Positions 1-64,000 of a DNA stretch of 64,000 nt are shown here, one piece after another. The DNA lies in the NCBI GenBank assembly GCA_016713535.1, contig JADJOY010000027.1, positions 141,026 to 205,025 of the forward strand. The letters are read 5' to 3'. The translations under genes and the position numbers were made by a program. The first letter of the stretch is position 1; every line of letters starts with the position of its first letter. The notes beneath the pieces are model-generated. The model was not told the origin of the DNA, made no database searches, and saw only the letters and a list, made by a program, of their open reading frames with translations. This DNA comes from Deltaproteobacteria bacterium (GTDB lineage: Bacteria; JADJOY01).

Positions 1-633
1 GGAGGCATCACCTGGAAGGCGACGCGCCCGCCGGTCGCGACCGACCTGTGGCGCGACGCGCCGCCGCCCGCGGCCAACGCCGCCTTCACGACCATCGGCA
101 AGTTCCACGACGAGCACCGCGACCTCGTCCTCGGTGGTCGCACGCTGAGCTGGAGCAAGCGGCCCGAGTGGCTGAAGCTCGCGGACCTGCCGCGGCGCAC
201 GCCCGGCGCGCGCTTCCTCCTCGCCACCGGACCCGACGACGACGCGCGCCGCGTCATGGAGGCGGGCGGCTGGGAGTTCGTGGCGCCGCTCTACGTGTCG
301 TCGGAACTCGAGCGCTACCGCACGTTCATCCGCGACTCGGCGGGCGAGCTCACCGTCGCCAAGGACATGAACATCCACGTCGCGTCGGGCTGGTTCAGCG
401 ATCGCGCGGTCTGCTACCTGGCGGCGGGGCGGCCGGTCATCGACCAGGACACCGGCTTCGGCCGCTTCGTGCCCACCGGCGAGGGGCTCTTCGCGTTCCG
501 CACCGCCGACGAGGCGGTGGCGGCGATCGAGGCGTGCCTCGCCGACCCCGCGCGCCACCGCCGCCGCGCCGCCGAGCTCGCCGCCGAGCACTTCGAGGCC
601 GCCCGGGTTTGCGCGGCGCTGATCGCCGGCTGA
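1..633 (+). CDS. glycosyltransferase-like protein, C-terminal part (5' end outside the window)
   Basis: Frame 1 is open from base 1 to the TGA at 631-633; the listed ORF 256..633 is only its Met-started tail. The C-terminal sequence (ELTVAKDMNIHVASGWFSDRAVCYLAAGRPVI...FRTADEAVAAIEACLADP) resembles the C-terminal half of GT1/CgeB-type glycosyltransferases. Family call from memory only. Confidence 0.5.
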   Translation, partial: GGITWKATRPPVATDLWRDAPPPAANAAFTTIGKFHDEHRDLVLGGRTLSWSKRPEWLKLADLPRRTPGARFLLATGPDDDARRVMEAGGWEFVAPLYVSSELERYRTFIRDSAGELTVAKDMNIHVASGWFSDRAVCYLAAGRPVIDQDTGFGRFVPTGEGLFAFRTADEAVAAIEACLADPARHRRRAAELAAEHFEAARVCAALIAG

Positions 634-642
634 GACCGCACG

Positions 643-1224
643 ATGTTCGCGTGGCTCTCCGCTCACCCGCAGTGGCTCGCGCCGGCGATCTTCCTGCTCC
701 GCATCGGCGACGTGTCGCTCGGCACGGTGCGCACGATCTCGATCTTCCGCGGCCACCGCGTGCTGGCCGCGGTGATCGGCTTCTTCGAGGTGCTGATCTG
801 GCTCACCGCGGTGGGCCAGGTGCTCGGCCACCTCGATCGCTGGTACCTGGTGTTCGCCTACGCGGCCGGCTTCGCGGCAGGGAACATCGTGGGCATCGCG
901 GTGGAGGCGGCGCTCGCCATGGGCGACGCGGTGGTGCGCGTGATCTCGCCCAATCGCGAGGTCCACCTGGCTCAGGTGCTGCGCGCCGGCGACTACTTCG
1001 TCACCGCCCTCGAGGGCCACGCCGAGAAGGCCATGCCGGTCGAGGTGCTCTTCGTGGTGACCAAGCGCCGTAGCCTGAAGAAGCTGCTGGCGCTGATCGA
1101 GAAGGCCGACCCGCTCGCCTTCTGCACCGTCGAGGACGTGCGCCGGGTGCGCGAGGTGAGCGTGGGCTCGGCCTCGGGGATGGACATGTACCAGACCTGG
1201 ATCCGTCGCTCGCGGCGCAAGTAG
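643..1224 (+). CDS. UPF0316/DUF2179-family membrane protein
   Basis: 193-aa ORF with N-terminal TM helices and a C-terminal soluble domain. Its layout and sequence resemble B. subtilis YebE-type UPF0316 proteins. It starts 9 nt after the upstream stop. Confidence 0.75.
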
Positions 1225-1334
1225 ATCGGCCGTCACGTCCGGGGCGGGGGTGGTGTAGTCTCGGCGCGATCGCCGCGCCGCGGCGCGCCCCGCGCGCCCA
1301 GCCCGTGCGCCGGAGTGATCGCGAGGAGCGACGG

Positions 1335-2525
1335 ATGAGCCAGATCGAAGCGATCCTCGAGCGCGCGGTGAGCGGTGGCGCGTCCGACATCCACGTCACG
1401 GTCGGCAAGCCGCCGATGGTGCGCCTCAAGGGTGAGCTGCTGCCGATGGAGGGACTACCGGCGCTCGATGCCGAGGCCACGCGGCGCATGGTCCTCGAGG
1501 TCCTGGACGAGGAGCAGCGGCGCGAGCTCGAGGAGCGTCACGAGCTCGACTTCGCGCTCGTGGTCCCGGACGTCGGCCGCTTCCGCGCCAACGCGTTCGT
1601 GCAGAAAAACGGCGTGTGCGCCGTGATGCGGGTGATCCCGAGCAAGATCCCCGCGCCCGCCGACCTCGGCCTCGAGGACGCGATCCTCGGCTTCACCGAG
1701 CTCCACCGCGGGCTGGTACTGGTCACGGGGCCGACCGGCTCGGGAAAGTCCACGACGCTCGCGAGCTTGCTGCAGGTCATCAACCAGAAGCGCCGCGTCC
1801 ACATCCTCACCGTCGAGGACCCGATCGAGTTCGAGTACACGAGCGACCAGAGCGTGATCTCGCAGCGCCAGGTCGGTCCGCACACCAAGAGCTTCGCCAA
1901 CGCGCTGCGCTCGGCGCTGCGCCAGGACCCCGACGTGGTGCTGATCGGCGAGATGCGCGACCTGGAGACGATCCAGATCGCGGTGACGGTCGCCGAGACC
2001 GGCCATCTGGTGTTCGGCACGCTGCACACCACCGACGCGCCGCACACCGTGGATCGCATCATCGACGTCTTCCCTGCCTACCAGCAGCAGCAGATCCGGC
2101 TCCAGCTCTCCGCGTCGCTGAAGGGCGTGGTGTGCCAGCAGCTCCTGCCACGCGCCGACGGCAAGGGCCGCGTCGCGGCGCGCGAGATCCTGGTGGTGAC
2201 CCCCGCGGTCGCGAACCTGATCCGCGAGGGCAAGACCCACCAGCTCTACAGCGCGATCGAGGCCGGCGGGCGCTACGGCATGGTGTCGCTCGACCGCTCG
2301 CTCGCCGACCTCGCCGCGAAGGGCCTCATCACCGCCGAAGAGGCGCAGAAGTACGGCAGCCAGCAGGCGACCACCGCCACGTCCGCGGCGGCTCAGGGTG
2401 GCGGCGCCGCGGCTGCGGGTGGCGCTCCAGGTGCCCGCGCCGGCGCGGCGGGCCGGTCCGGGGCGCCGGGCGGCGCCCAACCGCCGCGCACGGCACCGGG
2501 CGGCAAGGGCTTCTTCAACCGCTGA
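1335..2525 (+). CDS. pilT: type IV pilus retraction ATPase PilT
   Basis: Walker [10 protein letters not shown], Asp box [12 protein letters not shown], Walker [10 protein letters not shown], His box GTLHTTDA and the PilT signature NLIREGK are all present. The ATG at 1335 (MSQIEAIL) is preferred over 1305. The C-terminal tail is Ala/Gly/Pro-rich. Confidence 0.92.
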
Positions 2526-2574
2526 GCCGAGATCCGCGAAGGCCACCACCCTCCACGCGCTCGAGCGATCGACC

Positions 2575-4239
2575 ATGAGCTCCTCCGACCTCGCAACCTT
2601 GCTCACGCGCGTGCCGATCTTCGCGGCGCTGCCCCCGGACGTCTTCGGGCAGCTCGCGGAGATCGCCGTGGAGCGCAGCTACGACGACGGCGCGACGATC
2701 TTTCGCGAGGGCGACCCGGGCGATGCCTGGTACGTGGTGGTCGACGGCGCGGTGCGGATCGTCCGCGAGCTCGACGACGGTGGCACGCTGGTGCTCACCG
2801 AGCTCGCCCCCGGCAGCTCGTTCGGCGAGATCGCGGTGTTCGACGACCTACCGCGCTCCGCTGGTGCGATCGCCGAGGGGCCGACGCGGCTGATCGAGAT
2901 CCGCCGCGGCGCGCTGCAGGCGCTCCTCGCCGACCGCCCGGCGGTGCTCGCGCGGCTGCTGGTGGCGGTGATCGCCAACCTGAGCAGCGCCGTGCGGCGA
3001 GTCACGCAGAACCTCGTGACGGTCTACGAGACCGGCAAGCTCGCCGGCACGGTGCGCGATCCCGCGCTGCTCGCGCGCGAGGTGCTGGAGCGGCTCCACG
3101 GAGCACTCGGCGCCGATCGCTCCGCGATCGGGCTCTGGAATCCGTACGCCGAGAGCTACGAGTGGCTCACGGTGGGCGAGTCGGGTGAGGGCGAGGAAGC
3201 AGGCGCCGGGCCTCTCGACGCCGAGCACCCGTTCATCGCAGCGGCTTTCGAGGCCGGCGAGGCCGTGATCCTCGAGCGCGCCGCCGACGGCGCGGGTGCC
3301 GACCGCGAGTCGGGCGGCGCTGCGCCGTGGCTCGGCGCCGCCACCATCGTGGTGCCCCTCGTCCACGACGGCGAGGGTCTCGGCGTGCTGGTCTTCGCCA
3401 CCGATCGCGAGGGCGCGTTCGGCGACGACCAGCAAAAGCTCGCGGGCGCCACCGCGCTGCAGGTCGCGGGCGCGCTCGCGCTCGCTCGCCACGAACGCGA
3501 CGAGCGCGATCGGGAGCGGCTGGAGCGGTCGCGCGCGCGGCCCCCGGGGGCGGCCGGGGGCCGGGGCGGGGGGGGGGGGGCCCGGGGGGGGGGGGGCCCG
3601 CGCGCCGGGGGTTCCTCGCCGCGGCGGGGGGGGCCCCTCCCCCGGCGCCGGGGCCCGCCGGGGGGGGGGGGGGGGGGGGGGCGGGGGGGGGGGCCCCCGG
3701 GGGGCCTCCGGGGGCCGGGGGCGGGGGGGGGGGGCCGCGGGGGGGGGGGCCCCCGGGGGGCGGGTTTCCCGGGGGGGGGGGGGGTTTTTTCTGTCTCCCG
3801 GGGGGGCCCGCGGGGGGGGGGGGGGGGGGGGGGGCGGGGGCCCGGGGGGGGCCCGGGGGGCCTCCGGGGGGCGGGTTCCCCGGGGGGGGGGGGCGGGGGG
3901 GGGGGGGGCCCCCGGGGGCCGGGTCCCCGGGGGGGGGCGGGGGGTCCCTCCCCCCGCGCCGGGGCCCGCCGGGGGGGGGCGGCGGCTCGCGCGCACGCGG
4001 CGCCTCGTGACGCGTTCGAGCGCCGGCTCGGTGACGGAGCGCCGCGGGGGGACGGAGCCCCCCGCGCTACGAAATCCAGCGTAGCGACGGGGGTTTCATC
4101 CCCCGTCGCCGGGCACCGCCGATGTGGAGCGGCGGCAGCGGTCGCGCGCCCGCGGCGCCTCGTGACGCGTTCGAGCGCCGGCTCGGTGACGGAGCGCCGC
4201 GAGGAGACGGAGCCCGCCGCGCTACGAAAATCATCGTAG
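2575..4239 (+). CDS. cyclic-nucleotide-binding domain + GAF domain protein (3' end unreliable)
   Basis: ATG at 2575 (MSSSDLATLL). The cNMP-binding motif FGEIAVFDDLPRSAGAIA is present and a GAF-like region runs to about 3530. From 3541 the frame reads through a G/C-only tract and two repeat units, so the nominal stop at 4239 is probably not the native one. Confidence 0.7.
   Translation: MSSSDLATLLTRVPIFAALPPDVFGQLAEIAVERSYDDGATIFREGDPGDAWYVVVDGAVRIVRELDDGGTLVLTELAPGSSFGEIAVFDDLPRSAGAIAEGPTRLIEIRRGALQALLADRPAVLARLLVAVIANLSSAVRRVTQNLVTVYETGKLAGTVRDPALLAREVLERLHGALGADRSAIGLWNPYAESYEWLTVGESGEGEEAGAGPLDAEHPFIAAAFEAGEAVILERAADGAGADRESGGAAPWLGAATIVVPLVHDGEGLGVLVFATDREGAFGDDQQKLAGATALQVAGALALARHERDERDRERLERSRARPPGAAGGRGGGGGARGGGGPRAGGSSPRRGGPLPRRRGPPGGGGGGGRGGGPPGGLRGPGAGGGGRGGGGPRGAGFPGGGGVFSVSRGGPRGGGGGGGRGPGGGPGGLRGAGSPGGGGGGGGGPRGPGPRGGAGGPSPRAGARRGGAAARAHAAPRDAFERRLGDGAPRGDGAPRATKSSVATGVSSPVAGHRRCGAAAAVARPRRLVTRSSAGSVTERREETEPAALRKSS
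3541..3985. repeat. G/C-only low-complexity tract (G-rich on + strand)
   Basis: About 445 nt contain almost no A/T. G runs of 22 nt (3660-3681) and 23 nt (3812-3834) occur. Internal ~150-bp periodicity and residual GGGTTTC/GGGTTCC cores match the adjacent repeat unit. Confidence 0.9.
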
Positions 4240-4265
4240 CGACGGGGGTTTCATCCCCCGTCGCC
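3996..4265 (+). repeat. two tandem ~147-bp units of the REP-A hairpin repeat
   Basis: GCGCCTCGTGACGCGTTCGAGCGCCGGCTCGGTGACGGAGCGCCGC...GCGCTACGAAA(n)CGTAGCGACGGGGGTTTCATCCCCCGTCGCCGG occurs twice, starting at 3999 and 4146. Confidence 0.9.
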
Positions 4266-4346
4266 GGTCTCGATCACCTCGAATGAGCGGCCCGGATGGA
4301 ACGATCCACAGTCCCTCCGTCGAGCCCGCCCCCAGCGTAGCGCCGC

Positions 4347-5744
4347 TCAGCTCTCCTCGACCCGCGGCACCGCCGACGTCACCTCGAGCCGGCTGGTCAC
4401 GGTCTTCGGCCCGCGGAACACGATCCACACCACCAGCATGAACGCGATCAGCGCGAGCGCCAGCGCCAAGCCCCACCACAGCCCGGCGAGCCCCATGTGC
4501 TGCTGGAAGGCGAGCGTTCCGGCGAGCGGCAGCGCCAGCAAGTAGTAGCCCACCAGGTTGAACACCGCGGCCGGGCGCGTACGCCCCATGCCGCGCAGGA
4601 TGCCGCCGCCCACCCCCTGGGTGCCGTCGAAGAGCTGGAAGGTGGCGGCGATCGGCAGGATCGTCGCGGCGAGCGCCGCCACCGACGGGTCCGCGCCGTA
4701 GAACCTGGGTAGCTGGTGGCGGAAGAGCGCGAACACGGACGCCGAGCCGGCCATCGCCGCGGCGCCCACCGCGAGTGCCAAGTGCGCGGTGCGCTGCGCG
4801 CGGCGCGGATCTCCTTCACCGATCAGGTGGCCCACCCGGGTGGCCGCGCCCGCGGCGATCCCCATCGGGATCATGAACGCGAGCGACGCCATGTTGAGGA
4901 CGATCGCGTGCGCCGCGAGCTCCACGCGCCCGAGCCGCCCCGCGAGCAGCGTCGCCACCTGGAACGCCCAGATCTCGAGGAAGTAGGTGACGCCGGTGGG
5001 GATGCCGATGCGCGCGATCTGCTTCCAGCCCGCGACGTCGAAGGCGTGCCGGCCCCACGGGATCCACGCTCCCTCGTGGAGCTTGAGCACCCACACCATC
5101 CCGGCGAGCAGCCCGAACATGACGAGCCGCGTGATGCCGGTGGCGATGCCGCTGCCGGTGAGGCCGAGCGCCGGGATGCCGAGGTGGCCGTAGATCAGCG
5201 CCCAGTCGAGGAGCGCGTTCATGAGATTGCCGATCACCACCACGATCACGATCGGGATCGGACGCCCACGGTTCACCAGGTACATCTGCACGGCGGTGGT
5301 CGCCATGTAGAAGGGCAGCGTGGGGATCTGCACCCACACGAAACGCGCGGCGCGGGTGGCGAGGTCCGGGCTCTGGCCGAGGGCGATCAGCACCGGCCGC
5401 GCGAAGCCCCACGCGAGCGCGATCGGCACGCTCACCAGCGCCGCCACCACCAGCCCGCGCTGGAACGCGATCGCGACGCCGCGCCCATCCTGCGCGCCGT
5501 GCGCCTGGCTGATGAGCGGGTCGACGCCGAGCACCACGCCGAGGCCGAGGATCCAGGTGCCGTTCGTCCACAACAGCCCGAGCGACGCCGCCGCCACCGC
5601 GTCGGTGCCGACGTGGCCGACCATGAGCATGTCGACCACGCCCAGCATCATGCTGCCGACCTGGTAAAGCGTGATCGGCAGCGCGATCGCGAGCAGGCGG
5701 CGCAGGTCCTCGCGCGCGGAGACTGGGGCGGTCGTGGGCGCCAT
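4347..5744 (-). CDS. MATE family efflux transporter
   Basis: A 466-aa polytopic membrane protein when started at MAPTTAPVSAREDLRRLLAIALPI (ATG at 5744). Typical MATE N-terminus and 12-TM pattern. The listed ORF start at 6020 adds an implausible extension. Confidence 0.85.
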   Translation of the reverse strand: MAPTTAPVSAREDLRRLLAIALPITLYQVGSMMLGVVDMLMVGHVGTDAVAAASLGLLWTNGTWILGLGVVLGVDPLISQAHGAQDGRGVAIAFQRGLVVAALVSVPIALAWGFARPVLIALGQSPDLATRAARFVWVQIPTLPFYMATTAVQMYLVNRGRPIPIVIVVVIGNLMNALLDWALIYGHLGIPALGLTGSGIATGITRLVMFGLLAGMVWVLKLHEGAWIPWGRHAFDVAGWKQIARIGIPTGVTYFLEIWAFQVATLLAGRLGRVELAAHAIVLNMASLAFMIPMGIAAGAATRVGHLIGEGDPRRAQRTAHLALAVGAAAMAGSASVFALFRHQLPRFYGADPSVAALAATILPIAATFQLFDGTQGVGGGILRGMGRTRPAAVFNLVGYYLLALPLAGTLAFQQHMGLAGLWWGLALALALIAFMLVVWIVFRGPKTVTSRLEVTSAVPRVEES

Positions 5745-5889
5745 CGCTCGGCCCGGCACGGCGGTGGCGGGGCGCGCCGGTCCAGGGCGCGATCTCGCCG
5801 GCAGGCCAAGAGCGCATCCTACTCCGATCGACCGCGAAACGCCCGCGGCGGTGTTGATCACGCCCGGACCGGGGCGTAGCCTCGGCGCC

Positions 5890-7922
<2,033 letters not shown>

Positions 7923-7996
7923 GCCGATGACCGCCGCCACCCGACCGAGCGCCACTCCGCGCGTGCGCGCGCGCACGCCTCGCCGCGCTGCGCCGC

Positions 7997-8140
7997 GTGA
8001 TCCGCCAGGTGATCGGCGCACCCGACTACGACACCTACCTCGACCACTGCCGCACCGCCGGCCACCCCCCGCGCCTCACCCAGCCCGAATACGTCCGCGA
8101 GTTCTTCGAGCGCAAAGGCCGCGCCCCGCGCTGCTGCTGA
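7997..8140 (+). CDS. YbdD/YjiX-family small protein (DUF466), start uncertain
   Basis: The frame-2 translation ...VIRQVIGAPDYDTYLDHCRTAGHPPRLTQPEYVREFFERKGRAPRCC* matches the conserved small protein found downstream of cstA. The frame stays open and looks protein-like back to 7931 without a start codon. An ATG at 7927 lies in another frame, so an indel is likely. Confidence 0.7.
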   Translation: MIRQVIGAPDYDTYLDHCRTAGHPPRLTQPEYVREFFERKGRAPRCC

Positions 8141-8258
<118 letters not shown>

Positions 8259-8278
8259 TGGCTGTATAGGGGCGAGCG

Positions 8279-8806
8279 TCAGCTCGCGGCCGCGACCTGC
8301 GGCGGCGACGGGGGGGGGGGGAGCGCCGCCCTCCAGCCGCGGCGTGCGGGTTCGGGAGGGCTGACGCCCTCCCCTACACCACCCTCCACGTGGTGCATGG
8401 GCGTGTCACCCGGGCTCCCCCCCCCCCGCCCCCCGGCCCCCCCCCCCCCGGCCCCCCGGCCCCCCCCCCCCGGGGGCCCGGGCGCGGCCGCGAGCGCGGG
8501 GGGGCCCCGCGCGCTGGAAATCCCAGCCCGGGTGACGTCGGCGATCTCGATGCGGAAGTACTGGTACCACTTCTCGCGGCCGAGCTTCTGGGCGAGGCGG
8601 TGGCGCTCGTCGGTGGCCCAGAGCCGCATGGTGGCGGCGTCCTGCCAGTGGATGACGGAGAGCCGCTCGCCGTCCTCGCTCTTGAAGCTCTTGAAGTCCT
8701 TGAAGCCCGGCGTGCCGCGGGCGCGCTCGATCATCTCGGCGGCCATGCTGGAGTAGTCTTCGCCGGCCTCTGAGGTGAGCCGCGACCAGAAGAGCACCAC
8801 GATCAT
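8279..8806 (-). CDS. antibiotic-biosynthesis-monooxygenase (ABM)-like protein (3' end unreliable)
   Basis: MIVVLFWSRLTSEAGEDYSSMAAEMIERARGTPGFKDFKSFKSEDGERLSVIHWQDAATMRLWATDERHRLAQKLGREKWYQYFRIEIADV is a typical ~100-aa ABM domain (8515-8806). Below about 8515 the frame runs into the poly-C tract, so the true stop is unknown. Confidence 0.7.
   Translation of the reverse strand: MIVVLFWSRLTSEAGEDYSSMAAEMIERARGTPGFKDFKSFKSEDGERLSVIHWQDAATMRLWATDERHRLAQKLGREKWYQYFRIEIADVTRAGISSARGPPALAAAPGPPGGGGRGAGGGGAGGRGGGSPGDTPMHHVEGGVGEGVSPPEPARRGWRAALPPPPSPPQVAAAS
8400..8515. repeat. G/C-only tract, C-rich on + strand
   Basis: CCCGGGCTCCCCCCCCCCCGCCCCCCGGCCCCCCCCCCCCCGG.... This is the mirror composition of 8141-8258 and lies at the 3' end of the minus-strand ABM gene. 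Confidence 0.9.
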
Positions 8807-8890
8807 CGAGAGATCCTCCTGCTCGCCGGTTGTCTTGCACGGGCCGGCGAGCGAGAGCCCGACGATAGCGAGACCGAGCGAGATCCGCGA

Positions 8891-9490
8891 ATGGCCAAGA
8901 CCCGAGCGCTGATCGTGTTCGCCCACGGCGCCGGCGCGCCGTCGTCGTCCGCGTGGATGTTGTCGTGGCGCGCGCGGCTCGCGGCGCTCGGCGACGTCGT
9001 GACGTTCGATTACCCGTACATGGCCGCCGGGCGGAAAGCACCTGACCGGCTACCCGTGCTGATCGAGTGCCACCGCGCCGTGCTCGCCGACGCGCGCGCC
9101 CGCTTTCCGCGCAACCGCCCGGTGGTGCTCGCGGGGAAGTCGATGGGCTCGCGGGTCGGCGCCTACGTGAGCCTCGACGAGAAAGTCGACGGCCTGGTGT
9201 GCCTGGGCTTTCCCCTCGGCCGCACGCCCGACGCCAAGCGCGACGAGCTCTTGCGCTCGCTGGCCACCCCGGTGCTCTTCGTTCAGGGCAGCCGCGACAC
9301 GCTCTGCCCCCTCGAGCGCCTCCAGGCGGTGCGGCGCGAGATGCGGGCGCGGAACGAGCTGCACGTGGTCGCCGAAGGCGATCACTCGCTGATCGTGGGG
9401 AAGCGGATCCTCGCGGCGAGCGCGCGGACGCAGGAAGACGTGGACGCCACGGCCTTCGCCGCGATCCGGGAGTTCGTGGCGTCGCTCTAG
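8891..9490 (+). CDS. alpha/beta-fold hydrolase (COG3571/KANL3-like)
   Basis: 199-aa ORF with FAHGAGA near the N-terminus, the nucleophile elbow GKSMGS and a late GDH motif. Confidence 0.75.
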   Translation: MAKTRALIVFAHGAGAPSSSAWMLSWRARLAALGDVVTFDYPYMAAGRKAPDRLPVLIECHRAVLADARARFPRNRPVVLAGKSMGSRVGAYVSLDEKVDGLVCLGFPLGRTPDAKRDELLRSLATPVLFVQGSRDTLCPLERLQAVRREMRARNELHVVAEGDHSLIVGKRILAASARTQEDVDATAFAAIREFVASL

Positions 9491-9523
9491 GCGGCGAGCG
9501 GGTGCGGCTCGACGCTGGGATCC

Positions 9524-9582
9524 GTAGCGCGGGGGCTTGTCCCCCGCCCAACGCCGGAGCGGGGGACGAGCCCCCGCGCTAC
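9524..9582. repeat. palindromic variant of REP-A between convergent genes
   Basis: GTAGCGCGGGGGCTTGTCCCCCGC-ccaacgccgga-GCGGGGGACGAGCCCCCGCGCTAC. The two halves are reverse complements (23 of 24). It sits between the hydrolase stop and the lspA stop and may act as a bidirectional terminator. Confidence 0.8.
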
Positions 9583-10085
9583 GGGGCCGAGCCGGAGGCC
9601 CGAGTCGGCGCGGGCTTGCGCTCGTCGAGGGCGCCGCTCCAGATCAAGAGCACCACCCCAACGACGATCCCGATGTCGGCGACGTTGAAGGTCCAGTAGC
9701 GGTAGCGGCCGACGCCGACGTCGATGAAGTCGACGACGCCCCGCGCCGACATGGCGCGATCGACCAGGTTGCCGATCGCGCCGCCCAGGATCATCCCGAG
9801 GGCCGCGGCCGCTCGTCCGTCTCGCCCGGCGAGCCTCGCGTATTGCCACCCGATCACGCCGATCGCGATCACTCCGAACGCGACCAGCGCGAAGCGGTGC
9901 ACCGGCACCCCCGCCGCCGCCCGGGTGTTGAACGCGAGCGTGAGCCGCAGCACGTCACCGATCACGCGCACCGGCGGCCCACCGGCCGGGAGCAGCTCGA
10001 CGGCGAGGTGGTTGGGGGGGCGATCCGTGCCGAGGAGGAGCAGCGTGGCGAGCGGGAACGGGCGTGCGTGGCGGCTCACGCGCAC
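9579..10085 (-). CDS. lspA: lipoprotein signal peptidase (signal peptidase II)
   Basis: Conserved LspA blocks are present: [22 protein letters not shown] and VDFIDVG...[10 protein letters not shown]. The start is GTG. The N-terminal TM1 looks a few residues short, so the start is uncertain. Confidence 0.85.
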
Positions 10086-10149
10086 CCTCCCCGAGCCGGC
10101 ACGCGGACCCGGAGCTCACGAAGCAACCGAACGCGACCGAGGCGCTCGC

Positions 10150-10243
10150 GGGGGGACGGAGCCCCCCGCGCTACGAGAACGACCGTAGCGACGGTCACGG
10201 CCACGGTGCGCGCCGTAGCGACGGGGGTTCCATCCCCCGTCGC
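10150..10243 (+). repeat. REP-A copy (with a ~30-nt insertion between hairpins)
   Basis: GGGGGGACGGAGCCCCCCGCGCTACGAGAACGACCGTAGCGACGG...CGTAGCGACGGGGGTTCCATCCCCCGTCGC. Confidence 0.85.
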
Positions 10244-10293
10244 GGGCTTCACGCGAACGCCATGGACGACGCAGGTCGAAAGCGCCACAGGAT

Positions 10294-10506
10294 TCAATGG
10301 TCGGTGTTGGTGGTCTTCTTGGCGTCGTCGACGATGTCGCCGATCGCGTCGGTCGCCTTGCCGAACTCGCTGCGCTCCCAGATGAAGCACATCGGCCCAG
10401 CCGGCACCTTGCACGTGTAACCCACCTTGTCCGACTGCGCCTTGCCGAGCAGCCCCCACGCGATCACGAACGCCGCGACACCCAGCAGAATCCCTACGTT
10501 CTTCAT
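10294..10506 (-). CDS. small membrane-anchored hypothetical protein (70 aa)
   Basis: MKNVGILLGVAAFVIAWGLLGKAQ... has one N-terminal TM helix. ATG at 10506. No family recognised. Confidence 0.45.
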   Translation of the reverse strand: MKNVGILLGVAAFVIAWGLLGKAQSDKVGYTCKVPAGPMCFIWERSEFGKATDAIGDIVDDAKKTTNTDH

Positions 10507-10697
10507 GCTCCCCCCTCCGCTCGCGCGACGGCGCCGAGCCGCGCCAAGCATGGCATTCCCACGCGAGGCGCTGCTACCGGGCGGGCACGCCCGAAGCGTG
10601 CGGGTGGGGCGCGCCCGAGCGCCCCGCCCCACCCCGGCGCGGTTAAGCTGCGCGGGTCCTGCACCGCGATCGTCGCCGATCGCCGAGGTCTTCCCTC

Positions 10698-12587
10698 ATG
10701 ACGCATCCGATCGCGACCCCGTCGCTCGACGCGCTGCGCGCGCCGTTCGCCGCGGGCCAACCGTACGAACTCGATCCCGAGCGCTGCCGCAAGCTGCTCG
10801 CGATCGCGCTGCGCCGCGGCGGTGACTCGGCCGACCTTTTCGCCGAGCTCGCCACCAGCGGCTCGATGGGGCTCGAGGAAGGGATCGTGAAGTCCGCCTC
10901 CCGCGGCGTGTCGCTGGGCGTGGGCTTCCGCGTGCGGCGCGGCGACGCCGCCGGCTACGCCTACACCGAGGACCTCGCCTGGGAGGCGCTGGTGCGCGCC
11001 GCCGAGACCGCCGCCGAGATCGCGAGCGGCGGCCCCGTCGATCCGGTCGCCGTGAGCGAGCGCAGCTTGCCCAGCCGCTACGCGGTGCCCACCCCGTCGA
11101 TCGTGACGCCGGGCCTCGCCAAGCGCGAGCTGCTCTCTCGCGCCGATCGCGCCGCGCGCGCCGCCGACCCGCGCGTCGATCGCGTCGAGGCGTCGCTCGT
11201 CGAGAGCTACCGCGAGCTCCTGATCGCCAACTCGGACGGCTGGTTCGCCCGCGACGTGCAGCCGATGCTGCGCTTCGGCGTGCGCGCGCTCGCCACCCAC
11301 AACGGCCGCCGCGAGAGCGGCAGCTCGGGCGGCGGCGGGCGCGTCGGCCTCGAATACTTCGCGCGCCCGGGGAAGAGCCCCGAGGACCACGCTCGAGAGG
11401 CGGTACGGATGGCGGTGGCGATGCTCGACGCCCGCGAGGCCCCGGCCGGCGAGATGGAGGTGGTGCTCGCGCCAGGCGACTCGGCGGTGCTGGTCCACGA
11501 GGCGGTCGGCCACGGGCTCGAGGGCGACTTCAACCGCAAAGGCACCAGCAACTACACGGGCCGCGTGGGCCAGTCCGTCGCCTCGAACCTGTGCACGGTG
11601 GTCGACAACGCCGACGTCGAGGGCAGCCGCGGCGCCATCAACGTCGACGACGAAGGAAACCTCACCCGCCCCAACACGCTCATCGAGAACGGCGTCCTCG
11701 CCGGCTACATGCACGACTCGCTGAGCGCCAAGCACTTCGGAGTGAAGCCCACCGGCAACGGACGTCGCGAGAGCTTCCGCTGCGCCCCGATGCCGCGCAT
11801 GACGAACACCGTGCTCCTCGCCGGCCAGGACGATCCCGACGAGATCGTCCGCAGCGTGAAACGCGGCGTCTACGCGCGGCGCTTCGGTGGTGGGCAGGTG
11901 GACATCGCCTCGGGCGACTTCGTGTTCGCGCTCGCCGAGGCCTACCTGATCGAGGACGGCGTCCTCACCGCGCCGCTCAAGGGCGTGAATCTGATCGGCA
12001 ACGGACCCGAGGCGCTCGGCAAGGTGACGATGCTCGGCAACGACCTCACGCTCTCCGACGGCATCTGGACGTGCGGCAAGGACGGCCAGAGCGTGCCCGT
12101 CAACCAGGGCTCCCCGACCATCCGGGTCGGCCCCATGACCGGGGGCGGGGCACAGCTCGCGGGCGCCGCAGGGAGGGCCGCATGCCCGCCACGATCGCTC
12201 CAGTCGCCGAGCTCGCTGCGCTCGCCGAGGGCGTCCTCGCGAAGCTCCTCGAGCGCGGCGCCAGCGAGGCCAAGGTGGTGGCGCGCGCCGGGCAGGACCT
12301 CTCGGTGCGGGTGCACAAGGGAGAGGTCGAGCTGGTGGAGGAGGCGGGGACGCGCTCGCTCTCGGTGCGCGCCGCCAAGGGCAAGCAGGTCGCCAGCGCG
12401 AGCACCTCCGACGTCACGCGCGGCGGCATCGAGCGCATCGTCGGCGACGTGCTCGAGCTCTGCGACCTCGCCCAGGAAGATCCGTACGCGGGCCTGCCCG
12501 ATCCATCCGAGCTTGCCACGGGGCCGCATCCCGAGCTCGCGCTCTACGATCCCGCGTGCGGCGAGGTGCGCGCCGCCGAGGCGGTGA
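10698..12587 (+). CDS. tldD: metalloprotease TldD (no stop codon where expected; ORF reads on into pmbA)
   Basis: TldD motifs HEAVGHGLEGD and the usual C-terminus ...GSPTIRVGPMTGGG are present around 12150. The remaining ~145 codons overlap pmbA out of frame and look like read-through. Confidence 0.85.
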   Translation: MTHPIATPSLDALRAPFAAGQPYELDPERCRKLLAIALRRGGDSADLFAELATSGSMGLEEGIVKSASRGVSLGVGFRVRRGDAAGYAYTEDLAWEALVRAAETAAEIASGGPVDPVAVSERSLPSRYAVPTPSIVTPGLAKRELLSRADRAARAADPRVDRVEASLVESYRELLIANSDGWFARDVQPMLRFGVRALATHNGRRESGSSGGGGRVGLEYFARPGKSPEDHAREAVRMAVAMLDAREAPAGEMEVVLAPGDSAVLVHEAVGHGLEGDFNRKGTSNYTGRVGQSVASNLCTVVDNADVEGSRGAINVDDEGNLTRPNTLIENGVLAGYMHDSLSAKHFGVKPTGNGRRESFRCAPMPRMTNTVLLAGQDDPDEIVRSVKRGVYARRFGGGQVDIASGDFVFALAEAYLIEDGVLTAPLKGVNLIGNGPEALGKVTMLGNDLTLSDGIWTCGKDGQSVPVNQGSPTIRVGPMTGGGAQLAGAAGRAACPPRSLQSPSSLRSPRASSRSSSSAAPARPRWWRAPGRTSRCGCTRERSSWWRRRGRARSRCAPPRASRSPARAPPTSRAAASSASSATCSSSATSPRKIRTRACPIHPSLPRGRIPSSRSTIPRAARCAPPRR

Positions 12588-13540
12588 CGCGCGCGCAGCG
12601 TGCCGATCGCGCCGCGTACGACTTCGATCCGCGCATCACCAACAGCGAGGGTGCCAACTTCGGCCGCACCTCGGGTGCGTTCGCGCTCGCCACGTCGGGC
12701 GGCTTCCGCGGCGGCTATCGCGGCTCGTACGCGTCGCTCAGCGTGCATCCGGTGGCCGCCGACGAGGGCGGCAAGAACCGCACGTCGTATTACTGGAGCG
12801 CGCGGCGGGTGCTCGCGAACCTCGAGAGCGAGGAAGCGGTGGGCCGCGAGGCGGCGCGGCGCACGCTGCGGCTGCTGGGCGCGCGCAAGGTGCCGACCCA
12901 GACCGCGCCGGTGATCTTCGACGCCGACGCGGCACGCTCGATGATCGGCACCCTCGCCGGCTGCGTCAGCGGCGACGCCATCTACCGGCGCTCGAGCTAC
13001 CTGGTCAACCGCCTCGGCACCTCGGTGGCGAGCGACCTGGTCACGATCGTCGACGACCCGCTGATCGCGTCAGGCCCGGGCTCGCGCCCGTTCGACAGCG
13101 ACGGCCTGCCCTCGCGGAAGAACGTGCTCGTCGAGTGCGGCCAGCTCGCGACCTACCTCCTCGACGTCTACAGCGCGCGCAAGCTCGGCTTGAAGAGCAC
13201 CGGCAGCGCCTCCGGCGGCGGCGCCGGTACCAGCAACCTCTACCTGCTGCCCGGCGAGAAGACCCGCGAGCAGCTCATCGCCGAGACGCCGCGCGGGCTC
13301 TACGTCACCTCGATGATGGGCTTCGGCTTCAACGCCGTGACCGGGGACTTCTCGCGCGGTGCGCTCGGCTTCTGGATCGAGAACGGCGAGCTGACGTTTC
13401 CGGTCAGCGAGATCACCATCTCGCTCAACTTCAACGACCTCTTCGCGCGCATCGACGGCGTCGCCAACGACCTCGAGCTCAAGAGCTCGGTCGCCTCCCC
13501 CACCTTCCGCGTCGCCGAGATGACCATCGCCGGTACCTGA
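12182..13540 (+). CDS. pmbA: metalloprotease PmbA/TldE
   Basis: MPATIAPVAELAALAEGVLAKLLERGASEAKVV... through ...SPTFRVAEMTIAGT matches the PmbA family over its full length. A GGGAGGG ribosome-binding site lies 6-12 nt upstream. Confidence 0.9.
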   Translation: MPATIAPVAELAALAEGVLAKLLERGASEAKVVARAGQDLSVRVHKGEVELVEEAGTRSLSVRAAKGKQVASASTSDVTRGGIERIVGDVLELCDLAQEDPYAGLPDPSELATGPHPELALYDPACGEVRAAEAVTRAQRADRAAYDFDPRITNSEGANFGRTSGAFALATSGGFRGGYRGSYASLSVHPVAADEGGKNRTSYYWSARRVLANLESEEAVGREAARRTLRLLGARKVPTQTAPVIFDADAARSMIGTLAGCVSGDAIYRRSSYLVNRLGTSVASDLVTIVDDPLIASGPGSRPFDSDGLPSRKNVLVECGQLATYLLDVYSARKLGLKSTGSASGGGAGTSNLYLLPGEKTREQLIAETPRGLYVTSMMGFGFNAVTGDFSRGALGFWIENGELTFPVSEITISLNFNDLFARIDGVANDLELKSSVASPTFRVAEMTIAGT

Positions 13541-13664
13541 TCAGCGCGGCGGCCTCGAGGTCGGTGTGTATCGCCGGGCAGGCGGCGCGCGCCCCTCCCA
13601 GGGGCTACCTGCGCACGATCCGTAGGGGCGGGGCCTGTCCCCGCCCGCAAAGCTGCCGGCCCGC

Positions 13665-14400
13665 CGGAGACGGGCGCCAGGACGCCCCGGCCTCGCATCC
13701 GGATCGGCGCCTCCTTCGGAGGAACGGCCTCCCGGCCGTCCGCTGTCGGGCGATGATGCCCGCGGCACCCGAGCAGATCGGCGCGGAGACGCCGCAGCCC
13801 CTCGCGCCCCCCTTCTCCGATCGATCGCCGACCCGCTGGAGCGCGCCCGCTTCGTCGGGCGCCAGGACGCCCCGGGCCCGCATCCGGATCGGCACCGCCT
13901 TCGGAGGGACGGCCTCCCGGCCGTCCAGTTCGGGCGATGATGCCCACAGCACCCGAGCAAATTGGCGCGGAGACGCCGCGGCCCCTCGCGGCACCCCGTT
14001 CTCCGACCGAGCGCCGATCCGCTGGAGCGCGCCCGCTCCGTCGGGCGCCCCGGACGCCTCAGGCTCGCATCCGGATCGGCACCGCCTTCGGAGGGACGGC
14101 CTCCCGGCCGTCCAGTTCGGGCGATGATGCCCACAGCACCCGAGCAAATTGGCGCGGAGACCGCGGCCCTCGCGCCCCTTCCGATCCGCCAACCCACTGG
14201 AGCGCGCCGCTTCGTCGGGCGCCAGGCCCCCGGCCTCAACGGCCCCGGCCGTCCAGTTCGGATGAGCCCACAGCACCAGCATTGGCGCGGACCGGCCTCG
14301 CGGCACCCGCTCTCCGACCAGCGCGATCCCTGGAGCGCGCCCGGGCCCCGGACGCCTCAGGCTCGCATCCGGCCGCGCGGTCCCTCGCGGCACCCGTCAG
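13665..14400. repeat. tandem repeat, ~185-bp unit, about 4 copies
   Basis: GGGCGCCAGGACGCC recurs at 13672, 13858, 14043 and 14217. Each unit contains the hairpin GGACGGCC-tccc-GGCCGTCC. Later copies are progressively degenerate. Confidence 0.85.
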
Positions 14401-14671
14401 TCCGATCGATCGTCGACCGGCTGGCGGCGAGACCAGCCCGACCGGGCCGTACCAATTTTCCCCAAACCCGCCGTTTCGAACTGCCTCGCCCCCGCCCAGC
14501 TAGCGCCGCTAGCGCACCGGTGCAGCACCGTGCGATCCTCGAGCCCACTCGCGGACTTTCTGGTTCCGCCCTCGACCGAACCTCGAACCCGATACACAGG
14601 CGAGCCCGCCTCAGATAGCGAAACCCGCCTAGACCGGACCATCGGGACCTGCATAGTTCACGCGAATAGAA

Positions 14672-14678
14672 GTTAGAC
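14672..14678 (+). other. lone GTTAGAC box (possible R' core of an eroded attC or attI) 38 nt upstream of the first cassette ORF
   Basis: It matches GTTRRRY exactly, but no convincing partner arm is seen upstream. Confidence 0.25.
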
Positions 14679-14715
14679 CGCCTGTGACCGTTAAAGTATT
14701 GGAGGCATCGAATCA

Positions 14716-16397
14716 ATGAGACAAGTTCATCGCGCAATAGTAGTGATGGTGTTCTTCCTTGCCGGAGCGGTGGGAGCGCCCCTCTCGATGGCGCAGGAGC
14801 AGCCCCAGGGCATCACTGTGTTCGTGGCGAAGAAGATCATCACGATGGATCCGGGCTGGCCAACGGCAACCGCAGTGGCCGTCCGCGACGGCAGGATTCT
14901 GTCTGTCGGCTCGCTCGAGGACCTGAAGCCGTGGCTCGAATCGGCTCCACATGAAATCGACCGCAGGTTCGCGGACAAGATCCTGACGCCGGGCATGATC
15001 GAGCCGCACGGTCATCCGGTGCTCGGAGGCACCTCGCTGACGCGACCCCTCCTGAGCTACCTCCCGCTGCCGAGCCCCTACGGAGCGCCGTTTCCGGGCA
15101 TAAAGACCGCGACCGAAGCCGCGGCCAAGTTGAAGGAATACGTTGCGCAGGCGAAGTCGCCCGACGAGACCGTGCTCGCCTGGGGCTATGACGTCATCGC
15201 CATGGGCGGCAAGCACCTCGACAAGACGGTCCTCGACAAGGTCTCTAAATCACCAAGGAGCATCTCAAGACCAACGGCGTGATGGCCGACGCCGACGGCG
15301 AGCCCAACGGTCAGTTCCTCGGTACGACGGCCGCGCAGTTGGTCCTGGCGGAGCCGCTCACGCAGCTGTTCGCGCCCGAGGTCGCGCTGAAGAACGTGAA
15401 TTTCCTCATGGACCTGAGTCGCCAGAACGGAATCACCACGACCTCGGAACTGGCGTTCGGGGCCATCAACCTTCCGGTCGAGCAAAAGGTCTTCGAGGCG
15501 TATTTCAATGATCCAGCCAGCCCGATGCGGTGTGTCGTGGTGGCCGACGCAACCACCATTACCGCCGAAAAGGGCGAAGGGGCGATCGCGTTCGTGCAGG
15601 GCCTGGCCAGGCGCAACACCGACAAGCTCATGTTCAACGGCGTCAAGTTCTTCTCTGACGATTCCTTCCTGAGCCTCGGCATGGTCATGGAGAACCCCGG
15701 GTACACGGACGGCCGGAAGGGGATCTTCATCCTGCCGCCGGACAAGATGGTCGAAACCTGGATGCCGTGGTGGAAAGCGGGTTTCCAGATCCACGTGCAC
15801 ACCAACGGCAACGGCGGCAACGAGGCCACGTTGCGCGCCCTGGAGGGCCTGATGCGGGCGCAGCCGCGCTTCGGGCACCGCTTCACGTTCACGCACTACG
15901 GCATGTCTACGCCGGAGCAGACCACGCGTATTGCCGCGCTTGGCGGCATCACCAGTGTCAATCCCTACTACCTGCACAGCCGGGCGGAGTTCAACGCCCC
16001 CTACGTGGGCGTCGACCGCGCGTACAGCGCCGCGCGGCTGAAGACGCTCGTCGATGCCGGCGTGCCGACTTCGCTGCATACGGATACGCCAGTCGCGCCA
16101 CCGTTCCCGCTCGAAGAGATGTGGATCGCGGTCAACCGCTTCGGGCTTTCGGGCAAGGTGCTCGCACCCGAAGAACGGATCAGTGTCCACCAGGCGCTTC
16201 GCATGGTCACGATCGATGCAGCCTATACGCTCGGCGTCGAGGACAAGGTCGGCAGCATCGCTGCGGGCAAGTTCGCCGACTTCGCCGTGCTGGAGAATGA
16301 CCCGTACGCGGTGCCCAAGGAGAACATCCGGGACATCAAGGTATGGGGGACCGTGGTGAGCGGCGTCGTTTTCCCTGCCTCTGAGATCAGACCCTGA
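14716..16397 (+). pseudogene. amidohydrolase-family (YtcJ-like, metal-dependent) gene with internal deletion and frame change near 15245
   Basis: ORFs 14716..15282 and 15279..16397 are two parts of one amidohydrolase (signal peptide, EPHGHP, HVHTNGNG, C-terminal GKFADFAVL). The join ...VLDKVSKSP / ITKEHLKTNGV... lacks about 20-25 residues normally present between these blocks, and the frame changes. Confidence 0.8.
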
Positions 16398-16408
16398 GCG
16401 AGAGAACG

Positions 16409-16469
16409 GTCTAACAATCGGTTGCAGCGGACGGCGCTGGCGCGCCGCCGCTGAACCGAGACGTTATGC
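16409..16469 (+). other. attC-like recombination site (cassette boundary)
   Basis: R'' GTCTAAC; L'' TCGGTTgCAGCGGaCGGCGC pairs with L' GCGCCGCCGCTGAACCGA except for two unpaired bases (G16424, A16431); R' GTTATGC. It begins 12 nt after the amidohydrolase stop. Confidence 0.75.
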
Positions 16470-16529
16470 GATCCCCGGTTTTCGCCAGGTGGTCCCGATG
16501 AGCATCGCGCGGGTGTTCCAACTGGGCTG

Positions 16530-17285
16530 TTGTACGCCTGGTGCCGCCACCAGGCAGTCGATAGCTGGCTCGGGTTCCTCGCGTCCGTCGGACTACTTAT
16601 CGTCTGGTTCTGGCATGAGCGCGGAACGGCCAGGGGGCCGTTCGGGCAACCCGTTCTCGCCGAACCAGTGACCAACGCGGCGATCCTGATCGTCCTCGTG
16701 GTTCTCAGCCTCGCCACGATCGCTACCGCCTTCCTTCAACCGTCCGTCTGGTTTCAGCGCCGCCGCACTCATCAGTCGCGAAAGGGATGCACCATGTCCT
16801 TGTTCAAGAAGAAGCTCGACGTGGTTCAGATCGGCACGGCACTGCTGGCGTTCGCTCAGGAGCCGGATCCGGGGAGTCCCGCCTCGCGATCTGCTTCCCT
16901 CTCGGCATCCAGCCCTCGACGAATCGCGAACGAGATGCTGTTCCTCCGCATCTTTGCTGTCGACTTCGGCGTTGCGATGGCCGTAGACGGGCCAAAAAAA
17001 GGACAGATCCTGGACATCTTTTACGAGCACGTTCGACGCATCGGGGCACTACTGGGGCTCCCGCCCAGTTCGAGGCGGACCTCCGCACCCGATCATTCGC
17101 GCACCGTAGCGGTGCGCGACACCGGAGGTGGCGGCGCAATGCTCCAGGCTATCGGCAGCACATTCGTCACATCGTGCGACGGTGCATGCGACGACTCATT
17201 GTCGGCAGCCATGGACGCAGGCATGACCTTCGGCATGGTGCAAAGATCCGTCAAAGATTTCCTTGGCTCCATCCGTATCGCATGA
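16530..17285 (+). CDS. hypothetical protein (cassette ORF); alternative start at 16794
   Basis: 251-aa ORF whose first 88 aa contain two TM-like segments. A shorter version starts at MSLFKKKLDVV (16794). No family recognised. Lower GC than the flanks. Confidence 0.5.
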   Translation: MYAWCRHQAVDSWLGFLASVGLLIVWFWHERGTARGPFGQPVLAEPVTNAAILIVLVVLSLATIATAFLQPSVWFQRRRTHQSRKGCTMSLFKKKLDVVQIGTALLAFAQEPDPGSPASRSASLSASSPRRIANEMLFLRIFAVDFGVAMAVDGPKKGQILDIFYEHVRRIGALLGLPPSSRRTSAPDHSRTVAVRDTGGGGAMLQAIGSTFVTSCDGACDDSLSAAMDAGMTFGMVQRSVKDFLGSIRIA

Positions 17286-17337
17286 TGGCAGAGATAGCGG
17301 GCCGGGGGTGTACGGTCCCGCGCTTGGCTGATTGGTC

Positions 17338-17429
17338 GCACAACTATGCGCTGCAGCAGACGGCACCCCGGGGGCCGTGGGCATTCAGCCCACGGTAGTC
17401 TGGGGCCGCTGCTGAGCGCGGCGTTAGGC
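17338..17429 (+). other. attC-like recombination site (long form)
   Basis: R'' GCACAAC; GCGCTgCAGCAGaCGGC (17348-17364) pairs with GCCGCTGCTGAGCGC (17405-17419), leaving the same g and a unpaired 6 nt apart. A 40-nt variable centre is itself palindromic (CCGTGGG...CCCACGG). R' is the canonical GTTAGGC (17423-17429). Confidence 0.7.
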
Positions 17430-17460
17430 CACTTCAACCAACGCTCCAAAGGAGACCCAA

Positions 17461-17728
17461 ATGGCAGACACACCCCCGCTCTTGGTCAACGGCTTCGTGA
17501 AGTCCAAGCTCGTCCCTTTTCGCTTTGAGAAGGACGCCTCCGCTACGCCAGAAGCGTTCAAGGCTCGTGCTCGCTTTTTCGACCTTCTGGAGTTGGAGCG
17601 CCTAAAGAAGCTCGACGAGCCATCCCTTGTTTCCAGCTTGCACGGCGAGATCGCGCGTGTCTTGTTCACGATCCCCTACTGGGTCTTCTTCCCGGAGTCC
17701 TTTCCGGGAGAAGCAGCACTAATCCAGA
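17461..17728 (+). pseudogene. 5' segment of the IS-interrupted pentein-fold enzyme gene
   Basis: MADTPPLLVNGFVKSK...FPGEAALIQ, preceded by an AAGGAG ribosome-binding site. The frame continues exactly into 20430.. once the IS and one target-duplication copy are removed. Confidence 0.8.
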
Positions 17729-17825
17729 GTATCCGTCCGGTAGTCCCATGGGGCCGGTGCGAAGGGGCCGCAGCTCGCGTGATCCGCGGCGGGCAGGTCC
17801 GTCGGTTGTAGAGGTCGGGTACGGC

Positions 17826-19466
17826 TTAGTCGGCGGCGACTGATGAAGCTTGGGGGTGAGCGCTGGCCCAGCGATCGGGCAGGAGCTCGGCCATGCGGTG
17901 AGCGGGCCATCCCACGGCGAGCTTCTCGATCACGTCCGTGAGGTACGGCAGGGGTGCCACGCCGTGCTGCACGCAAGTCCGCATCAAGCTGTAGAGCCGC
18001 GCCGAGCGTCGGGCTGCGTCGTGCGACCCGGCAAAGAGATAGTTTCGACGGCCCAGTGCGAGGTCTCGGATCTGGCGCTCGCAGAGGTTGTTGTCGAGTG
18101 ACAGCCGTCCGTCCTCGACGAAACGCGTGAGCGCCGTCCAGTGGTTCAAGAAGTAGCTCGCCGCCTGCGCCAACGCTGAGCTCGGCGGCTCGTCGCGCAC
18201 CGTCGCGACCAGCCAGCGTTGGAGCTTCTCGAGTGCTGGAAACGATCGTTCCTGGCGTTGCACCGCCCGCGCTTCGGGCGTGAGCTCCTTCAAGTCGGCG
18301 AGCTCCTCGAGCTTGTATAGCCGCCGGATCAGGAGCAGCGGATACGCCACCCGGCAGTCCGTGTCCTTGAGGTCGACGAGCCGCCGCCGCGCGTGCGCCA
18401 TGCAGCCGACCTCGATCGCTTCGGCGACGCGCCCGTTGTAGACGCGGTCGAACACGTTGGCGGCATCGGCCTGCACATACCCTTTCCGCCCCGTGAGGAA
18501 GAGCCACGGCCCGTCCTCGCCCTTGCCGGTCTCGGCGTACTCGAAGAGCACGTCGCGATCGTCCCCCACGTAGCACCACATCGTGCCGCGCTGGATGTGG
18601 TCGGGGGTCTCCGGTGCGAGCACCTTGAGACCGGATCCATCGGTCCGCACGACGTACGCGGCGCGCACCCGGTCGGCCAGCACCTCGATGACGGGCGCCA
18701 CCAGATCGCCGACTCCCGCGATCCAGTCCGCGAGCGTCGACACGGGCACCGTCACGCCGCTGCGCGCGAACATGCGGTGCTGGCGGTGAACGGGCCCGTG
18801 GTCGAGGAATTTGGTCACCGTCACGTACGCCAGCAGCGAAGGAGCGGCGGTGCAGCCGAACGGCTTCACCGGGCCGGGTGCGGTGTGGACGCCGAGCTTG
18901 CAGCGGCCACAGGCGTACTTACCGAGCCGCCACTCGTGCTCCACGAAGTGCCCGGGGACGTACTCGAGCACGCGCGAGGCGTCGGAGCCGATCCGTCGCT
19001 CGGGCTGACCGCAACGCGGGCACGTCCGCGCCCCGGGCTCGAGCTCGACGCGATGCTCGCAGCGCTCGACCTTTCGCCGGTCGACGCTCGGCGCGCGCTT
19101 GCGGTGAATGGCCGGCCGGCTCTCGTCGAGCTCCTTCTCGAGCTCGGCGTCCGCCTCGGCATCGGCCCGCACCTGCTCGGGCTTCGGCTCGGCTGGGGTG
19201 TCCTGGGCCGTGAGCTGCTCGAGCAAGAGCGCGAGCTGCCCGGGGTCGACCTTTTCGCTTCGCTTGCCCGTGCGCTCGCTACGGAGCTTGTGGATGAGCA
19301 GCGAGAGCTCGCGATTCTTGTCGAGCACCGCACCCAGCGCCGCGACGAACAGATCGAACGCCTCGTCGGTGCGGCCTTCGGCCACCAGCGCTTGCGCGTT
19401 GGTGCGCACGTCCTCTGGCGAGAGGACGTTTCGCGAAGCGGACGAGGGCGCCGAGGACGACGGCAT
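17826..19466 (-). CDS. IS66-family transposase TnpC
   Basis: 546 aa with an N-terminal coiled-coil/leucine-zipper region, the zinc-finger-like CPRCG...CGRC and a DDE domain typical of IS66 transposases. Confidence 0.92.
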   Translation of the reverse strand: MPSSSAPSSASRNVLSPEDVRTNAQALVAEGRTDEAFDLFVAALGAVLDKNRELSLLIHKLRSERTGKRSEKVDPGQLALLLEQLTAQDTPAEPKPEQVRADAEADAELEKELDESRPAIHRKRAPSVDRRKVERCEHRVELEPGARTCPRCGQPERRIGSDASRVLEYVPGHFVEHEWRLGKYACGRCKLGVHTAPGPVKPFGCTAAPSLLAYVTVTKFLDHGPVHRQHRMFARSGVTVPVSTLADWIAGVGDLVAPVIEVLADRVRAAYVVRTDGSGLKVLAPETPDHIQRGTMWCYVGDDRDVLFEYAETGKGEDGPWLFLTGRKGYVQADAANVFDRVYNGRVAEAIEVGCMAHARRRLVDLKDTDCRVAYPLLLIRRLYKLEELADLKELTPEARAVQRQERSFPALEKLQRWLVATVRDEPPSSALAQAASYFLNHWTALTRFVEDGRLSLDNNLCERQIRDLALGRRNYLFAGSHDAARRSARLYSLMRTCVQHGVAPLPYLTDVIEKLAVGWPAHRMAELLPDRWASAHPQASSVAAD

Positions 19467-19568
19467 CGGTGCGTAGCCGGAAGGAATGTTGCTCGCGGAC
19501 GGATATGCAGCACACGTGTTTCGCGAACAAGAGGTCGGACGAACGAAATCGGAAAAGATTCACGAAGC

Positions 19569-19958
19569 TCACCCGAACGTCGCGGTGGAGCGTGGGATCG
19601 GCTTCGCAGCGCGATACCAACGTCGCTGCCGTGTGGCTCGTCGCAGATCGATCCCTTCGAGAATCATCGTGAGCTCGGCCGCGTCGACCTCGATGTGCCG
19701 AGCGCCGATCAGTGGCGCCTTGGGGAGCGTGAACGTCCCGCGCTCGAGACGCTTGTAGACGAGCAGGTATCCCGTGCGATCCCACACGAGGATTTTGATC
19801 CGGTTTCGCCGACGGTTGAGCCAGCAGAACAGATGCCCGGAGAGTGGATCCTGACGGATCACCTCGCGCGTCGCGGCGGCCAAGCCGTCGAAGCCGCGGC
19901 GTAGATCGATCGGCTCGGACGCGATGTAGACCTGAACGGCCGACGGGAGCGTCAGCAC
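19569..19958 (-). CDS. IS66 Orf2-like accessory protein TnpB
   Basis: VLTLPSAVQVYIASEPIDLRRGFDGLAAATREVIRQDPLSGHLFCWLNRRRNRIKILVWDRTGY... matches the IS66 Orf2 family. The GTG start overlaps the tnpA stop. Confidence 0.88.
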   Translation of the reverse strand: MLTLPSAVQVYIASEPIDLRRGFDGLAAATREVIRQDPLSGHLFCWLNRRRNRIKILVWDRTGYLLVYKRLERGTFTLPKAPLIGARHIEVDAAELTMILEGIDLRRATRQRRWYRAAKPIPRSTATFG

Positions 19959-20353
19959 GCACTCGGCCCCGCGACCACGTCCAAGACCTGGCGCAGCTCG
20001 GCCGGGTCGACTCCCGGTGGCACGCGGATGCGCTCGCCACCGACCAGAACGATCTCGATGATCGGCGCATCGAAGGCCGTCGTCGGCGCATCGCAGCGAT
20101 CCACGACGCGCACCGGGTGGAACTGAACCGCGCGCGGGTTCAGCGGCGCATCGAGATCCTTCGCCCAACGCAGGATTCGCTTCGGATCGAGCTGGTAGCG
20201 GCGAGCGAATGCCGCGGCGCTCGCTTCGCTCTCACGCCACGCCTCCACAACTCGCCGCGCATCGGCCTCACGCCAGTACCTGCGCCGAGCGATCTGCCAA
20301 ACCTCGTCGTTCCTGTCTGTCCGCATCGCGCGTCTCCTCTCCTCGATCCTCAC
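19952..20353 (-). CDS. IS66-family accessory protein TnpA (Orf1)
   Basis: Small helix-turn-helix-like protein (...EADARRVVEAWRESEASAAAFARRYQLDPKRILRWAK...). It is first in the three-gene IS66 arrangement. An alternative ATG lies at 20326. Confidence 0.8.
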   Translation of the reverse strand: MRIEERRRAMRTDRNDEVWQIARRRYWREADARRVVEAWRESEASAAAFARRYQLDPKRILRWAKDLDAPLNPRAVQFHPVRVVDRCDAPTTAFDAPIIEIVLVGGERIRVPPGVDPAELRQVLDVVAGPSAC

Positions 20354-20429
20354 CGCGATCGAGGAGGCAGAGCTTCACGCGAGCCGCCGCACGACGGAAC
20401 ATGGAACTACCGGACGGATACAATCCAGA

Positions 20430-21499
20430 AGTACGCAAACGCGTTTCGACACATTCTCTCCACGCTCCCAGATGCGTGCCGGGTCATCCTCTTCACGCAC
20501 GAGGTGTCGGCGGACAAGGCTCGGAGCTGGCTCAATGAGTTCGGTCTCACCGCCCGCACCGAGCTTGTGACCGCTCCGAACGCCATGAAGTTCACCGTCT
20601 GGGCAGAGGATGCGTACTGCATTTGCAAAGACGTCGCAGACGGGGAGACGTATTTTGTAGAACCAGCGAGCTTCAATCGCGCCGAAGATGCGTACATCGC
20701 CGATCGAGTTGCACCCAAGACCGATCTGGAGTCAACTCAGGTTCAACTGTACTTTCAGGGCGGAAACGTATTGATCGGGGATGATTTCTGGTTCATCGGA
20801 GCAGACTACCCTGCGCATTCCCTCGAACTCGGTTTCGTCGTACCGCAACCAGGGGAAACAGCGGCCCAGGCCATTGCGCGAGTCTACGGTTCGTTCATGG
20901 AGCGCAATCGTCGGCTCATCACTGTCGGGTCTCGAGTTCCCGTTCCCGCGATGCAGAAGCATCCGATTATGGTGAATGGCGAGTTGTGGCATGAGGTGCT
21001 CTACTTCGGCAATGCACAAGGAACCGTTCAGCCACTGTTTCATATCGACATGTTCGTAAGTCTCGTCGGGCGAGACGCCAATGGAACCTACACGGTGCTC
21101 GTAGGCAGCCCGGAGCTGGCTGCCAACGTGCTGGGGGAGCAGTTGCCAGAAGGCGCTATGCAAGACGTTTTCGACGACATTGCCGCCGGTCTGTCAGCTC
21201 TGGGGTTCAACGTCGTTCGTAATCCACTGCCAATGGCTTATGACGATGATGACTCTGAGAAGGTGCGGTACTGGTACTTTGCCACGGGCAACAACGTCTT
21301 GACGCAGGACAACCCAAAGAAGGTGTGGATTCCCACCTACGGCCACGGACACTGGGCCAAGTTTGCCGCGACCGATGCGGAAAACAGGCGGATTTGGGAA
21401 TCGCTCGGGTATGTCGTTGAGTTGTTGCCGGACTTTCATCCGTTTGCGGCCAACCTTGGTGCCGCGCATTGCATCAAGAAGTACCTTGCGCGCGCCTGA
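20430..21499 (+). pseudogene. 3' segment of the IS-interrupted pentein-fold (guanidino-group-modifying enzyme superfamily) gene
   Basis: KYANAFRHILSTL... contains TVWAEDAY, FQGGNVLIGDD, LFHIDMFVS and the C-terminal GAAHCIKKY. These echo the W-x-x-D, GG, H-x-D and G-x-HC-[IM] catalytic blocks of agmatine/arginine deiminase-type enzymes. Confidence 0.7.
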
Positions 21500-21517
21500 A
21501 CGGGCCGTGAGAAAGTG

Positions 21518-21577
21518 GCCTAACAACCGGTTGCAGCGGACGGCGCTCCGCGCCGCCGCTGAACCGGAGCGTTCGCT
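21518..21577 (+). other. attC-like recombination site (same family as 16409-16469)
   Basis: R'' GCCTAAC; CCGGTTgCAGCGGaCGGCGC pairs with GCGCCGCCGCTGAACCGG with the same two unpaired bases (G21533, A21540); R' GTTCGCT. The next ORF ATG follows 4 nt later. Confidence 0.75.
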
Positions 21578-21580
21578 CAC

Positions 21581-22108
21581 ATGAGACCTCCGTCTGATAT
21601 CGAGCGCCGCCGTGTTATCGACGGCATCGAGCAAGCATTCGGCAACGTCCGGCGCGGCGAAGGGACGACCCTTCATGAGACCGAGGTGCTCGACGACTAC
21701 GGCTCAGACCAAGAGTTAGCGGCGGCGCGCGCTCTCGACATCGACACTCGCTGGCAAGACGTAGCTGACGAGCTAATTGCGGAACACTCGGGTGCCCTGT
21801 GCTTTGTCGATCCTGCCGGATTTCGTTACTACATTCCGGCGTACATGCGATGGACTGTGAAGTATTTCGACGCAGGGACTGGTTCGGAATCTGCGCTTCA
21901 CACCGTCTTCGTGTTGACACCAAATCGCCGCTTCCAGGAGGACGGCGCAAAGCTCGAGCGATTTCGCGTGTTCAGCCGCGACGAAAGCCGTGTGATCTGC
22001 GAGTTCCTTCGCTTAATGGCAGAGCACGCAGACTTCTCGACGCAGGTGTTGGCGACAAATGCGCTCGAAGATTATTGGGGTCGTTTCTGCCAAGATCCGA
22101 GCGAATGA
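21581..22108 (+). CDS. hypothetical cytoplasmic protein (cassette ORF)
   Basis: 175-aa ORF (MRPPSDIERRRVIDGIEQAFGNVRRGEGTTLHETEVLDDYG...) with clean coding look and lower GC. I cannot assign a family with confidence. Confidence 0.6.
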   Translation: MRPPSDIERRRVIDGIEQAFGNVRRGEGTTLHETEVLDDYGSDQELAAARALDIDTRWQDVADELIAEHSGALCFVDPAGFRYYIPAYMRWTVKYFDAGTGSESALHTVFVLTPNRRFQEDGAKLERFRVFSRDESRVICEFLRLMAEHADFSTQVLATNALEDYWGRFCQDPSE

Positions 22109-22124
22109 GGCGTTGCGCTTGAAG

Positions 22125-22191
22125 GCACGCGCGCTGGCACGTGGTCTGACGGTCTAGTAGTCCAAGGCCGCTGCTGAGCTTTTCGTTCGGC
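22125..22191 (+). other. eroded attC-like site (3' half conserved only)
   Basis: GGCCGCTGCTGAGC-ttttc-GTTCGGC (22166-22191) closely matches the L'/R' half of the 17338-17429 site. The expected 5' arm is disrupted (GCGCTGgcacgtggtctgACGGTC). Confidence 0.4.
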
Positions 22192-22439
22192 GTACAACGC
22201 TGCAATGTCGCACTGTAGATCCGATCACCAAGTTCGATCCGCTCGCGATATTTTTCGCTACCTCGTACACCCTCGGGTTTCTCGCCCATTGCTGGGTATA
22301 CCGGCATCTGATCCGAAGCACGCCGAGCACGGCGGTGCAGCGGACGAACCGAGGGGTGTCCACTCGTGAGGCCGGCTAGCTCAACAGCCCGCCGTTGCAC
22401 GTCACGGTACGCGACAAGTCGACAGGAGGAGACCAGCCG

Positions 22440-22901
22440 ATGAACAAGGTGACACCGTTCCTGATGTTCGATGACCAGCTCGAAGCTGCGATCGCGTTCT
22501 ATACCGCCACTTTCCCCGACTCCGAGATCAGGACGGTTGCCCGTGCTGGCAAGGACGGCCCGATCACTTCTGCCGAGTTCGTCGTCGGTGGTCAGGTCTT
22601 CATGGGGTACAACGGCGGTTCATACTTCAAGTTCTCCGAGGGATTTTCGCTCTTCGTCGACTGCAAGGATCAGAGGGAGGTCGACGAATACTGGGACAAG
22701 TTCGTCAGCGCTGGCGCAACCCCATCGCAATGCGGATGGATCACCGATCCATTTGGCATCACCTGGCAGATCGTGCCGAGGCGTTTCATGGAGCTCATCG
22801 CCGACGAGAACCCGAAGAAGGTACAAGCCGTCATGAAAGCCATGATGACGATGGTGAAGCTCGACGTGGCGGTGCTGGAGCACGCCTATGATGCTGCCTA
22901 G
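22440..22901 (+). CDS. VOC-family protein (PhnB-like, 3-demethylubiquinone-9 3-methyltransferase-domain type)
   Basis: MNKVTPFLMFDDQLEAAIAFYTATFPDSEI...QCGWITDPFGITWQIVP...MMTMVKLDVAVLEHAY matches this widespread ~150-aa family end to end. An AGGAGGA ribosome-binding site lies 10 nt upstream. Confidence 0.85.
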   Translation: MNKVTPFLMFDDQLEAAIAFYTATFPDSEIRTVARAGKDGPITSAEFVVGGQVFMGYNGGSYFKFSEGFSLFVDCKDQREVDEYWDKFVSAGATPSQCGWITDPFGITWQIVPRRFMELIADENPKKVQAVMKAMMTMVKLDVAVLEHAYDAA

Positions 22902-23540
22902 CCGACGTTCGCCGCTCGAGTGAGGCACCCCATCAATCGTGCGTGCGGGGACTCGGACCGCGACGAGTGCAGTCCCGAAGCCAGGCGCATCGCCCCCGCG
23001 CTGGCAGCCTGCGGCTCTGTCAGCGAGGTGGCCGATCTCGTTCACCGGATCTTCGTGGCCATGTTCGATTCGCGCACCGCAGGCCCGCCCGAGCGCTATG
23101 CGCGGATTACAGCCAGCATCTGGGAGGAGATACTGGCCACCGGGCGCCCCAGCGAAATCGACACGCCCGCCGACGGCGACACCCCGCCGCTGACCTCTGC
23201 GTTCCGAGTCCGGCTGCGAGCCGGGAGGATTGGCAATAATGCCCCCCACCCTCCCCTCCGATCCTCGAACGGCGGTGCGAAGGGCCCGCATCCGGATGTG
23301 GCTCGACGAGGCCGCCTTCTGGGGAGTCTTGATCCTCATTCAGATTCCCGGGTACGAGAAGGTTGGCTGGTCGATCGTCGGGCTCTGGTTCGTATCACTG
23401 GCGGTGCGGAGCATCCCGTCGGGTGGGCTGATCCTGCGAACGACGTTGTGACCGGGGCGGCGGGGGAGTCGACCCTCGCGCTGCGCGCGGCGCGGCTCGC
23501 TGGAGGGGTGGGCTCGAGTGGAACGGCCCGAGATCGCGCC

Positions 23541-24017
23541 ATGACGAGCCGGTCGGTCCAGGTACGCCGGGCCACCTCGGACGACGTCGAGGCGCTCCTC
23601 GCGTTGATGCGGGACTTCTACGCCGAGTCCGGCTTCGCTCTCGATCCCGCATCGGCCGGGGCGGCGCTTCGATCGTTGCTCGCCAGCCCTTCGCTCGGAT
23701 GCATCTGGCTCGCGTTCGCGGACGACGTGGCGGTCGGACACGCGGTGCTCACGGTCCGCTTCACGATGGAGCACGAAGGGCTGAGCGGCTACGTCGACGA
23801 TCTCTACGTTCGACCCACGCACCGTCGTCAGGGCATCGCTCGAAGCCTCCTCGGCGAGTTGCTCGCCGAGTGCAGAGCGAGGCAATGCAACGCGCTTCAT
23901 GTCGAGGTCGGCGGATCGAACTCGGCGGCTCTCGCCCTCTACGCCGAGCTCGGTCTGCGCGCGTCCACCGATGGCCGCATCCTCGCGAGCGGACCGGTGG
24001 CCGGGGTCGGCGTCTGA
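23541..24017 (+). CDS. GNAT-family N-acetyltransferase
   Basis: MTSRSVQVRRATSDDVEALLALMRDFY... carries the acetyl-CoA motif VRPTHRRQGIARSLL. Only the C-terminal 158 aa of the listed 365-aa ORF are supported. Confidence 0.8.
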   Translation: MTSRSVQVRRATSDDVEALLALMRDFYAESGFALDPASAGAALRSLLASPSLGCIWLAFADDVAVGHAVLTVRFTMEHEGLSGYVDDLYVRPTHRRQGIARSLLGELLAECRARQCNALHVEVGGSNSAALALYAELGLRASTDGRILASGPVAGVGV

Positions 24018-24109
24018 GCGGATGCTCCGCCCGCAACCGACCGGCCGTGTTCCACGGTGGGCGAACGGGTTCAGCGATCCACGGGCTCGGCGATGCCGGC
24101 GCACGCGCG

Positions 24110-24594
24110 TCTCGCCGGGCACGCGACGCGTGCCCCTCCACGGCCTCTGGAGGCGCATGCTTCGTCGTGCGCCAGCGTCGAAAGCGCCACGCCCCGGCGC
24201 GACGGAGCGCGCCCCCAGACCAGGAATCGAGCGGCTGGAGGCGCCGCGGTCGCTCGCGGTGCGCGCCCGATCCCTGGGTCTACCGAGGGACCGTTGCGCC
24301 TCCAGCGGCCCGCCGGGAGGCGGGCCCTCCGGAGGACGGGGAGTGAACGCGGTCGCTGCGAGGATCCGCGCCGTCGCGGACGCAGGAGGCGGTGCGTGTC
24401 GCCGGGCACGCGACGCGTGCCCCTCCCGGTTTCTGGAGGCGCACGGTTCGTCGTGCGCCAAGCGTCGAAAGCGCCAACGCCCCGGTGCGACGGAGAGCCT
24501 GTGAAGAAATCGAGCGAGAGCGAAGCGCCGCGGGGGGCGGAGCCCCCGCGCTACGAACGCCTCGTAGCGACGGGGGTTCCATCCCCCGTCGCCG
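24110..24594 (+). repeat. modular hairpin-repeat cluster (two ~98-bp module-C copies, one GGCCCGCC hairpin, one REP-A core)
   Basis: TCGCCGGGCACGCGACGCGTGCCCCTCC...GCGTCGAAAGCGCCA.CGCCCCGG.GCGACGGAG occurs at 24110-24207 and 24398-24495. CGGCCCGCCGGGAGGCGGGCCCTCCGG lies at about 24307-24332. The REP-A core is at 24531-24594. Confidence 0.85.
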
Positions 24595-24710
24595 GCTTCG
24601 CACGGTTTCCGTGAGCGACCCAGATCGAAAGATTCACAGCCTCGGAGTTGCGCCCTCCAGACCAGCGACTCGAGCCGCTGTAGGCGCCGCGATCGCTCGC
24701 CCGCGCGGCC

Positions 24711-26936
24711 TTACTTGCTCGGGGTCTTGATGGTGATGGTGTTCGAGTTGGCCGAGCTGCCGGCCGAGTTGAGGGCGTAGACCCGGAAGTAATAGGTCTT
24801 GTTGCCGATCAGCCCGGTGTTGGTGAAGGTCGTGGTGTTCGGCGCCAGCGTCCCGAAGAGCAGGAACTTCTTGCCGTCGGTCGAGCGCATCACCTTGTAG
24901 TTGGTCTCGTTGGTGGCGTTGTCGGTCCAGGTGAGCGTCGCCTGGTTCTTGAGCACCGACGTCGCCAGCAGGTTGGTCGGCGCCTCCGGCGGCGCGAGCT
25001 TGGTGGTGGCGCTCACCACCGTGGTGTTCGCCGAGTCACCCGCCGAGTTGAAGGCGTGCACGCGGTAGTAGTACGTGGTCGACGAGCTCAGGCCCGCGTC
25101 GGCGAAGGTGGTGTAGTTGGCCGACACCGACGCCACCGCGGCGAAGGTCACGTTGTCCGCCGAGCGCTCGACCATGAAGCCGGTCTCGTTGCTCGAGCCG
25201 TCGGTCCAGCTCAGGTTGATGGCGCTCGACGAGGCGACCGTCGCGGTGAGCTTGGTGGGGGCGGCGGGCGCGGCCACCACGGCCGACGTGGTCGGCAGCG
25301 CGATCGTGCTCGCGTGCGCGGCGTCGAGGACGACCTGCACCGTCGCGGCAGTCGACACCGCCGTCGCCGACGTCGACAGCGACGAGCCGTCCTGCATGTT
25401 CTTGTCGAAGCGATCGAAGTTGGACGGCGCGACCAGCACCCGCAGCCGGTCACCGGCCGGGATGGTGAGCGCGACCGACGGCAGGTCGACGTCCACCGCG
25501 TAGATCGTTCCCGGCGTGAGCGGCTGCTTGGCCGTGTAACCGTTGCGCAGCGACACGCGCTTGATCGAGTCGACGATCAGCATCGAGGTGCCGTCGGGTC
25601 GGACGTCGGTGATGCGCACCGCCACGTCGGTGTCGGCCGCCGTGGACGTCACGTTGAGGTGGACCCGCGGGCGGCCGGTGATGGCGAGGGCGCTCGCGAG
25701 CGGCGCGGTCGTGAACGAGAGCACGTCCGCGCGCGCTTCGACCGGGCGCAGGTCGCACGGCCCGGTGGTGGCGGTCCTGTCTTCGAGGACCGCGCCGCAC
25801 AGGGTCGGCACCGGGTTGGCCGGATCGGCCACGTACGAGCGCGGCGTCTCGTTGGCGGCCGGCGCCGCCGACGCGAGGGTCGCATCGGCGCGCAGGTAAT
25901 ACGTCTGGGTCGAGGTGTTGCTCGGCGGCCAGCTCGGCGAGCTCGCCACCCGCGCTTCGTTGGTCTGGTAGTAGCGGTAGGTGGCGCGCTGGTCGTAGCC
26001 GTTGGCAACGGCGCGCATCTGGTAGTCGAAGAACTCGAGCGCGGCGTTCGACTGCAGCGTCGTCGCGTCGGGGAAGCTCAGCGAGCCCTGCTGGGTGTCG
26101 GTCACATGGCCATGGGTCCACGGGCCGATGAAGGCCTTCTGCTTTCCGGCCGCGCCCGCCGCGGCGCCGCTCTGGACGCGCTGCATCTCGGCGAGGGTGG
26201 AGTCGGTGAGGTGGTCGAACCAGCCCGACACGTGGAGCATCGGGATGTTGACCTTGTTGACTGGATTGGAGGTGCTCTCGACCTGCGACCACCAGGTGTC
26301 GTAGAGCGGATGCGCGCTCGACAGGTAGCCGTTGCCGAACGGCGAGTCGTTGCGGTTCTTGTAGTACACACCGCCGGGGTAGCTGAGCGAGTAGCTCTCC
26401 CGCCAGTAGTACTCGATCGGCACCGCCGCAACGAGGTGCGGCGGCGCCTCCTGAGCGGTCGCGAGGATGGCCGTGCCGAGGGCCGAGACGCCCCACGCGC
26501 CGACCTTGCCGTTCGAGAAGGTCTGCGCCGCGGCCCACTCGACCACGTCGTAGCCGTCCTGACCGCGGGTGGGCGCGCCCGAGTACTGCGCCGCCGCCGA
26601 GCCGAAGAAGCCGCGCCAGTCGACGAACACCCACGCGTAATACGGGTTCTTGAAGAGCGGGTCGGTGTTCTGGTCGATGGTGAAGATCGGTTCCCAGGTG
26701 CGGCGGTCGTAGGGGGTCTGCACCACGATCACCGGCCAGGGGCCGCGCGTGGCGGTCGGCGTATAGACGTCGGCGGCGAGGGTCTTGCCGTCGCGCATCG
26801 GGATCGCGACCGTGGTCTTGGTAGCCGCGGCATGGGCCTGAGTGGCGACGATCGTCAGCGCGAAGAGCGCCGCCAGCACGCGTCGGCGCTGTCCGGACGG
26901 CTCATGGATCGGGAGGCTGCGACGGATCGGGTTCAC
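24711..26936 (-). CDS. secreted CocE/NonD-family (S15) hydrolase with two C-terminal fibronectin type III domains
   Basis: Signal peptide RRRVLAALFALTIVATQAHA (GTG start at 26936), the serine elbow GVSALG and an Xaa-Pro dipeptidyl-peptidase-like core. Two FN3 repeats follow (...LSWTDGSSNETGFMVERS... and ...LTWTDNATNETNYKVMRS...). Confidence 0.85.
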   Translation of the reverse strand: MNPIRRSLPIHEPSGQRRRVLAALFALTIVATQAHAAATKTTVAIPMRDGKTLAADVYTPTATRGPWPVIVVQTPYDRRTWEPIFTIDQNTDPLFKNPYYAWVFVDWRGFFGSAAAQYSGAPTRGQDGYDVVEWAAAQTFSNGKVGAWGVSALGTAILATAQEAPPHLVAAVPIEYYWRESYSLSYPGGVYYKNRNDSPFGNGYLSSAHPLYDTWWSQVESTSNPVNKVNIPMLHVSGWFDHLTDSTLAEMQRVQSGAAAGAAGKQKAFIGPWTHGHVTDTQQGSLSFPDATTLQSNAALEFFDYQMRAVANGYDQRATYRYYQTNEARVASSPSWPPSNTSTQTYYLRADATLASAAPAANETPRSYVADPANPVPTLCGAVLEDRTATTGPCDLRPVEARADVLSFTTAPLASALAITGRPRVHLNVTSTAADTDVAVRITDVRPDGTSMLIVDSIKRVSLRNGYTAKQPLTPGTIYAVDVDLPSVALTIPAGDRLRVLVAPSNFDRFDKNMQDGSSLSTSATAVSTAATVQVVLDAAHASTIALPTTSAVVAAPAAPTKLTATVASSSAINLSWTDGSSNETGFMVERSADNVTFAAVASVSANYTTFADAGLSSSTTYYYRVHAFNSAGDSANTTVVSATTKLAPPEAPTNLLATSVLKNQATLTWTDNATNETNYKVMRSTDGKKFLLFGTLAPNTTTFTNTGLIGNKTYYFRVYALNSAGSSANSNTITIKTPSK

Positions 26937-27490
26937 GCGAAAGGCTCCTTGCGCCGCTTCGACGTCATGCGGGAAGCAACGGAGACAATTCCTTGAGCAA
27001 ACAGCGGGCCGCCTCGGACTTTTCTGACATTGGCGCCAACGGTTGCGCACCTCCTGCCCGTAGCGATGGCATTATCAATTAATAACAGCAAGTTACAACA
27101 CGGCTCGAGCCCCACACCCCTGTCCATCGGTGGGTGGATACCACCAGGGCAAGGTGACCTCGGTGCCCATATCCACCCGGGCCGATCGCCTGTCCGTCGA
27201 AATATTGCCCAATCTGATCAATATTTGACGATCGTCTCGGCCATCGTCACGATCATGGCGTAACGGTCCGTCGAGGGGTCACCAAGGGCGGGCGCCGCAC
27301 TCGACATCGGGGCGTTTGTAGAAACGGGAGCGGATGGCAAGTTCGGGAACACCCGAGCCCGATCAGCTAAGACAAACGATTTCAGCTGGTTGACGCCGTG
27401 CGTCGGGCGGCACATCGGTTGCTCGATCGGCCTCGAGTGGACCCGTGTCACCTCTCCTCGGGGCGCTCGAGGTTCACCGCAGGAGGCGAG

Positions 27491-27670
27491 ATGAGCCGCA
27501 CGCTCGATAAGGTGACGGGGCGAGCCAAGGAGGCCGCCGGGGTTTTGCTCGACGACCGGGAGCTCGCGCGCGAGGGTCGCATCGACCAGCACGCGGCCGA
27601 GCTCAAGGGTGCGATCGAGCGCGTCGTCGACGCCGTCCGGTCCCGCATCCAGCGCGAGCGCCACGAATGA
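27491..27670 (+). CDS. CsbD-family stress protein
   Basis: MSRTLDKVTGRAKEAAGVLLDDRELAREGRIDQHAAELKGAIERVVDAV..., with an AGGAGG ribosome-binding site at 27481-27486. Confidence 0.8.
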   Translation: MSRTLDKVTGRAKEAAGVLLDDRELAREGRIDQHAAELKGAIERVVDAVRSRIQRERHE

Positions 27671-27862
27671 GCCGCCGCCTTCGCCTTCGTGTTGCGTCCG
27701 GGACCGGAGGCTTCGGCGCCAGCGGCGCGCGGTCCACGGGGCTCGCCACCCCGGTGTTCGGCGCTCACCGCCGGCGCGCCACGGGACCCCCGCCGTGTCC
27801 GGACGACGAGACCCAGGCCGCGCTGCCGTTCGGTCCGGCCCCCACGAGCCAACGAGGAACGA

Positions 27863-29198
27863 ATGCCGACCGCGCTGATCGTCGATGACGACACGACCTC
27901 ACGCGAATCGCTGAGCGAATGGGTGGGCGAGCAGGGCTTCGCGACCCATCAGGCCGACGACCTGCCGAGCGGTCGCGAGATCATCGCCAGCGATCGGATC
28001 GACCTCGCCCTCCTCGACCTCGACCTGCCCTCGGGCAGCGGCCTCGAGCTGCTCCCCGATCTCGAGAAGCAACCGTCGGTCGACGTCATCTTCGTCACCG
28101 GCTACTCGACGGTCGACTCGGCGGTGGAGGCGTTCCGCAGCGGCGCCGTCGACTACCTCACCAAGCCCGTCGACCTGAAGCGCCTGAAGAAGCTGCTCGA
28201 TCGCGCCCGCCGCACCGCCGAGCTCAACGCCGAGATCGGCAACCTCCGCCAGGAGCTGCGCGGCCTGGGACGGTTCGTGAAGCTGATCGGCACCTCGCCG
28301 CCGATGCAGCACGTCTACGACCTCATCGAGCGCGTCGCCCCCACCGACGCCACCGTGCTCGTGACCGGCGAGACCGGCACCGGCAAAGAGGTGGTCGCGC
28401 AGACCATTCACGCGCTGAGCCGGCGCGCGCGCTCGCCGTTCGTGCCGATCAACTGCGGCGCGGTCGCGCCGACGCTCATCGAGTCCGAGCTCTTTCGGCC
28501 ACGAGCGCGGCAGCTTCACGGGCGCCGAGCGCGCCCACAAAGGCGTGTTCGAACGCGCGACCGGCGGCACGCTCTTCCTCGACGAGATCACCGAGATGCC
28601 GCTCGAGCTACAGGTGAAGCTCCTGCGCACGCTCGAGATGGGCGCCGTGCGACGCGTCGGCGGCGACGGCGAGATCGAGATCGACGTGCGCGTGGTCGCC
28701 GCCACCAACGTCGACCCACAGAAGGCGGTGGCGCAGGGAAAGCTGCGCGAGGACCTCCTCTACCGGCTGCTGATCTTCCCGATCCACCTGCCGCCGCTGC
28801 GCGAGCGTCGCGGCGACATCCCGCTCCTCGCGCAGCACGTGGTCAACACGCTCAACGCCAAGGGCGAGACCAACAAGCACGTCTCGCCGGCGGCCTTCGA
28901 CCGCCTGCAGGCCTACACCTGGCCCGGCAACGTGCGCCAGCTCAAGCACGTCCTCGAGCGCGCGTACATCCTCGCCCGCGACGAGATCGGGGTGACCTGC
29001 ATCCAGCTCGGTGACAGCCCACCGCCGCGCACCGGATCGGCCTCGGTGGAGGTCGGGTCGTCGATCGCCGAGATGGAGAAGCGGCTGATCCTCGCGACCC
29101 TCGAGCACACCGCCGGCGACAAGAAACAGACCGCCAAGCTGCTCGGCATCAGCCTCAAGACGCTCTACAACCGCCTCAACGCCTACGCGCACCACTGA
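27863..29198 (+). CDS. sigma-54-dependent response regulator (REC-AAA+-Fis HTH), apparent frameshift at 28493-28495
   Basis: The REC domain starts [10 protein letters not shown]. The AAA+ region has GETGTGKE and [15 protein letters not shown]. The C-terminal HTH is [19 protein letters not shown]. The two ORFs join if ctc ttt cgg is read as ctc ttc ggc (one extra T). Confidence 0.88.
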
Positions 29199-29204
29199 GC
29201 GGCC

Positions 29205-29480
29205 CCGCCCCCTCGGAGGGACGGCCTTTACGCGGGAGAGACCGCGACGCCCCCTCGGAGGGATGGCCTCCTGGCCGTCCGACCACGCTGCGGCCCGCCG
29301 GGAGGCGGTCCCTCCGAAACCGGGAGCGACCGCGACGTACCTTCTGCGTCCGACACGGGGCGAGATCGCGACGCTCCTCGGAGGGACGGCCTCCGGCCGT
29401 CCGCCCGGGCTGCGGCCCGCCGGGAGGCGGGCCCTCCGAGGCGGCGATCCGCGCGCACGCGGGCTCGCACCCCTTCCATT
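29205..29480. repeat. hairpin-repeat cluster
   Basis: Repeated CTCGGAGGGACGGCCTCC.GGCCGTCC and GCTGCGGCCCGCCGGGAGGCGG.CCCTCCGA modules, the latter at about 29290 and 29415. Confidence 0.8.
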
Positions 29481-29689
29481 GTAGAAACGTTTCCGGCCCA
29501 CCCGTGACGTGAAAACGTTTCCGCCTTGTTTTCATAACGATTTCGACGCTCGCTCGGCGCCCGCCTGCGGGCGTTCGCCCGGGGTATGGAACCTGCACTT
29601 CTGCGGGTCGATCGGGTTTTCGGCGGCGATCTCGCCGTCGCGGTCCCGAGCTGACTCACCGTCCACGAGACGTCAGGAGAACGAGAGCC

Positions 29690-29854
29690 ATGCTGAGCTG
29701 GGCCGCCACATTCCTCATCATCGCGATCATCGCCGCCGTGCTGGGCTTCGGCGGCATCGCCGGTAGCGCGGCGTCGATCGCCAAGGTCCTCTTCCTCGTC
29801 TTCCTGGTGCTGTTCGTCGTGGCGCTGATCCGCGGGCGCACACCTCCGGCGTGA
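29690..29854 (+). CDS. DUF1328-family small membrane protein (54 aa; below the ORF-track cutoff)
   Basis: [54 protein letters not shown] is a near-consensus DUF1328/UPF0391 sequence. An AGGAGA ribosome-binding site lies upstream. Confidence 0.85.
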
Positions 29855-29935
29855 CGTCCCCCGGGCCCTTCGCCGCCAACCCGAAGCGCGACCGCGAGCG
29901 CAGCGCGACGCCCGGCGCCCCCGAGGACCCCGACC

Positions 29936-30400
29936 ATGAGGCCGTATCGATCGCTCTACGCCGCGCTCTTCGCCGCCGCCACGCTGCTACCCGCCTGCGG
30001 AGGTGACGACCCCGGGACCAACTTCACGATCACGGACGACCTCGACGACTCGATCTACGTCTACGACTTCGACGAGGCCGCGGTCGCGGTCCGCTACTTC
30101 AGCGCCACCAACAGCGTGGTGGCGGTGGCGGACTCGTACAACGGCCTCTTCAGCGTCGGCATCATCGGCCAGCCGATCGGCGCCGACAGCTTCCAGGTGC
30201 TCGGCGCCGCCGTCGACAGCAACAACAACGACAACTTCCTCGACGAGACGCTGATCCCGGTGACGCGCAGCTCGAACGGTGCCTTTTCGGACAACGTCCG
30301 GCACCTGACCCTCGACGTGGACGTGCTCGTGAACGGCACCTCGATCACCTTCGGGGATCGCGGCCGCCTCGACCACACCGAAGACGTCCCGCCGCTGTGA
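29936..30400 (+). CDS. hypothetical lipoprotein
   Basis: Signal peptide with lipobox LLPAC|GG. 154 aa. No family recognised. Confidence 0.6.
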   Translation: MRPYRSLYAALFAAATLLPACGGDDPGTNFTITDDLDDSIYVYDFDEAAVAVRYFSATNSVVAVADSYNGLFSVGIIGQPIGADSFQVLGAAVDSNNNDNFLDETLIPVTRSSNGAFSDNVRHLTLDVDVLVNGTSITFGDRGRLDHTEDVPPL

Positions 30401-30565
30401 CGGCGTGAAGAGCACCCCGCGAGGATCGGCGCACCGGAGCAGGCGCGAGACCCTCGCGGGGCGCCGCCGCCCGACCGCGCGTGCCCCCCCGACGAGCACG
30501 CCCGCCGCGCCCGCGCCGCGCCCCGGACCCACCGCACTCGTCCCACGGACGGCCCACTCGCCTCG

Positions 30566-32690
30566 ATGGAAACATTCGGTCCGGCACCGCACGAGTCGGT
30601 GCTGCTGTTGCTGGTGCGCGTCGCCCTCCTGCTCGCGTCCGCACGCTGCCTCGGCGAGCTCGCCGGGCGGCTCGGGCAGCCCGCGGTGGTGGGGGAGCTC
30701 GCCGCCGGCGTGCTGCTCGGCCCCTCGTTCCTGGGACGCGCGCCCGGGCTGGGTGCCGTGCTGCTCCCGCACGAGGCGATCGACGGCCCGCTGCTCGAGG
30801 TGATCTCGCTCCTCGGCGCGCTCTTCCTGCTCGTCCTGACCGGCATCGAGACCGACCTGCGGCTGATGCGGCGCCACGCGCGCACCGCGTTCGGCGTGTC
30901 GTTCGGCGGCGTCGTGGTGTGCTTCTCGCTCGGCCTCCTCCTCGGCCACGCGATGCCCGACGAGCTCCTCGCCGATCCCGCGCGTCGCACCACCTTCATG
31001 CTGTTCCTCGCCACCGCGCTCTCGATCTCCGCGATCCCCGTGATCGCCAAGGTGCTGCTCGACCTCGGCCTGTTCCGCCGCGACGTCGGCCAGACCATCC
31101 TCGCCGCGGGGATGTCCGACGACTCGACCGGCTGGATCCTGCTGTCGCTCGTCGCCGGGCTCGCGAGCGGCCAGGCGCTCACGGTGGCCGGTGTCGCGCT
31201 GCAGGTCGGCAAGGTGCTCGGCTTCCTCGCGATCTCGGCGACCGTGGGCGTGTGGCTGGTGCGCCGGCTCCTCGACCTGGCGCTCGATCGCCTCACCGGC
31301 CGCTATCAGCTCGTGACCGTGGTGGTGGTGCTGATGCTGGCGTGGGGCGCCGCGTCGCAGGCGCTCGGCCTCGAGGCGGCGCTCGGTGCCTTCGTGGTGG
31401 GCGTGATCCTCGGCCACCTGCCGCGCTTGCCGGACCACGTGCAGCAGTCGCTCGAGGTGGTGAGCCTCGGCATCTTCTCGCCGGTCTTCTTCGCGGTCGC
31501 GGGGCTCAAGGTGGACGTGCTCGCGCTCGCCGACCCGCGCGTGCTCGGGTGGTCGGCGGCGGTGCTCGCGGTGGCGTCGCTCGGCAAGGTCGGGGGCACC
31601 TACCTGGGCGCGCGCCTCATCGGCCGCAAGGACCACTGGACCGCGCTTCGCCTTCGGCGCCGGCCTCAACGCGCGCGGCGCGATGGAGATCATCGTCGCC
31701 ACCATCGGGCTCTCGCTCGGGATCCTGAGCCGAGACGTGTTCTCGATGATCGTCATCATGGCGATCGCCACGTCGGTGCTCGCGCCACCCGCGCTGCGCT
31801 GGGTCCTCGGCCACGTGAAGCCCGACGCCGAGGAGAACGAGCGGCTCGAGCGCGAGGCGGCGGTCGCGGGCTCGTTCCCGTCCACGATCCGGCGCGTGCT
31901 GCTACCCGTGCGTCCACGCCAGGACGGAGGCGAGATCCTGGAGATCGAGCGCCACGTCCTCGAGCGCCTCGCCAGCGAGCACGACGTCACCGCGACCTTG
32001 CTCACCGTGGCCACCGCGGCCGAGCGCGAGAGCGCCGAGCAGATGCTCGGCGGCACTCGCGAGCGGCTCGCGCTGCCGAACCTCACCACCAAGGTCGTCG
32101 AGGCCGACGCCCCCGGCGAGGCGGTGCTCGCCGAGGCGCAGAAGCACTACGACCTGGTCATCCTCGGCGCGACCCAGCGCGGCGCGGGCGAGCGGCTCTT
32201 CTCGCCGCTGGTCGACGAGCTGGTGCGCTACTCGCCGTGCGCGACGCTGGTCGTGCAGGGAGGCGCCGAGCGCGCCTCGTGGAAGCCGCGCCGCATCCTG
32301 GTGCCGACCAACGGCGGCAGCGCGTCGCGGCGCGCGGCCGAGCTCGCGTTCGCGCTCATGGAGGGCGTGGGCGGACGGGTCACGGTGCTGCACGTGTTGC
32401 GACCGACGGTTCGCGGCGTGCGGACCTGGCGCGCGCGCGAGACCGCGAGCGAGATCGTCGAGGACCTGCGCACCCTCGGCGACGCGCTCGGCATCCGCGT
32501 GGCGGCGGAGGTGCGCGTGGGCCACGCACCCGAGCAGGTGATCGTGGAGGAGGCGCGCGCAGGGAGGACCGACGTGGTGGTGCTCGGCACCGACCTCCGG
32601 CCAGGCTCGAGCCGCCTCCACTTCGGGCCGCGGGTCGAGCGCATCCTCGAGGGCGCGCCGTGCCCGGTGATGGTGTTGAACGTGCCGTGA
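30566..32690 (+). CDS. CPA2-type cation:proton antiporter fused to tandem universal-stress-protein domains (apparent frameshift at 31647-31648)
   Basis: The Kef/NapA-like TM domain ends ...GARLIGRKDHWTAL / AFGAGLNARGAMEIIVATIGL... and the join needs one T fewer. The C-terminal ~280 aa form two USP-like modules (...VILGATQRG...LVV, ...VVVLGTDLRP...VMVL). Confidence 0.85.
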
Positions 32691-32790
32691 GGGTCGGCGG
32701 GGTGGCGGAGTGGGTTACGCGCCGCGCGGGGTCGCGAGGCGCGCGACTCACGGACACTCGCCACCGGATTCCGGGCGGAGCCGCTGCTCG

Positions 32791-32872
32791 CGGGGGCGCG
32801 GAGGCCCCCGCGCTACGAAAGCGTCACGATGGCCTGCCCTCCTAGCGACGGGTGGTCTACACCCCGTCGTCC
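32791..32872 (+). repeat. degenerate REP-A copy
   Basis: CGGGGGCGCGGAGGCCCCCGCGCTACGAAAGCG...CTAGCGACGGGTGGTCTACACCCCGTCGTCC. Confidence 0.6.
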
Positions 32873-33019
32873 GCCGGAGCCTATGCGGAGTCGTCTCGCG
32901 CGGTCGATGGTGTCACGTGCGTCGGGACCGGTTTGCCCGACCCATTCCTAGCGCTTCGGCACGAAGCTGGACACCTTGTTTCCTCGCTTGGCAGCCGCCG
33001 GTCTCACCCACCCCGCTCG

Positions 33020-34823
33020 ATGGTGACCCCCCTGATCTCCACCGCGAAGCGGCGCGCCACGATGCGCGCTCTGCTGCGGGCGCGCGACAGCGTCACGCTC
33101 CTCGACGGGGCGCTCGCGAACGACGAGGACGTCACCCGCAGCCGGGTGCGCACGGAGCGCCTGGGCGAGGCGCTCGGCATCCCCGATCCAGACCGCGGCG
33201 AGCTCGCCACGCTGGTCGGCGAGCTCGCGCAGACCGCGGCGCGCCACGGCGGCGGCCAGATCGAGTTCGTGCTCACGTGGGGGAACCGCGAGCCGATGTT
33301 CCTGATCGAGATAAGTGACCGAGGCGACGGCCTCGCCGAGCTGAACGGAAGCGCCAACGGCGGCGCGCGCGCCCGCCTCGACCACTTCCACGTCGCGACC
33401 ACCCCCGGCGCCGGCACCGCCGTGCAGCTCGGCCGCGTCCTCCGCGAAGCGAGCCTGCTCTCCGACGACCTCCTGCGCGGCCTCACCGGCGGCGCGGGCG
33501 CCGACACCCCCCTCGACCCGGCGAGCGACGTGCACCGCCGCACCCGCGAGCTGCTGCGCTCGCTCGCCGCGATGCGCCGCCACTGGGCCGACGTGCAGCA
33601 GTCGGCGCGCCGGCTCACCCTCCTCGATCGCCTCGGCGAGGTGTTCGGTCCGCTCCAGCCGACCGACGTCTTGCTGCGTTCGCTGGCGCTGACGCTGGTG
33701 CCGAGCTGGGTCGACGGCTGTGTCGCGATCCTCGACGAAACCAAGGGCGAGCGCGTCCACGAGGTGGTCGCACTGGCACCCGCCGGCGCCGCTCCCGACG
33801 CCACGCCGGTGGTTCACCAGACCGTCTCGGGGGGTGAGAACCCCGCCGACCTCGGTCTCGAGCCGGCGACCGCCAGTCGCGCCGAACCGTCCGCGGTGCG
33901 CAGCGCGCTCGAGCGCGCCGCGTCCACCGCCGGCACCGACCTCGCCGCCCACCTCGAGCACGTGGTGGTCGCGCCGCTTCGCTATCGAGGCGAGCCGCTC
34001 GGCGTGCTCGGCGTGTTCCGGCCGCAACGCCCCCTTCTCCGCCGACGATCAGGGGCTGGTGGCGTCGATCGCGGACCGGCTCGCGGTCAGCCATCACAAC
34101 GCCCGCCTGTTCGCGACGGCGCAGGGCGCCACCCAGTCGCGCGACCGCGTGCTGTGGATGGTCGCACACGAGCTGCGCCGCCCGCTCAACGGGCTCTCGC
34201 TCGGGATCGAGAGCCTCAAGGACACGCGCGACCCCGAGTCCGAGGCGCGCTCGATCGCCCGCCTCGAGGACTCGGTCGCGCGAATGGACCGGCTGGTCGG
34301 GGACCTCCTCGACGTATCGAGCTTCGAGCGCGGCTTGCTCTCGCTCACCCTCCGTCCGCTCGACCTGGCCCCCCTCGTGGCCGAGGTGATCGCCGAGCTG
34401 ACTCCCCGATTCGAGGAGGGGGGCGTCTCGATCGCCGCCACCATCGACCCGGACCTGCCGCGGGTGCGCGGCGACCGCTACCGGCTCCAGCAAGTGCTCG
34501 GCAACCTCCTCGACAACGCGCTCAACCACGCGCCGCGCGGCACCGCCGTGGAGGTGAAGGTGACGCGCGGCCGAGGAAAGCGCGTCGGCATCACCGTCCG
34601 CGACCACGGCCCCGGCATCCCGCGCGAGGAGCAGGCGCACGTGTTCAACGCGTTCTTCCGCGGCAGCCGCGCGCGGCGACGGGGCATGGGGCTCGGGCTG
34701 ATGCTCGCGCGCGAGATCGTGCTCGGGCACGGCGGGCGGATCTGGCTACGCTCGCGCCCCGGCGAGGGCGCGACGTTCCACTTCAGCTTGCCGGTGGACG
34801 GAAGCTCGTCCAGGCATCCGTAG
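33020..34823 (+). CDS. sensor histidine kinase (N-terminal RsbW/SpoIIAB-like ATPase-type domain, GAF, HisKA, HATPase_c), apparent frameshift at 34018-34019
   Basis: The H-box is MVAHELRRPLNGL. N/G boxes are LLDNALNHAP, DHGPGIP and GMGLGL. ORFs 32852.. and 33720..34823 join at ...EPLGVLGVF / GRNAPFSADDQ if one C is removed. The start at 33020 or 33062 is uncertain. Confidence 0.8.
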
Positions 34824-34970
34824 CGCCGGCGCCGGCGCCCGCGCCCATCCTCGACGAGGCGCTCGAGCTCCGGCGGTGCGGCCCGACAGCGGGCCGGGGA
34901 GGGCCAGCCGGGGGCGCCTTCTTTCCCGAGCGTTGGCGATCGAGACTGCGCACTCGAGGGGGCGCGGCGC

Positions 34971-36029
34971 ATGAACATCCGGCCAACATCTCCACTGGCG
35001 AGCGGCGTGACGCTGGCGCTCGCGTCCGCCGTGCTGTTCGGGATGACGACGCCCATCATCGGGCGGGTCGGGCGCGGGCTCGACCCGCTCACGACCGCGT
35101 CCCTGCTCTATGCGGGCGCAGCCGTCGGCGCTCTCGCGCTGCGCGTCACGAGCCGCGCGGCTGGCCGCCGCGTGACTCGCGCGAGCCTGCCCCGGCTGTT
35201 GGTGGTCTCGCTGTTCGGTGCGGCGCTCGCGCCAGGCCTCCTCGCGTGGGGCATCGCGGACGCGGGCGCGACCGCCGCGTCGCTGGTGCTCAACCTGGAA
35301 GCGATCGTGACCGTGCTGCTCGCGAACCTCGTGTTCTCCGAGCCGATCGGGAGGCGGGTGTGGGGCGCGATGCTGGCGATGCTGGCTGGCGGCGTGCTGC
35401 TCGCCCTCGACGTCGCGACCCGCTCGCCCACCCACCTGATCGGGTTGCTCGCGGTCGGCGGCGCCACGGTGGCCTGGGCGACCGACAACACCCTCACGCG
35501 GGGGCTTGCCGAGGAGGACCCGCTCGAGGTCGTGATGGCGAAGGGCGCGCTGGGCTCGACGCTGACCGGAGGCCTGGCTGTCGCGTTCGGCGGACCGAGC
35601 CCCTCGCTTTCGCAGATCGGGTGGCTCGGCGTCTGCGGCGCGACCGGCTACGGCTTGTCGCTGCGCCTCTACCTGCTGTCGCAACGGCGCATGGGAGCCG
35701 CACGCACCGGCTCGGTGTTCGCGGTGGGTCCCTTCGTCGGAGCCACGATCGGCTGGTTGCTCGGCGATCGCACGGCGGGTCCCGGCACCGTCGCGGGAGC
35801 GGTCGCGTTCGCGCTCGGCGTCTACCTCCATTTATCCGAACGGCACTCGCACGGGCACCGGCACGCCGCCCAGCACCACTCCCACGCGCACCGGCACGAT
35901 GACGGTCACCACCAGCACGACCACCATCCTGCGGTCATGGGCGAGCACACGCACGAGCACGACCACGGGGCTCTGGAGCACGAGCACGAGCACGCCCCGG
36001 ATCTACATCATGGCCATCGCCACGGCTGA
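34971..36029 (+). CDS. DMT/EamA-family transporter with histidine-rich C-terminal tail
   Basis: About 10 TM segments with EamA-like repeats, followed by HLSERHSHGHRHAAQHHSHAHRHDDGHHQHDHHPAVMGEHTHEHDHGALEHEHEHAPDLHHGHRHG. Confidence 0.8.
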   Translation: MNIRPTSPLASGVTLALASAVLFGMTTPIIGRVGRGLDPLTTASLLYAGAAVGALALRVTSRAAGRRVTRASLPRLLVVSLFGAALAPGLLAWGIADAGATAASLVLNLEAIVTVLLANLVFSEPIGRRVWGAMLAMLAGGVLLALDVATRSPTHLIGLLAVGGATVAWATDNTLTRGLAEEDPLEVVMAKGALGSTLTGGLAVAFGGPSPSLSQIGWLGVCGATGYGLSLRLYLLSQRRMGAARTGSVFAVGPFVGATIGWLLGDRTAGPGTVAGAVAFALGVYLHLSERHSHGHRHAAQHHSHAHRHDDGHHQHDHHPAVMGEHTHEHDHGALEHEHEHAPDLHHGHRHG

Positions 36030-36501
36030 GCTGCGAGGCTCGGGGCGGCGCGTCACGGCGAACAAGTGGTCCTTCGACGTGGCGCGACGGCCGCACCGAT
36101 CACGTCGCATCTCGAGACGCGATGGACCACGCTCGCCGAGCCGCACGCCTCATCGGTTGTACGTGGGTCGTACGGCCGGTGGTGCGCCGCCGGGGCCGTG
36201 CCTGACATGCCGATCGCAACAGCCGCGCGCCCCGGCACCTCAGTCCCCCGTCGGCGACGCTGCCACACGCAACAACAGCAGCGACGCAGCAGCGAGGAGG
36301 AGCGCCGCACCAACCGCCAGAACGATCGCCGCGTTCCTCACGATTCGCAGCGCCGCGCGGAACGGCAATGCCGCGGCGCGCGGGACGTCGGGCCGCCCCG
36401 AGTCGTCCGACGCGTCGGCGGCAGTCGCCGCCATCTGCAGGGGCGCGGCCGGCGCCCACGGAGGCGGTCGGCGATCTCGCCGTCGCCTCGACCTCACGCT
36501 C

Positions 36502-37854
36502 ATGGCTTTCTGCCTCGCAGCTGCATCATGCAGCCACGACTCGCGGTCTGCCGTCGGCTTCCAACTGCATCATCCTCGCGCCGAGGGGGCCCCGTTGCGA
36601 ATCGCGTTCGTCTCCCGCTACGCCACCCCGTTTCATCGCTACGGCGGGCTCGAGCGTTACGCCGCCGACGTCGTGCGTCACCTCTCGGCTCTCGGGGCGA
36701 CGGTCGAGCTCTTCTGCGAGCCGGCCGAACTCTCGTTCGATGCCACCGCCGTCTCGCAGCCGGCTCCGGGTGCCGTCCACTTCGTGGATCACCACACGCT
36801 GCCGGGTCTCGGCAACCGGCCCGGACGAGTGATTCTCGACCGCATCACGAATTACTTCCTGTTCGCCGCTGCCGCGGCGGCGCGGGTCGTCGAGCTGCAT
36901 GCAACTCGACCCTTCGACGTGGTGTACGCACAAGGCCTGGGAGCGTGGGGCGTGGCGTGCCACGCCGAGCGCCGAGCGGCGACTGCACCGCCTCTGGTCG
37001 TGATCAACCACGGCATGGAGGAGTTCAAGACGGTGCAACCCATGAAGCGCCTCCTCTACGGTCCCTTTCGTGCGGGCATCCGGCGCTCGAGCCGGGCGGC
37101 CTCCGCGGTCATCGCGGCCGACGAGGGTGCCCGGGCCGAGTCCGAAGCCCTTCTTGGCTTCACGCCGCGGCGATGGGCCATCGTGCCGGCTGGAATCGAC
37201 CTGGAGCGGATCGAGGGCCTCCGGGATCCGGAGGTGGAGCACGCCTGGCGGGCTCGCCTGGGCCTCGATCAGGGCCGCCCGTTGATTCTCAGCGTCGGCC
37301 GGCTCGAACGCAACAAAGGGTTCGAGGTCGCGATCGAGGCGCTGTCACGCGCGACGGTGGGTCTGCCTGCCAGGTGGCAGTGGGCGGTGGTGGGGGCTGG
37401 AAGCCAGGCCGATTCGTTGGCCAAGGGCGTTGTGGAAGCCCGCCTGGAGGAGCACGTCACGTTCGTGGGCGCGGTCAGCGACCGAGAGCTCCACAACCTC
37501 TACGCCCTTGCCGACTTGTTCATACACCCCACGCTGTTCGAAGGAACGTCGATCGTGACCCAGGAGGCAATGGCGCACGCGTTGCCGATCGTCGCGAGCG
37601 CAGCGGGCGGTATCCCGGCGAAGATCACGGACGGGAAGACGGGCGTCTTGGTCCCGCCCGGGGATGCCGATGCATTGAGCCGAGCCGTCCTGGAGACGCT
37701 GAATCGCCCAGATCGCGGGCGCGAGCTCGGTCTGGCCGCGCGAGCCGCGGTCGCACGCCGGCTGGCTTGGCCAGCGGTGGCGACGCAGTTGCTCGGCGTG
37801 CTGGGCGACGTGGCGGCGGAACCTCCGTGGCGACGAGCTGGCGCCGACCGGTGA
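36502..37854 (+). CDS. GT4-family glycosyltransferase
   Basis: Typical GT4 C-terminal half (SVGRLERNKGFEVAIEAL...FIHPTLFEGTSIVTQEAMAHALPIVASAAGGIP...GVLVPPGD). The start is uncertain: ATG at 36502, or a later TTG before LRIAFVS. Confidence 0.8.
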   Translation: MAFCLAAASCSHDSRSAVGFQLHHPRAEGAPLRIAFVSRYATPFHRYGGLERYAADVVRHLSALGATVELFCEPAELSFDATAVSQPAPGAVHFVDHHTLPGLGNRPGRVILDRITNYFLFAAAAAARVVELHATRPFDVVYAQGLGAWGVACHAERRAATAPPLVVINHGMEEFKTVQPMKRLLYGPFRAGIRRSSRAASAVIAADEGARAESEALLGFTPRRWAIVPAGIDLERIEGLRDPEVEHAWRARLGLDQGRPLILSVGRLERNKGFEVAIEALSRATVGLPARWQWAVVGAGSQADSLAKGVVEARLEEHVTFVGAVSDRELHNLYALADLFIHPTLFEGTSIVTQEAMAHALPIVASAAGGIPAKITDGKTGVLVPPGDADALSRAVLETLNRPDRGRELGLAARAAVARRLAWPAVATQLLGVLGDVAAEPPWRRAGADR

Positions 37855-37929
37855 GCTGGCGTCCCAGGTGGACGGCGGCGGCAGTCGCTGCCCGATCCAC
37901 TCGCGGCCGATTCGCCCGACGGGGCCAGC

Positions 37930-39113
37930 TCACGGGCGCGGGTGAGTGGGACAGACTGCGGACACGTCCTTGCCCCACGCGGCCTCGACGCGGGCTTCCG
38001 TCCCGATCGACCAACCGTAGCGCGAGCTGACCATCTGCGCCGCAGAGCGCCCGATGGTTCGCCGGAGGTCCCCGTCGAGCGCCAGCTTCTCGATCCCGTC
38101 GGCGAGCGACTCGGGGTTGGCCTCTGCCAGCCAGCCCGTCACTCGATGCTCCAGGATCTCGGTCGGTCCGCCCTCCGCGACGCTGACCACCGCCAGTCCG
38201 CTGGCGAGAGCGTCCAGCAGCGACAAACCGAAGCTCTCGAGCCGACCGGTGTGGAGGTAGAGATCCGCCTCCGCGTATGCCGCGGGGAGATCGGCGTCAG
38301 GCACGAATCCGCGGAACGACACGAGGCTCGCGAGACCGAGCCGCGACGCCTCGCCTTCGAGCGCCTGGCGCTCGGGCCCCTCGCCCACGATGCAGCCGCG
38401 GATGGGGAGGCCACGCTCCCGCAGCACGGCGAGCGTCTGAAGAAAGAGGCCGACTCGCTTGCGCGGGTGCAGGTAGTTGACCGTCATCACGGTCAACGGC
38501 GCGCGCTCGGGGCGTTGCAGGAAGGCCAGCTCCGGGCCGTGCTGGATGACGATCGCGGACCGTCCGTACGCGCGCTCGATCTCGCTTCGTCCGAACACGC
38601 CCTGCGTCAGCACGGCGTCGGCAGCACTCACGAACGCCCGAGCCAGATGCCGGTAAACCGCGAACGCGGGCCGCAGCACCATGCGTGCGACGGAGCTCAC
38701 TCGCCTCAGGATGTCCTCACGATCGCGGTCGAGAAACCGGGGCGGCTCGAAGCAGAAGTGAAGACATCGGTTCCGCGCCCGGCGCACCCGCTTGAACCAG
38801 AAGAGCGCGGGGAGAGAAGCGCCGAAGAACACGCACGGCGCCTCATCCGATTCGACCCGATCGAGGAGCTCGAACGACGAGAGGTAGTCGAGCACCGCAT
38901 TCAAGTAGCGATTGCCGAAACGATCGAGCGAGCGCCCGCGGCGACGACGCGGATTCCGCTGGCCTCGGCGATCTGGCGAGCGCTGGGGTGCATCGTGTGA
39001 CAGACGAGCACCGGCTCGAACCCGCGGCGGCGGAGCTCCCGCGCCAGGCTCAAGATCAGGCGCTCCGCGCCCGACAACACCTTGAACCGAGCGAAAATCA
39101 GGTAGATCCGCAT
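37930..39113 (-). CDS. GT4-family glycosyltransferase (apparent frameshift near 38935)
   Basis: The N-terminal ORF 38901..39113 (MRIYLIFARFKVLSGAERLILSLAREL...) and the long ORF 37930.. join at ...IRVVAAGA / RSLDRFGNRYL.... The C-terminal half has the EX7E-like block LHTGRLESFGLSLLDALASGLAVV. Confidence 0.8.
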
Positions 39114-39180
39114 CGTTCCCTCTTCGCTCGCTTCCGGGACTCACGGCCGCCGCCGCGCACTCGCCGCCGGCGCGGCGTGG

Positions 39181-40512
39181 TCACGCATCGGCCTCGCCGA
39201 AGAGGCCGTTCGCGGGCGGCGCAGGCGGTGGCGGGCGGGTGACGCGCACCAGCTTCACCATCTTGTGGGTCGATTCCAGCACCTCGATCTCGTAGCCGTT
39301 CGGGGTACGCACCTGTACGCCGCACTCCGGGATCCGCCCCGCTAGCGAGATCGTGAGGCCGGCGACCGTGGTCCAGTCGTCGCTTTCGGGCAGATCGAGA
39401 TCGAAGTCGCGGTTGAGCTCGCGCACCGAGGCGTCGCCGCGCGTCACCAGCTTTCCCTCGTCGACGCGCTCGACCAGCGAGGTCGAGGGCTCGTCCCAGC
39501 TGAACATCTCGCCCACCAGCTCTTCGACCAGGTCCTCGAACGTCACGAGGCCACCGAGCCCGCCGTGCTCGTCGACCACCATCGCGATCGGGATACGCCG
39601 GCTCTGCAGGTCCTGGAGCACACGCACTGCCGGGGTCGATTCGGCGACGAAGAACGGCGGCCGGATCAGATCCTCGAGCACGACCAGCTCGCCCTCCCAC
39701 GCCACATAGAGCAGGTCCTTCGTGGTGATGTAGCCGACCACGTTGTCGAGGTCGCCATCGTAGATCGGCAGCCGAGAGTGGTGGGTCTCGAGGAGCGCGC
39801 GACGGATGTCGTCTTGCGAGGCGTCGCGCGCCAACGCGTGGATCCGGTTACGCGGGACCATGACGTCGATCGCGGCGAGATCCCCGAAACGCAAGGCGTG
39901 GGCGGCGATCTCGCCGGCCCGCTGGTCGACCGCGCCCACGGTGGTGGCCTCGACCACGAGCTGCTCGAGCTCCTCGCGCGAGAGCCGGGCTTCGGTGAAG
40001 CTCGTCGAGTCACCGAACGGCTTCAGCACCAGATTGCTGGAGCCAGTGAGGACCCGCACCAGCGGGCGCGCGAGCCAGGAGAGCAGCCGCATCGGACGGC
40101 CGATCGCGAGGGCGTAGCGCTCCCCTGCTCGCAACGCCAGGCTCTTGGGCACCAGCTCTCCGAGCACCACCGAGAGGTACGAGATCGAGGCGACCACGAT
40201 CACGAACCCGATCTCCTGCGCGTACGGGGCGAGCGCGGGGACGCGACCGACGAGCGCGGCGAAGTCGCCCTCCATCGAGGAACCGCCGAACGCCGCGGCC
40301 GAGGCACTCACCACCGTGATCGCGATCTGCACTGTCGCCAGAAAGCGCTCGGGGGCGTTCCGCAGCGCGAGGACCGAAGCCGCGGATCCGTGGCCTTCGT
40401 CCACGAGCTGTTTGAGGCGGGTCTTGCGGATCGAGAGGACCGCGATCTCGGCTCCGGCGAAGACCGCGTTGACCGCGATCAGGGCGAGGATGATCAGGAA
40501 CTCGACGAGCAT
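39181..40512 (-). CDS. CNNM/CorC-HlyC family transporter (DUF21-CBS pair-CorC_HlyC)
   Basis: 443 aa with N-terminal DUF21 TM helices, two CBS motifs and the C-terminal transporter-associated domain. Confidence 0.88.
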   Translation of the reverse strand: MLVEFLIILALIAVNAVFAGAEIAVLSIRKTRLKQLVDEGHGSAASVLALRNAPERFLATVQIAITVVSASAAAFGGSSMEGDFAALVGRVPALAPYAQEIGFVIVVASISYLSVVLGELVPKSLALRAGERYALAIGRPMRLLSWLARPLVRVLTGSSNLVLKPFGDSTSFTEARLSREELEQLVVEATTVGAVDQRAGEIAAHALRFGDLAAIDVMVPRNRIHALARDASQDDIRRALLETHHSRLPIYDGDLDNVVGYITTKDLLYVAWEGELVVLEDLIRPPFFVAESTPAVRVLQDLQSRRIPIAMVVDEHGGLGGLVTFEDLVEELVGEMFSWDEPSTSLVERVDEGKLVTRGDASVRELNRDFDLDLPESDDWTTVAGLTISLAGRIPECGVQVRTPNGYEIEVLESTHKMVKLVRVTRPPPPAPPANGLFGEADA

Positions 40513-40584
40513 GGGGACGGTCCGTCGCGCTGGGACGGAAGGAGGATAGCGCGCGGTCCGCGGCCGGTGATGCGCGACCGCCGC

Positions 40585-41763
40585 TCAGCCGGCGGCCTTG
40601 ACGGCCAGGCCGAGCAGCCCGGCCGCGGCGATGACCGCCGGCTCAGGCAGCTTCTTGAGCCGGGTCAGCGCAGCGAGGGTCCCACACGCGATCAGCACGG
40701 TCGGAACGTCGATCAGCGCCCTGCGCCCGAGAACGAAGGCGGCACCGGCGATCGCGCCCGACGCCGCGGCCGTCACGCCGTCGACGAACGCCTTGACGCG
40801 CGGGTCGTGCACCGAGCGCCTGAAGTAGCGCGCCGGGATCACGACCAGCAGGTAGCAGGGCAGGAAGGTACCCGCGGCCGCGACCACGGCGCCCAGCAAC
40901 CCCGCGACCAGGTAGCCGATGAACGCGACCGTGATCACCACCGGCCCGGGAGTGATCATCGCGACCGCAACCGCGTCGAGGAACTGGCGCTCGTCGAGCC
41001 ACCCGAACTCCTTGACCACACCCCCGTGGAGGAACGGCACGATCGCGAGGCCGCTCCCGAACACGAAGGCCCCGGCCGTCGTGAAGTAGACCGCGATCTT
41101 GCCGAGGGTCGCGGCGCTCGCGGCACCGGACAGGCCGGTGGTGAGCCCAACCAGCGGCAGCACGCCCGCCGCAACGGTCGCACGTGATGCCTTCGAGCGC
41201 ACGGCGAGCGTCACCAGGCCGCACCCCACGAACAGCACCACGCTCTCGGACTCCGTGGCAGCGGTCACGGCCGCGCACACCCCGAAGATCGCCCACAGCA
41301 GGCGGTCCTGCGCGAGCGTGGCGCGCATCAGCTTGTAGGCGCTCCGTCCCACGATCGCGATCACCGCGGCGCCGATCCCGTAGAACGCGCCCTGCATCCA
41401 GCCGATGCCGCCGTAGTGGACGTACACGACCGCGATCGCCAGCACCATGAAGAACGAGGGAAGCACGAACGCGAGCGCGACCAGCGTCGCGCCGAGGACA
41501 CCGTGGCGCAGCCAACCGAGGTAGATCGCGAGCTGCGCGGCGAGTGGTCCCGGCGCGAGCTGCGCGAGCGCCAGGCCCTCGCGGAAATCCTTCACCGAGA
41601 TCCAACCCCGGCTCTCGACGAGGTCGTGCTGCATGTACCCGACGAGCGCGATCGGCCCTCCGAAGCCAAAGGTGCCGAGTCGCAGGAAGTAGCCGAGCAG
41701 TTCGCGCAGCGAGTAACGCGCCTCCTCGCATGGTTCGGACGCGGCCGGGTCATGCGCTTCCAT
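40585..41763 (-). CDS. chrA: chromate ion transporter ChrA (CHR family)
   Basis: FLRLGTFGFGGPIALVGYM...QLAPGPLAAQLA is found in the first half and repeated as ...MITPGPVVITVAF... in the second half. This is the typical duplicated CHR architecture. Confidence 0.88.
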   Translation of the reverse strand: MEAHDPAASEPCEEARYSLRELLGYFLRLGTFGFGGPIALVGYMQHDLVESRGWISVKDFREGLALAQLAPGPLAAQLAIYLGWLRHGVLGATLVALAFVLPSFFMVLAIAVVYVHYGGIGWMQGAFYGIGAAVIAIVGRSAYKLMRATLAQDRLLWAIFGVCAAVTAATESESVVLFVGCGLVTLAVRSKASRATVAAGVLPLVGLTTGLSGAASAATLGKIAVYFTTAGAFVFGSGLAIVPFLHGGVVKEFGWLDERQFLDAVAVAMITPGPVVITVAFIGYLVAGLLGAVVAAAGTFLPCYLLVVIPARYFRRSVHDPRVKAFVDGVTAAASGAIAGAAFVLGRRALIDVPTVLIACGTLAALTRLKKLPEPAVIAAAGLLGLAVKAAG

Positions 41764-42769
41764 GCTCAGGTCTCCGTGAAGCCTCAGCCACCGCGGCGGC
41801 GGAAGCTCTCGAGCAGGGCCTCGAGCACGACGGCTCCGCGGCGCAGCCCGCGTCGTCGTCGCTCGTCGAACGGGTGATGCCGTCGAGCACTCGCTCGAGG
41901 CCGGGCACTTCGGGGCGTGCGACCTTGCCGTCGCGCAGGTCGAGCTCGTGAACGATGTGAGCGAGCGGCACCAGCGCCGGCTCGTCCAGGCCGAAGTCGC
42001 GTATCAGCACCTCGAAGGTGCAGAGCTCGCCGTCGTGGGTGAACTCCGCCTCGAACATGTCGAAGCGGACCTCTCCGGGCGCCCGGCGGTGGTCCGAGGA
42101 CCCCACGAACCGGAACCGGGCCTGCGGGTCGATGTGCGCGCGAACCAGCCAAGCGCTGGCGATCCGGTCGACGTGCACGCCCGCCCGCGTGACCCAGGTC
42201 CTGCCGCGATAGGCGGCTCGATCGACCCTGGACCCGGTTCCCGGCGCGCGAGGCGGGGTCACCGGCGCCAGCCGCCCCTCGATGTCGCGGAGCAGCCCGT
42301 CGACGGCCTCACGGCCGGGGGCTCCGAAGAAGTCGATCGACGCGACGTGCGTCGCGCGCCGTCTGAGACGCATCAGGGCGCTCTCGACGCGCGCGGCCAC
42401 CTCCGCGGGCAGTGCTCGACGCGCGCGCCGGTGACCGAGGCCGCGCAGCAGCGTTCGCGCCTCGTCCGCGAGCTCGCGGTAGTCGGCCTCTCGGGCGGAC
42501 ACGAACGCGGAGCGCAGGTGCGCGTCCGTCAGTCCGTCGACGAGGCGCGCCTCGACGACGGAGGCCTCGCCCCCGACGTCCACGATCTGTCGGCGAGTCC
42601 ACTCGAAGTCCTCTCGCGCCTGATCGCTGGCCGGGAGCGCGTAGACGGAGTTCTTGATCGCCACGGCACCGATCGACTGGAGGCGTCGCCACACCTTGAC
42701 CCGCACGTACGGCGGGCGCGGCGGGATCTGATGGATCAACAGCAGCCAGGGATCGCTCTCGGGCTTCAT
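41750..42769 (-). CDS. chrB: ChrB-like chromate resistance regulator protein (possible frame change near 41860)
   Basis: The N-terminal block WLLLIHQIPPRPPYVRVKVWRRLQSIGAVAIKNSVYALP and the C-terminal rhodanese-like part are typical for ChrB. The last ~30 aa look non-protein-like. An alternative frame (...GLRRGAVVLEALLESFRRRGG*) ends at 41784, just before the chrA ATG. Confidence 0.75.
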   Translation of the reverse strand: MKPESDPWLLLIHQIPPRPPYVRVKVWRRLQSIGAVAIKNSVYALPASDQAREDFEWTRRQIVDVGGEASVVEARLVDGLTDAHLRSAFVSAREADYRELADEARTLLRGLGHRRARRALPAEVAARVESALMRLRRRATHVASIDFFGAPGREAVDGLLRDIEGRLAPVTPPRAPGTGSRVDRAAYRGRTWVTRAGVHVDRIASAWLVRAHIDPQARFRFVGSSDHRRAPGEVRFDMFEAEFTHDGELCTFEVLIRDFGLDEPALVPLAHIVHELDLRDGKVARPEVPGLERVLDGITRSTSDDDAGCAAEPSCSRPCSRASAAAVAEASRRPEHGSA

Positions 42770-42941
42770 GCGCGCTGATGTAACAGCTGTATCTGAATGC
42801 TAGCAACTGAACTTACGCGGAAGGTGGCGCGTCGGCCGCGGCCCGCCGCGATCGGCACGCCGGCCCGACTCGCCGCACGGCGCAGGGCATCGACGACCCT
42901 ACTATTGACGATCGTAGCGGCGCCGCTTTACACCATCGCGA

Positions 42942-43337
42942 ATGCGCTCCTTTCGCGACGCGACTCGGGTCCTGGGCGCGCTCGAGGAGCGCGTCATGGA
43001 AGCGATGTGGAACGGCGGGCCTGCCTCCGTGCGGGAGCTGGCGAGCCGCCTTCCCGGTTCGGCGCTCGCGTACACCACGGTGATGACCACCCTGGACCGC
43101 CTGTTCAAGAAGGGTCTGCTCACCCGGGAGCGTGTCGGACAGGCGTTCGTCTACCGGGCCGCGCTCGACCGTGACGGGTACCGGCAGCGCTTGATCGAGG
43201 CCGCGGTCGGCGAGCTCGTCGACCGCGCGCCCGACGCGGTCCTCGCGGCCTTCGTCGACACCGCGGCGGCGCTGGACGAGCACAACCTGCTGCGCCTCGA
43301 GCGGCTGATCGCCGAGCGCAAGCGGAAGCCGAAGTGA
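42942..43337 (+). CDS. BlaI/MecI/CopY-family transcriptional repressor
   Basis: A 131-aa winged-helix repressor (LGALEERVMEAMWNGGPASVRELASRL...YTTVMTTLDRLFKKGLLTRERVGQAFVYRA). It lacks the C-terminal CxCx4CxC metal site of CopY. Confidence 0.85.
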   Translation: MRSFRDATRVLGALEERVMEAMWNGGPASVRELASRLPGSALAYTTVMTTLDRLFKKGLLTRERVGQAFVYRAALDRDGYRQRLIEAAVGELVDRAPDAVLAAFVDTAAALDEHNLLRLERLIAERKRKPK

Positions 43338-44338
43338 TGGAACCGGCGAGCCTGCTCCGTTTCGTGGCCATCGGCGCCGCCACGTGGCTCTCGGTCGCGG
43401 CGACCGTGGGGACCACGGTCCTGGTCCTGCGGCCGTGGCTGCGGCGGTTCGGCCCCAGCGTCGAGCGCGTCGCCGCGGCGACCGCCCTGGTGGCCGGCCC
43501 CGTCGTCGCGGTCGCGCTGGTCGGGTTGCTCGTGACCCACTCCGCGCTGGCGCCGCTCACCCCGGCCGGCGACCACTGCCTCGACCATCCGCACATCGCA
43601 CACCTGTGCCTGCGACACGCGGGCGCCGCGACCGGCGGAGTCACGATCGACCTGCTCGCGGTCGCTTCTCTGACCGCGGCGGTCTGGATCGCCGTCCGTA
43701 AGCGCCGCCGCGATCGCACCAAGGCCGCCGCGGTGAGCGCGCTCGCGCAGGCGGCATCGCCGCCGGTCGAGCTGCCCGGTGTGCAGGTCCTCCGCGTCGA
43801 TTCGGCGCAGCCGTTCTGCATCGTGACCGGACCGACGTCCCGTCCGCGCATCCTGGTGTCGACGGCTGCGTGGTCGGCCGTGAGCCCCGAGGAGCGCGAC
43901 GCGATGCTCGCCCACGAGCTCTCCCACGTCCGCCACGGCGATCTGAGCACGGTCACGGCTCTCGGCTGGTGTGCCGCGCTGGGTTTCCCCGGGATCGGTC
44001 GGCGCCTCCTGCAAGGCTGGCGGGACGCGAGCGAGCGCCTCGCCGACCGAGCCGCCGCGCGGTCGAGCAGCCCGTCCGCGGTCGCCGCCGCGCTGCTGGC
44101 CATCACGCGCGCCTCACGCGGACCCGCGCTGGCACTGCCCGCCCTGTCCTTCGCGTCTCCGGCCGAGTCCCTCGCGCGGCGCATCGAGGAGCTGCTCGAC
44201 CCGACCCCGGACTCGCCGTCGCTGGCGCGCCGCGCCTCCGTGGCGGTCTGGACGACCACCTGCGTCGGCCTGCTCCTCGCCGCACGGCACGCCGCGACCC
44301 TGCACCATCACCTCGAGCGCCTCCTCGGGACGGTCTGA
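43337..44338 (+). CDS. M56/M48-type (BlaR1-like) membrane metalloprotease
   Basis: The start overlaps the repressor stop (GTGATGG). TM segments and a zinc site HELSHVRHGD are present. An unusual loop AGDHCLDHPHIAHLCLRHAG lies between TM segments. Confidence 0.8.
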   Translation: MEPASLLRFVAIGAATWLSVAATVGTTVLVLRPWLRRFGPSVERVAAATALVAGPVVAVALVGLLVTHSALAPLTPAGDHCLDHPHIAHLCLRHAGAATGGVTIDLLAVASLTAAVWIAVRKRRRDRTKAAAVSALAQAASPPVELPGVQVLRVDSAQPFCIVTGPTSRPRILVSTAAWSAVSPEERDAMLAHELSHVRHGDLSTVTALGWCAALGFPGIGRRLLQGWRDASERLADRAAARSSSPSAVAAALLAITRASRGPALALPALSFASPAESLARRIEELLDPTPDSPSLARRASVAVWTTTCVGLLLAARHAATLHHHLERLLGTV

Positions 44339-44339
44339 C

Positions 44340-45603
44340 ATGGGATTCTCTCGAATCGGCTTGGTCGCTTGCGCGCTTGTACTATCGACGCTAGTAGCCG
44401 GCCGAAGCGCGCATGGAGCCGGCGCCTCCGCGTCACCAGCCGCGGTCACCCTCGGTGAGTTCGTGAGCCGATGGCGGTCCGCCGATCCACGGCTCGACGT
44501 CACGCGCGCTCGGGTGGAGGTGGCCCGCTCGGCCGCGACCGAGGCGTCGGCCTGGCCCAACCCGACACTGTCGTATCAGCGCGAAGAGGTCGAGGTCGGC
44601 AGCGAGACGTCCGTCGACGAGTTCGTCGAGGTCGGCATCCCGGTCTCGCTCTCGGGCCGGCGCGGGCTGCTCGGCGAGGCCGCGCACGAGGAGGCCGAGG
44701 CGGCCTCCTCGCCGCCGATCGGGCCGCGTGGCTGCTCGAGGCCGAGGCGCGCACCGCTTACTACGGCGCTGCACGCGCCCGCATGCGGCTCGAGGTCCTC
44801 TCCTCCGCCCGCGACCAGCTCGCCGACCTGGTCCGCGGCGCGCGCGAGCGCGTCGAGCAGGGCGACGCCGCGGCGCACGAGCTGATCCGGCTCGAGCTCG
44901 AGCAATCGGCCGTCGAACGAGTCGCCAGCGACGAGGCGTCGGCGCTCGCCGATTCCCGCCGCCACCTCGGACGTCTGGCCGGGCACCCCGAAGCGCCGCT
45001 CGACGCCGCGGACGATCTCACGCTGCCCGACCCGATTCCGGGCGCCGACGGCGAGCGCGCCGCGCCACCCCGGACGGGAGAGCTCGACGCCGCGTCGCGG
45101 AGCGTGCGCGCCGCCGAGCTGCGCGAGGGCGCCGCGCAACGGTGGTGGATCCCGATCTCGACGTCACCGGCGGCATCAAGGCGAGCCGGGTCGGCCGCGA
45201 GGACGACGTCGGCTACGTGGTCGGAGTGGCGCTCGAGCTGCCGTTGCTCGATCAGCGCGGCGCCGCGCGCGCGCGGGCCGCCAGCGAGCTCGTCATCGCC
45301 ACGGCCGAGCAGCGGACGCTCCGCGCCGAGGTCGCCTCCGATCTCGAGATCGCGCGCTCCCGGTTCCGGACGTCCGAGGAGCGCGCCCGCCAGCTCGTCA
45401 CGAGCGCGGCGCCGCGTGCCACCGCGCTCATCGACCAGGCGCGCCTGCGCTGGCGGGAGGGCGAAAGTCCGACCTTCGAGCTCGTCGATGCCTGGCGCAC
45501 GTTCGTCGACGTGAAGCTCGAGGTGATCGAGCGACTCCACGAGGCCCGGCTCGCCGAGCTGGCGCTCGCCACGGCGGGCGGGGCTCCGCTGGACACGAAG
45601 TGA
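44340..45603 (+). CDS. TolC/CzcC-like outer-membrane efflux protein (two apparent frameshifts, about 44704 and 45148)
   Basis: Three overlapping ORFs give one continuous OMP sequence: signal peptide MGFSRIGLVACALVLSTLVAG..., then ...AAHEEAEAA / LLAADRAAWLLEAEART..., then ...AAQRWW / DPDLDVTGGIKAS... and ...ELALATAGGAPLDTK. Confidence 0.8.
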
Positions 45604-45626
45604 CCCCATCCGAGAGGTGTCAGGCC

Positions 45627-47198
45627 ATGTCCTCCGTCTTGCTGATCGCGCTCACCTTGCTCCTCGCGTCGTGCGATCACGACCACGGCCATCCGCACCC
45701 GCACGAGCCGGACTCTGCCCACGGGCACGCCGACGACGAGGAGCGTCCGACGCTCTCGGTGACCGCCTGGAGCGACGACCTCGAGCTCTTCGCGGAGCTG
45801 CCCGCGCTGGTCGTCGGGGAGGAGTCTGCGTTCGCCGCGCACGTCACGGTGCTGGACGGCTTCCGCCCGGCGCGCGAAGGCGCGGTCACCGCGGAGCTAC
45901 GCGCCGCCGACGGCGTGCTGGTGGTCGGCACGGTGCGCGAGGTCGCGCGTCCGGGGATCTTCCGGCCGGCGCTCACTCCGCGCGTGGCGGGCCCGTGCGA
46001 GCTGCGGCTCGTGGTCGAGCACGGCGGAAGGCAGGAGTCCTTCGCGGTCCCCGACTGCAAGGTGTTCACGAGCCGGTCCGAGGCGCGCCAGGCGATCGCC
46101 GAGGACGAGCCCGCCGGGCGCATCACCTACCTCAAGGAGCAAGCGTGGGTCACCGAGTTCGGCACGCTCGCCGCGGCCGAACGCACGCTCGAGCCGAGCC
46201 TCCACGCGCACGGCGAGATCCGCCCCGTCGCCGCGCGCGAAGCCCAGATCGCGGCCCCGGTCGGTGGGCGCCTGCGCCTCGCGGACCCGCCACCCACCGT
46301 GGGCTCGCTCGCGGCCCAAGGTCAGGTCCTCGGCCACCTCGTGCCGTGGGTCGAGGGGACGGCGGGCCGGCGCTCGCTCGAGGCCGAGGTCGGCTCCGCG
46401 CGCGCCGAGCTCGACGCTGCTCGCGCCCAGCGCGAACGCGCCGACAGGCTCCACGGCGGCGGCACGGTTCCGCTGCGGCAGGTGGAGGAGGCCCGCGCGA
46501 GGGAGCGGGCCGCGGAGGCGGCGTGGGTGGCTGCCACCGGCCGCCTGGAGCAGTACCGCTCCGGCGTCTCGGGCAAGGCCGCGCAGGGCGGCTCGGAGAT
46601 CGAGATCCGCGCGCCGCTGACCGGCACGGTGGTCGCCGCGGCGGCGGTCTCCGGTCAGACGGTCGCGGCGGGCGAGGCGCTGTTCGGAATCGTCGACCTG
46701 TCCCGGGTGTGGGTGGTCGCGCGCGTGTTCGAGCCGGACATCCCGCGAGTGCTCGCGGCCCGGGACGCCTGGTTCACCGTGGCGGGGAACGCGGACGCGA
46801 TCCGCGTCGCCGAGCACGACGGACGGCGGGTCACGGTCGGCCACATCGTCGACCCCGCCAATCGCACCGTGCCGGTCGTCTTCGAGATCGCGAACCCCGG
46901 CGGCGCGCTCCGCATCGGACAGTTCGCCGAGGTCCATCTCGCGGTCGGCGACCCCGTGACCGCGGTGGCGATCCCCGAGGACGCGCTCCTCGACGATGGC
47001 GGGCGGCCGGTCGCCTACGTGCAGGTGGAGGGCGAATCCTTCGAGCGCAGACCGCTCAGGCTCGGCATCCGCGACCGAGGCTGGGTGCAGGTGGTCGAGG
47101 GCATCGCGAGCGGCGAGCGGGTCGTGACGCGCGGCGCCTACGAGGTGAAGCTCGCCGCGAGCAGCGGCTCCATCCCCGCTCACGGACACGCGCACTGA
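45627..47198 (+). CDS. efflux RND periplasmic adaptor (CzcB/CusB-like) with His-rich termini
   Basis: Lipoprotein-like start MSSVLLIALTLLLASC followed by DHDHGHPHPHEPDSAHGHADDEE. HlyD/MFP barrel-sandwich and beta-barrel regions are present. It ends IPAHGHAH. Confidence 0.85.
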   Translation: MSSVLLIALTLLLASCDHDHGHPHPHEPDSAHGHADDEERPTLSVTAWSDDLELFAELPALVVGEESAFAAHVTVLDGFRPAREGAVTAELRAADGVLVVGTVREVARPGIFRPALTPRVAGPCELRLVVEHGGRQESFAVPDCKVFTSRSEARQAIAEDEPAGRITYLKEQAWVTEFGTLAAAERTLEPSLHAHGEIRPVAAREAQIAAPVGGRLRLADPPPTVGSLAAQGQVLGHLVPWVEGTAGRRSLEAEVGSARAELDAARAQRERADRLHGGGTVPLRQVEEARARERAAEAAWVAATGRLEQYRSGVSGKAAQGGSEIEIRAPLTGTVVAAAAVSGQTVAAGEALFGIVDLSRVWVVARVFEPDIPRVLAARDAWFTVAGNADAIRVAEHDGRRVTVGHIVDPANRTVPVVFEIANPGGALRIGQFAEVHLAVGDPVTAVAIPEDALLDDGGRPVAYVQVEGESFERRPLRLGIRDRGWVQVVEGIASGERVVTRGAYEVKLAASSGSIPAHGHAH

Positions 47199-47200
47199 CC

Positions 47201-50200
47201 ATGGACCGCGTGATCCTCTGGTCGATCCAGAATCGGCTCTTCGTCGTCGTCGCCGCGCTCGCGCTCACCGTCTACGGGGCGATCACGGCCTCCCGCATGC
47301 CGGTCGACGTGTTCCCGGACCTCACCGCGCCCACGGTCACGGTGGTCACCGAGGCCCACGGGCTGGCACCCCAGGAGGTCGAGACGCTGGTGACGTTCCC
47401 GATCGAGTCGGCGGTCAACGGCGCCACCTCGGTTCGGCGGGTTCGATCCGCCTCGGGGATCGGGATCTCGGTGGTGTGGGTCGAGTTCGACTGGGGCACC
47501 GACATCTACGTCGGGCGCCAGATCGTCAACGAGAAGCTGCAGGTCGTCGCGAGCCAGATTCCCCCGGACATTCCGCCGCCCACGCTCGCGCCGATCTCCT
47601 CGATCATGGGCGAGATCCAGTTCATCGCCGTGACGAGCGAACGGCACGACCCGCTCGCGCTCCGCGAGACCGCGGACTGGGTGATCCGCAAGCGCCTCCT
47701 CGCCATACCGGGTGTCGCGCAGGTGGTCCCGATCGGCGGCGAGGTCAAGCAGTTCCAGGTGGTCGTGCAGCCGGAACAGCTCGCTCGCTTCGCGCTCTCG
47801 CTCGCCGACGTCATGGCCGCGCTCGAGGGTGCGAGCCAGAACGCGACCGGCGGTTTCCTCGTCCGAGGCTCCCAGGAGCAGCTCATCCGCGCCGTCGGTC
47901 GCGCGACGTCGATGCGCGACCTCGAGCGCACCGTCGTCGCGGTGCGGGATGGAGTGCCGATCCTCGTCGAGCACCTCGCGAGAGTCGAGGTGGGCGCGGG
48001 GCTCAAGCGCGGGACGGGCTCCGCCAACGCCAAGCCCGCGGTGGTGATGGCGATCCTCAAGCAGCCGGCGGTCAACACCCTGGCGCTCAGCGAGGCGATC
48101 GAGCGTGAGGTCGCCGCGATGTCCAGCAGGCTGCCCGACGGGATGCGGATCGACACCGAGCTCTTCCGCCAGGCGGATTTCATCACCACCGCCGTCGAGA
48201 ACGTCGGCGAGGCGCTGCGCGACGGCGCCATCCTGGTCGCGATCATCTTGTTCCTCTTCCTGTTCAACGTGCGCGCCACGCTGATCTCGCTCGCGGCGCT
48301 GCCGCTCTCGCTGCTCGCGGCCGCGCTGGCGCTGAAGGCGCTCGGCGTCACGATCAACACCATGACCCTCGGCGGGCTGACGATCGCGATCGGTGCCCTG
48401 GTCGACGACGCGATCATCGACGTCGAGAACATCGTGCGCCGCATGCGCGAGGCGCGGAGCCGCGGTGGCGACGAGACGGGCGGCGCGCTGCGGGTGATCT
48501 ACGAAGCCTCGCGCGAGGTCCGCGCCTCGATCGTGTTCGCGACGGTGATCGTGATGCTCGTCTTCGTCCCGGTGTTCTTCCTGGGCGGAGTCGAGGGGCG
48601 CATGCTGGTGCCGCTCGGGTTCGCGTACCTGGTCGCCATCTTCGCGTCCCTGGTGGTCGCGCTCACGGTCACCCCGGCGCTGTGCGCGTATCTCCTGCCG
48701 GGAGCGCGCTCGCTCGATCACCCGGAGTCCGGGCTCGTGCGTTTCCTGAAGCGACTCTACCGGCCCTCGCTGGGCATCGCGCTGGCCCGGCCGTGGCTGG
48801 TGATCGGCCCGTCGGCCGCGTTGCTGGCCGCTTCGGTCGCGGTGGTGCCTTTCCTCGGCACCACGTTCCTGCCCGAGTTCAACGAGGGCGCGTTGACGAT
48901 CAGCGCGGTCACGCTGCCCGGGACGTCGCTCGAGACATCGGACCGTCTGGGCCGGCGGGTCGAGGAGATCCTCCTCACCCATCCCGAGGTCGTGGCGACC
49001 GACCGCCGCACCGGGCGCGCCGAGCTCGACGAGCACGCCCAGGACGTCAACGCGTCCGAGATCGACGTCCGCCTGCGCCGCACCGACCGGCCGCACCACG
49101 AGTTCCTGAGCGCGTTGCGCGCCGACCTGTCGGCCGTCCCGGGGGTGGTGATCACCCTCGGCCAGCCGATATCGCACCGCATCGACCACATGCTGTCGGG
49201 AACCCGGGCCAGCATCGCGGTCAAGCTCTTCGGCCCGGACCTGGCCCAGCTCCGCAGCACCGCCGAGCAGGTCCGCGGGGTGATGGCGAAGGTCGACGGC
49301 GCGGTCGACGTATCCGTCGAGCAGCAGGTCGACCTCCCTCAGCTCGCCGTGGTCTTCGATCGCGACCGGATGGCTCGCTATGGCTTGCGCGCCGGCGACC
49401 TCGCCGAGCTCGTCGAAGCAGCCTACGCGGGGCACACGGTCACCCAGGTGATCGAGCAGGAGCGGACCTACGACGTGGTGGTCCGCTACCCGGCGAGCAC
49501 GCGCGCGGACCTCGGCTCGATCGCGACCACGCTCGTCGACACGCCGGTGGGCGCCAAGATCCCCCTCGAGATGATCGCGGACGTGCGCCCGGACGTCGGT
49601 CCCAATCTCATCTCGCGCGAGAACGCCCAGCGCAAGCTGGTCGTGATGGCCAACGTGAGCGGGCGCGACCTGGGCGGCGTCATCGCCGACATCCAGGCCG
49701 GGGTGGCGCGGGACGTCAGCCTTCCCCCCGGGTACCACATCGTCTACGGCGGGCAGTTCGAGAGCCAGCAAGAGGCGACCCGGACGCTCGTGCTCCTCGG
49801 CGCGTTCGTGGTGGCCGCGATCTTCCTCCTCCTCTACCTGGCCTTCCGCAGCGCACGCAGCGCCGCTCTGGTGATGGTGAACTTGCCGCTGGCGCTGATC
49901 GGCGGCGTCATGGCGGTCGCGCTCACCGGTGGCGTGCTCAGCATCGGCTCGCTGGTGGGGTTCATCACGTTGTTCGGCATCGCCACGCGCAACGGGATCC
50001 TGATGATCTCCCACTACGACCATCTGCGCGAGCACGAAGGAGCGTCGTTCGACGAGGCAATTCGCCGCGGGTCCGAGGAGCGCCTGTCGCCGGTGTTGAT
50101 GACGGCGCTGTGCGCGGGTCTGGCGCTGATCCCGCTGGTGGTCGCGGGCGGCGAACCGGGTAACGAGATCCAGGCGCCCATGGGAGTCGTGATCCTCGGC

Positions 50201-50296
50201 GGCCTCCTGTCCTCCACCTTTCTCAACATGATCCTGTTGCCGGTCTTGTACGCGCGCTTCGCCACCGCTCAGCCCGCACCCGCGGCGCAGGCCTGA
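47201..50296 (+). CDS. CusA/CzcA-family heavy-metal efflux RND transporter
   Basis: 1031 aa starting at MDRVILWSIQNRLFVVVAALALTVYG (ATG at 47201, 2 nt after the adaptor stop), with full-length HME-RND architecture. The upstream 528 aa of the listed 1559-aa ORF are an out-of-frame overlap with the adaptor gene. Confidence 0.92.
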   Translation: MDRVILWSIQNRLFVVVAALALTVYGAITASRMPVDVFPDLTAPTVTVVTEAHGLAPQEVETLVTFPIESAVNGATSVRRVRSASGIGISVVWVEFDWGTDIYVGRQIVNEKLQVVASQIPPDIPPPTLAPISSIMGEIQFIAVTSERHDPLALRETADWVIRKRLLAIPGVAQVVPIGGEVKQFQVVVQPEQLARFALSLADVMAALEGASQNATGGFLVRGSQEQLIRAVGRATSMRDLERTVVAVRDGVPILVEHLARVEVGAGLKRGTGSANAKPAVVMAILKQPAVNTLALSEAIEREVAAMSSRLPDGMRIDTELFRQADFITTAVENVGEALRDGAILVAIILFLFLFNVRATLISLAALPLSLLAAALALKALGVTINTMTLGGLTIAIGALVDDAIIDVENIVRRMREARSRGGDETGGALRVIYEASREVRASIVFATVIVMLVFVPVFFLGGVEGRMLVPLGFAYLVAIFASLVVALTVTPALCAYLLPGARSLDHPESGLVRFLKRLYRPSLGIALARPWLVIGPSAALLAASVAVVPFLGTTFLPEFNEGALTISAVTLPGTSLETSDRLGRRVEEILLTHPEVVATDRRTGRAELDEHAQDVNASEIDVRLRRTDRPHHEFLSALRADLSAVPGVVITLGQPISHRIDHMLSGTRASIAVKLFGPDLAQLRSTAEQVRGVMAKVDGAVDVSVEQQVDLPQLAVVFDRDRMARYGLRAGDLAELVEAAYAGHTVTQVIEQERTYDVVVRYPASTRADLGSIATTLVDTPVGAKIPLEMIADVRPDVGPNLISRENAQRKLVVMANVSGRDLGGVIADIQAGVARDVSLPPGYHIVYGGQFESQQEATRTLVLLGAFVVAAIFLLLYLAFRSARSAALVMVNLPLALIGGVMAVALTGGVLSIGSLVGFITLFGIATRNGILMISHYDHLREHEGASFDEAIRRGSEERLSPVLMTALCAGLALIPLVVAGGEPGNEIQAPMGVVILGGLLSSTFLNMILLPVLYARFATAQPAPAAQA

Positions 50297-50304
50297 GCGC
50301 GCTC

Positions 50305-50370
50305 GCGGGGGGACGGAGCCCCCCGCGCTACGAAAACCATCGTAGCGACGGGGGTTCCATCCCCCGTCGC
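50305..50370 (+). repeat. REP-A copy (best-preserved)
   Basis: GGGGGGACGGAGCCCCCCGCGCTACGAAAACCATCGTAGCGACGGGGGTTCCATCCCCCGTCGCC forms three consecutive hairpins and lies between convergent genes. Confidence 0.9.
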
Positions 50371-50495
50371 CTGGGCCGGCGCGAGCCGACTCAGGGGTGG
50401 GACCCGCCGGGATTCACTCCCGGCGGGCGGGAGGCTGGAACAGCCCCTCGAAAAACTCCGCCGACTGCTGGGTGAAGACTCGCCTTCGCGAGTGT

Positions 50496-51548
50496 TCACC
50501 CAGCCGTCGCACCGCCGCACGACGAGCCGGCGCCGGCGGTGCAGCCGAAGCAATGCCGCCCCACCACGATGCGCCGCCCGGCGAGCACCGCCGCGTCGAA
50601 GTCGCGGACGTGGCGCGGCGCGTGCGCCGCGACCTCGAGATCGAGCATCTGGTTGAAGTCGCAGTCGTGGAGCCGCCCGTCCCAGCCCACGGAGACCAAC
50701 GTCCGGCACATCACGCCGCGCGCCGCGAGCGGGTTGAACGCCTGCACCAGCCGCTCCATGTAGCCCTCGAGGTTGGTCGAGTCGACGAGCCACTCGAGGA
50801 AGCGGCTGATGGGCATGTTGGTGATCGTGTAGAGGGCGTCGAAGCGCACGCCGTGGAGTCGCTCGAGCTCGCGCTTCCACTCGCTCTCGAGGGAGCGCTG
50901 CGCGCCCGGCAGGAAGGCACCCACCGGGTTGGTGACCAGCACCAGCCTCCGCGCCGGATCGCCTTCCCCGTAGCCCGCCTCGTTGAGCCGGCGTAGCCCC
51001 TCGATCGAGCGCTCGTAGACGCCGTCGCCGCGCTGGCGGTCGGTGCTGACGGCGCGATAGTGGGGCAGCGAGCACACCACCTCGACGCGATGCCGGGCGA
51101 GGAACTCGGGCAGGTCGCGCTGCGAGGGCAGCGCGAGCACCGTGAGGTTGCAGCGATCCATCACGTGCCGCCCGAGGGCGGTGACGCGCTCCACGAGCCA
51201 GCGGAAGTGGGGGTGAAGCTCGGGCGCGCCGCCGGTGATGTCGACGGTCGCGATGTCGCTCGCCGCGAGCGCCGCGAGACAGAGCTCCATCGTGTCGCGG
51301 CTCATGCTCTCGTCGCGGTCCGGGCCCGCGTCGACGTGGCAGTGCCGGCAGGTCTGGTTGCAGAGCTTGCCGACGTTGAGCTGCAGGACCTCGATCGACG
51401 AGGCGCGAAGCGGCCACAGGCCCGCGCTCGCGAGCGCCTCCTCGAAGGGTGCGACCCGCGTCAGGGCGTCGAGTGTCTCGCGCTGCCGTCTCGGCAACGC
51501 GAGCGGCGCGCGACGCGCGAGGAGCGAGGGCGGGGTGCTGGTGCTCAC
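50496..51548 (-). CDS. arsS: radical SAM protein, arsenosugar-biosynthesis ArsS type
   Basis: The radical SAM cluster motif is CNQTCRHC. The C-terminal Cys-rich tail is CFGCTAGAGSSCGG. Overall similarity to the TIGR04167-type family is from memory. A GTG start at 51548 (VSTSTPPSLL) is preferred to the longer ORF. Confidence 0.75.
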   Translation of the reverse strand: MSTSTPPSLLARRAPLALPRRQRETLDALTRVAPFEEALASAGLWPLRASSIEVLQLNVGKLCNQTCRHCHVDAGPDRDESMSRDTMELCLAALAASDIATVDITGGAPELHPHFRWLVERVTALGRHVMDRCNLTVLALPSQRDLPEFLARHRVEVVCSLPHYRAVSTDRQRGDGVYERSIEGLRRLNEAGYGEGDPARRLVLVTNPVGAFLPGAQRSLESEWKRELERLHGVRFDALYTITNMPISRFLEWLVDSTNLEGYMERLVQAFNPLAARGVMCRTLVSVGWDGRLHDCDFNQMLDLEVAAHAPRHVRDFDAAVLAGRRIVVGRHCFGCTAGAGSSCGGATAG

Positions 51549-51571
51549 GGCGGGCTCGCGGTGCGGACGAC

Positions 51572-51913
51572 TCACATGCCGAGCTTGGTGGCGTGGTTTC
51601 GCATCTGCACGCCGTGCACGAGGCTCGCGCCGCCGCGGATCGCCGCCGACACGTGCACCGCCTCGGTCATCTGGTCGAGGTCGGCGCCCTTCTCGAGCGC
51701 GTCCTTGCTGTAGGCGTCGATGCAATACGGGCACTGCACCGCGTGCGCGACGGCGAGCGCGATGAGCGACTTCTCGCGCGCGCTGAGCGCGCCGTCCTCG
51801 AACACCGCGCCGTACCACGCGAAGAACTTCTTCGCGAGCTCGGGCGCGTTCTGGCCGATCTCACCGAACTTCCCGAGGTCGTGGGCGTGGTAGTAGTGGT
51901 CGGACACGAGCAT
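51572..51913 (-). CDS. AhpD/carboxymuconolactone-decarboxylase-like protein (arsenosugar-associated peroxidase-like type)
   Basis: MLVSDHYYHAHDLGKFGEIGQNAPELAKKFFAWYGAVFEDGALSAREKSLIALAVAHAVQCPYCIDAYS... carries the CxxC motif of the AhpD fold. It lies directly upstream of arsS. Confidence 0.75.
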   Translation of the reverse strand: MLVSDHYYHAHDLGKFGEIGQNAPELAKKFFAWYGAVFEDGALSAREKSLIALAVAHAVQCPYCIDAYSKDALEKGADLDQMTEAVHVSAAIRGGASLVHGVQMRNHATKLGM

Positions 51914-52113
51914 CCTCCGGCGCGGCATCGGGGCCGCGCGCGCGGGAGAGTATCCGACGCACGCCACGGTGCGATCGAACCAGGCCGTCGCTGGCCGCAG
52001 GTGACCGGTCGGTTGAGCGGCGCCGACACCATCGACCATCCTGACCCGGGGCCTCGCCGGCCCCACGCATTCACGAATGGCCGCCACCGGATCTCGATTC
52101 CACCCGCTGCTGG

Positions 52114-52194
52114 TGGGGGCACACAGGCCCCCGCCCTACGCAACCGACACGGCGGTCCGCGATCGTAGCGACGGGGGCTCCATCCCCCGTCGCC
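52114..52194 (+). repeat. REP-A copy (5' half degenerate)
   Basis: ...GGGGGCACACAGGCCCCCGCCCTACGCAACC...GATCGTAGCGACGGGGGCTCCATCCCCCGTCGCC. Confidence 0.75.
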
Positions 52195-52269
52195 AACCGT
52201 ACCCGAGGCGAGATCGCCGCGAGCGTAGGGTGGCGGCGTGACCAACGCGGGCGAGGAGGCAAACGGCGC

Positions 52270-53676
52270 ATGACGACACGCATCGGATTCCACGGCGGCG
52301 CGGGCACCGTGACGGGCTCGCGCTACCTGATCGAGGCCGGCGGCGCGCGCTGCCTCCTCGACGCCGGACTCTTCCAGGGCCTCAAGGAGCTGCGCCTCCT
52401 CAACTGGGAGCGGCCGACCTTCGACCCCGCCGCCGTGGACGCGCTGCTGCTCACCCACGCTCACATCGACCACTCGGGCTACCTGCCGAAGCTGATGCGC
52501 GACGGCTACCGCGGCCCGATCCACTGCACCACCGCCACCGCCGAGCTCGCCGAGCTCATGCTCAGGGACGCCGCGCGCCTCCAGGAAGAGGACGCCGAGT
52601 TCGCGAACCGGCGCGGCTTCTCGAAGCACAAGCCCGCGCTGCCGCTCTACACCACCGAGGACGCCGAGGCCGCGCTGCGGCGGCTGCGGCCGATCGACTA
52701 CGGCGAATGGATCCACCTCGGCGAGGGCTTTCGCGCGCGCTTCGCCAACGCCGGCCACATCCTCGGCTCGGCGCACGTCGAGATCGAGGTGCCGGGGGAG
52801 GGCCGCACGCTCAGGGTGGTGTTCAGCGGCGATCTCGGCCGCTACGACGCGCCGCTCCACCCCGACCCCACGCCGCGCCCGCCGTGCGACGTGCTGGTGG
52901 TCGAGTCGACCTACGGCGATCGCCAGCACGACCCCACCCCGCCGATCGACCAGCTCGCCAAGGCGTTCAGCCAGGCGTGCACCCGCGGCGGCACGATCCT
53001 GATCCCGTCGTTCGCCGTGGGCCGCGCGCAGATCGTGACCTTGCTGCTCGGCGACGCCATGCGCGAGGGGCGCCTCCCGCGCGTCCCGATCCACATCGAC
53101 AGCCCCATGGCGGTGGACGCGACGCGCATCTACGCCCGCCACGTCGGAGACGAGAACCTCGACCCCGACATCCTGGTGGGGGGCGGTAGCCGACTCTTCC
53201 CCGAGGGGCTGCACTTCCACCGTAGCGTCGAGGAGTCGAAGCGGCTCAACGCGCTCCCGGGCCCGCGCGTCATCATCTCGGCGAGCGGCATGCTGAGCGG
53301 CGGACGCGTGGTGCACCACCTCCACCACCTCCTCGGCGACGAGCGCAACCTCGTGGTGCTGGTCGGCTACCAGGCGGCCGGCACGCGCGGACGCGCGCTC
53401 CTCGAGGGCCATCGCACGATCCGCATGCACGGCGAGGACGTGCCGGTGCGCGCGCGCTTGCTCTCGATGACCGGGCTCTCGGCGCACGCCGACGCCGACG
53501 AGCTGGTGCGCTGGGTGCGCGCCGGCGGCGCGGCGCCACCCAACGTGTTCGTGACCCACGGCGAGCCGGCCGCGTCGCAGGCGCTCGCGGCGCGCCTCGA
53601 GCGCGAGCTCGGCGTCACCGCTCACTTGCCCCGCCTCCACGAGACCTACGACCTCGCCACGATGAGCCGCACATGA
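52270..53676 (+). CDS. MBL-fold beta-CASP family hydrolase (RNA-metabolising nuclease type)
   Basis: HAHIDHSG motif, beta-CASP motifs (ESTYGDR ... SAHAD ... VTHGE), 468 aa. Confidence 0.88.
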   Translation: MTTRIGFHGGAGTVTGSRYLIEAGGARCLLDAGLFQGLKELRLLNWERPTFDPAAVDALLLTHAHIDHSGYLPKLMRDGYRGPIHCTTATAELAELMLRDAARLQEEDAEFANRRGFSKHKPALPLYTTEDAEAALRRLRPIDYGEWIHLGEGFRARFANAGHILGSAHVEIEVPGEGRTLRVVFSGDLGRYDAPLHPDPTPRPPCDVLVVESTYGDRQHDPTPPIDQLAKAFSQACTRGGTILIPSFAVGRAQIVTLLLGDAMREGRLPRVPIHIDSPMAVDATRIYARHVGDENLDPDILVGGGSRLFPEGLHFHRSVEESKRLNALPGPRVIISASGMLSGGRVVHHLHHLLGDERNLVVLVGYQAAGTRGRALLEGHRTIRMHGEDVPVRARLLSMTGLSAHADADELVRWVRAGGAAPPNVFVTHGEPAASQALAARLERELGVTAHLPRLHETYDLATMSRT

Positions 53677-54890
53677 CGACCGCCCGCAGACGCGCGCCCC
53701 GCCCCGCCCCGCCGACCCGATCCCGCTCGACCGGCGCGCCCACCCGCGCACAGCTCGCCAAGGCGCGCGCCGCCGGGAAGAAACGCTCGCAGGGCGCGCG
53801 CCCCAAGGCTCCCGGGACTCTGCAGAAGGTCTCGCCGCGCGAGAGCGAGCTCGAGCGCAGACCCAACGGCAAGCCGAGTGCGCCCGCCACGGCGGGCCGC
53901 AACGGGGCCGGCAACCACCGCCGCAACTCGAACCACGCCCACGGCGCCGCGGCCAAGGACCCGGAGGAGAAGCCACGCGTGGTGATCGCGCGCAGCGCGC
54001 CGCTGCCGGTGCAGATCCCCAAGCCGCTCGAGGACGAGCCCGAGGCGGACGAGCGCATCGCGCGCATCATGGCGAGCCCGAGCTACCGGCGTGCCGACCA
54101 GGACCCGGACTTCATGGACCTCGACGAGCTGCGCGGCGAGCGCCTCGAGCTCGAGTACCTGAAGGCCGAGATCGAGCTGCGCCGCCAGGACATCCGCTCG
54201 ACCATCGTGGTGTTCGGCAGCACGCGCCTGGTCGAGCCCGCCGCCGCGCGCCGCAAGCTCGAGGCTGCGCGCCGCGACCTCGATCGCAACCCCAAGGACC
54301 CCGTGTGCCAGCGCCGCGTCTCGGTGGCCGAGCGCGTCGTGCACCTGAGCCGCTACTACGTCGAGGCGCGCGAGCTCGGAAGGATCGTGAGCCGGGTGTG
54401 CCAGCAGGGTGGGCCGTACCAGTTCGTGGTCATGACCGGCGGCGGCCCGGGGATCATGGAGGCCGCCAACCGCGGCGCCTTCGACGTCGGCGCCAAGACC
54501 GTCGGGCTCAACATCATCCTGCCCCACGAGCAGTACCCGAACCCGTACATCACGCCGGACCTGTGCTTCCAGTACCGCTACTTCGCGCTGCGCAAGATGC
54601 ACTTCATGATGCGGGCGCGGGCGCTGGTGGCGTTCCCGGGCGGCTACGGCACCTTCGACGAGGTCTTCGATGCGCTGTGCCTGATCCAGACCCAGAAGAT
54701 CCCGCCGCTGCCCGTGGTGCTGGTGGGGCGCGAGTTCTGGCGCAAGGCGTTCGACGCCGAGTTCCTGGCCAGCGAGGGCGTCATCGACCCAGAGGACATG
54801 CACCTCTTCCGCTACGCCGAGACCGGCCAGGAAGCGTGGGAGCACATCGTCGAGTTCTGGCGCGGCTTCGGCGAGCACGTGATCCCGTAG
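53673..54890 (+). CDS. LOG/TIGR00730-family Rossmann protein with long basic N-terminal extension
   Basis: The ATG overlaps the upstream stop (ATGA). The LOG motifs are GGGPGIMEAANRGA and PGGYGTFDEVFDAL. The first ~130 aa are Arg/Ala/Pro/Lys-rich and low in complexity. Confidence 0.85.
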   Translation: MTTARRRAPRPAPPTRSRSTGAPTRAQLAKARAAGKKRSQGARPKAPGTLQKVSPRESELERRPNGKPSAPATAGRNGAGNHRRNSNHAHGAAAKDPEEKPRVVIARSAPLPVQIPKPLEDEPEADERIARIMASPSYRRADQDPDFMDLDELRGERLELEYLKAEIELRRQDIRSTIVVFGSTRLVEPAAARRKLEAARRDLDRNPKDPVCQRRVSVAERVVHLSRYYVEARELGRIVSRVCQQGGPYQFVVMTGGGPGIMEAANRGAFDVGAKTVGLNIILPHEQYPNPYITPDLCFQYRYFALRKMHFMMRARALVAFPGGYGTFDEVFDALCLIQTQKIPPLPVVLVGREFWRKAFDAEFLASEGVIDPEDMHLFRYAETGQEAWEHIVEFWRGFGEHVIP

Positions 54891-54904
54891 CTGCGGGGGT
54901 GTGG

Positions 54905-55170
54905 ACGCCCACGCCCCGGCCCGCCGGAGGCGGGCCCTCCAGACCGGGTGCGGATCGCGGCGACGCCTGGACGTACGGCGATCGAAGTCGCGGCGGTGGG
55001 ACGGTCTACGCGGACGACGTTGCTGGAGCGCGGCCGCTCCGTCGGCCGTCGGCGACCGTCTGGGTGTGTAGGGGACGGCGTGAGCCCTCCCGCTGCCGGC
55101 GCCCCGGCCCGCCGGAGGCGGGCCCTCCAGACCGGGGTGGGCGGCTGGAGCGCGGCCGCTCCGGCGGCGC
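54905..55170. repeat. hairpin-repeat cluster
   Basis: CCCCGGCCCGCCGGAGGCGGGCCCTCCAGACCGG occurs at about 54917 and 55103. CTGGAGCGCGGCCGCTCCG occurs at about 55022 and 55145; the same module recurs at about 58262. Confidence 0.85.
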
Positions 55171-55177
55171 CGCGATA

Positions 55178-55236
55178 CCACAATTTGTGGCAGAAACTGC
55201 CACAATCTGCCAGCAAAAAATCCCACATTTTGCCAG
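55178..55236 (+). promoter_or_regulatory. three phased direct repeats (CCACAATnTG..CCAG) in an unusually A/T-rich stretch upstream of the ECF sigma gene
   Basis: CCACAATTTGTGGCAG (55178), CCACAATCTGCCAG (55200) and CCCACATTTTGCCAG (55222). The spacing is 22-23 bp, about two helical turns. The function is unknown. Confidence 0.3.
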
Positions 55237-55437
55237 TTTTTTCGGTCGCGCCCCCGCGAAAATCGCGCCGTTTTCGGCCCGAAATGCCCCCCTGGGGCCG
55301 CTCCAGGGCCCGTCGGGGCGGATGCGGCGCACTCCGGGCCGCGCGACGGCTCGCCGCCGCCCGTGAAATAAAGTCGGCGCGGCGCGCGTAGTGCCGGTTG
55401 AGGACGCGCGGCTCCTCGGCCGGTCCGGACGGCGTGA

Positions 55438-56013
55438 ATGACCCACTCTTCCCCCGACGCTCTCGACGAGCGCGACCTGGCGCGGCGAGCCGCGCTCGGG
55501 GAGGAGGCGGCGTTCGCCGAGATCGTGCGCCGGCATCAGGGCGCCGTGTACCGGCTGTGCCTGCGCTTCCTCGGCCCCGCCGACGCCGAGGATGCAGCAC
55601 AGGAAGCGTTCGTGAAGGCGTTCACCCACCGCGGCCAGCTCGACCCCGAGCGGCCGGTGCTGCCGTGGCTGCTCACCGTGGCGCGGAACCTCGCGATCGA
55701 TCGGGTGCGGCGGCACCAGTCCTCGCCGACCGAGCCGGCGGTCGAGGACGCCGACGCCCACGCCGACACCCGGGCGCCGAGCGCCGAGCACGCCGCGATC
55801 AGCGCGCAGCGCGCAGCGCGGCTCCGCCGCGAGCTGGCCGAGCTCCCCGACGGGCAGCGCGAGGCGGTGATGCTCTTCCACGTCGAGGGGCTCGCCTACA
55901 AGGACATCGCGACGGCGCTCGAGGTGCCGGTCGGCACGGTGATGACGTGGCTGCACCGCGCCCGCGGCCGGCTGCGCAAGGCGCTGGAATCCGCTGAGGA
56001 GCTCGCCCCATGA
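55438..56013 (+). CDS. ECF (group IV sigma-70) RNA polymerase sigma factor
   Basis: Region 2 (FAEIVRRHQGAVYRLCLRFLG...AEDAAQEAFVKAF) and region 4 (LPDGQREAVMLFHVEGLAYKDIATALEVPVGTVMTWLHRAR) are present. Confidence 0.9.
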   Translation: MTHSSPDALDERDLARRAALGEEAAFAEIVRRHQGAVYRLCLRFLGPADAEDAAQEAFVKAFTHRGQLDPERPVLPWLLTVARNLAIDRVRRHQSSPTEPAVEDADAHADTRAPSAEHAAISAQRAARLRRELAELPDGQREAVMLFHVEGLAYKDIATALEVPVGTVMTWLHRARGRLRKALESAEELAP

Positions 56014-56555
56014 GCCACCTGACCGACGATCGCCTGTTCGAGCTCGGTGTCGATCCCGACGCCCCCGCCAGCGCAGCCGAGCGCGCCCACCTCGAGGCGT
56101 GCCCCACCTGCGCGGCGCGGCTCGCCGCCGAGCGCGAGCTGACCCTGGCCCTCACCGCCGACGCGTGGCGGATCGAGCCGCCTGCCGACTTCGTGGCCCG
56201 CACCAGCGCGCGCTTCCAGGCGGCGCGCGCCGAGCTGGCGGTCGCGCCGACGGCTGCAGCCGCGAAGCGCTCGCTGCGGCCGCTCTCGTGGGCGCTGGCC
56301 GCGAGCGCGGCGTTCGCCGTCGCGGCGGTCGGGCTGCTCGCCGCCAACCTGGGCGAGATCGTCCCCCACCTGGTGATCCTCGCCAAGGACGTGATGGTGG
56401 TGGTGGCGGCGCTGGCGCTCGCCGCGAGCAAGGTGCCGCTCGGCCCGCTCTTCGTGGCCGCGTCGGCGGCGACCGTGCTGCTCGCGTGGAGCATGGCGAT
56501 GAGCCGGCTCGTGAATCTCTCCGACCGTGAAATAAATCAGCCCGCTGCCGCGTAG
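56010..56555 (+). CDS. anti-sigma factor (zf-HC2-like) with TM segments
   Basis: It overlaps the sigma stop by 4 nt. The HLEACPTCAARL motif is present and hydrophobic segments lie in the C-terminal half. Confidence 0.75.
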   Translation: MSHLTDDRLFELGVDPDAPASAAERAHLEACPTCAARLAAERELTLALTADAWRIEPPADFVARTSARFQAARAELAVAPTAAAAKRSLRPLSWALAASAAFAVAAVGLLAANLGEIVPHLVILAKDVMVVVAALALAASKVPLGPLFVAASAATVLLAWSMAMSRLVNLSDREINQPAAA

Positions 56556-56583
56556 TCCGAGCAGTGGAGATCGGTGGTCAAGA

Positions 56584-57997
56584 ATGAATAGGCGACGAAT
56601 GATTCCCCTCCGGCTGGTGGCGGCGAGCGCCGCTTGGGTGGCGCTCGCGGGCGCGGCGCCGGGCCAGGCACAGACGCCGCCCGCGGCTCCGGCCGCGCCA
56701 GCCGCTCCCGCGGCGCCGAGCTCGCCCGCGCAGCCGAGCGCCGCGCCGCGCGTGACCCTCGACATGCCCGACGCCTCGGTGCGCGAGGTCCTCGACGCGA
56801 TCGCCGAGCAGACTGGTCTCTCGCTCGTGCTGACCAACCCGGAGATCGCGGACGAGCACCAGGTCGCCCTCAAGGTGAAGGACATGCCGATCGACGACTT
56901 GCTGCCGACGCTGGCGGACCAGGCCGGGCTGACGATCGAGCACCGCGGCAACGCACTGTTCGTGAGCGGCGGCGCGCCGTCCAGGCACCGCAGCCCGGCA
57001 CCGCGTCACGACCAAGGTCGAGCACGCGCCCGGCCCCGAGCGCAGCTTCAAGATCACCATCGGCGACGACGGGAAGACCGACGCCAAGGGCGACATCCAC
57101 ATCGACATCGACCCCGACGAGCGCACGTCGATGGGCACGGACGGGCTCGTCGACGTGGGGCAGTCGGTGGCCGGGGCCACCGCGATCGGCGGCTCGCTCA
57201 CGATCAAGGGCCACGTCGACGGTGACGCGGTCGCGGTCGGCGGCTGGGTGACGCTCGAGCCGGGCGCCACGGTCGACGGCGACGTCGTCGCGGTGGGCGG
57301 CTCGGTGCGCGCGGCGAGCGGCTCCGTCATCAGCGGCGACGCGGTGTCGGTGGGCGGCATGGTCGAGGCCGACACCGGTGCCGTGATCGAATGCGATCGC
57401 GTCCAGGTCGGCGGGCGGCTCGGCGGTGTGATCCTCGGCGTGATCGGGGTCGCGCACGGCGCACCGCTCGCCTTCCGGCTCGCGATGTGGCTGCTCCGGG
57501 TCTCGCTGTTCGTCGGCGCGGGTGTGCTGCTCGCGACCTACGCGCCGGTCCGCATCGCCAACGTGCGCGGCTTCCTGACCCATCGAACCGGCCGCTCGGC
57601 GCTCGGTGGGCTCGGGCTGGTGGTCGGCATCGCGCCGCTCTGCTTCGTGCTGCTGCTCACGGTGATCGGCATCCCGCTGGTGCCGCTCGCGATCACCGCG
57701 TTCGGGTTCCTCTACCTGGTGGGCGCGACCGCGGTGGCGAGCATCCTCGGCGAGCGGCTGCCGATCCTCGCAGACCGCAAGGGGCCGGTGGTGACGGTGC
57801 TGCTCGGCCTCGCGCTGCTCTCGCTCCTGAATGCAGTGCCTTACCTAGGATCCCTGGCGGTGCTGCTCACCGTGACGGTCGCGGCGGGCGCGGCGCTGCT
57901 CTCGAAGTTCGGCCAGCCGGTGGTGGTGCCGCCGGCCGTGCCCGCTCACATCGAACCCGCGGTGACGCCGTCCCCGAACGAAGGAGAAGTACGATGA
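56584..57997 (+). CDS. secreted/membrane protein: STN-like domain + bactofilin-like beta-helical repeats + polytopic TM region (one or two frame changes between 56960 and 57010)
   Basis: After a signal peptide, LDMPDASVREVLDAIAEQTGLSLVL...LLPTLADQAGLTIEHRGNALFV is STN-like. KITIGDDGKTDAKGDIHIDID follows, then repeated G.V.GD.VAVGG units, then four or more TM helices. The parts lie in different frames but read continuously. Confidence 0.7.
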
Positions 57998-58215
57998 ACC
58001 TCGACACCCTGAACCTGCTGCTCGGCTTCACGCCCACGCTGACGCCCGCCGCGATGTTCGGCCTCGCGATCCTGATGGGCCGCGTCGCCTTCGAGCCGGT
58101 CGCCGAGCCGCGCTACCAGCTGCGCCGCGAGCGGCCGCGGCTGCGCGCGATCGCCGGGCGCGGCGCCGGCGCGCGAACCGGCGCGCGGATCCACACCGAT
58201 CGCGACGCGGCGTGA
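57994..58215 (+). CDS. small hypothetical protein (73 aa), translationally coupled
   Basis: The ATG at 57994 overlaps the upstream TGA (ATGA). AAGGAGAAG lies 6 nt upstream. One hydrophobic segment is present (LTPAAMFGLAILMG). Confidence 0.45.
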   Translation: MNLDTLNLLLGFTPTLTPAAMFGLAILMGRVAFEPVAEPRYQLRRERPRLRAIAGRGAGARTGARIHTDRDAA

Positions 58216-58494
58216 GGATTCGATCGTGAGTCGGATCGCGACGCGCGGTGCAGCGAGCGGCTCGAGCGCGGCCGCTCCGTCGGCCGCCCGCGATCGGGTG
58301 GATGCGCACACGGACGGTAGCGCCGTTGCTCGTAGGGGCGGCCGCGAGGCCGCCCGCGATCGGAAACGGTCGGCCCAGCTCGTGTCCGATCATCGGCGGG
58401 CTCACGCCCGCCGCTACACGGGCGGTGCGAGTGTTCGCTCGCGCCCGACGGAGCGGGTGCGCTCCACGAACCGCGATCGGCGGCGGTGCCGAGG

Positions 58495-59295
58495 CCAACG
58501 CCGCGGCGCGCGAGTCCGATCCAACCCGGCGGCCGCGAAGGATCGCGGCCCTCCAGACCGGTACATTCCGGTCCCGCCTGGAGGGCGGTGGTCCCTCACC
58601 GCCGCGGCGCGCGAGTCCGATCAACCCGGCGGCCGCGAAGGATCGCGGCCCTCCAGACCGGTAGATTCCGGTCCCGCCTGGAGGGCGGTGGTCCCTCACC
58701 GCCGCGGCGCGCGAGTCCGATCAACCCGGCGGCCGCGAAGGATCGCGGCCCTCCAGACAGGTACATTCCGGTCCCGCCTGGAGGGCGGTGGTCCCTCACC
58801 GCCGCGGCGCGCGAGTCCGATCCAACCCGGCGGCCGCGAAGGATCGCGGCCCTCCAGACCGGTAGATTCCGGTCCCGCCTGGAGGCGGTGGTCCCTCACC
58901 GCCGCGGCGCTCAAGCGAGTCCGATCTAACCCGGCGGCCGCGAAGGATCGCGGCCCTCCAGACCGGTACATTCCGGTCCCGCCTGGAGGGCGGTGGTCCC
59001 TCACCGCCGCGGCGCGCGAGTCCGATCCAACCCGGCGGCCGCGAAGGATCGCGGCCCTCCAGACCGGTACATTCCGGTCCCGCCTGGAGGGCGGTGGTCC
59101 CTCACCGCCGCGGCGCGCGAGTCCGATCCAACCCGGCGGCAGCGAAGGATCGCGGCCCTCCAGGCCGGAGCCGGTAGATTCGCGGTCCCGCCTGGAGGCG
59201 CGGTGGTCCCTCATTCCGGTCCCGCCTGGGGCGCGTGAGTCCCTCGCGAGCGGGGCAACCCGGCGGCCGCGAAGGATCGCGGCCCTCCACGCCGA
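58495..59295. repeat. tandem array, ~100-bp unit, 7-8 near-identical copies
   Basis: The unit is GCGCGCGAGTCCGATCCAACCCGGC-GGCCGCGAaggaTCGCGGCC-CTCCAGACCGGtacattCCGGTcccgcCTGGAG-GGCGGTGgtccctCACCGCC. There are no unique spacers. The last copies are degenerate. Confidence 0.92.
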
Positions 59296-59325
59296 TCGAG
59301 CGGGATCGACGTCGTGGCGACGCCC

Positions 59326-62038
59326 CTACTCGCCCTTCACCTCGAGCGACTTGCCGAACTCGGTGAGCGACTGCTTCTCGCGCAGCGCGGCGCAGAGCCG
59401 CGTGGCCTCGATCGCCTGCGCGACGTTTCGCGGTCCGCCCTCGACGTTGGCGAGGCGCTTCTCCCACACCCGCTGGAAGTCCTGGGCCTCCGCGTCGGTG
59501 CACTGACCCTCGCGGTAGAGCCAGCCCGTGTAGCCCTGCCACATCGCCGGCACCCGCGCCAGCAACCGATCCTTGTTCCGACGCATCCACGCGCGCCCTT
59601 CGGCGCGGTTGTCGGGCCAGTACATGTAGGTCTCGAGGAGGTTGTGGACCTCCTCGGCACGAACGTTGGGGTCGAGCGCGAGCGCCTGCACCGCTCCCGC
59701 CGTGCCCGCGTCATGGCCGGCCGCGATGGCCTCGATCAGCTGGCCGCGCAGCACCCGGTCGTCGGTCGCGCGGAGGCGCGGTACCAGGACCTTGCGCGCC
59801 TCGGCGCCGTGCTGCTGCACGTAGGCCACCAGCGCCAGGCGGCGCTGGTCGGGCGCGAGCGCATCGGGTTTCCACGCCTCGGCGCTGCCGTCGCCGACGA
59901 TCTCCTCGGCGCGAGCGGCGAGCTGCTTGCGTAGCTCGGGATCGTTCGCCACCCCAGCAGGAAACCGCTCAGCCCCTCGCGACTCAGGTGCGCGTCGATG
60001 TCCTCGCCGGGCTTCTCGTCGAGGCCATAGCGCTCGAGGACCGGACGGTAGGTCGCCTGGAGGTACGCCTCGAGCTTCCCGCGCAGCGCCGCGGCGCTCG
60101 CGAGCTGATCGCGGATCCAGCGCACGTTCTCGAACGGCCCGCTCACCACCTCCCACGAGCCGCCCCGGGCGATCATGGGCAGCGCCGCCAGGTACTCCTC
60201 GGTGGTCACGGTGCCCGCGCTGTACGCCGCGTCGAGCGAGCCCACGTAGGCGAGCTGCTCCGCCGAGCCGAGCTCGCCGAAGTGCGTCGTGAGCCGCGCC
60301 CGGCGCTCGGGCTCGAGGGCGAAGCGGTAGTACCCCGCGGCGTCGGCGTTCGGCATCACCCAGTCCGGGCATCCGTCGAGGGTGATGGCGTTGGCGAGCA
60401 CGGGCTGCGTCAGCAGCATGCAGGCGCGCTCCCGCCAGGTCTCGTCGGCGGCGCGGATGCACACCGGAATCCCCACTTCTGGTTCGCGCTCGCGGTCGAG
60501 CCCAGGGGGAGCGAGCGCTTCTGGCTCAGGCTCACCTGGCCGACGGGTCCCTCGCAGCGGACCTTCACGTCGACCAGCGGCACACCCGGCTGCTCGGTGA
60601 ACGAGAGGAACGCGTTGACCACCGCCTCCGGCTCGTCGGTGGCGGCGGCGATCGAGCGCATCAGGTCGGCGCTGGTGGCGCTGCCGCCGGCGAAGCGCTG
60701 GATGTGCGCGCGGATCGCGTCACGGAAGCGCTCCTCGCCGACGTAGGCCTCGAACATCGACAGCACCGCGCCGCCCTTGGCGTAGCTGATCGAGTCGAAG
60801 GCGCTCGCCACCTCGGTGTAGTCGTCGATCGGCTCGTGGATGCGGCGCGTGGAGGCGAGGTCGTCGGTCTCCATCGCCTCGAGCGTCTCGTGGACCTGGT
60901 AGCGCTCCGGATGGAACTCGGGGTGGAGCTGCTTCACGACCTTGGTCGCGATCCAGGTGGCGAACGACTCGTTGAGCCACAGGTCGTCCCACCACGGCAT
61001 CGTCACCAGGTTGCCGAACCACTGGTGCGAGACCTCGTGGGCATGCGTGCCCCAGAACGCGAGCCGGAGCCCGGTCGGGCTCTTGTCGTCGATGAGGATG
61101 AGCTCGTCCTTGTAGGTGATGAGGCCGGCGTTCTCCATCGCGCCGTAGCCGAAGTCGGGGGCCGCGAAGAGGTCGAGCTTGTCGAACGGGTAGCCGATCC
61201 CGAAGTACTCCTCGAGCGCCTTCACGATCGCCGCGGTGTTCTCGAGGGCGTAGGTGAAGTCCTTGCCGCGGCCCTTCACGGCGATGCCGCGCAGCGGCAG
61301 CGGCTTCTCACGCTGCGGCGTGGGCGGCACCGGCTGCCACTCGACGACGTCGAACGGGCCGACCGCGAACGCCACGAGGTAGGTCGGCAGCGCCGCGGTG
61401 GTCGCGAAGCGGACGCTCTTCTTGCCTCCGGGGAGGGGCTCCTCGGCGATGGCACGGGTGTTGGCGACCGCGACGTCGCCCTCCGGCACCACCAGGGTCA
61501 GGTCCCACGGAGTCTTGAACGCGGGCTCGTCGAAACACGGGAAGGCGCGCCGCGCGCCGAGCGGCTCCATCTGCGTGACGACGTACTTCTCGCCCGCGTA
61601 CTCCATCCGGTAGGCGCCGATGAGCGGGCTCTCGGAGCTCGCGCGCCACTTGAAGTGGAGCTCGGCCTCGCCCACCGCGAGCGGCTTGGCCGCCGTGAGC
61701 GCCAGCACGCCGCCGGCGCCGGCGTTGCCGGCCCGGAGCCGGGTCACCGGCTTGCCGCCGCCGACCGGAGTCAGGGTGGCCTCGCGGATCGTGAGGTCGC
61801 CGCCGTGCATCCAGATGCGCGTGGTCGGCTCGGCGATCCGGATGTGGATCGTCGACTCGCCGTCGAGACCGCGCTGCCGCGGGTCGACGGTGAGTTTCAT
61901 CGTGTAGCCGAGCGGCACCACCGTCCGCGGCAGCCGGCCGCGCGGCGCGCCCTTCCAGTCGGCGGCCGAGGCCGCGGGTGTGCAGACGAGGACGGCGAGA
62001 AGCACCAGCTTCAGAGGAACGGGGATGCGCGCTCGCAT
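59326..62038 (-). CDS. M1-family aminopeptidase (aminopeptidase N-like), two apparent frameshifts (C4 runs at 59952-59955 and 60471-60474)
   Basis: Signal peptide, GAMEN motif (GYGAMENAG) and HEVSHQWFGNLVT...WLNESFA zinc site are present. Three ORFs join as ...ANQKW / IPVCIRAADETW... and ...LSGFLLG / VANDPELRKQL.... Each join needs one more G on the coding strand. Confidence 0.88.
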
Positions 62039-62169
62039 GGGGAAGATCTCCGCACGGTGGGGAAAGGCCGAGCGAGGCGAGGCTAGCGCGGCCCTCCGAT
62101 CGCGCGGAAGCGCCAGGCAGTCCGGAGTGGTTCGTCGCCCGAGCGGCCAGGGTCAGCCGTCGCGGTCAG

Positions 62170-62345
62170 CCCGGGTTATTCATGAAAGTTCGTAGCGAGG
62201 CCGCCAAGCGTCGAGCGGATTCGGGTGAACGCAGGATTTTCGGCCGCAGGCGTACTGAATCGTACGTCGAGGACCGGAAATCCGAGTACGCCCGAAGACG
62301 CCGACGATCGGCGGTCGCAGTAGAACGCTTCATGAATGATCCGGG
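62170..62345. repeat. ~175-nt long imperfect palindrome
   Basis: The outer arms are CCCGGGTTATTCATGAA (62170-62186) and TTCATGAATGATCCGGG (62328-62345). Nested inner arms are GGATTTTCGGCC/GGACCGGAAATCC and CGTAC/GTACG. The right arm overlaps the last 5 codons of the 62330..63217 gene. Confidence 0.7.
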
Positions 62346-63217
62346 TTAGTCCAGAGCGTCAGCGAGTCCTTGGGGAAGTCGTCGCGCTGGTCGTCGTGGT
62401 CGTCGTCGCTCAGGCGCTTGGTCTTGATCTGGAGCTCGCGGTCGTTCGTCTTCGAGACCGTGACGCTGCCGCTGAAGTCGTCGACGTTGCGGACTCCGCC
62501 CGGCGAGGAGAACGGCACCTCGGAGGTGCTGCCGTTCTCGTGCACCACGATCATCTTGGTGCTGTTCTGGCGCCGCCAGTCGTCACCCTTGACCGAGCCG
62601 CGGACGTGGAACGTGATCTCGCGCCCCTCGTCGCGCTCGCGGGTCACGACCGCGTGGAGGTGGTCGCTGTCCCGGGTCACGCCGCGGGCATCGTCCGGGC
62701 CGTCGTAGCGCGACGACGCGCCCGTAGGAAGGTCCGACGCCACCTGCCTCGACTGCTCGCACAGCTCGCGGGTGTTCTGGCCGAGCCGCGTGAGGACGTT
62801 CAGGAAGTGGTTGCGCTCGGAGGCGACGTCCTGCGCGAACTGGGCGAAGTCGTCGGCGTTGCGGTCGATGTTCCGGTACTGCTCCTCGAGCTCGCCGTGC
62901 TTGGCGGAAATTGCATTGCAGGAATTACTCAAGGTGCGGAAGTTCGGGGTGAAGCGCGCCACCAGATCGTCGTAGTCCATGACGCGCTTGACGAGCTCCT
63001 TCTTGGTTTCGAGGAGCTGCCGGACCCGCGGCCGGTACTTGCCGCCGGCGACGTCGAAGAGCTTGTCGAGCTCGAGCGCCAGGTTCTTCTCGTCGGCATT
63101 GAGCCGCATGATCGCGTCTTTGTACTTCTGTTTGAACGGAGACGGCGGCTCGGCCGACGCCACCGTGGTGAGGGTGAGCGTCACGGCCAGGAACGTACCG
63201 ATCGCGCGGGATCGCAT
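62330..63217 (-). CDS. secreted hypothetical protein (295 aa)
   Basis: Signal peptide MRSRAIGTFLAVTLTLTTVASA (ATG at 63217), a helical Lys/Glu-rich N-half and an acidic C-half. Clear coding look with lower GC than the surroundings. No family recognised. Confidence 0.65.
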   Translation of the reverse strand: MRSRAIGTFLAVTLTLTTVASAEPPSPFKQKYKDAIMRLNADEKNLALELDKLFDVAGGKYRPRVRQLLETKKELVKRVMDYDDLVARFTPNFRTLSNSCNAISAKHGELEEQYRNIDRNADDFAQFAQDVASERNHFLNVLTRLGQNTRELCEQSRQVASDLPTGASSRYDGPDDARGVTRDSDHLHAVVTRERDEGREITFHVRGSVKGDDWRRQNSTKMIVVHENGSTSEVPFSSPGGVRNVDDFSGSVTVSKTNDRELQIKTKRLSDDDHDDQRDDFPKDSLTLWTNPDHS

Positions 63218-63472
63218 GGGTCGAGCTCCACGTCGGTGGTTGGATTGCCGGGCGCGCAACCGACGACGCGCGCTACGGGCTCTGGCCTGTGCGGGATCGG
63301 TGCCAACCGCGCACGCTCGCGCGAGAGCTCCGTCGGCGTCGACGATGGGCACCGCCCGCCGCCTATCGTGCCGGCCCGATGATGTAGAGTGTGCCGCCCC
63401 GATTTCCGGCCCCGCCGCACGTTTCCCGCCCCGCGCGCGCCGAACGCGCTCGCCAGAGAGGCCATCGCCACC

Positions 63473-64000
63473 GTGACCGTGGTCGCCACCGACGCCCGAT
63501 CCCAGGGCCCGAGCCGGCTCTTCGCGCTCGGCTTCCTGACCCTCTTCCTGGAGCTCACGCTCATCCGCTACCTGGCGGGCAACATCTGGAACCTCGGCTA
63601 CTTCCCGAACTTCGTGCTGATCGCGGTGTTCGTGGGCATGGGGGTCGGGTTCATCCTCCACCAGCGCCTGGACGAGCGTGCCTCCGACCGGGTGTTCGTC
63701 GGCTCGGCCGCGCTGCTCGCCGCGCTCGTCGTGCTGGTGTCGGTGTTCCACCCGGCGATCCCGGGCTTCCAGGGCTTCCAGGGCGAGCTCGGCGGCGAGC
63801 TCTACTTCACGTCGGTGGGCTCGCAGCGCGGCGGCGCGCTGTGGTTCGTGCTGTGGTTCGGCGCGGTGGTCGTGACGTTCGCGGCGATCTCACAGCGCAC
63901 CGCCAAGCTCTTCCGGCTCTTCGCGCCGCTCACCGCGTACACGCTCGACATCGCCGGCTCGTGCGCGGGGATCGTGACGTTCGCGCTGGCGAGCTTCCTC
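63473..64000 (+). CDS. polytopic membrane protein, N-terminal part (spermidine-synthase-like fusion family type); 3' end outside the window
   Basis: An open frame runs from GTG 63473 to the window end: ...RLFALGFLTLFLELTLIRYLAGNIWNLGYFPNFVLIAVFVGMGVGF...LDIAGSCAGIVTFALASFL. This resembles the TM region preceding spermidine-synthase-like domains. It is absent from the ORF track because it has no stop. Confidence 0.55.
   Translation, partial: MTVVATDARSQGPSRLFALGFLTLFLELTLIRYLAGNIWNLGYFPNFVLIAVFVGMGVGFILHQRLDERASDRVFVGSAALLAALVVLVSVFHPAIPGFQGFQGELGGELYFTSVGSQRGGALWFVLWFGAVVVTFAAISQRTAKLFRLFAPLTAYTLDIAGSCAGIVTFALASFL

Follow-up and report, generated by a model that had tools for sequence, protein, structure and literature searches.

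A probable integron cassette array without an adjoining integrase in the chromosome of a myxobacterium-like bacterium

Between position 14672 and about 22900 of the window, by which we mean the whole 64-kb stretch of DNA that was analysed, short palindromic sites alternate with single ORFs on the plus strand. One of these ORFs is split by an insertion sequence, and the right end of the locus is decayed. The features are as follows.

14672 to 14678, plus strand: left cassette boundary, core GTTAGAC, with the crossover (G and TT) between 14672 and 14673
14673 to 16463, plus strand: cassette 1, 1791 nt, with an amidohydrolase ORF at 14716-16397
16409 to 16469, plus strand: attC site A, 61 nt, recognised by its bottom-strand hairpin and covariance-model score
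16464 to 17423, plus strand: cassette 2, 960 nt, with an ORF at 16668-17285 (205 aa, GTG start)
17338 to 17429, plus strand: attC site B, 92 nt, long-loop type, recognised by its fold and a full-length model match
17424 to 21571, plus strand: cassette 3, 4148 nt (1447 nt without the IS), with an ORF in two parts, 17461-17728 and 20430-21499
17729 to 20421, minus strand: IS66-family insertion sequence, 2693 nt, which splits the cassette 3 ORF
19952 to 20353, 19569 to 19952 and 17826 to 19466, minus strand: the IS66 genes tnpA, tnpB and transposase, respectively
21518 to 21577, plus strand: attC site C, 60 nt, recognised by its fold and covariance-model score
21572 to 22185, plus strand: cassette 4, 614 nt, with a DUF6714 ORF at 21581-22108 (175 aa)
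22109 to 22191, plus strand: eroded attC, of which only the 3' half at 22157-22191 is left, ending in R' GTTCGGC
22186 to 22354, plus strand: ORF-less remnant, terminating in a collapsed attC at 22334-22354
22440 to 22901, plus strand: last low-GC ORF, 153 aa, Pfam 3-dmu-9_3-mt (8.7e-38), glyoxalase-fold family

Judged by its genes, the host appears to be an uncultured Polyangiales-like myxobacterium from wastewater. The best named relatives of its PmbA protein are found in Myxococcales/Polyangiales MAGs at about 70% identity, in agreement with the myxobacterial origin proposed in the first-pass annotation of this DNA. Window positions 2500 to 13552, the latter being the PmbA stop, are syntenic with the relatives; beyond this point synteny is lost, and the relatives do not have the island. 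Host repeat DNA follows the conserved PmbA gene up to the left boundary at 14672; several dispersed repeat families, with sequences unlike attC, occupy many intergenic places of the host. At the left boundary the GC content drops from about 65% to 45% in the 60 nt from 14680. The cassettes have 56-63% GC against 71-74% in the flanks, a difference that had been seen before; GC3 amounts to 0.65-0.86 in the cassettes and 0.93-0.94 in the flanks, so that the composition looks foreign.

The ORF of cassette 1 has a signal-peptide-like N-terminus and a single frameshift, located at a run of AAA near 15246-15250, which may be an assembly error. Its second frame matches Pfam Amidohydro_3 (7.6e-47), and restoring one base yields a 560-aa product that aligns in a single stretch over positions 8-470 of the 472 of the profile. 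The protein of cassette 2 is without match in Pfam, NCBIfam and PADLOC. Among 5.8 billion proteins it was matched only by itself and by one 92% copy, which lies on a 993-nt wastewater contig that is 99.7% identical to window positions 16367-17356. The ORF of cassette 4 belongs to Pfam DUF6714 (4.2e-30).

Cassette 3 is interrupted by an IS, as had been claimed earlier. The element is flanked by an 8-nt target duplication, AATCCAGA, at 17721-17728 and 20422-20429, and its terminal inverted repeats of 22 nt are 95% complementary. Its proteins match DDE_Tnp_IS66 (2.4e-69) and TnpB_IS66 (4.9e-33) in Pfam, and transpos_IS66 (6.8e-97) as well as IS66 TnpA in NCBIfam. Without the IS and one of the two duplication copies, a 1338-nt frame coding for 445 aa is restored. 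Full-length homologues of 445 aa reach 90% identity at 100% coverage. The homologues in L130 and L131 lie without flanking attC sites, which counts against the cassette reading. The AlphaFold2 model of this protein (pLDDT 93.6) led in Foldseek to agmatine and peptidyl-arginine deiminases (E about 1e-13), and H294-x-D296 and H436-C437 are invariant. According to this model, the product is a putative deiminase-like enzyme with the pentein fold, which is the fold of guanidine-modifying enzymes.

All sequences quoted in the first-pass annotation were located at the positions it gives, those of its three complete attC sites (A, B and C above) included. The three sites are intergenic, each 3' of a plus-strand ORF, and their lengths of 61, 92 and 60 nt fall within the rough attC range of 57-141 nt. 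Site A consists of R'' GTCTAAC, L'' GGTT-g-CAG, a loop of 4 nt, L' CTGAACC and R' GTTATGC. Site C (R'' GCCTAAC, R' GTTCGCT, loop of 3 nt) has a stem identical to that of site A; the 18-mer GGTTGCAGCGGACGGCGC is present in exactly two copies in the window, at 16420 and 21529, and no further copy with up to two mismatches was found elsewhere in it. Site B (R'' GCACAAC, R' GTTAGGC) has L boxes and bulges as in the other sites, and its variable centre of 40 nt forms a hairpin of its own. Upon folding, each bottom strand gave a single hairpin, with -24.2 kcal/mol for A (z = -5.9), -30.4 kcal/mol for B (z = -4.7) and -24.4 kcal/mol for C (z = -4.8), and for none of them did any of 200 shuffles fold equally well. 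In each of the three sites, the '' side carries two 1-base bulges with a spacing of 6 nt, which confirms the pair of extrahelical bases described before. The fit of the outer boxes to RYYYAAC and GTTRRRY, previously called reasonable, holds but is loose: AAC and GTT are invariant, with 0-2 mismatches per box.

As surrogates for the attC model of IntegronFinder we used two covariance models of the family, R1 and R2, which were seeded from the window's own motif. Site A scored 76-77 bits (E about 1e-21) and site C 77-78 bits, high scores that are partly circular, as the training sites were chosen by a window-derived pattern. Independent of this pattern are the R boxes, the covariation of the L boxes, the cross-check on aadA1 and the intI neighbourhoods. 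Site B was matched at full length with 39 bits by R1 and 50.5 bits (E 1.7e-13) by R2; its 40-nt centre is treated by the model as an insertion, and the surrounding structure is intact. The next best match on both strands, 128 kb in total, had 14-17 bits. It had been pointed out that scatter in the manner of REP repeats would speak against an integron, and the scan of the 64 kb gave three matches above noise, all on the plus strand, intergenic and inside the low-GC island. The reverse strand of the sites scored 22-27 bits compared with 77, so the element is asymmetric.

On plasmid R100 (intI1-aadA1-attC-qacEdelta1), the attC of aadA1, a proven site, was matched by R2 with 57 bits, end to end and without indels. 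The GTCTAACAAT that the first-pass annotation ascribed to the aadA1 59-base element was checked on this site and is correct. The aadA1 attC (In2, R100/Tn21) resembles sites A and C in its length of 60-61 nt, in the order R''-L''-stem-loop-L'-R' and in the position of the bulges, and the three sequences are colinear with 39 of 60 columns invariant. Between them, the stems show compensated changes (AAGCCG/CGGCTT versus CAGCGG/CCGCTG). On the top strand, the window sites have G as the first bulged base and aadA1 has C, and the R-L spacer is partly paired in A and C but open in the aadA1 attC. In contrast to the class 1 integron In2, the array in the window has neither a resistance gene nor a mobile class 1 platform.

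Searching with a pattern of the window stems, in which the R boxes were not included, we found at least 119 loci of the family, which is present in over 119 species from many phyla. Nearly all of them have an R''-like box ending in AAC upstream and an R'-like box beginning with GTT downstream, whereas strict RYYYAAC fits 52 and strict GTTRRRY 38 of 127 distinct sites. The L-box pairs, which are unconstrained by the pattern, show 42-50 compensatory changes each in 103 sites. Overall, 86.7% of the alignment cells of these sites are paired, compared with 27-54% when the partners are slid, and the C-G pair and two A-T pairs of the outer box are retained in 67-86 of them. In about 17 of the 119 loci, homologues of IntI (49-72% identity to IntI1) are located at most 8 kb away, and same-strand attC arrays begin 0.7-1.5 kb from these intI genes. 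Four of the intI-associated loci are from Myxococcota MAGs, and the family adjoins intI in MAGs of Haliangiales, Myxococcales and Polyangia. In three Myxococcota MAG loci with family arrays, the intI genes next to the arrays carry a truncation, a frameshift or a stop, a hint that integrases often decay in this clade.

In integrons the final six bases of R' count as part of the following cassette, so that the 5' end of a cassette should match the R'' of its own attC. Cut between G and TT, the units measure 1791, 960, 4148 (1447 without IS and duplication) and 614 nt and share one orientation, as expected from the cassette-sized units noted earlier. The 5' heptamers of cassettes 1 to 3 pair with their own R'' in 7/7, 6/7 and 7/7 positions, which each time ranks first among five candidates, compared with 5, 5 and 4 positions for the R'' as currently arrayed. 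The lone GTTAGAC at 14672, already listed among the eroded sites, is not significant by itself. It is validated by pairing with the R'' of its own cassette, being the exact complement (7/7) of the GTCTAAC at 16409 in the attC that closes cassette 1, which out of five candidates is the partner that pairs best.

At the right end, two eroded sites had been proposed. The first can be retained as an attC half, since 22157-22191 shares 77% identity with the 3' half of site B. The second, the collapsed attC at 22334-22354, consists of GGTGCAGCGGACG joined to AACCGAGG, which match the family consensus in two separate parts, the centre being deleted, and its 9.5 bits are at noise level. No hairpin was obtained for 22109-22191 (z = +1.15) and no attC-like fold for 22334-22354, and the two distal remnants are relics at best. 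The ORF-less remnant with the collapsed attC is old, because the variant contigs described below have it too; the segment of about 22112-22189 is missing from variant contigs (a 78-nt indel compared with L120, L121 and L123). The 3-dmu-9_3-mt ORF accompanies DUF6714 on contigs L120-L123. As no attC is recognisable 3' of this ORF, the array's right end can be placed only approximately, at about 22.9-23.5 kb. The window is colinear with L133 up to 23372, and the GC content climbs past about 22.9 kb.

The earlier statement that no integrase is in reach agrees with our searches of the 64 kb: tblastn with IntI1 and XerC gave nothing better than E = 0.06, and the best hit of an IntI profile against the six-frame ORFs had E = 1.4, with no integrase or fragment. 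On the left of the array these searches cover 14.6 kb and on its right 41 kb, and integrase-less refers to this range. With regard to a complete integron, in which intI, attI and a Pc promoter lie by the first cassette, no intI or fragment of it was found within the 64 kb. A sigma-70-like promoter was not found, and attI is not recognisable by sequence.

Overall, the region from 14672 to about 22900 very likely represents a CALIN, a chromosomal array of integron cassettes without an adjoining integrase. As in the definition of 2016 (PMC4889954), it has at least two attC on one strand, while intI is lacking within 10 kb, also as a pseudogene. It also resembles described CALINs in its small size (three intact sites), its cassette functions, which are unknown or other than resistance, and the array-associated IS (PMC4889954). 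Nothing essential separates it from a typical CALIN; the distance from A to B is 869 nt, and that of 4089 nt from B to C, which is due to the 2.7-kb IS66 between them, just exceeds the default clustering distance of 4 kb. An automatic run might therefore report a two-site CALIN and a single site. With sedentary chromosomal integrons of environmental bacteria, such as those at the loci L029, L056, L063/L088 and L077, the array shares the attC family, the cassette sizes, the single orientation and genes that are mostly unknown or of toxin-antitoxin, GNAT or glyoxalase type. However, in those integrons intI lies beside the first cassette and the attC are often many and homogeneous, whereas the window array lacks intI, retains only three intact sites, which fall into two types, and is visibly decayed.

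The array is a fresh example of a well-described element and not a novel phenomenon. In the first-pass annotation integron arrays were thought to be undescribed in such genomes, but attCs of sequenced integrons from Myxococcota (PMC9668308) and an integron integrase in a sludge Myxococcota MAG (PMC12772301) have already been reported. The novelty was overstated also with respect to CALINs, which are a defined and abundant class, with 279 in the first survey (PMC4889954) and 2961 in 21,105 genomes (preprint 10.1101/2022.09.11.507474).

We infer that the array was made by integrase recombination, with nothing in cis driving it now. Each unit consists of an ORF that lacks a promoter and has an attC site behind it. 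Following what is known of the family, in the single-stranded attC the bottom strand would fold into a hairpin. An integron integrase would recognise the two bulged bases together with the R and L boxes and cut between G and TT of R', and recombination of two attC would release a cassette circle. With an integrase from elsewhere, cassettes 2 and 3 could be excised, the latter including IS66. Cassette 1 has only a bare core at its left side, and the DUF6714, ORF-less and glyoxalase-fold units are locked together because their attC have decayed.

An identical DUF6714 protein is encoded on five metagenome contigs (L120-L124), behind a different cassette. Identity to the window begins at GAGC-GTTCGCT, while the preceding cassette and attC body differ, and the switch between variant and window cassettes falls between G and TT of the core. 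In the preceding attC of these contigs the change in the L box is compensated (AGCA/TGCT versus CGGT/ACCG), and one variant carries PDC-S06, a candidate phage-defence gene. Core contig L125 from the same wastewater sample is 99.94% identical to the window, which indicates that the same strain is present there. The variant contigs could nevertheless come from another organism rather than from a sister strain.

The array may have arisen through the loss of intI or through insertion at a secondary site. We give somewhat less than even chances to the second, in which the array never had its own integrase, was seeded by an attC x attG insertion and grew by attC x attC recombination. The left end, a bare core cut before TTAGAC, would fit this course of events: upstream of it folding gave no hairpin, attI-like repeats and an intI remnant are missing, and the site lies in repeat-filled intergenic DNA right after a conserved core gene. 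Insertion of cassettes into genomic sites has been shown experimentally and proposed as the source of small CALINs (preprint 10.1101/2022.09.11.507474). However, attI is not conserved between integron classes, so that one could be present, and a deletion or rearrangement may have removed intI at this locus, which is a synteny break point. The right end, where a terminal attC fused to a genomic TT would be expected, is decayed.

It is also conceivable, though on balance doubtful, that the array was detached from a working integron and that an intact intI elsewhere in the genome, separated by rearrangement or belonging to a second integron, still shuffles its cassettes in trans. The structure of three attC sites is intact, cassette content varies among near-identical contigs of one wastewater plant with the junction at the attC core, and about half of the CALINs are found in replicons that also encode IntI (PMC4889954). 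Against this stand the lack of intI within the 64 kb, the defective intI genes of the three Myxococcota MAG loci and the possibility that the variant contigs represent another species; moreover, the IS insertion and the two eroded attC point to relaxed selection on mobility.

It is extremely improbable that the palindromes are REP/BIME-like intergenic repeats or terminators of the host with no relation to integrons: they do share with these that they are short, GC-rich, imperfect hairpins between genes, immediately 3' of ORFs, in a host that has several dispersed repeat families, but these real repeats differ in sequence, and the sites are neither dispersed, bidirectional nor host-specific, being just three asymmetric copies in 64 kb, on one strand of one low-GC island, with no T-run found 3' of their stems, with core boxes, and with a motif nearly unchanged across many phyla and beside intI genes elsewhere, while the cassette-specific complementarity of the R boxes would be left unexplained.

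It is possible, but in our estimation unlikely, that the array is a live cassette reservoir and no fossil, in which strains of this predatory-type Polyangiales species living together in one wastewater community carry different cassettes in front of the same DUF6714 cassette. If this were true, an integrase acting in trans, encoded elsewhere in the genome or on incoming DNA, would still reshuffle an array lacking its own integrase.

Reading the window confirmed the sequences quoted in the first-pass annotation for three attC sites, at 16409-16469 (site A), 17338-17429 (site B, with a 40-nt variable centre) and 21518-21577 (site C), all on the plus strand. Exact copies of the 18-mer GGTTGCAGCGGACGGCGC lie at 16420 and 21529, and the window has no other copy with up to two mismatches. 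When the bottom strands were folded as single-stranded DNA, as that annotation had proposed, each gave one hairpin with an outer stem of 4-5 bp, a short open spacer and a long inner stem, the latter with two single-base bulges, 6 nt apart, in its 3' arm. The energies for sites A, C and B were -24.2, -24.4 and -30.4 kcal/mol, respectively (z = -5.9, -4.8 and -4.7), and none of 200 shuffles folded as well. Rfam had no match in the window and hence gave no test of the sites.

Relatives of the sites were searched in species-representative genomes with the pattern TGCAGCRGACGGC-N(6-36)-GCCGCYGCTGA. We found at least 119 matching stretches, in phyla that include Acidobacteriota, Planctomycetota, Nitrospirota, Gemmatimonadota, Chloroflexota, Cyanobacteria, Actinomycetota and Myxococcota, and also in Beta- and Gammaproteobacteria. 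Nearly all have an R''-like ...AAC about 7 nt upstream and an R'-like GTT... about 8 nt downstream, both of which (the outer boxes) lie outside the search pattern; the strict RYYYAAC / GTTRRRY consensus is fitted by 52 and 38 of 127 distinct sites, respectively. The four pairs of the inner L boxes left free by the pattern alternate between CGGT/ACCG and AGCA/TGCT; three of these pairs each show 42-50 double changes (n=103 sites). Overall pairing is 86.7% and falls to 27-54% after a shift of the partners by 1-3 columns. Two covariance models of this family, R1 and the broader R2, run with all filters off, picked out sites A, C and B (77, 77 and 50.5 bits, respectively) and no others in the 64 kb; on the reverse strand the same sites scored 14-27 bits, and the best unrelated match reached 17 bits.

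The aadA1 attC, to which the annotation had likened the first site, is a real site, located in plasmid R100 between aadA1 and qacEdelta1, downstream of intI1. R2, which was built from environmental sites only, matched it end to end without indels (57 bits, E 1e-16) and matched nothing else in the 5-kb R100 locus. In a column-by-column alignment of sites A and C with this attC, the bulged bases of all three coincide and the differences in the stem are compensated.

Cutting each R' box at the crossover core G|TT gave the following units, together with the other features of the low-GC island.

Units of the array and associated features (window positions)
14673-16463, plus strand: cassette 1, 1791 nt; Amidohydro_3 enzyme with a single frameshift near 15247
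16464-17423, plus strand: cassette 2, 960 nt; ORF of 205 aa
17424-21571, plus strand: cassette 3, 4148 nt; 445-aa ORF interrupted by an IS66-family element
17729-20421, minus strand: IS66-family element within cassette 3 (tnpA, tnpB, transposase gene)
21572-22185, plus strand: cassette 4, 614 nt; DUF6714
22186-22354: stretch of 169 nt without an ORF; collapsed attC at its end
22440-22901, plus strand: last low-GC ORF, 462 nt; 153-aa 3-dmu-9_3-mt / glyoxalase-fold protein

The plus strand carries every cassette ORF. GC is 56-63% across about 14.7-22.9 kb, compared with 71-74% in the flanks, and GC3 is 0.65-0.86 in the island ORFs compared with 0.93-0.94 in the adjacent core genes. With one base restored, the enzyme of cassette 1 aligned to positions 8-470 of the 472 of the Amidohydro_3 profile. 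A search of 5.8 billion proteins gave a single relative of the cassette 2 protein, a 92% copy on a wastewater contig of the same locus, and exact-protein look-ups with a short version of this ORF and with the glyoxalase-fold ORF gave no match. None of the four proteins scanned (cassettes 2-4 and the glyoxalase-fold ORF) belongs to a family in PADLOC or NCBIfam, and the cassette proteins of the window did not recur in 119 integron loci, except for one weak amidohydrolase match. In 13.5-24.75 kb, the promoter scan found no sigma-70-like promoter, and four terminator-like matches have no connection with the attC sites. A GNAT acetyltransferase gene (23541-24017) of intermediate composition (GC3 0.83), with no attC nearby, separates the array from the host repeats on its right and may be native to the host or an old cassette.

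Cassette arrays are built such that the final six bases of an R' box are part of the following cassette, and therefore the 5' end of a cassette should complement its own R''. This was observed: the own-cassette pairs GTTAGAC/GTCTAAC, GTTATGC/GCACAAC and GTTAGGC/GCCTAAC match at 7/7, 6/7 and 7/7 positions, each being the best among five possible partners, while the pairs as arrayed reach 5, 5 and 4. The lone GTTAGAC at 14672, which had been listed among the eroded sites, is not significant alone; owing to its 7/7 complementarity to the R'' of cassette 1, it is a credible left cassette boundary.

A natural difference at the crossover core was found in metagenomes. An identical DUF6714 protein is encoded on five contigs, four of them from the wastewater project PRJEB8087, where DUF6714 is likewise followed by the glyoxalase-fold gene and the preceding gene differs from that of the window. 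The cassette ahead of DUF6714 on one of these variant contigs (L120:209-2539) encodes a 776-aa AAA_13/SMC-like protein that matches the candidate phage-defence family PDC-S06 of PADLOC (E 8e-295), and it closes with an attC of the window family with a compensated L box. The identity of the variant contigs to the window begins at GAGC-GTTCGCT, the core, and the final 205 nt that they share are 100% identical. One of these samples also yielded a core-gene contig with 99.94% identity to the window, so that the window's strain lives in that wastewater community. From the sequences, the variant contigs would fit a sister strain with a different array, short of proof.

Cassette 3 is disrupted by the IS66 element, which has 22-nt inverted repeats at its ends and an 8-nt target duplication, AATCCAGA. 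Deleting the element and one copy of the duplication restored a 1338-nt frame, and this 445-aa reconstruction is valid because full-length homologues exist at up to 90% identity. Owing to the insertion, sites B and C are separated by 4089 nt, just beyond the default clustering distance of 4 kb. The reconstructed ORF (17461-17728 plus 20430-21499) represents a family without a Pfam, NCBIfam or PADLOC model, and a sequence search of the PDB found nothing for it. Its AlphaFold2 model (pLDDT 93.6) matches agmatine and peptidyl-arginine deiminases in Foldseek (E about 1e-13), and H-x-D and H-C motifs are invariant; the predicted product is therefore probably a pentein-fold enzyme, with the fold of guanidine-modifying enzymes. 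Homologues are scattered over cyanobacteria, an Enterobacter plasmid, Actinomycetota and others, and the contexts of two of them (88% and 75% identity) contain no attC of the window family, so that this protein family is not confined to cassettes.

Further signs of decay lie on the right. Of the eroded attC proposed after DUF6714, the 3' half of a site-B-like attC is kept and does not fold, and the collapsed site at 22334-22354 lacks its centre and does not score above noise. A 78-nt stretch with the attC remnant (22112-22189) is present in the window and missing from the variant contigs (at L120:3148-3152), in which the fusion of DUF6714 with the glyoxalase-fold gene is tighter still. As no attC follows the last ORF, the right boundary of the array is undefined; colinearity with another contig runs on to 23372, and a single metagenome scan returned only this one 1-kb contig, colinear with 22359-23372. 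We rejected the frameshift of cassette 1 as proof of decay. Several genes, some of them core genes, are likewise split between frames, among them those for a sigma-54 activator (27863-29198) and a Na+/H+ exchanger (30566-32690). Compared with an Illumina contig of that locus, window 16367-17356 shows two small indels over 993 nt. The window sequence therefore probably comes from a long-read assembly in which some indel errors remain, and this calls for caution with apparent pseudogenes.

The annotation had named ordinary REP-type repeats as what might explain the hairpins instead. This is excluded, because the true dispersed repeats of the host, which border the island at 13.5-14.4 kb and 24.0-24.7 kb, differ in sequence from attC and recur at many intergenic places in the window.

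Dispersed host repeats (all intergenic)
13541-14400 and 24018-24700: GC-rich repeats
4035-4267, 10120-10250, 29245-29444, 50299-50371, 54909-55171 and 58254-58483: further GC-rich repeats

Immediately left of the array they form about three copies of a 187-nt unit. As pieces recur at many other intergenic places of the window, the partly inverted flanking repeats were also rejected as ends of a larger mobile element. Elsewhere, a 101-nt unit is repeated in seven tandem copies at 95% identity in a long intergenic gap (58499-59213), and long, nearly pure G/C homopolymer-rich tracts at 3539-3982 and 8143-8472 (84% GC over 3001-4000) could be genuine low-complexity sequence or artefacts of assembly.

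The proposed absence of an integrase was borne out for the 64 kb: neither tblastn with IntI1 and XerC nor a profile of IntI1 and nine IntI homologues, run with filters off on all 753 six-frame ORFs, found a recombinase or fragment. The array satisfies the published definition of a CALIN, a cassette array without an integrase in reach (PMC4889954). Among the pattern loci, about ten gave tblastn matches to IntI1 with 49-72% identity across some 310 residues, about seven more gave partial ones, and in model searches same-strand attC arrays begin beside these homologues. Four IntI-bearing loci are labelled Haliangiales, Myxococcales, Polyangia or "delta proteobacterium". At three Myxococcota MAG loci, the intI beside same-family arrays looks degraded.

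Apparently degraded intI genes beside same-family attC arrays (Myxococcota MAGs)
L106:6903-7436
L107:4969-6179
L029:7345-7998

These genes are truncated, frameshifted or stop-interrupted: one retains only the C-terminal 120 residues, another is spread across two frames, and the third is interrupted by an in-frame stop around codon 25. This hints at frequent integrase loss in the clade, in a small sample to which MAG errors could contribute.

The label "myxobacteria-like" was right. PmbA, the conserved core gene left of the array, had no match in an exact-protein look-up, and its best named relatives are from Myxococcales and Polyangiales MAGs (about 70% identity), followed by Minicystis and Polyangium (about 60%). 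Relatives whose PmbA is 81% identical are syntenic with the window from 2500 only as far as the PmbA stop at 13552; beyond it they carry other genes and no island, and the array therefore occupies a variable chromosomal spot. CALINs are common (PMC4889954; preprint 10.1101/2022.09.11.507474), Ghaly et al. mention attCs of sequenced integrons in Myxococcota (PMC9668308), and an integron integrase has been reported from a sludge Myxococcota MAG (PMC12772301). IntegronFinder, applied to newly sequenced isolates of myxobacteria, detected no cassettes (PMC13616975). Integrons are thus hardly described in cultured members of the phylum and present in metagenome-assembled genomes.

Overall, site structures, family membership, the boundary signature and the natural cassette difference at the core support the interpretation as an integron cassette array, and we infer that it works, or worked, like any other through integrase catalysis. 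An integrase would recognise the folded bottom strands via the bulged bases and the R and L boxes and cleave between G and TT; cassettes would leave as circles through attC x attC recombination and enter at attI, another attC or a secondary site. The array may have arisen by loss of intI or by secondary-site insertion, and may now be static or mobilised in trans.

The array is a new example of a known element and leaves current understanding unchanged. It is chiefly useful for genome annotation, and points to two uncharacterised cassette proteins, the pentein-fold, deiminase-like protein without a Pfam model and the lineage-only protein. For Polyangiales it adds a well-resolved integron cassette example, a small natural experiment in decay by IS insertion, attC erosion and cassette fusion, and possibly in turnover. 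A single attC type, which is colinear with the clinical aadA1 attC, is shared near-unchanged by many phyla of soil, freshwater and sludge, and this spread fits widely shared environmental cassette pools.
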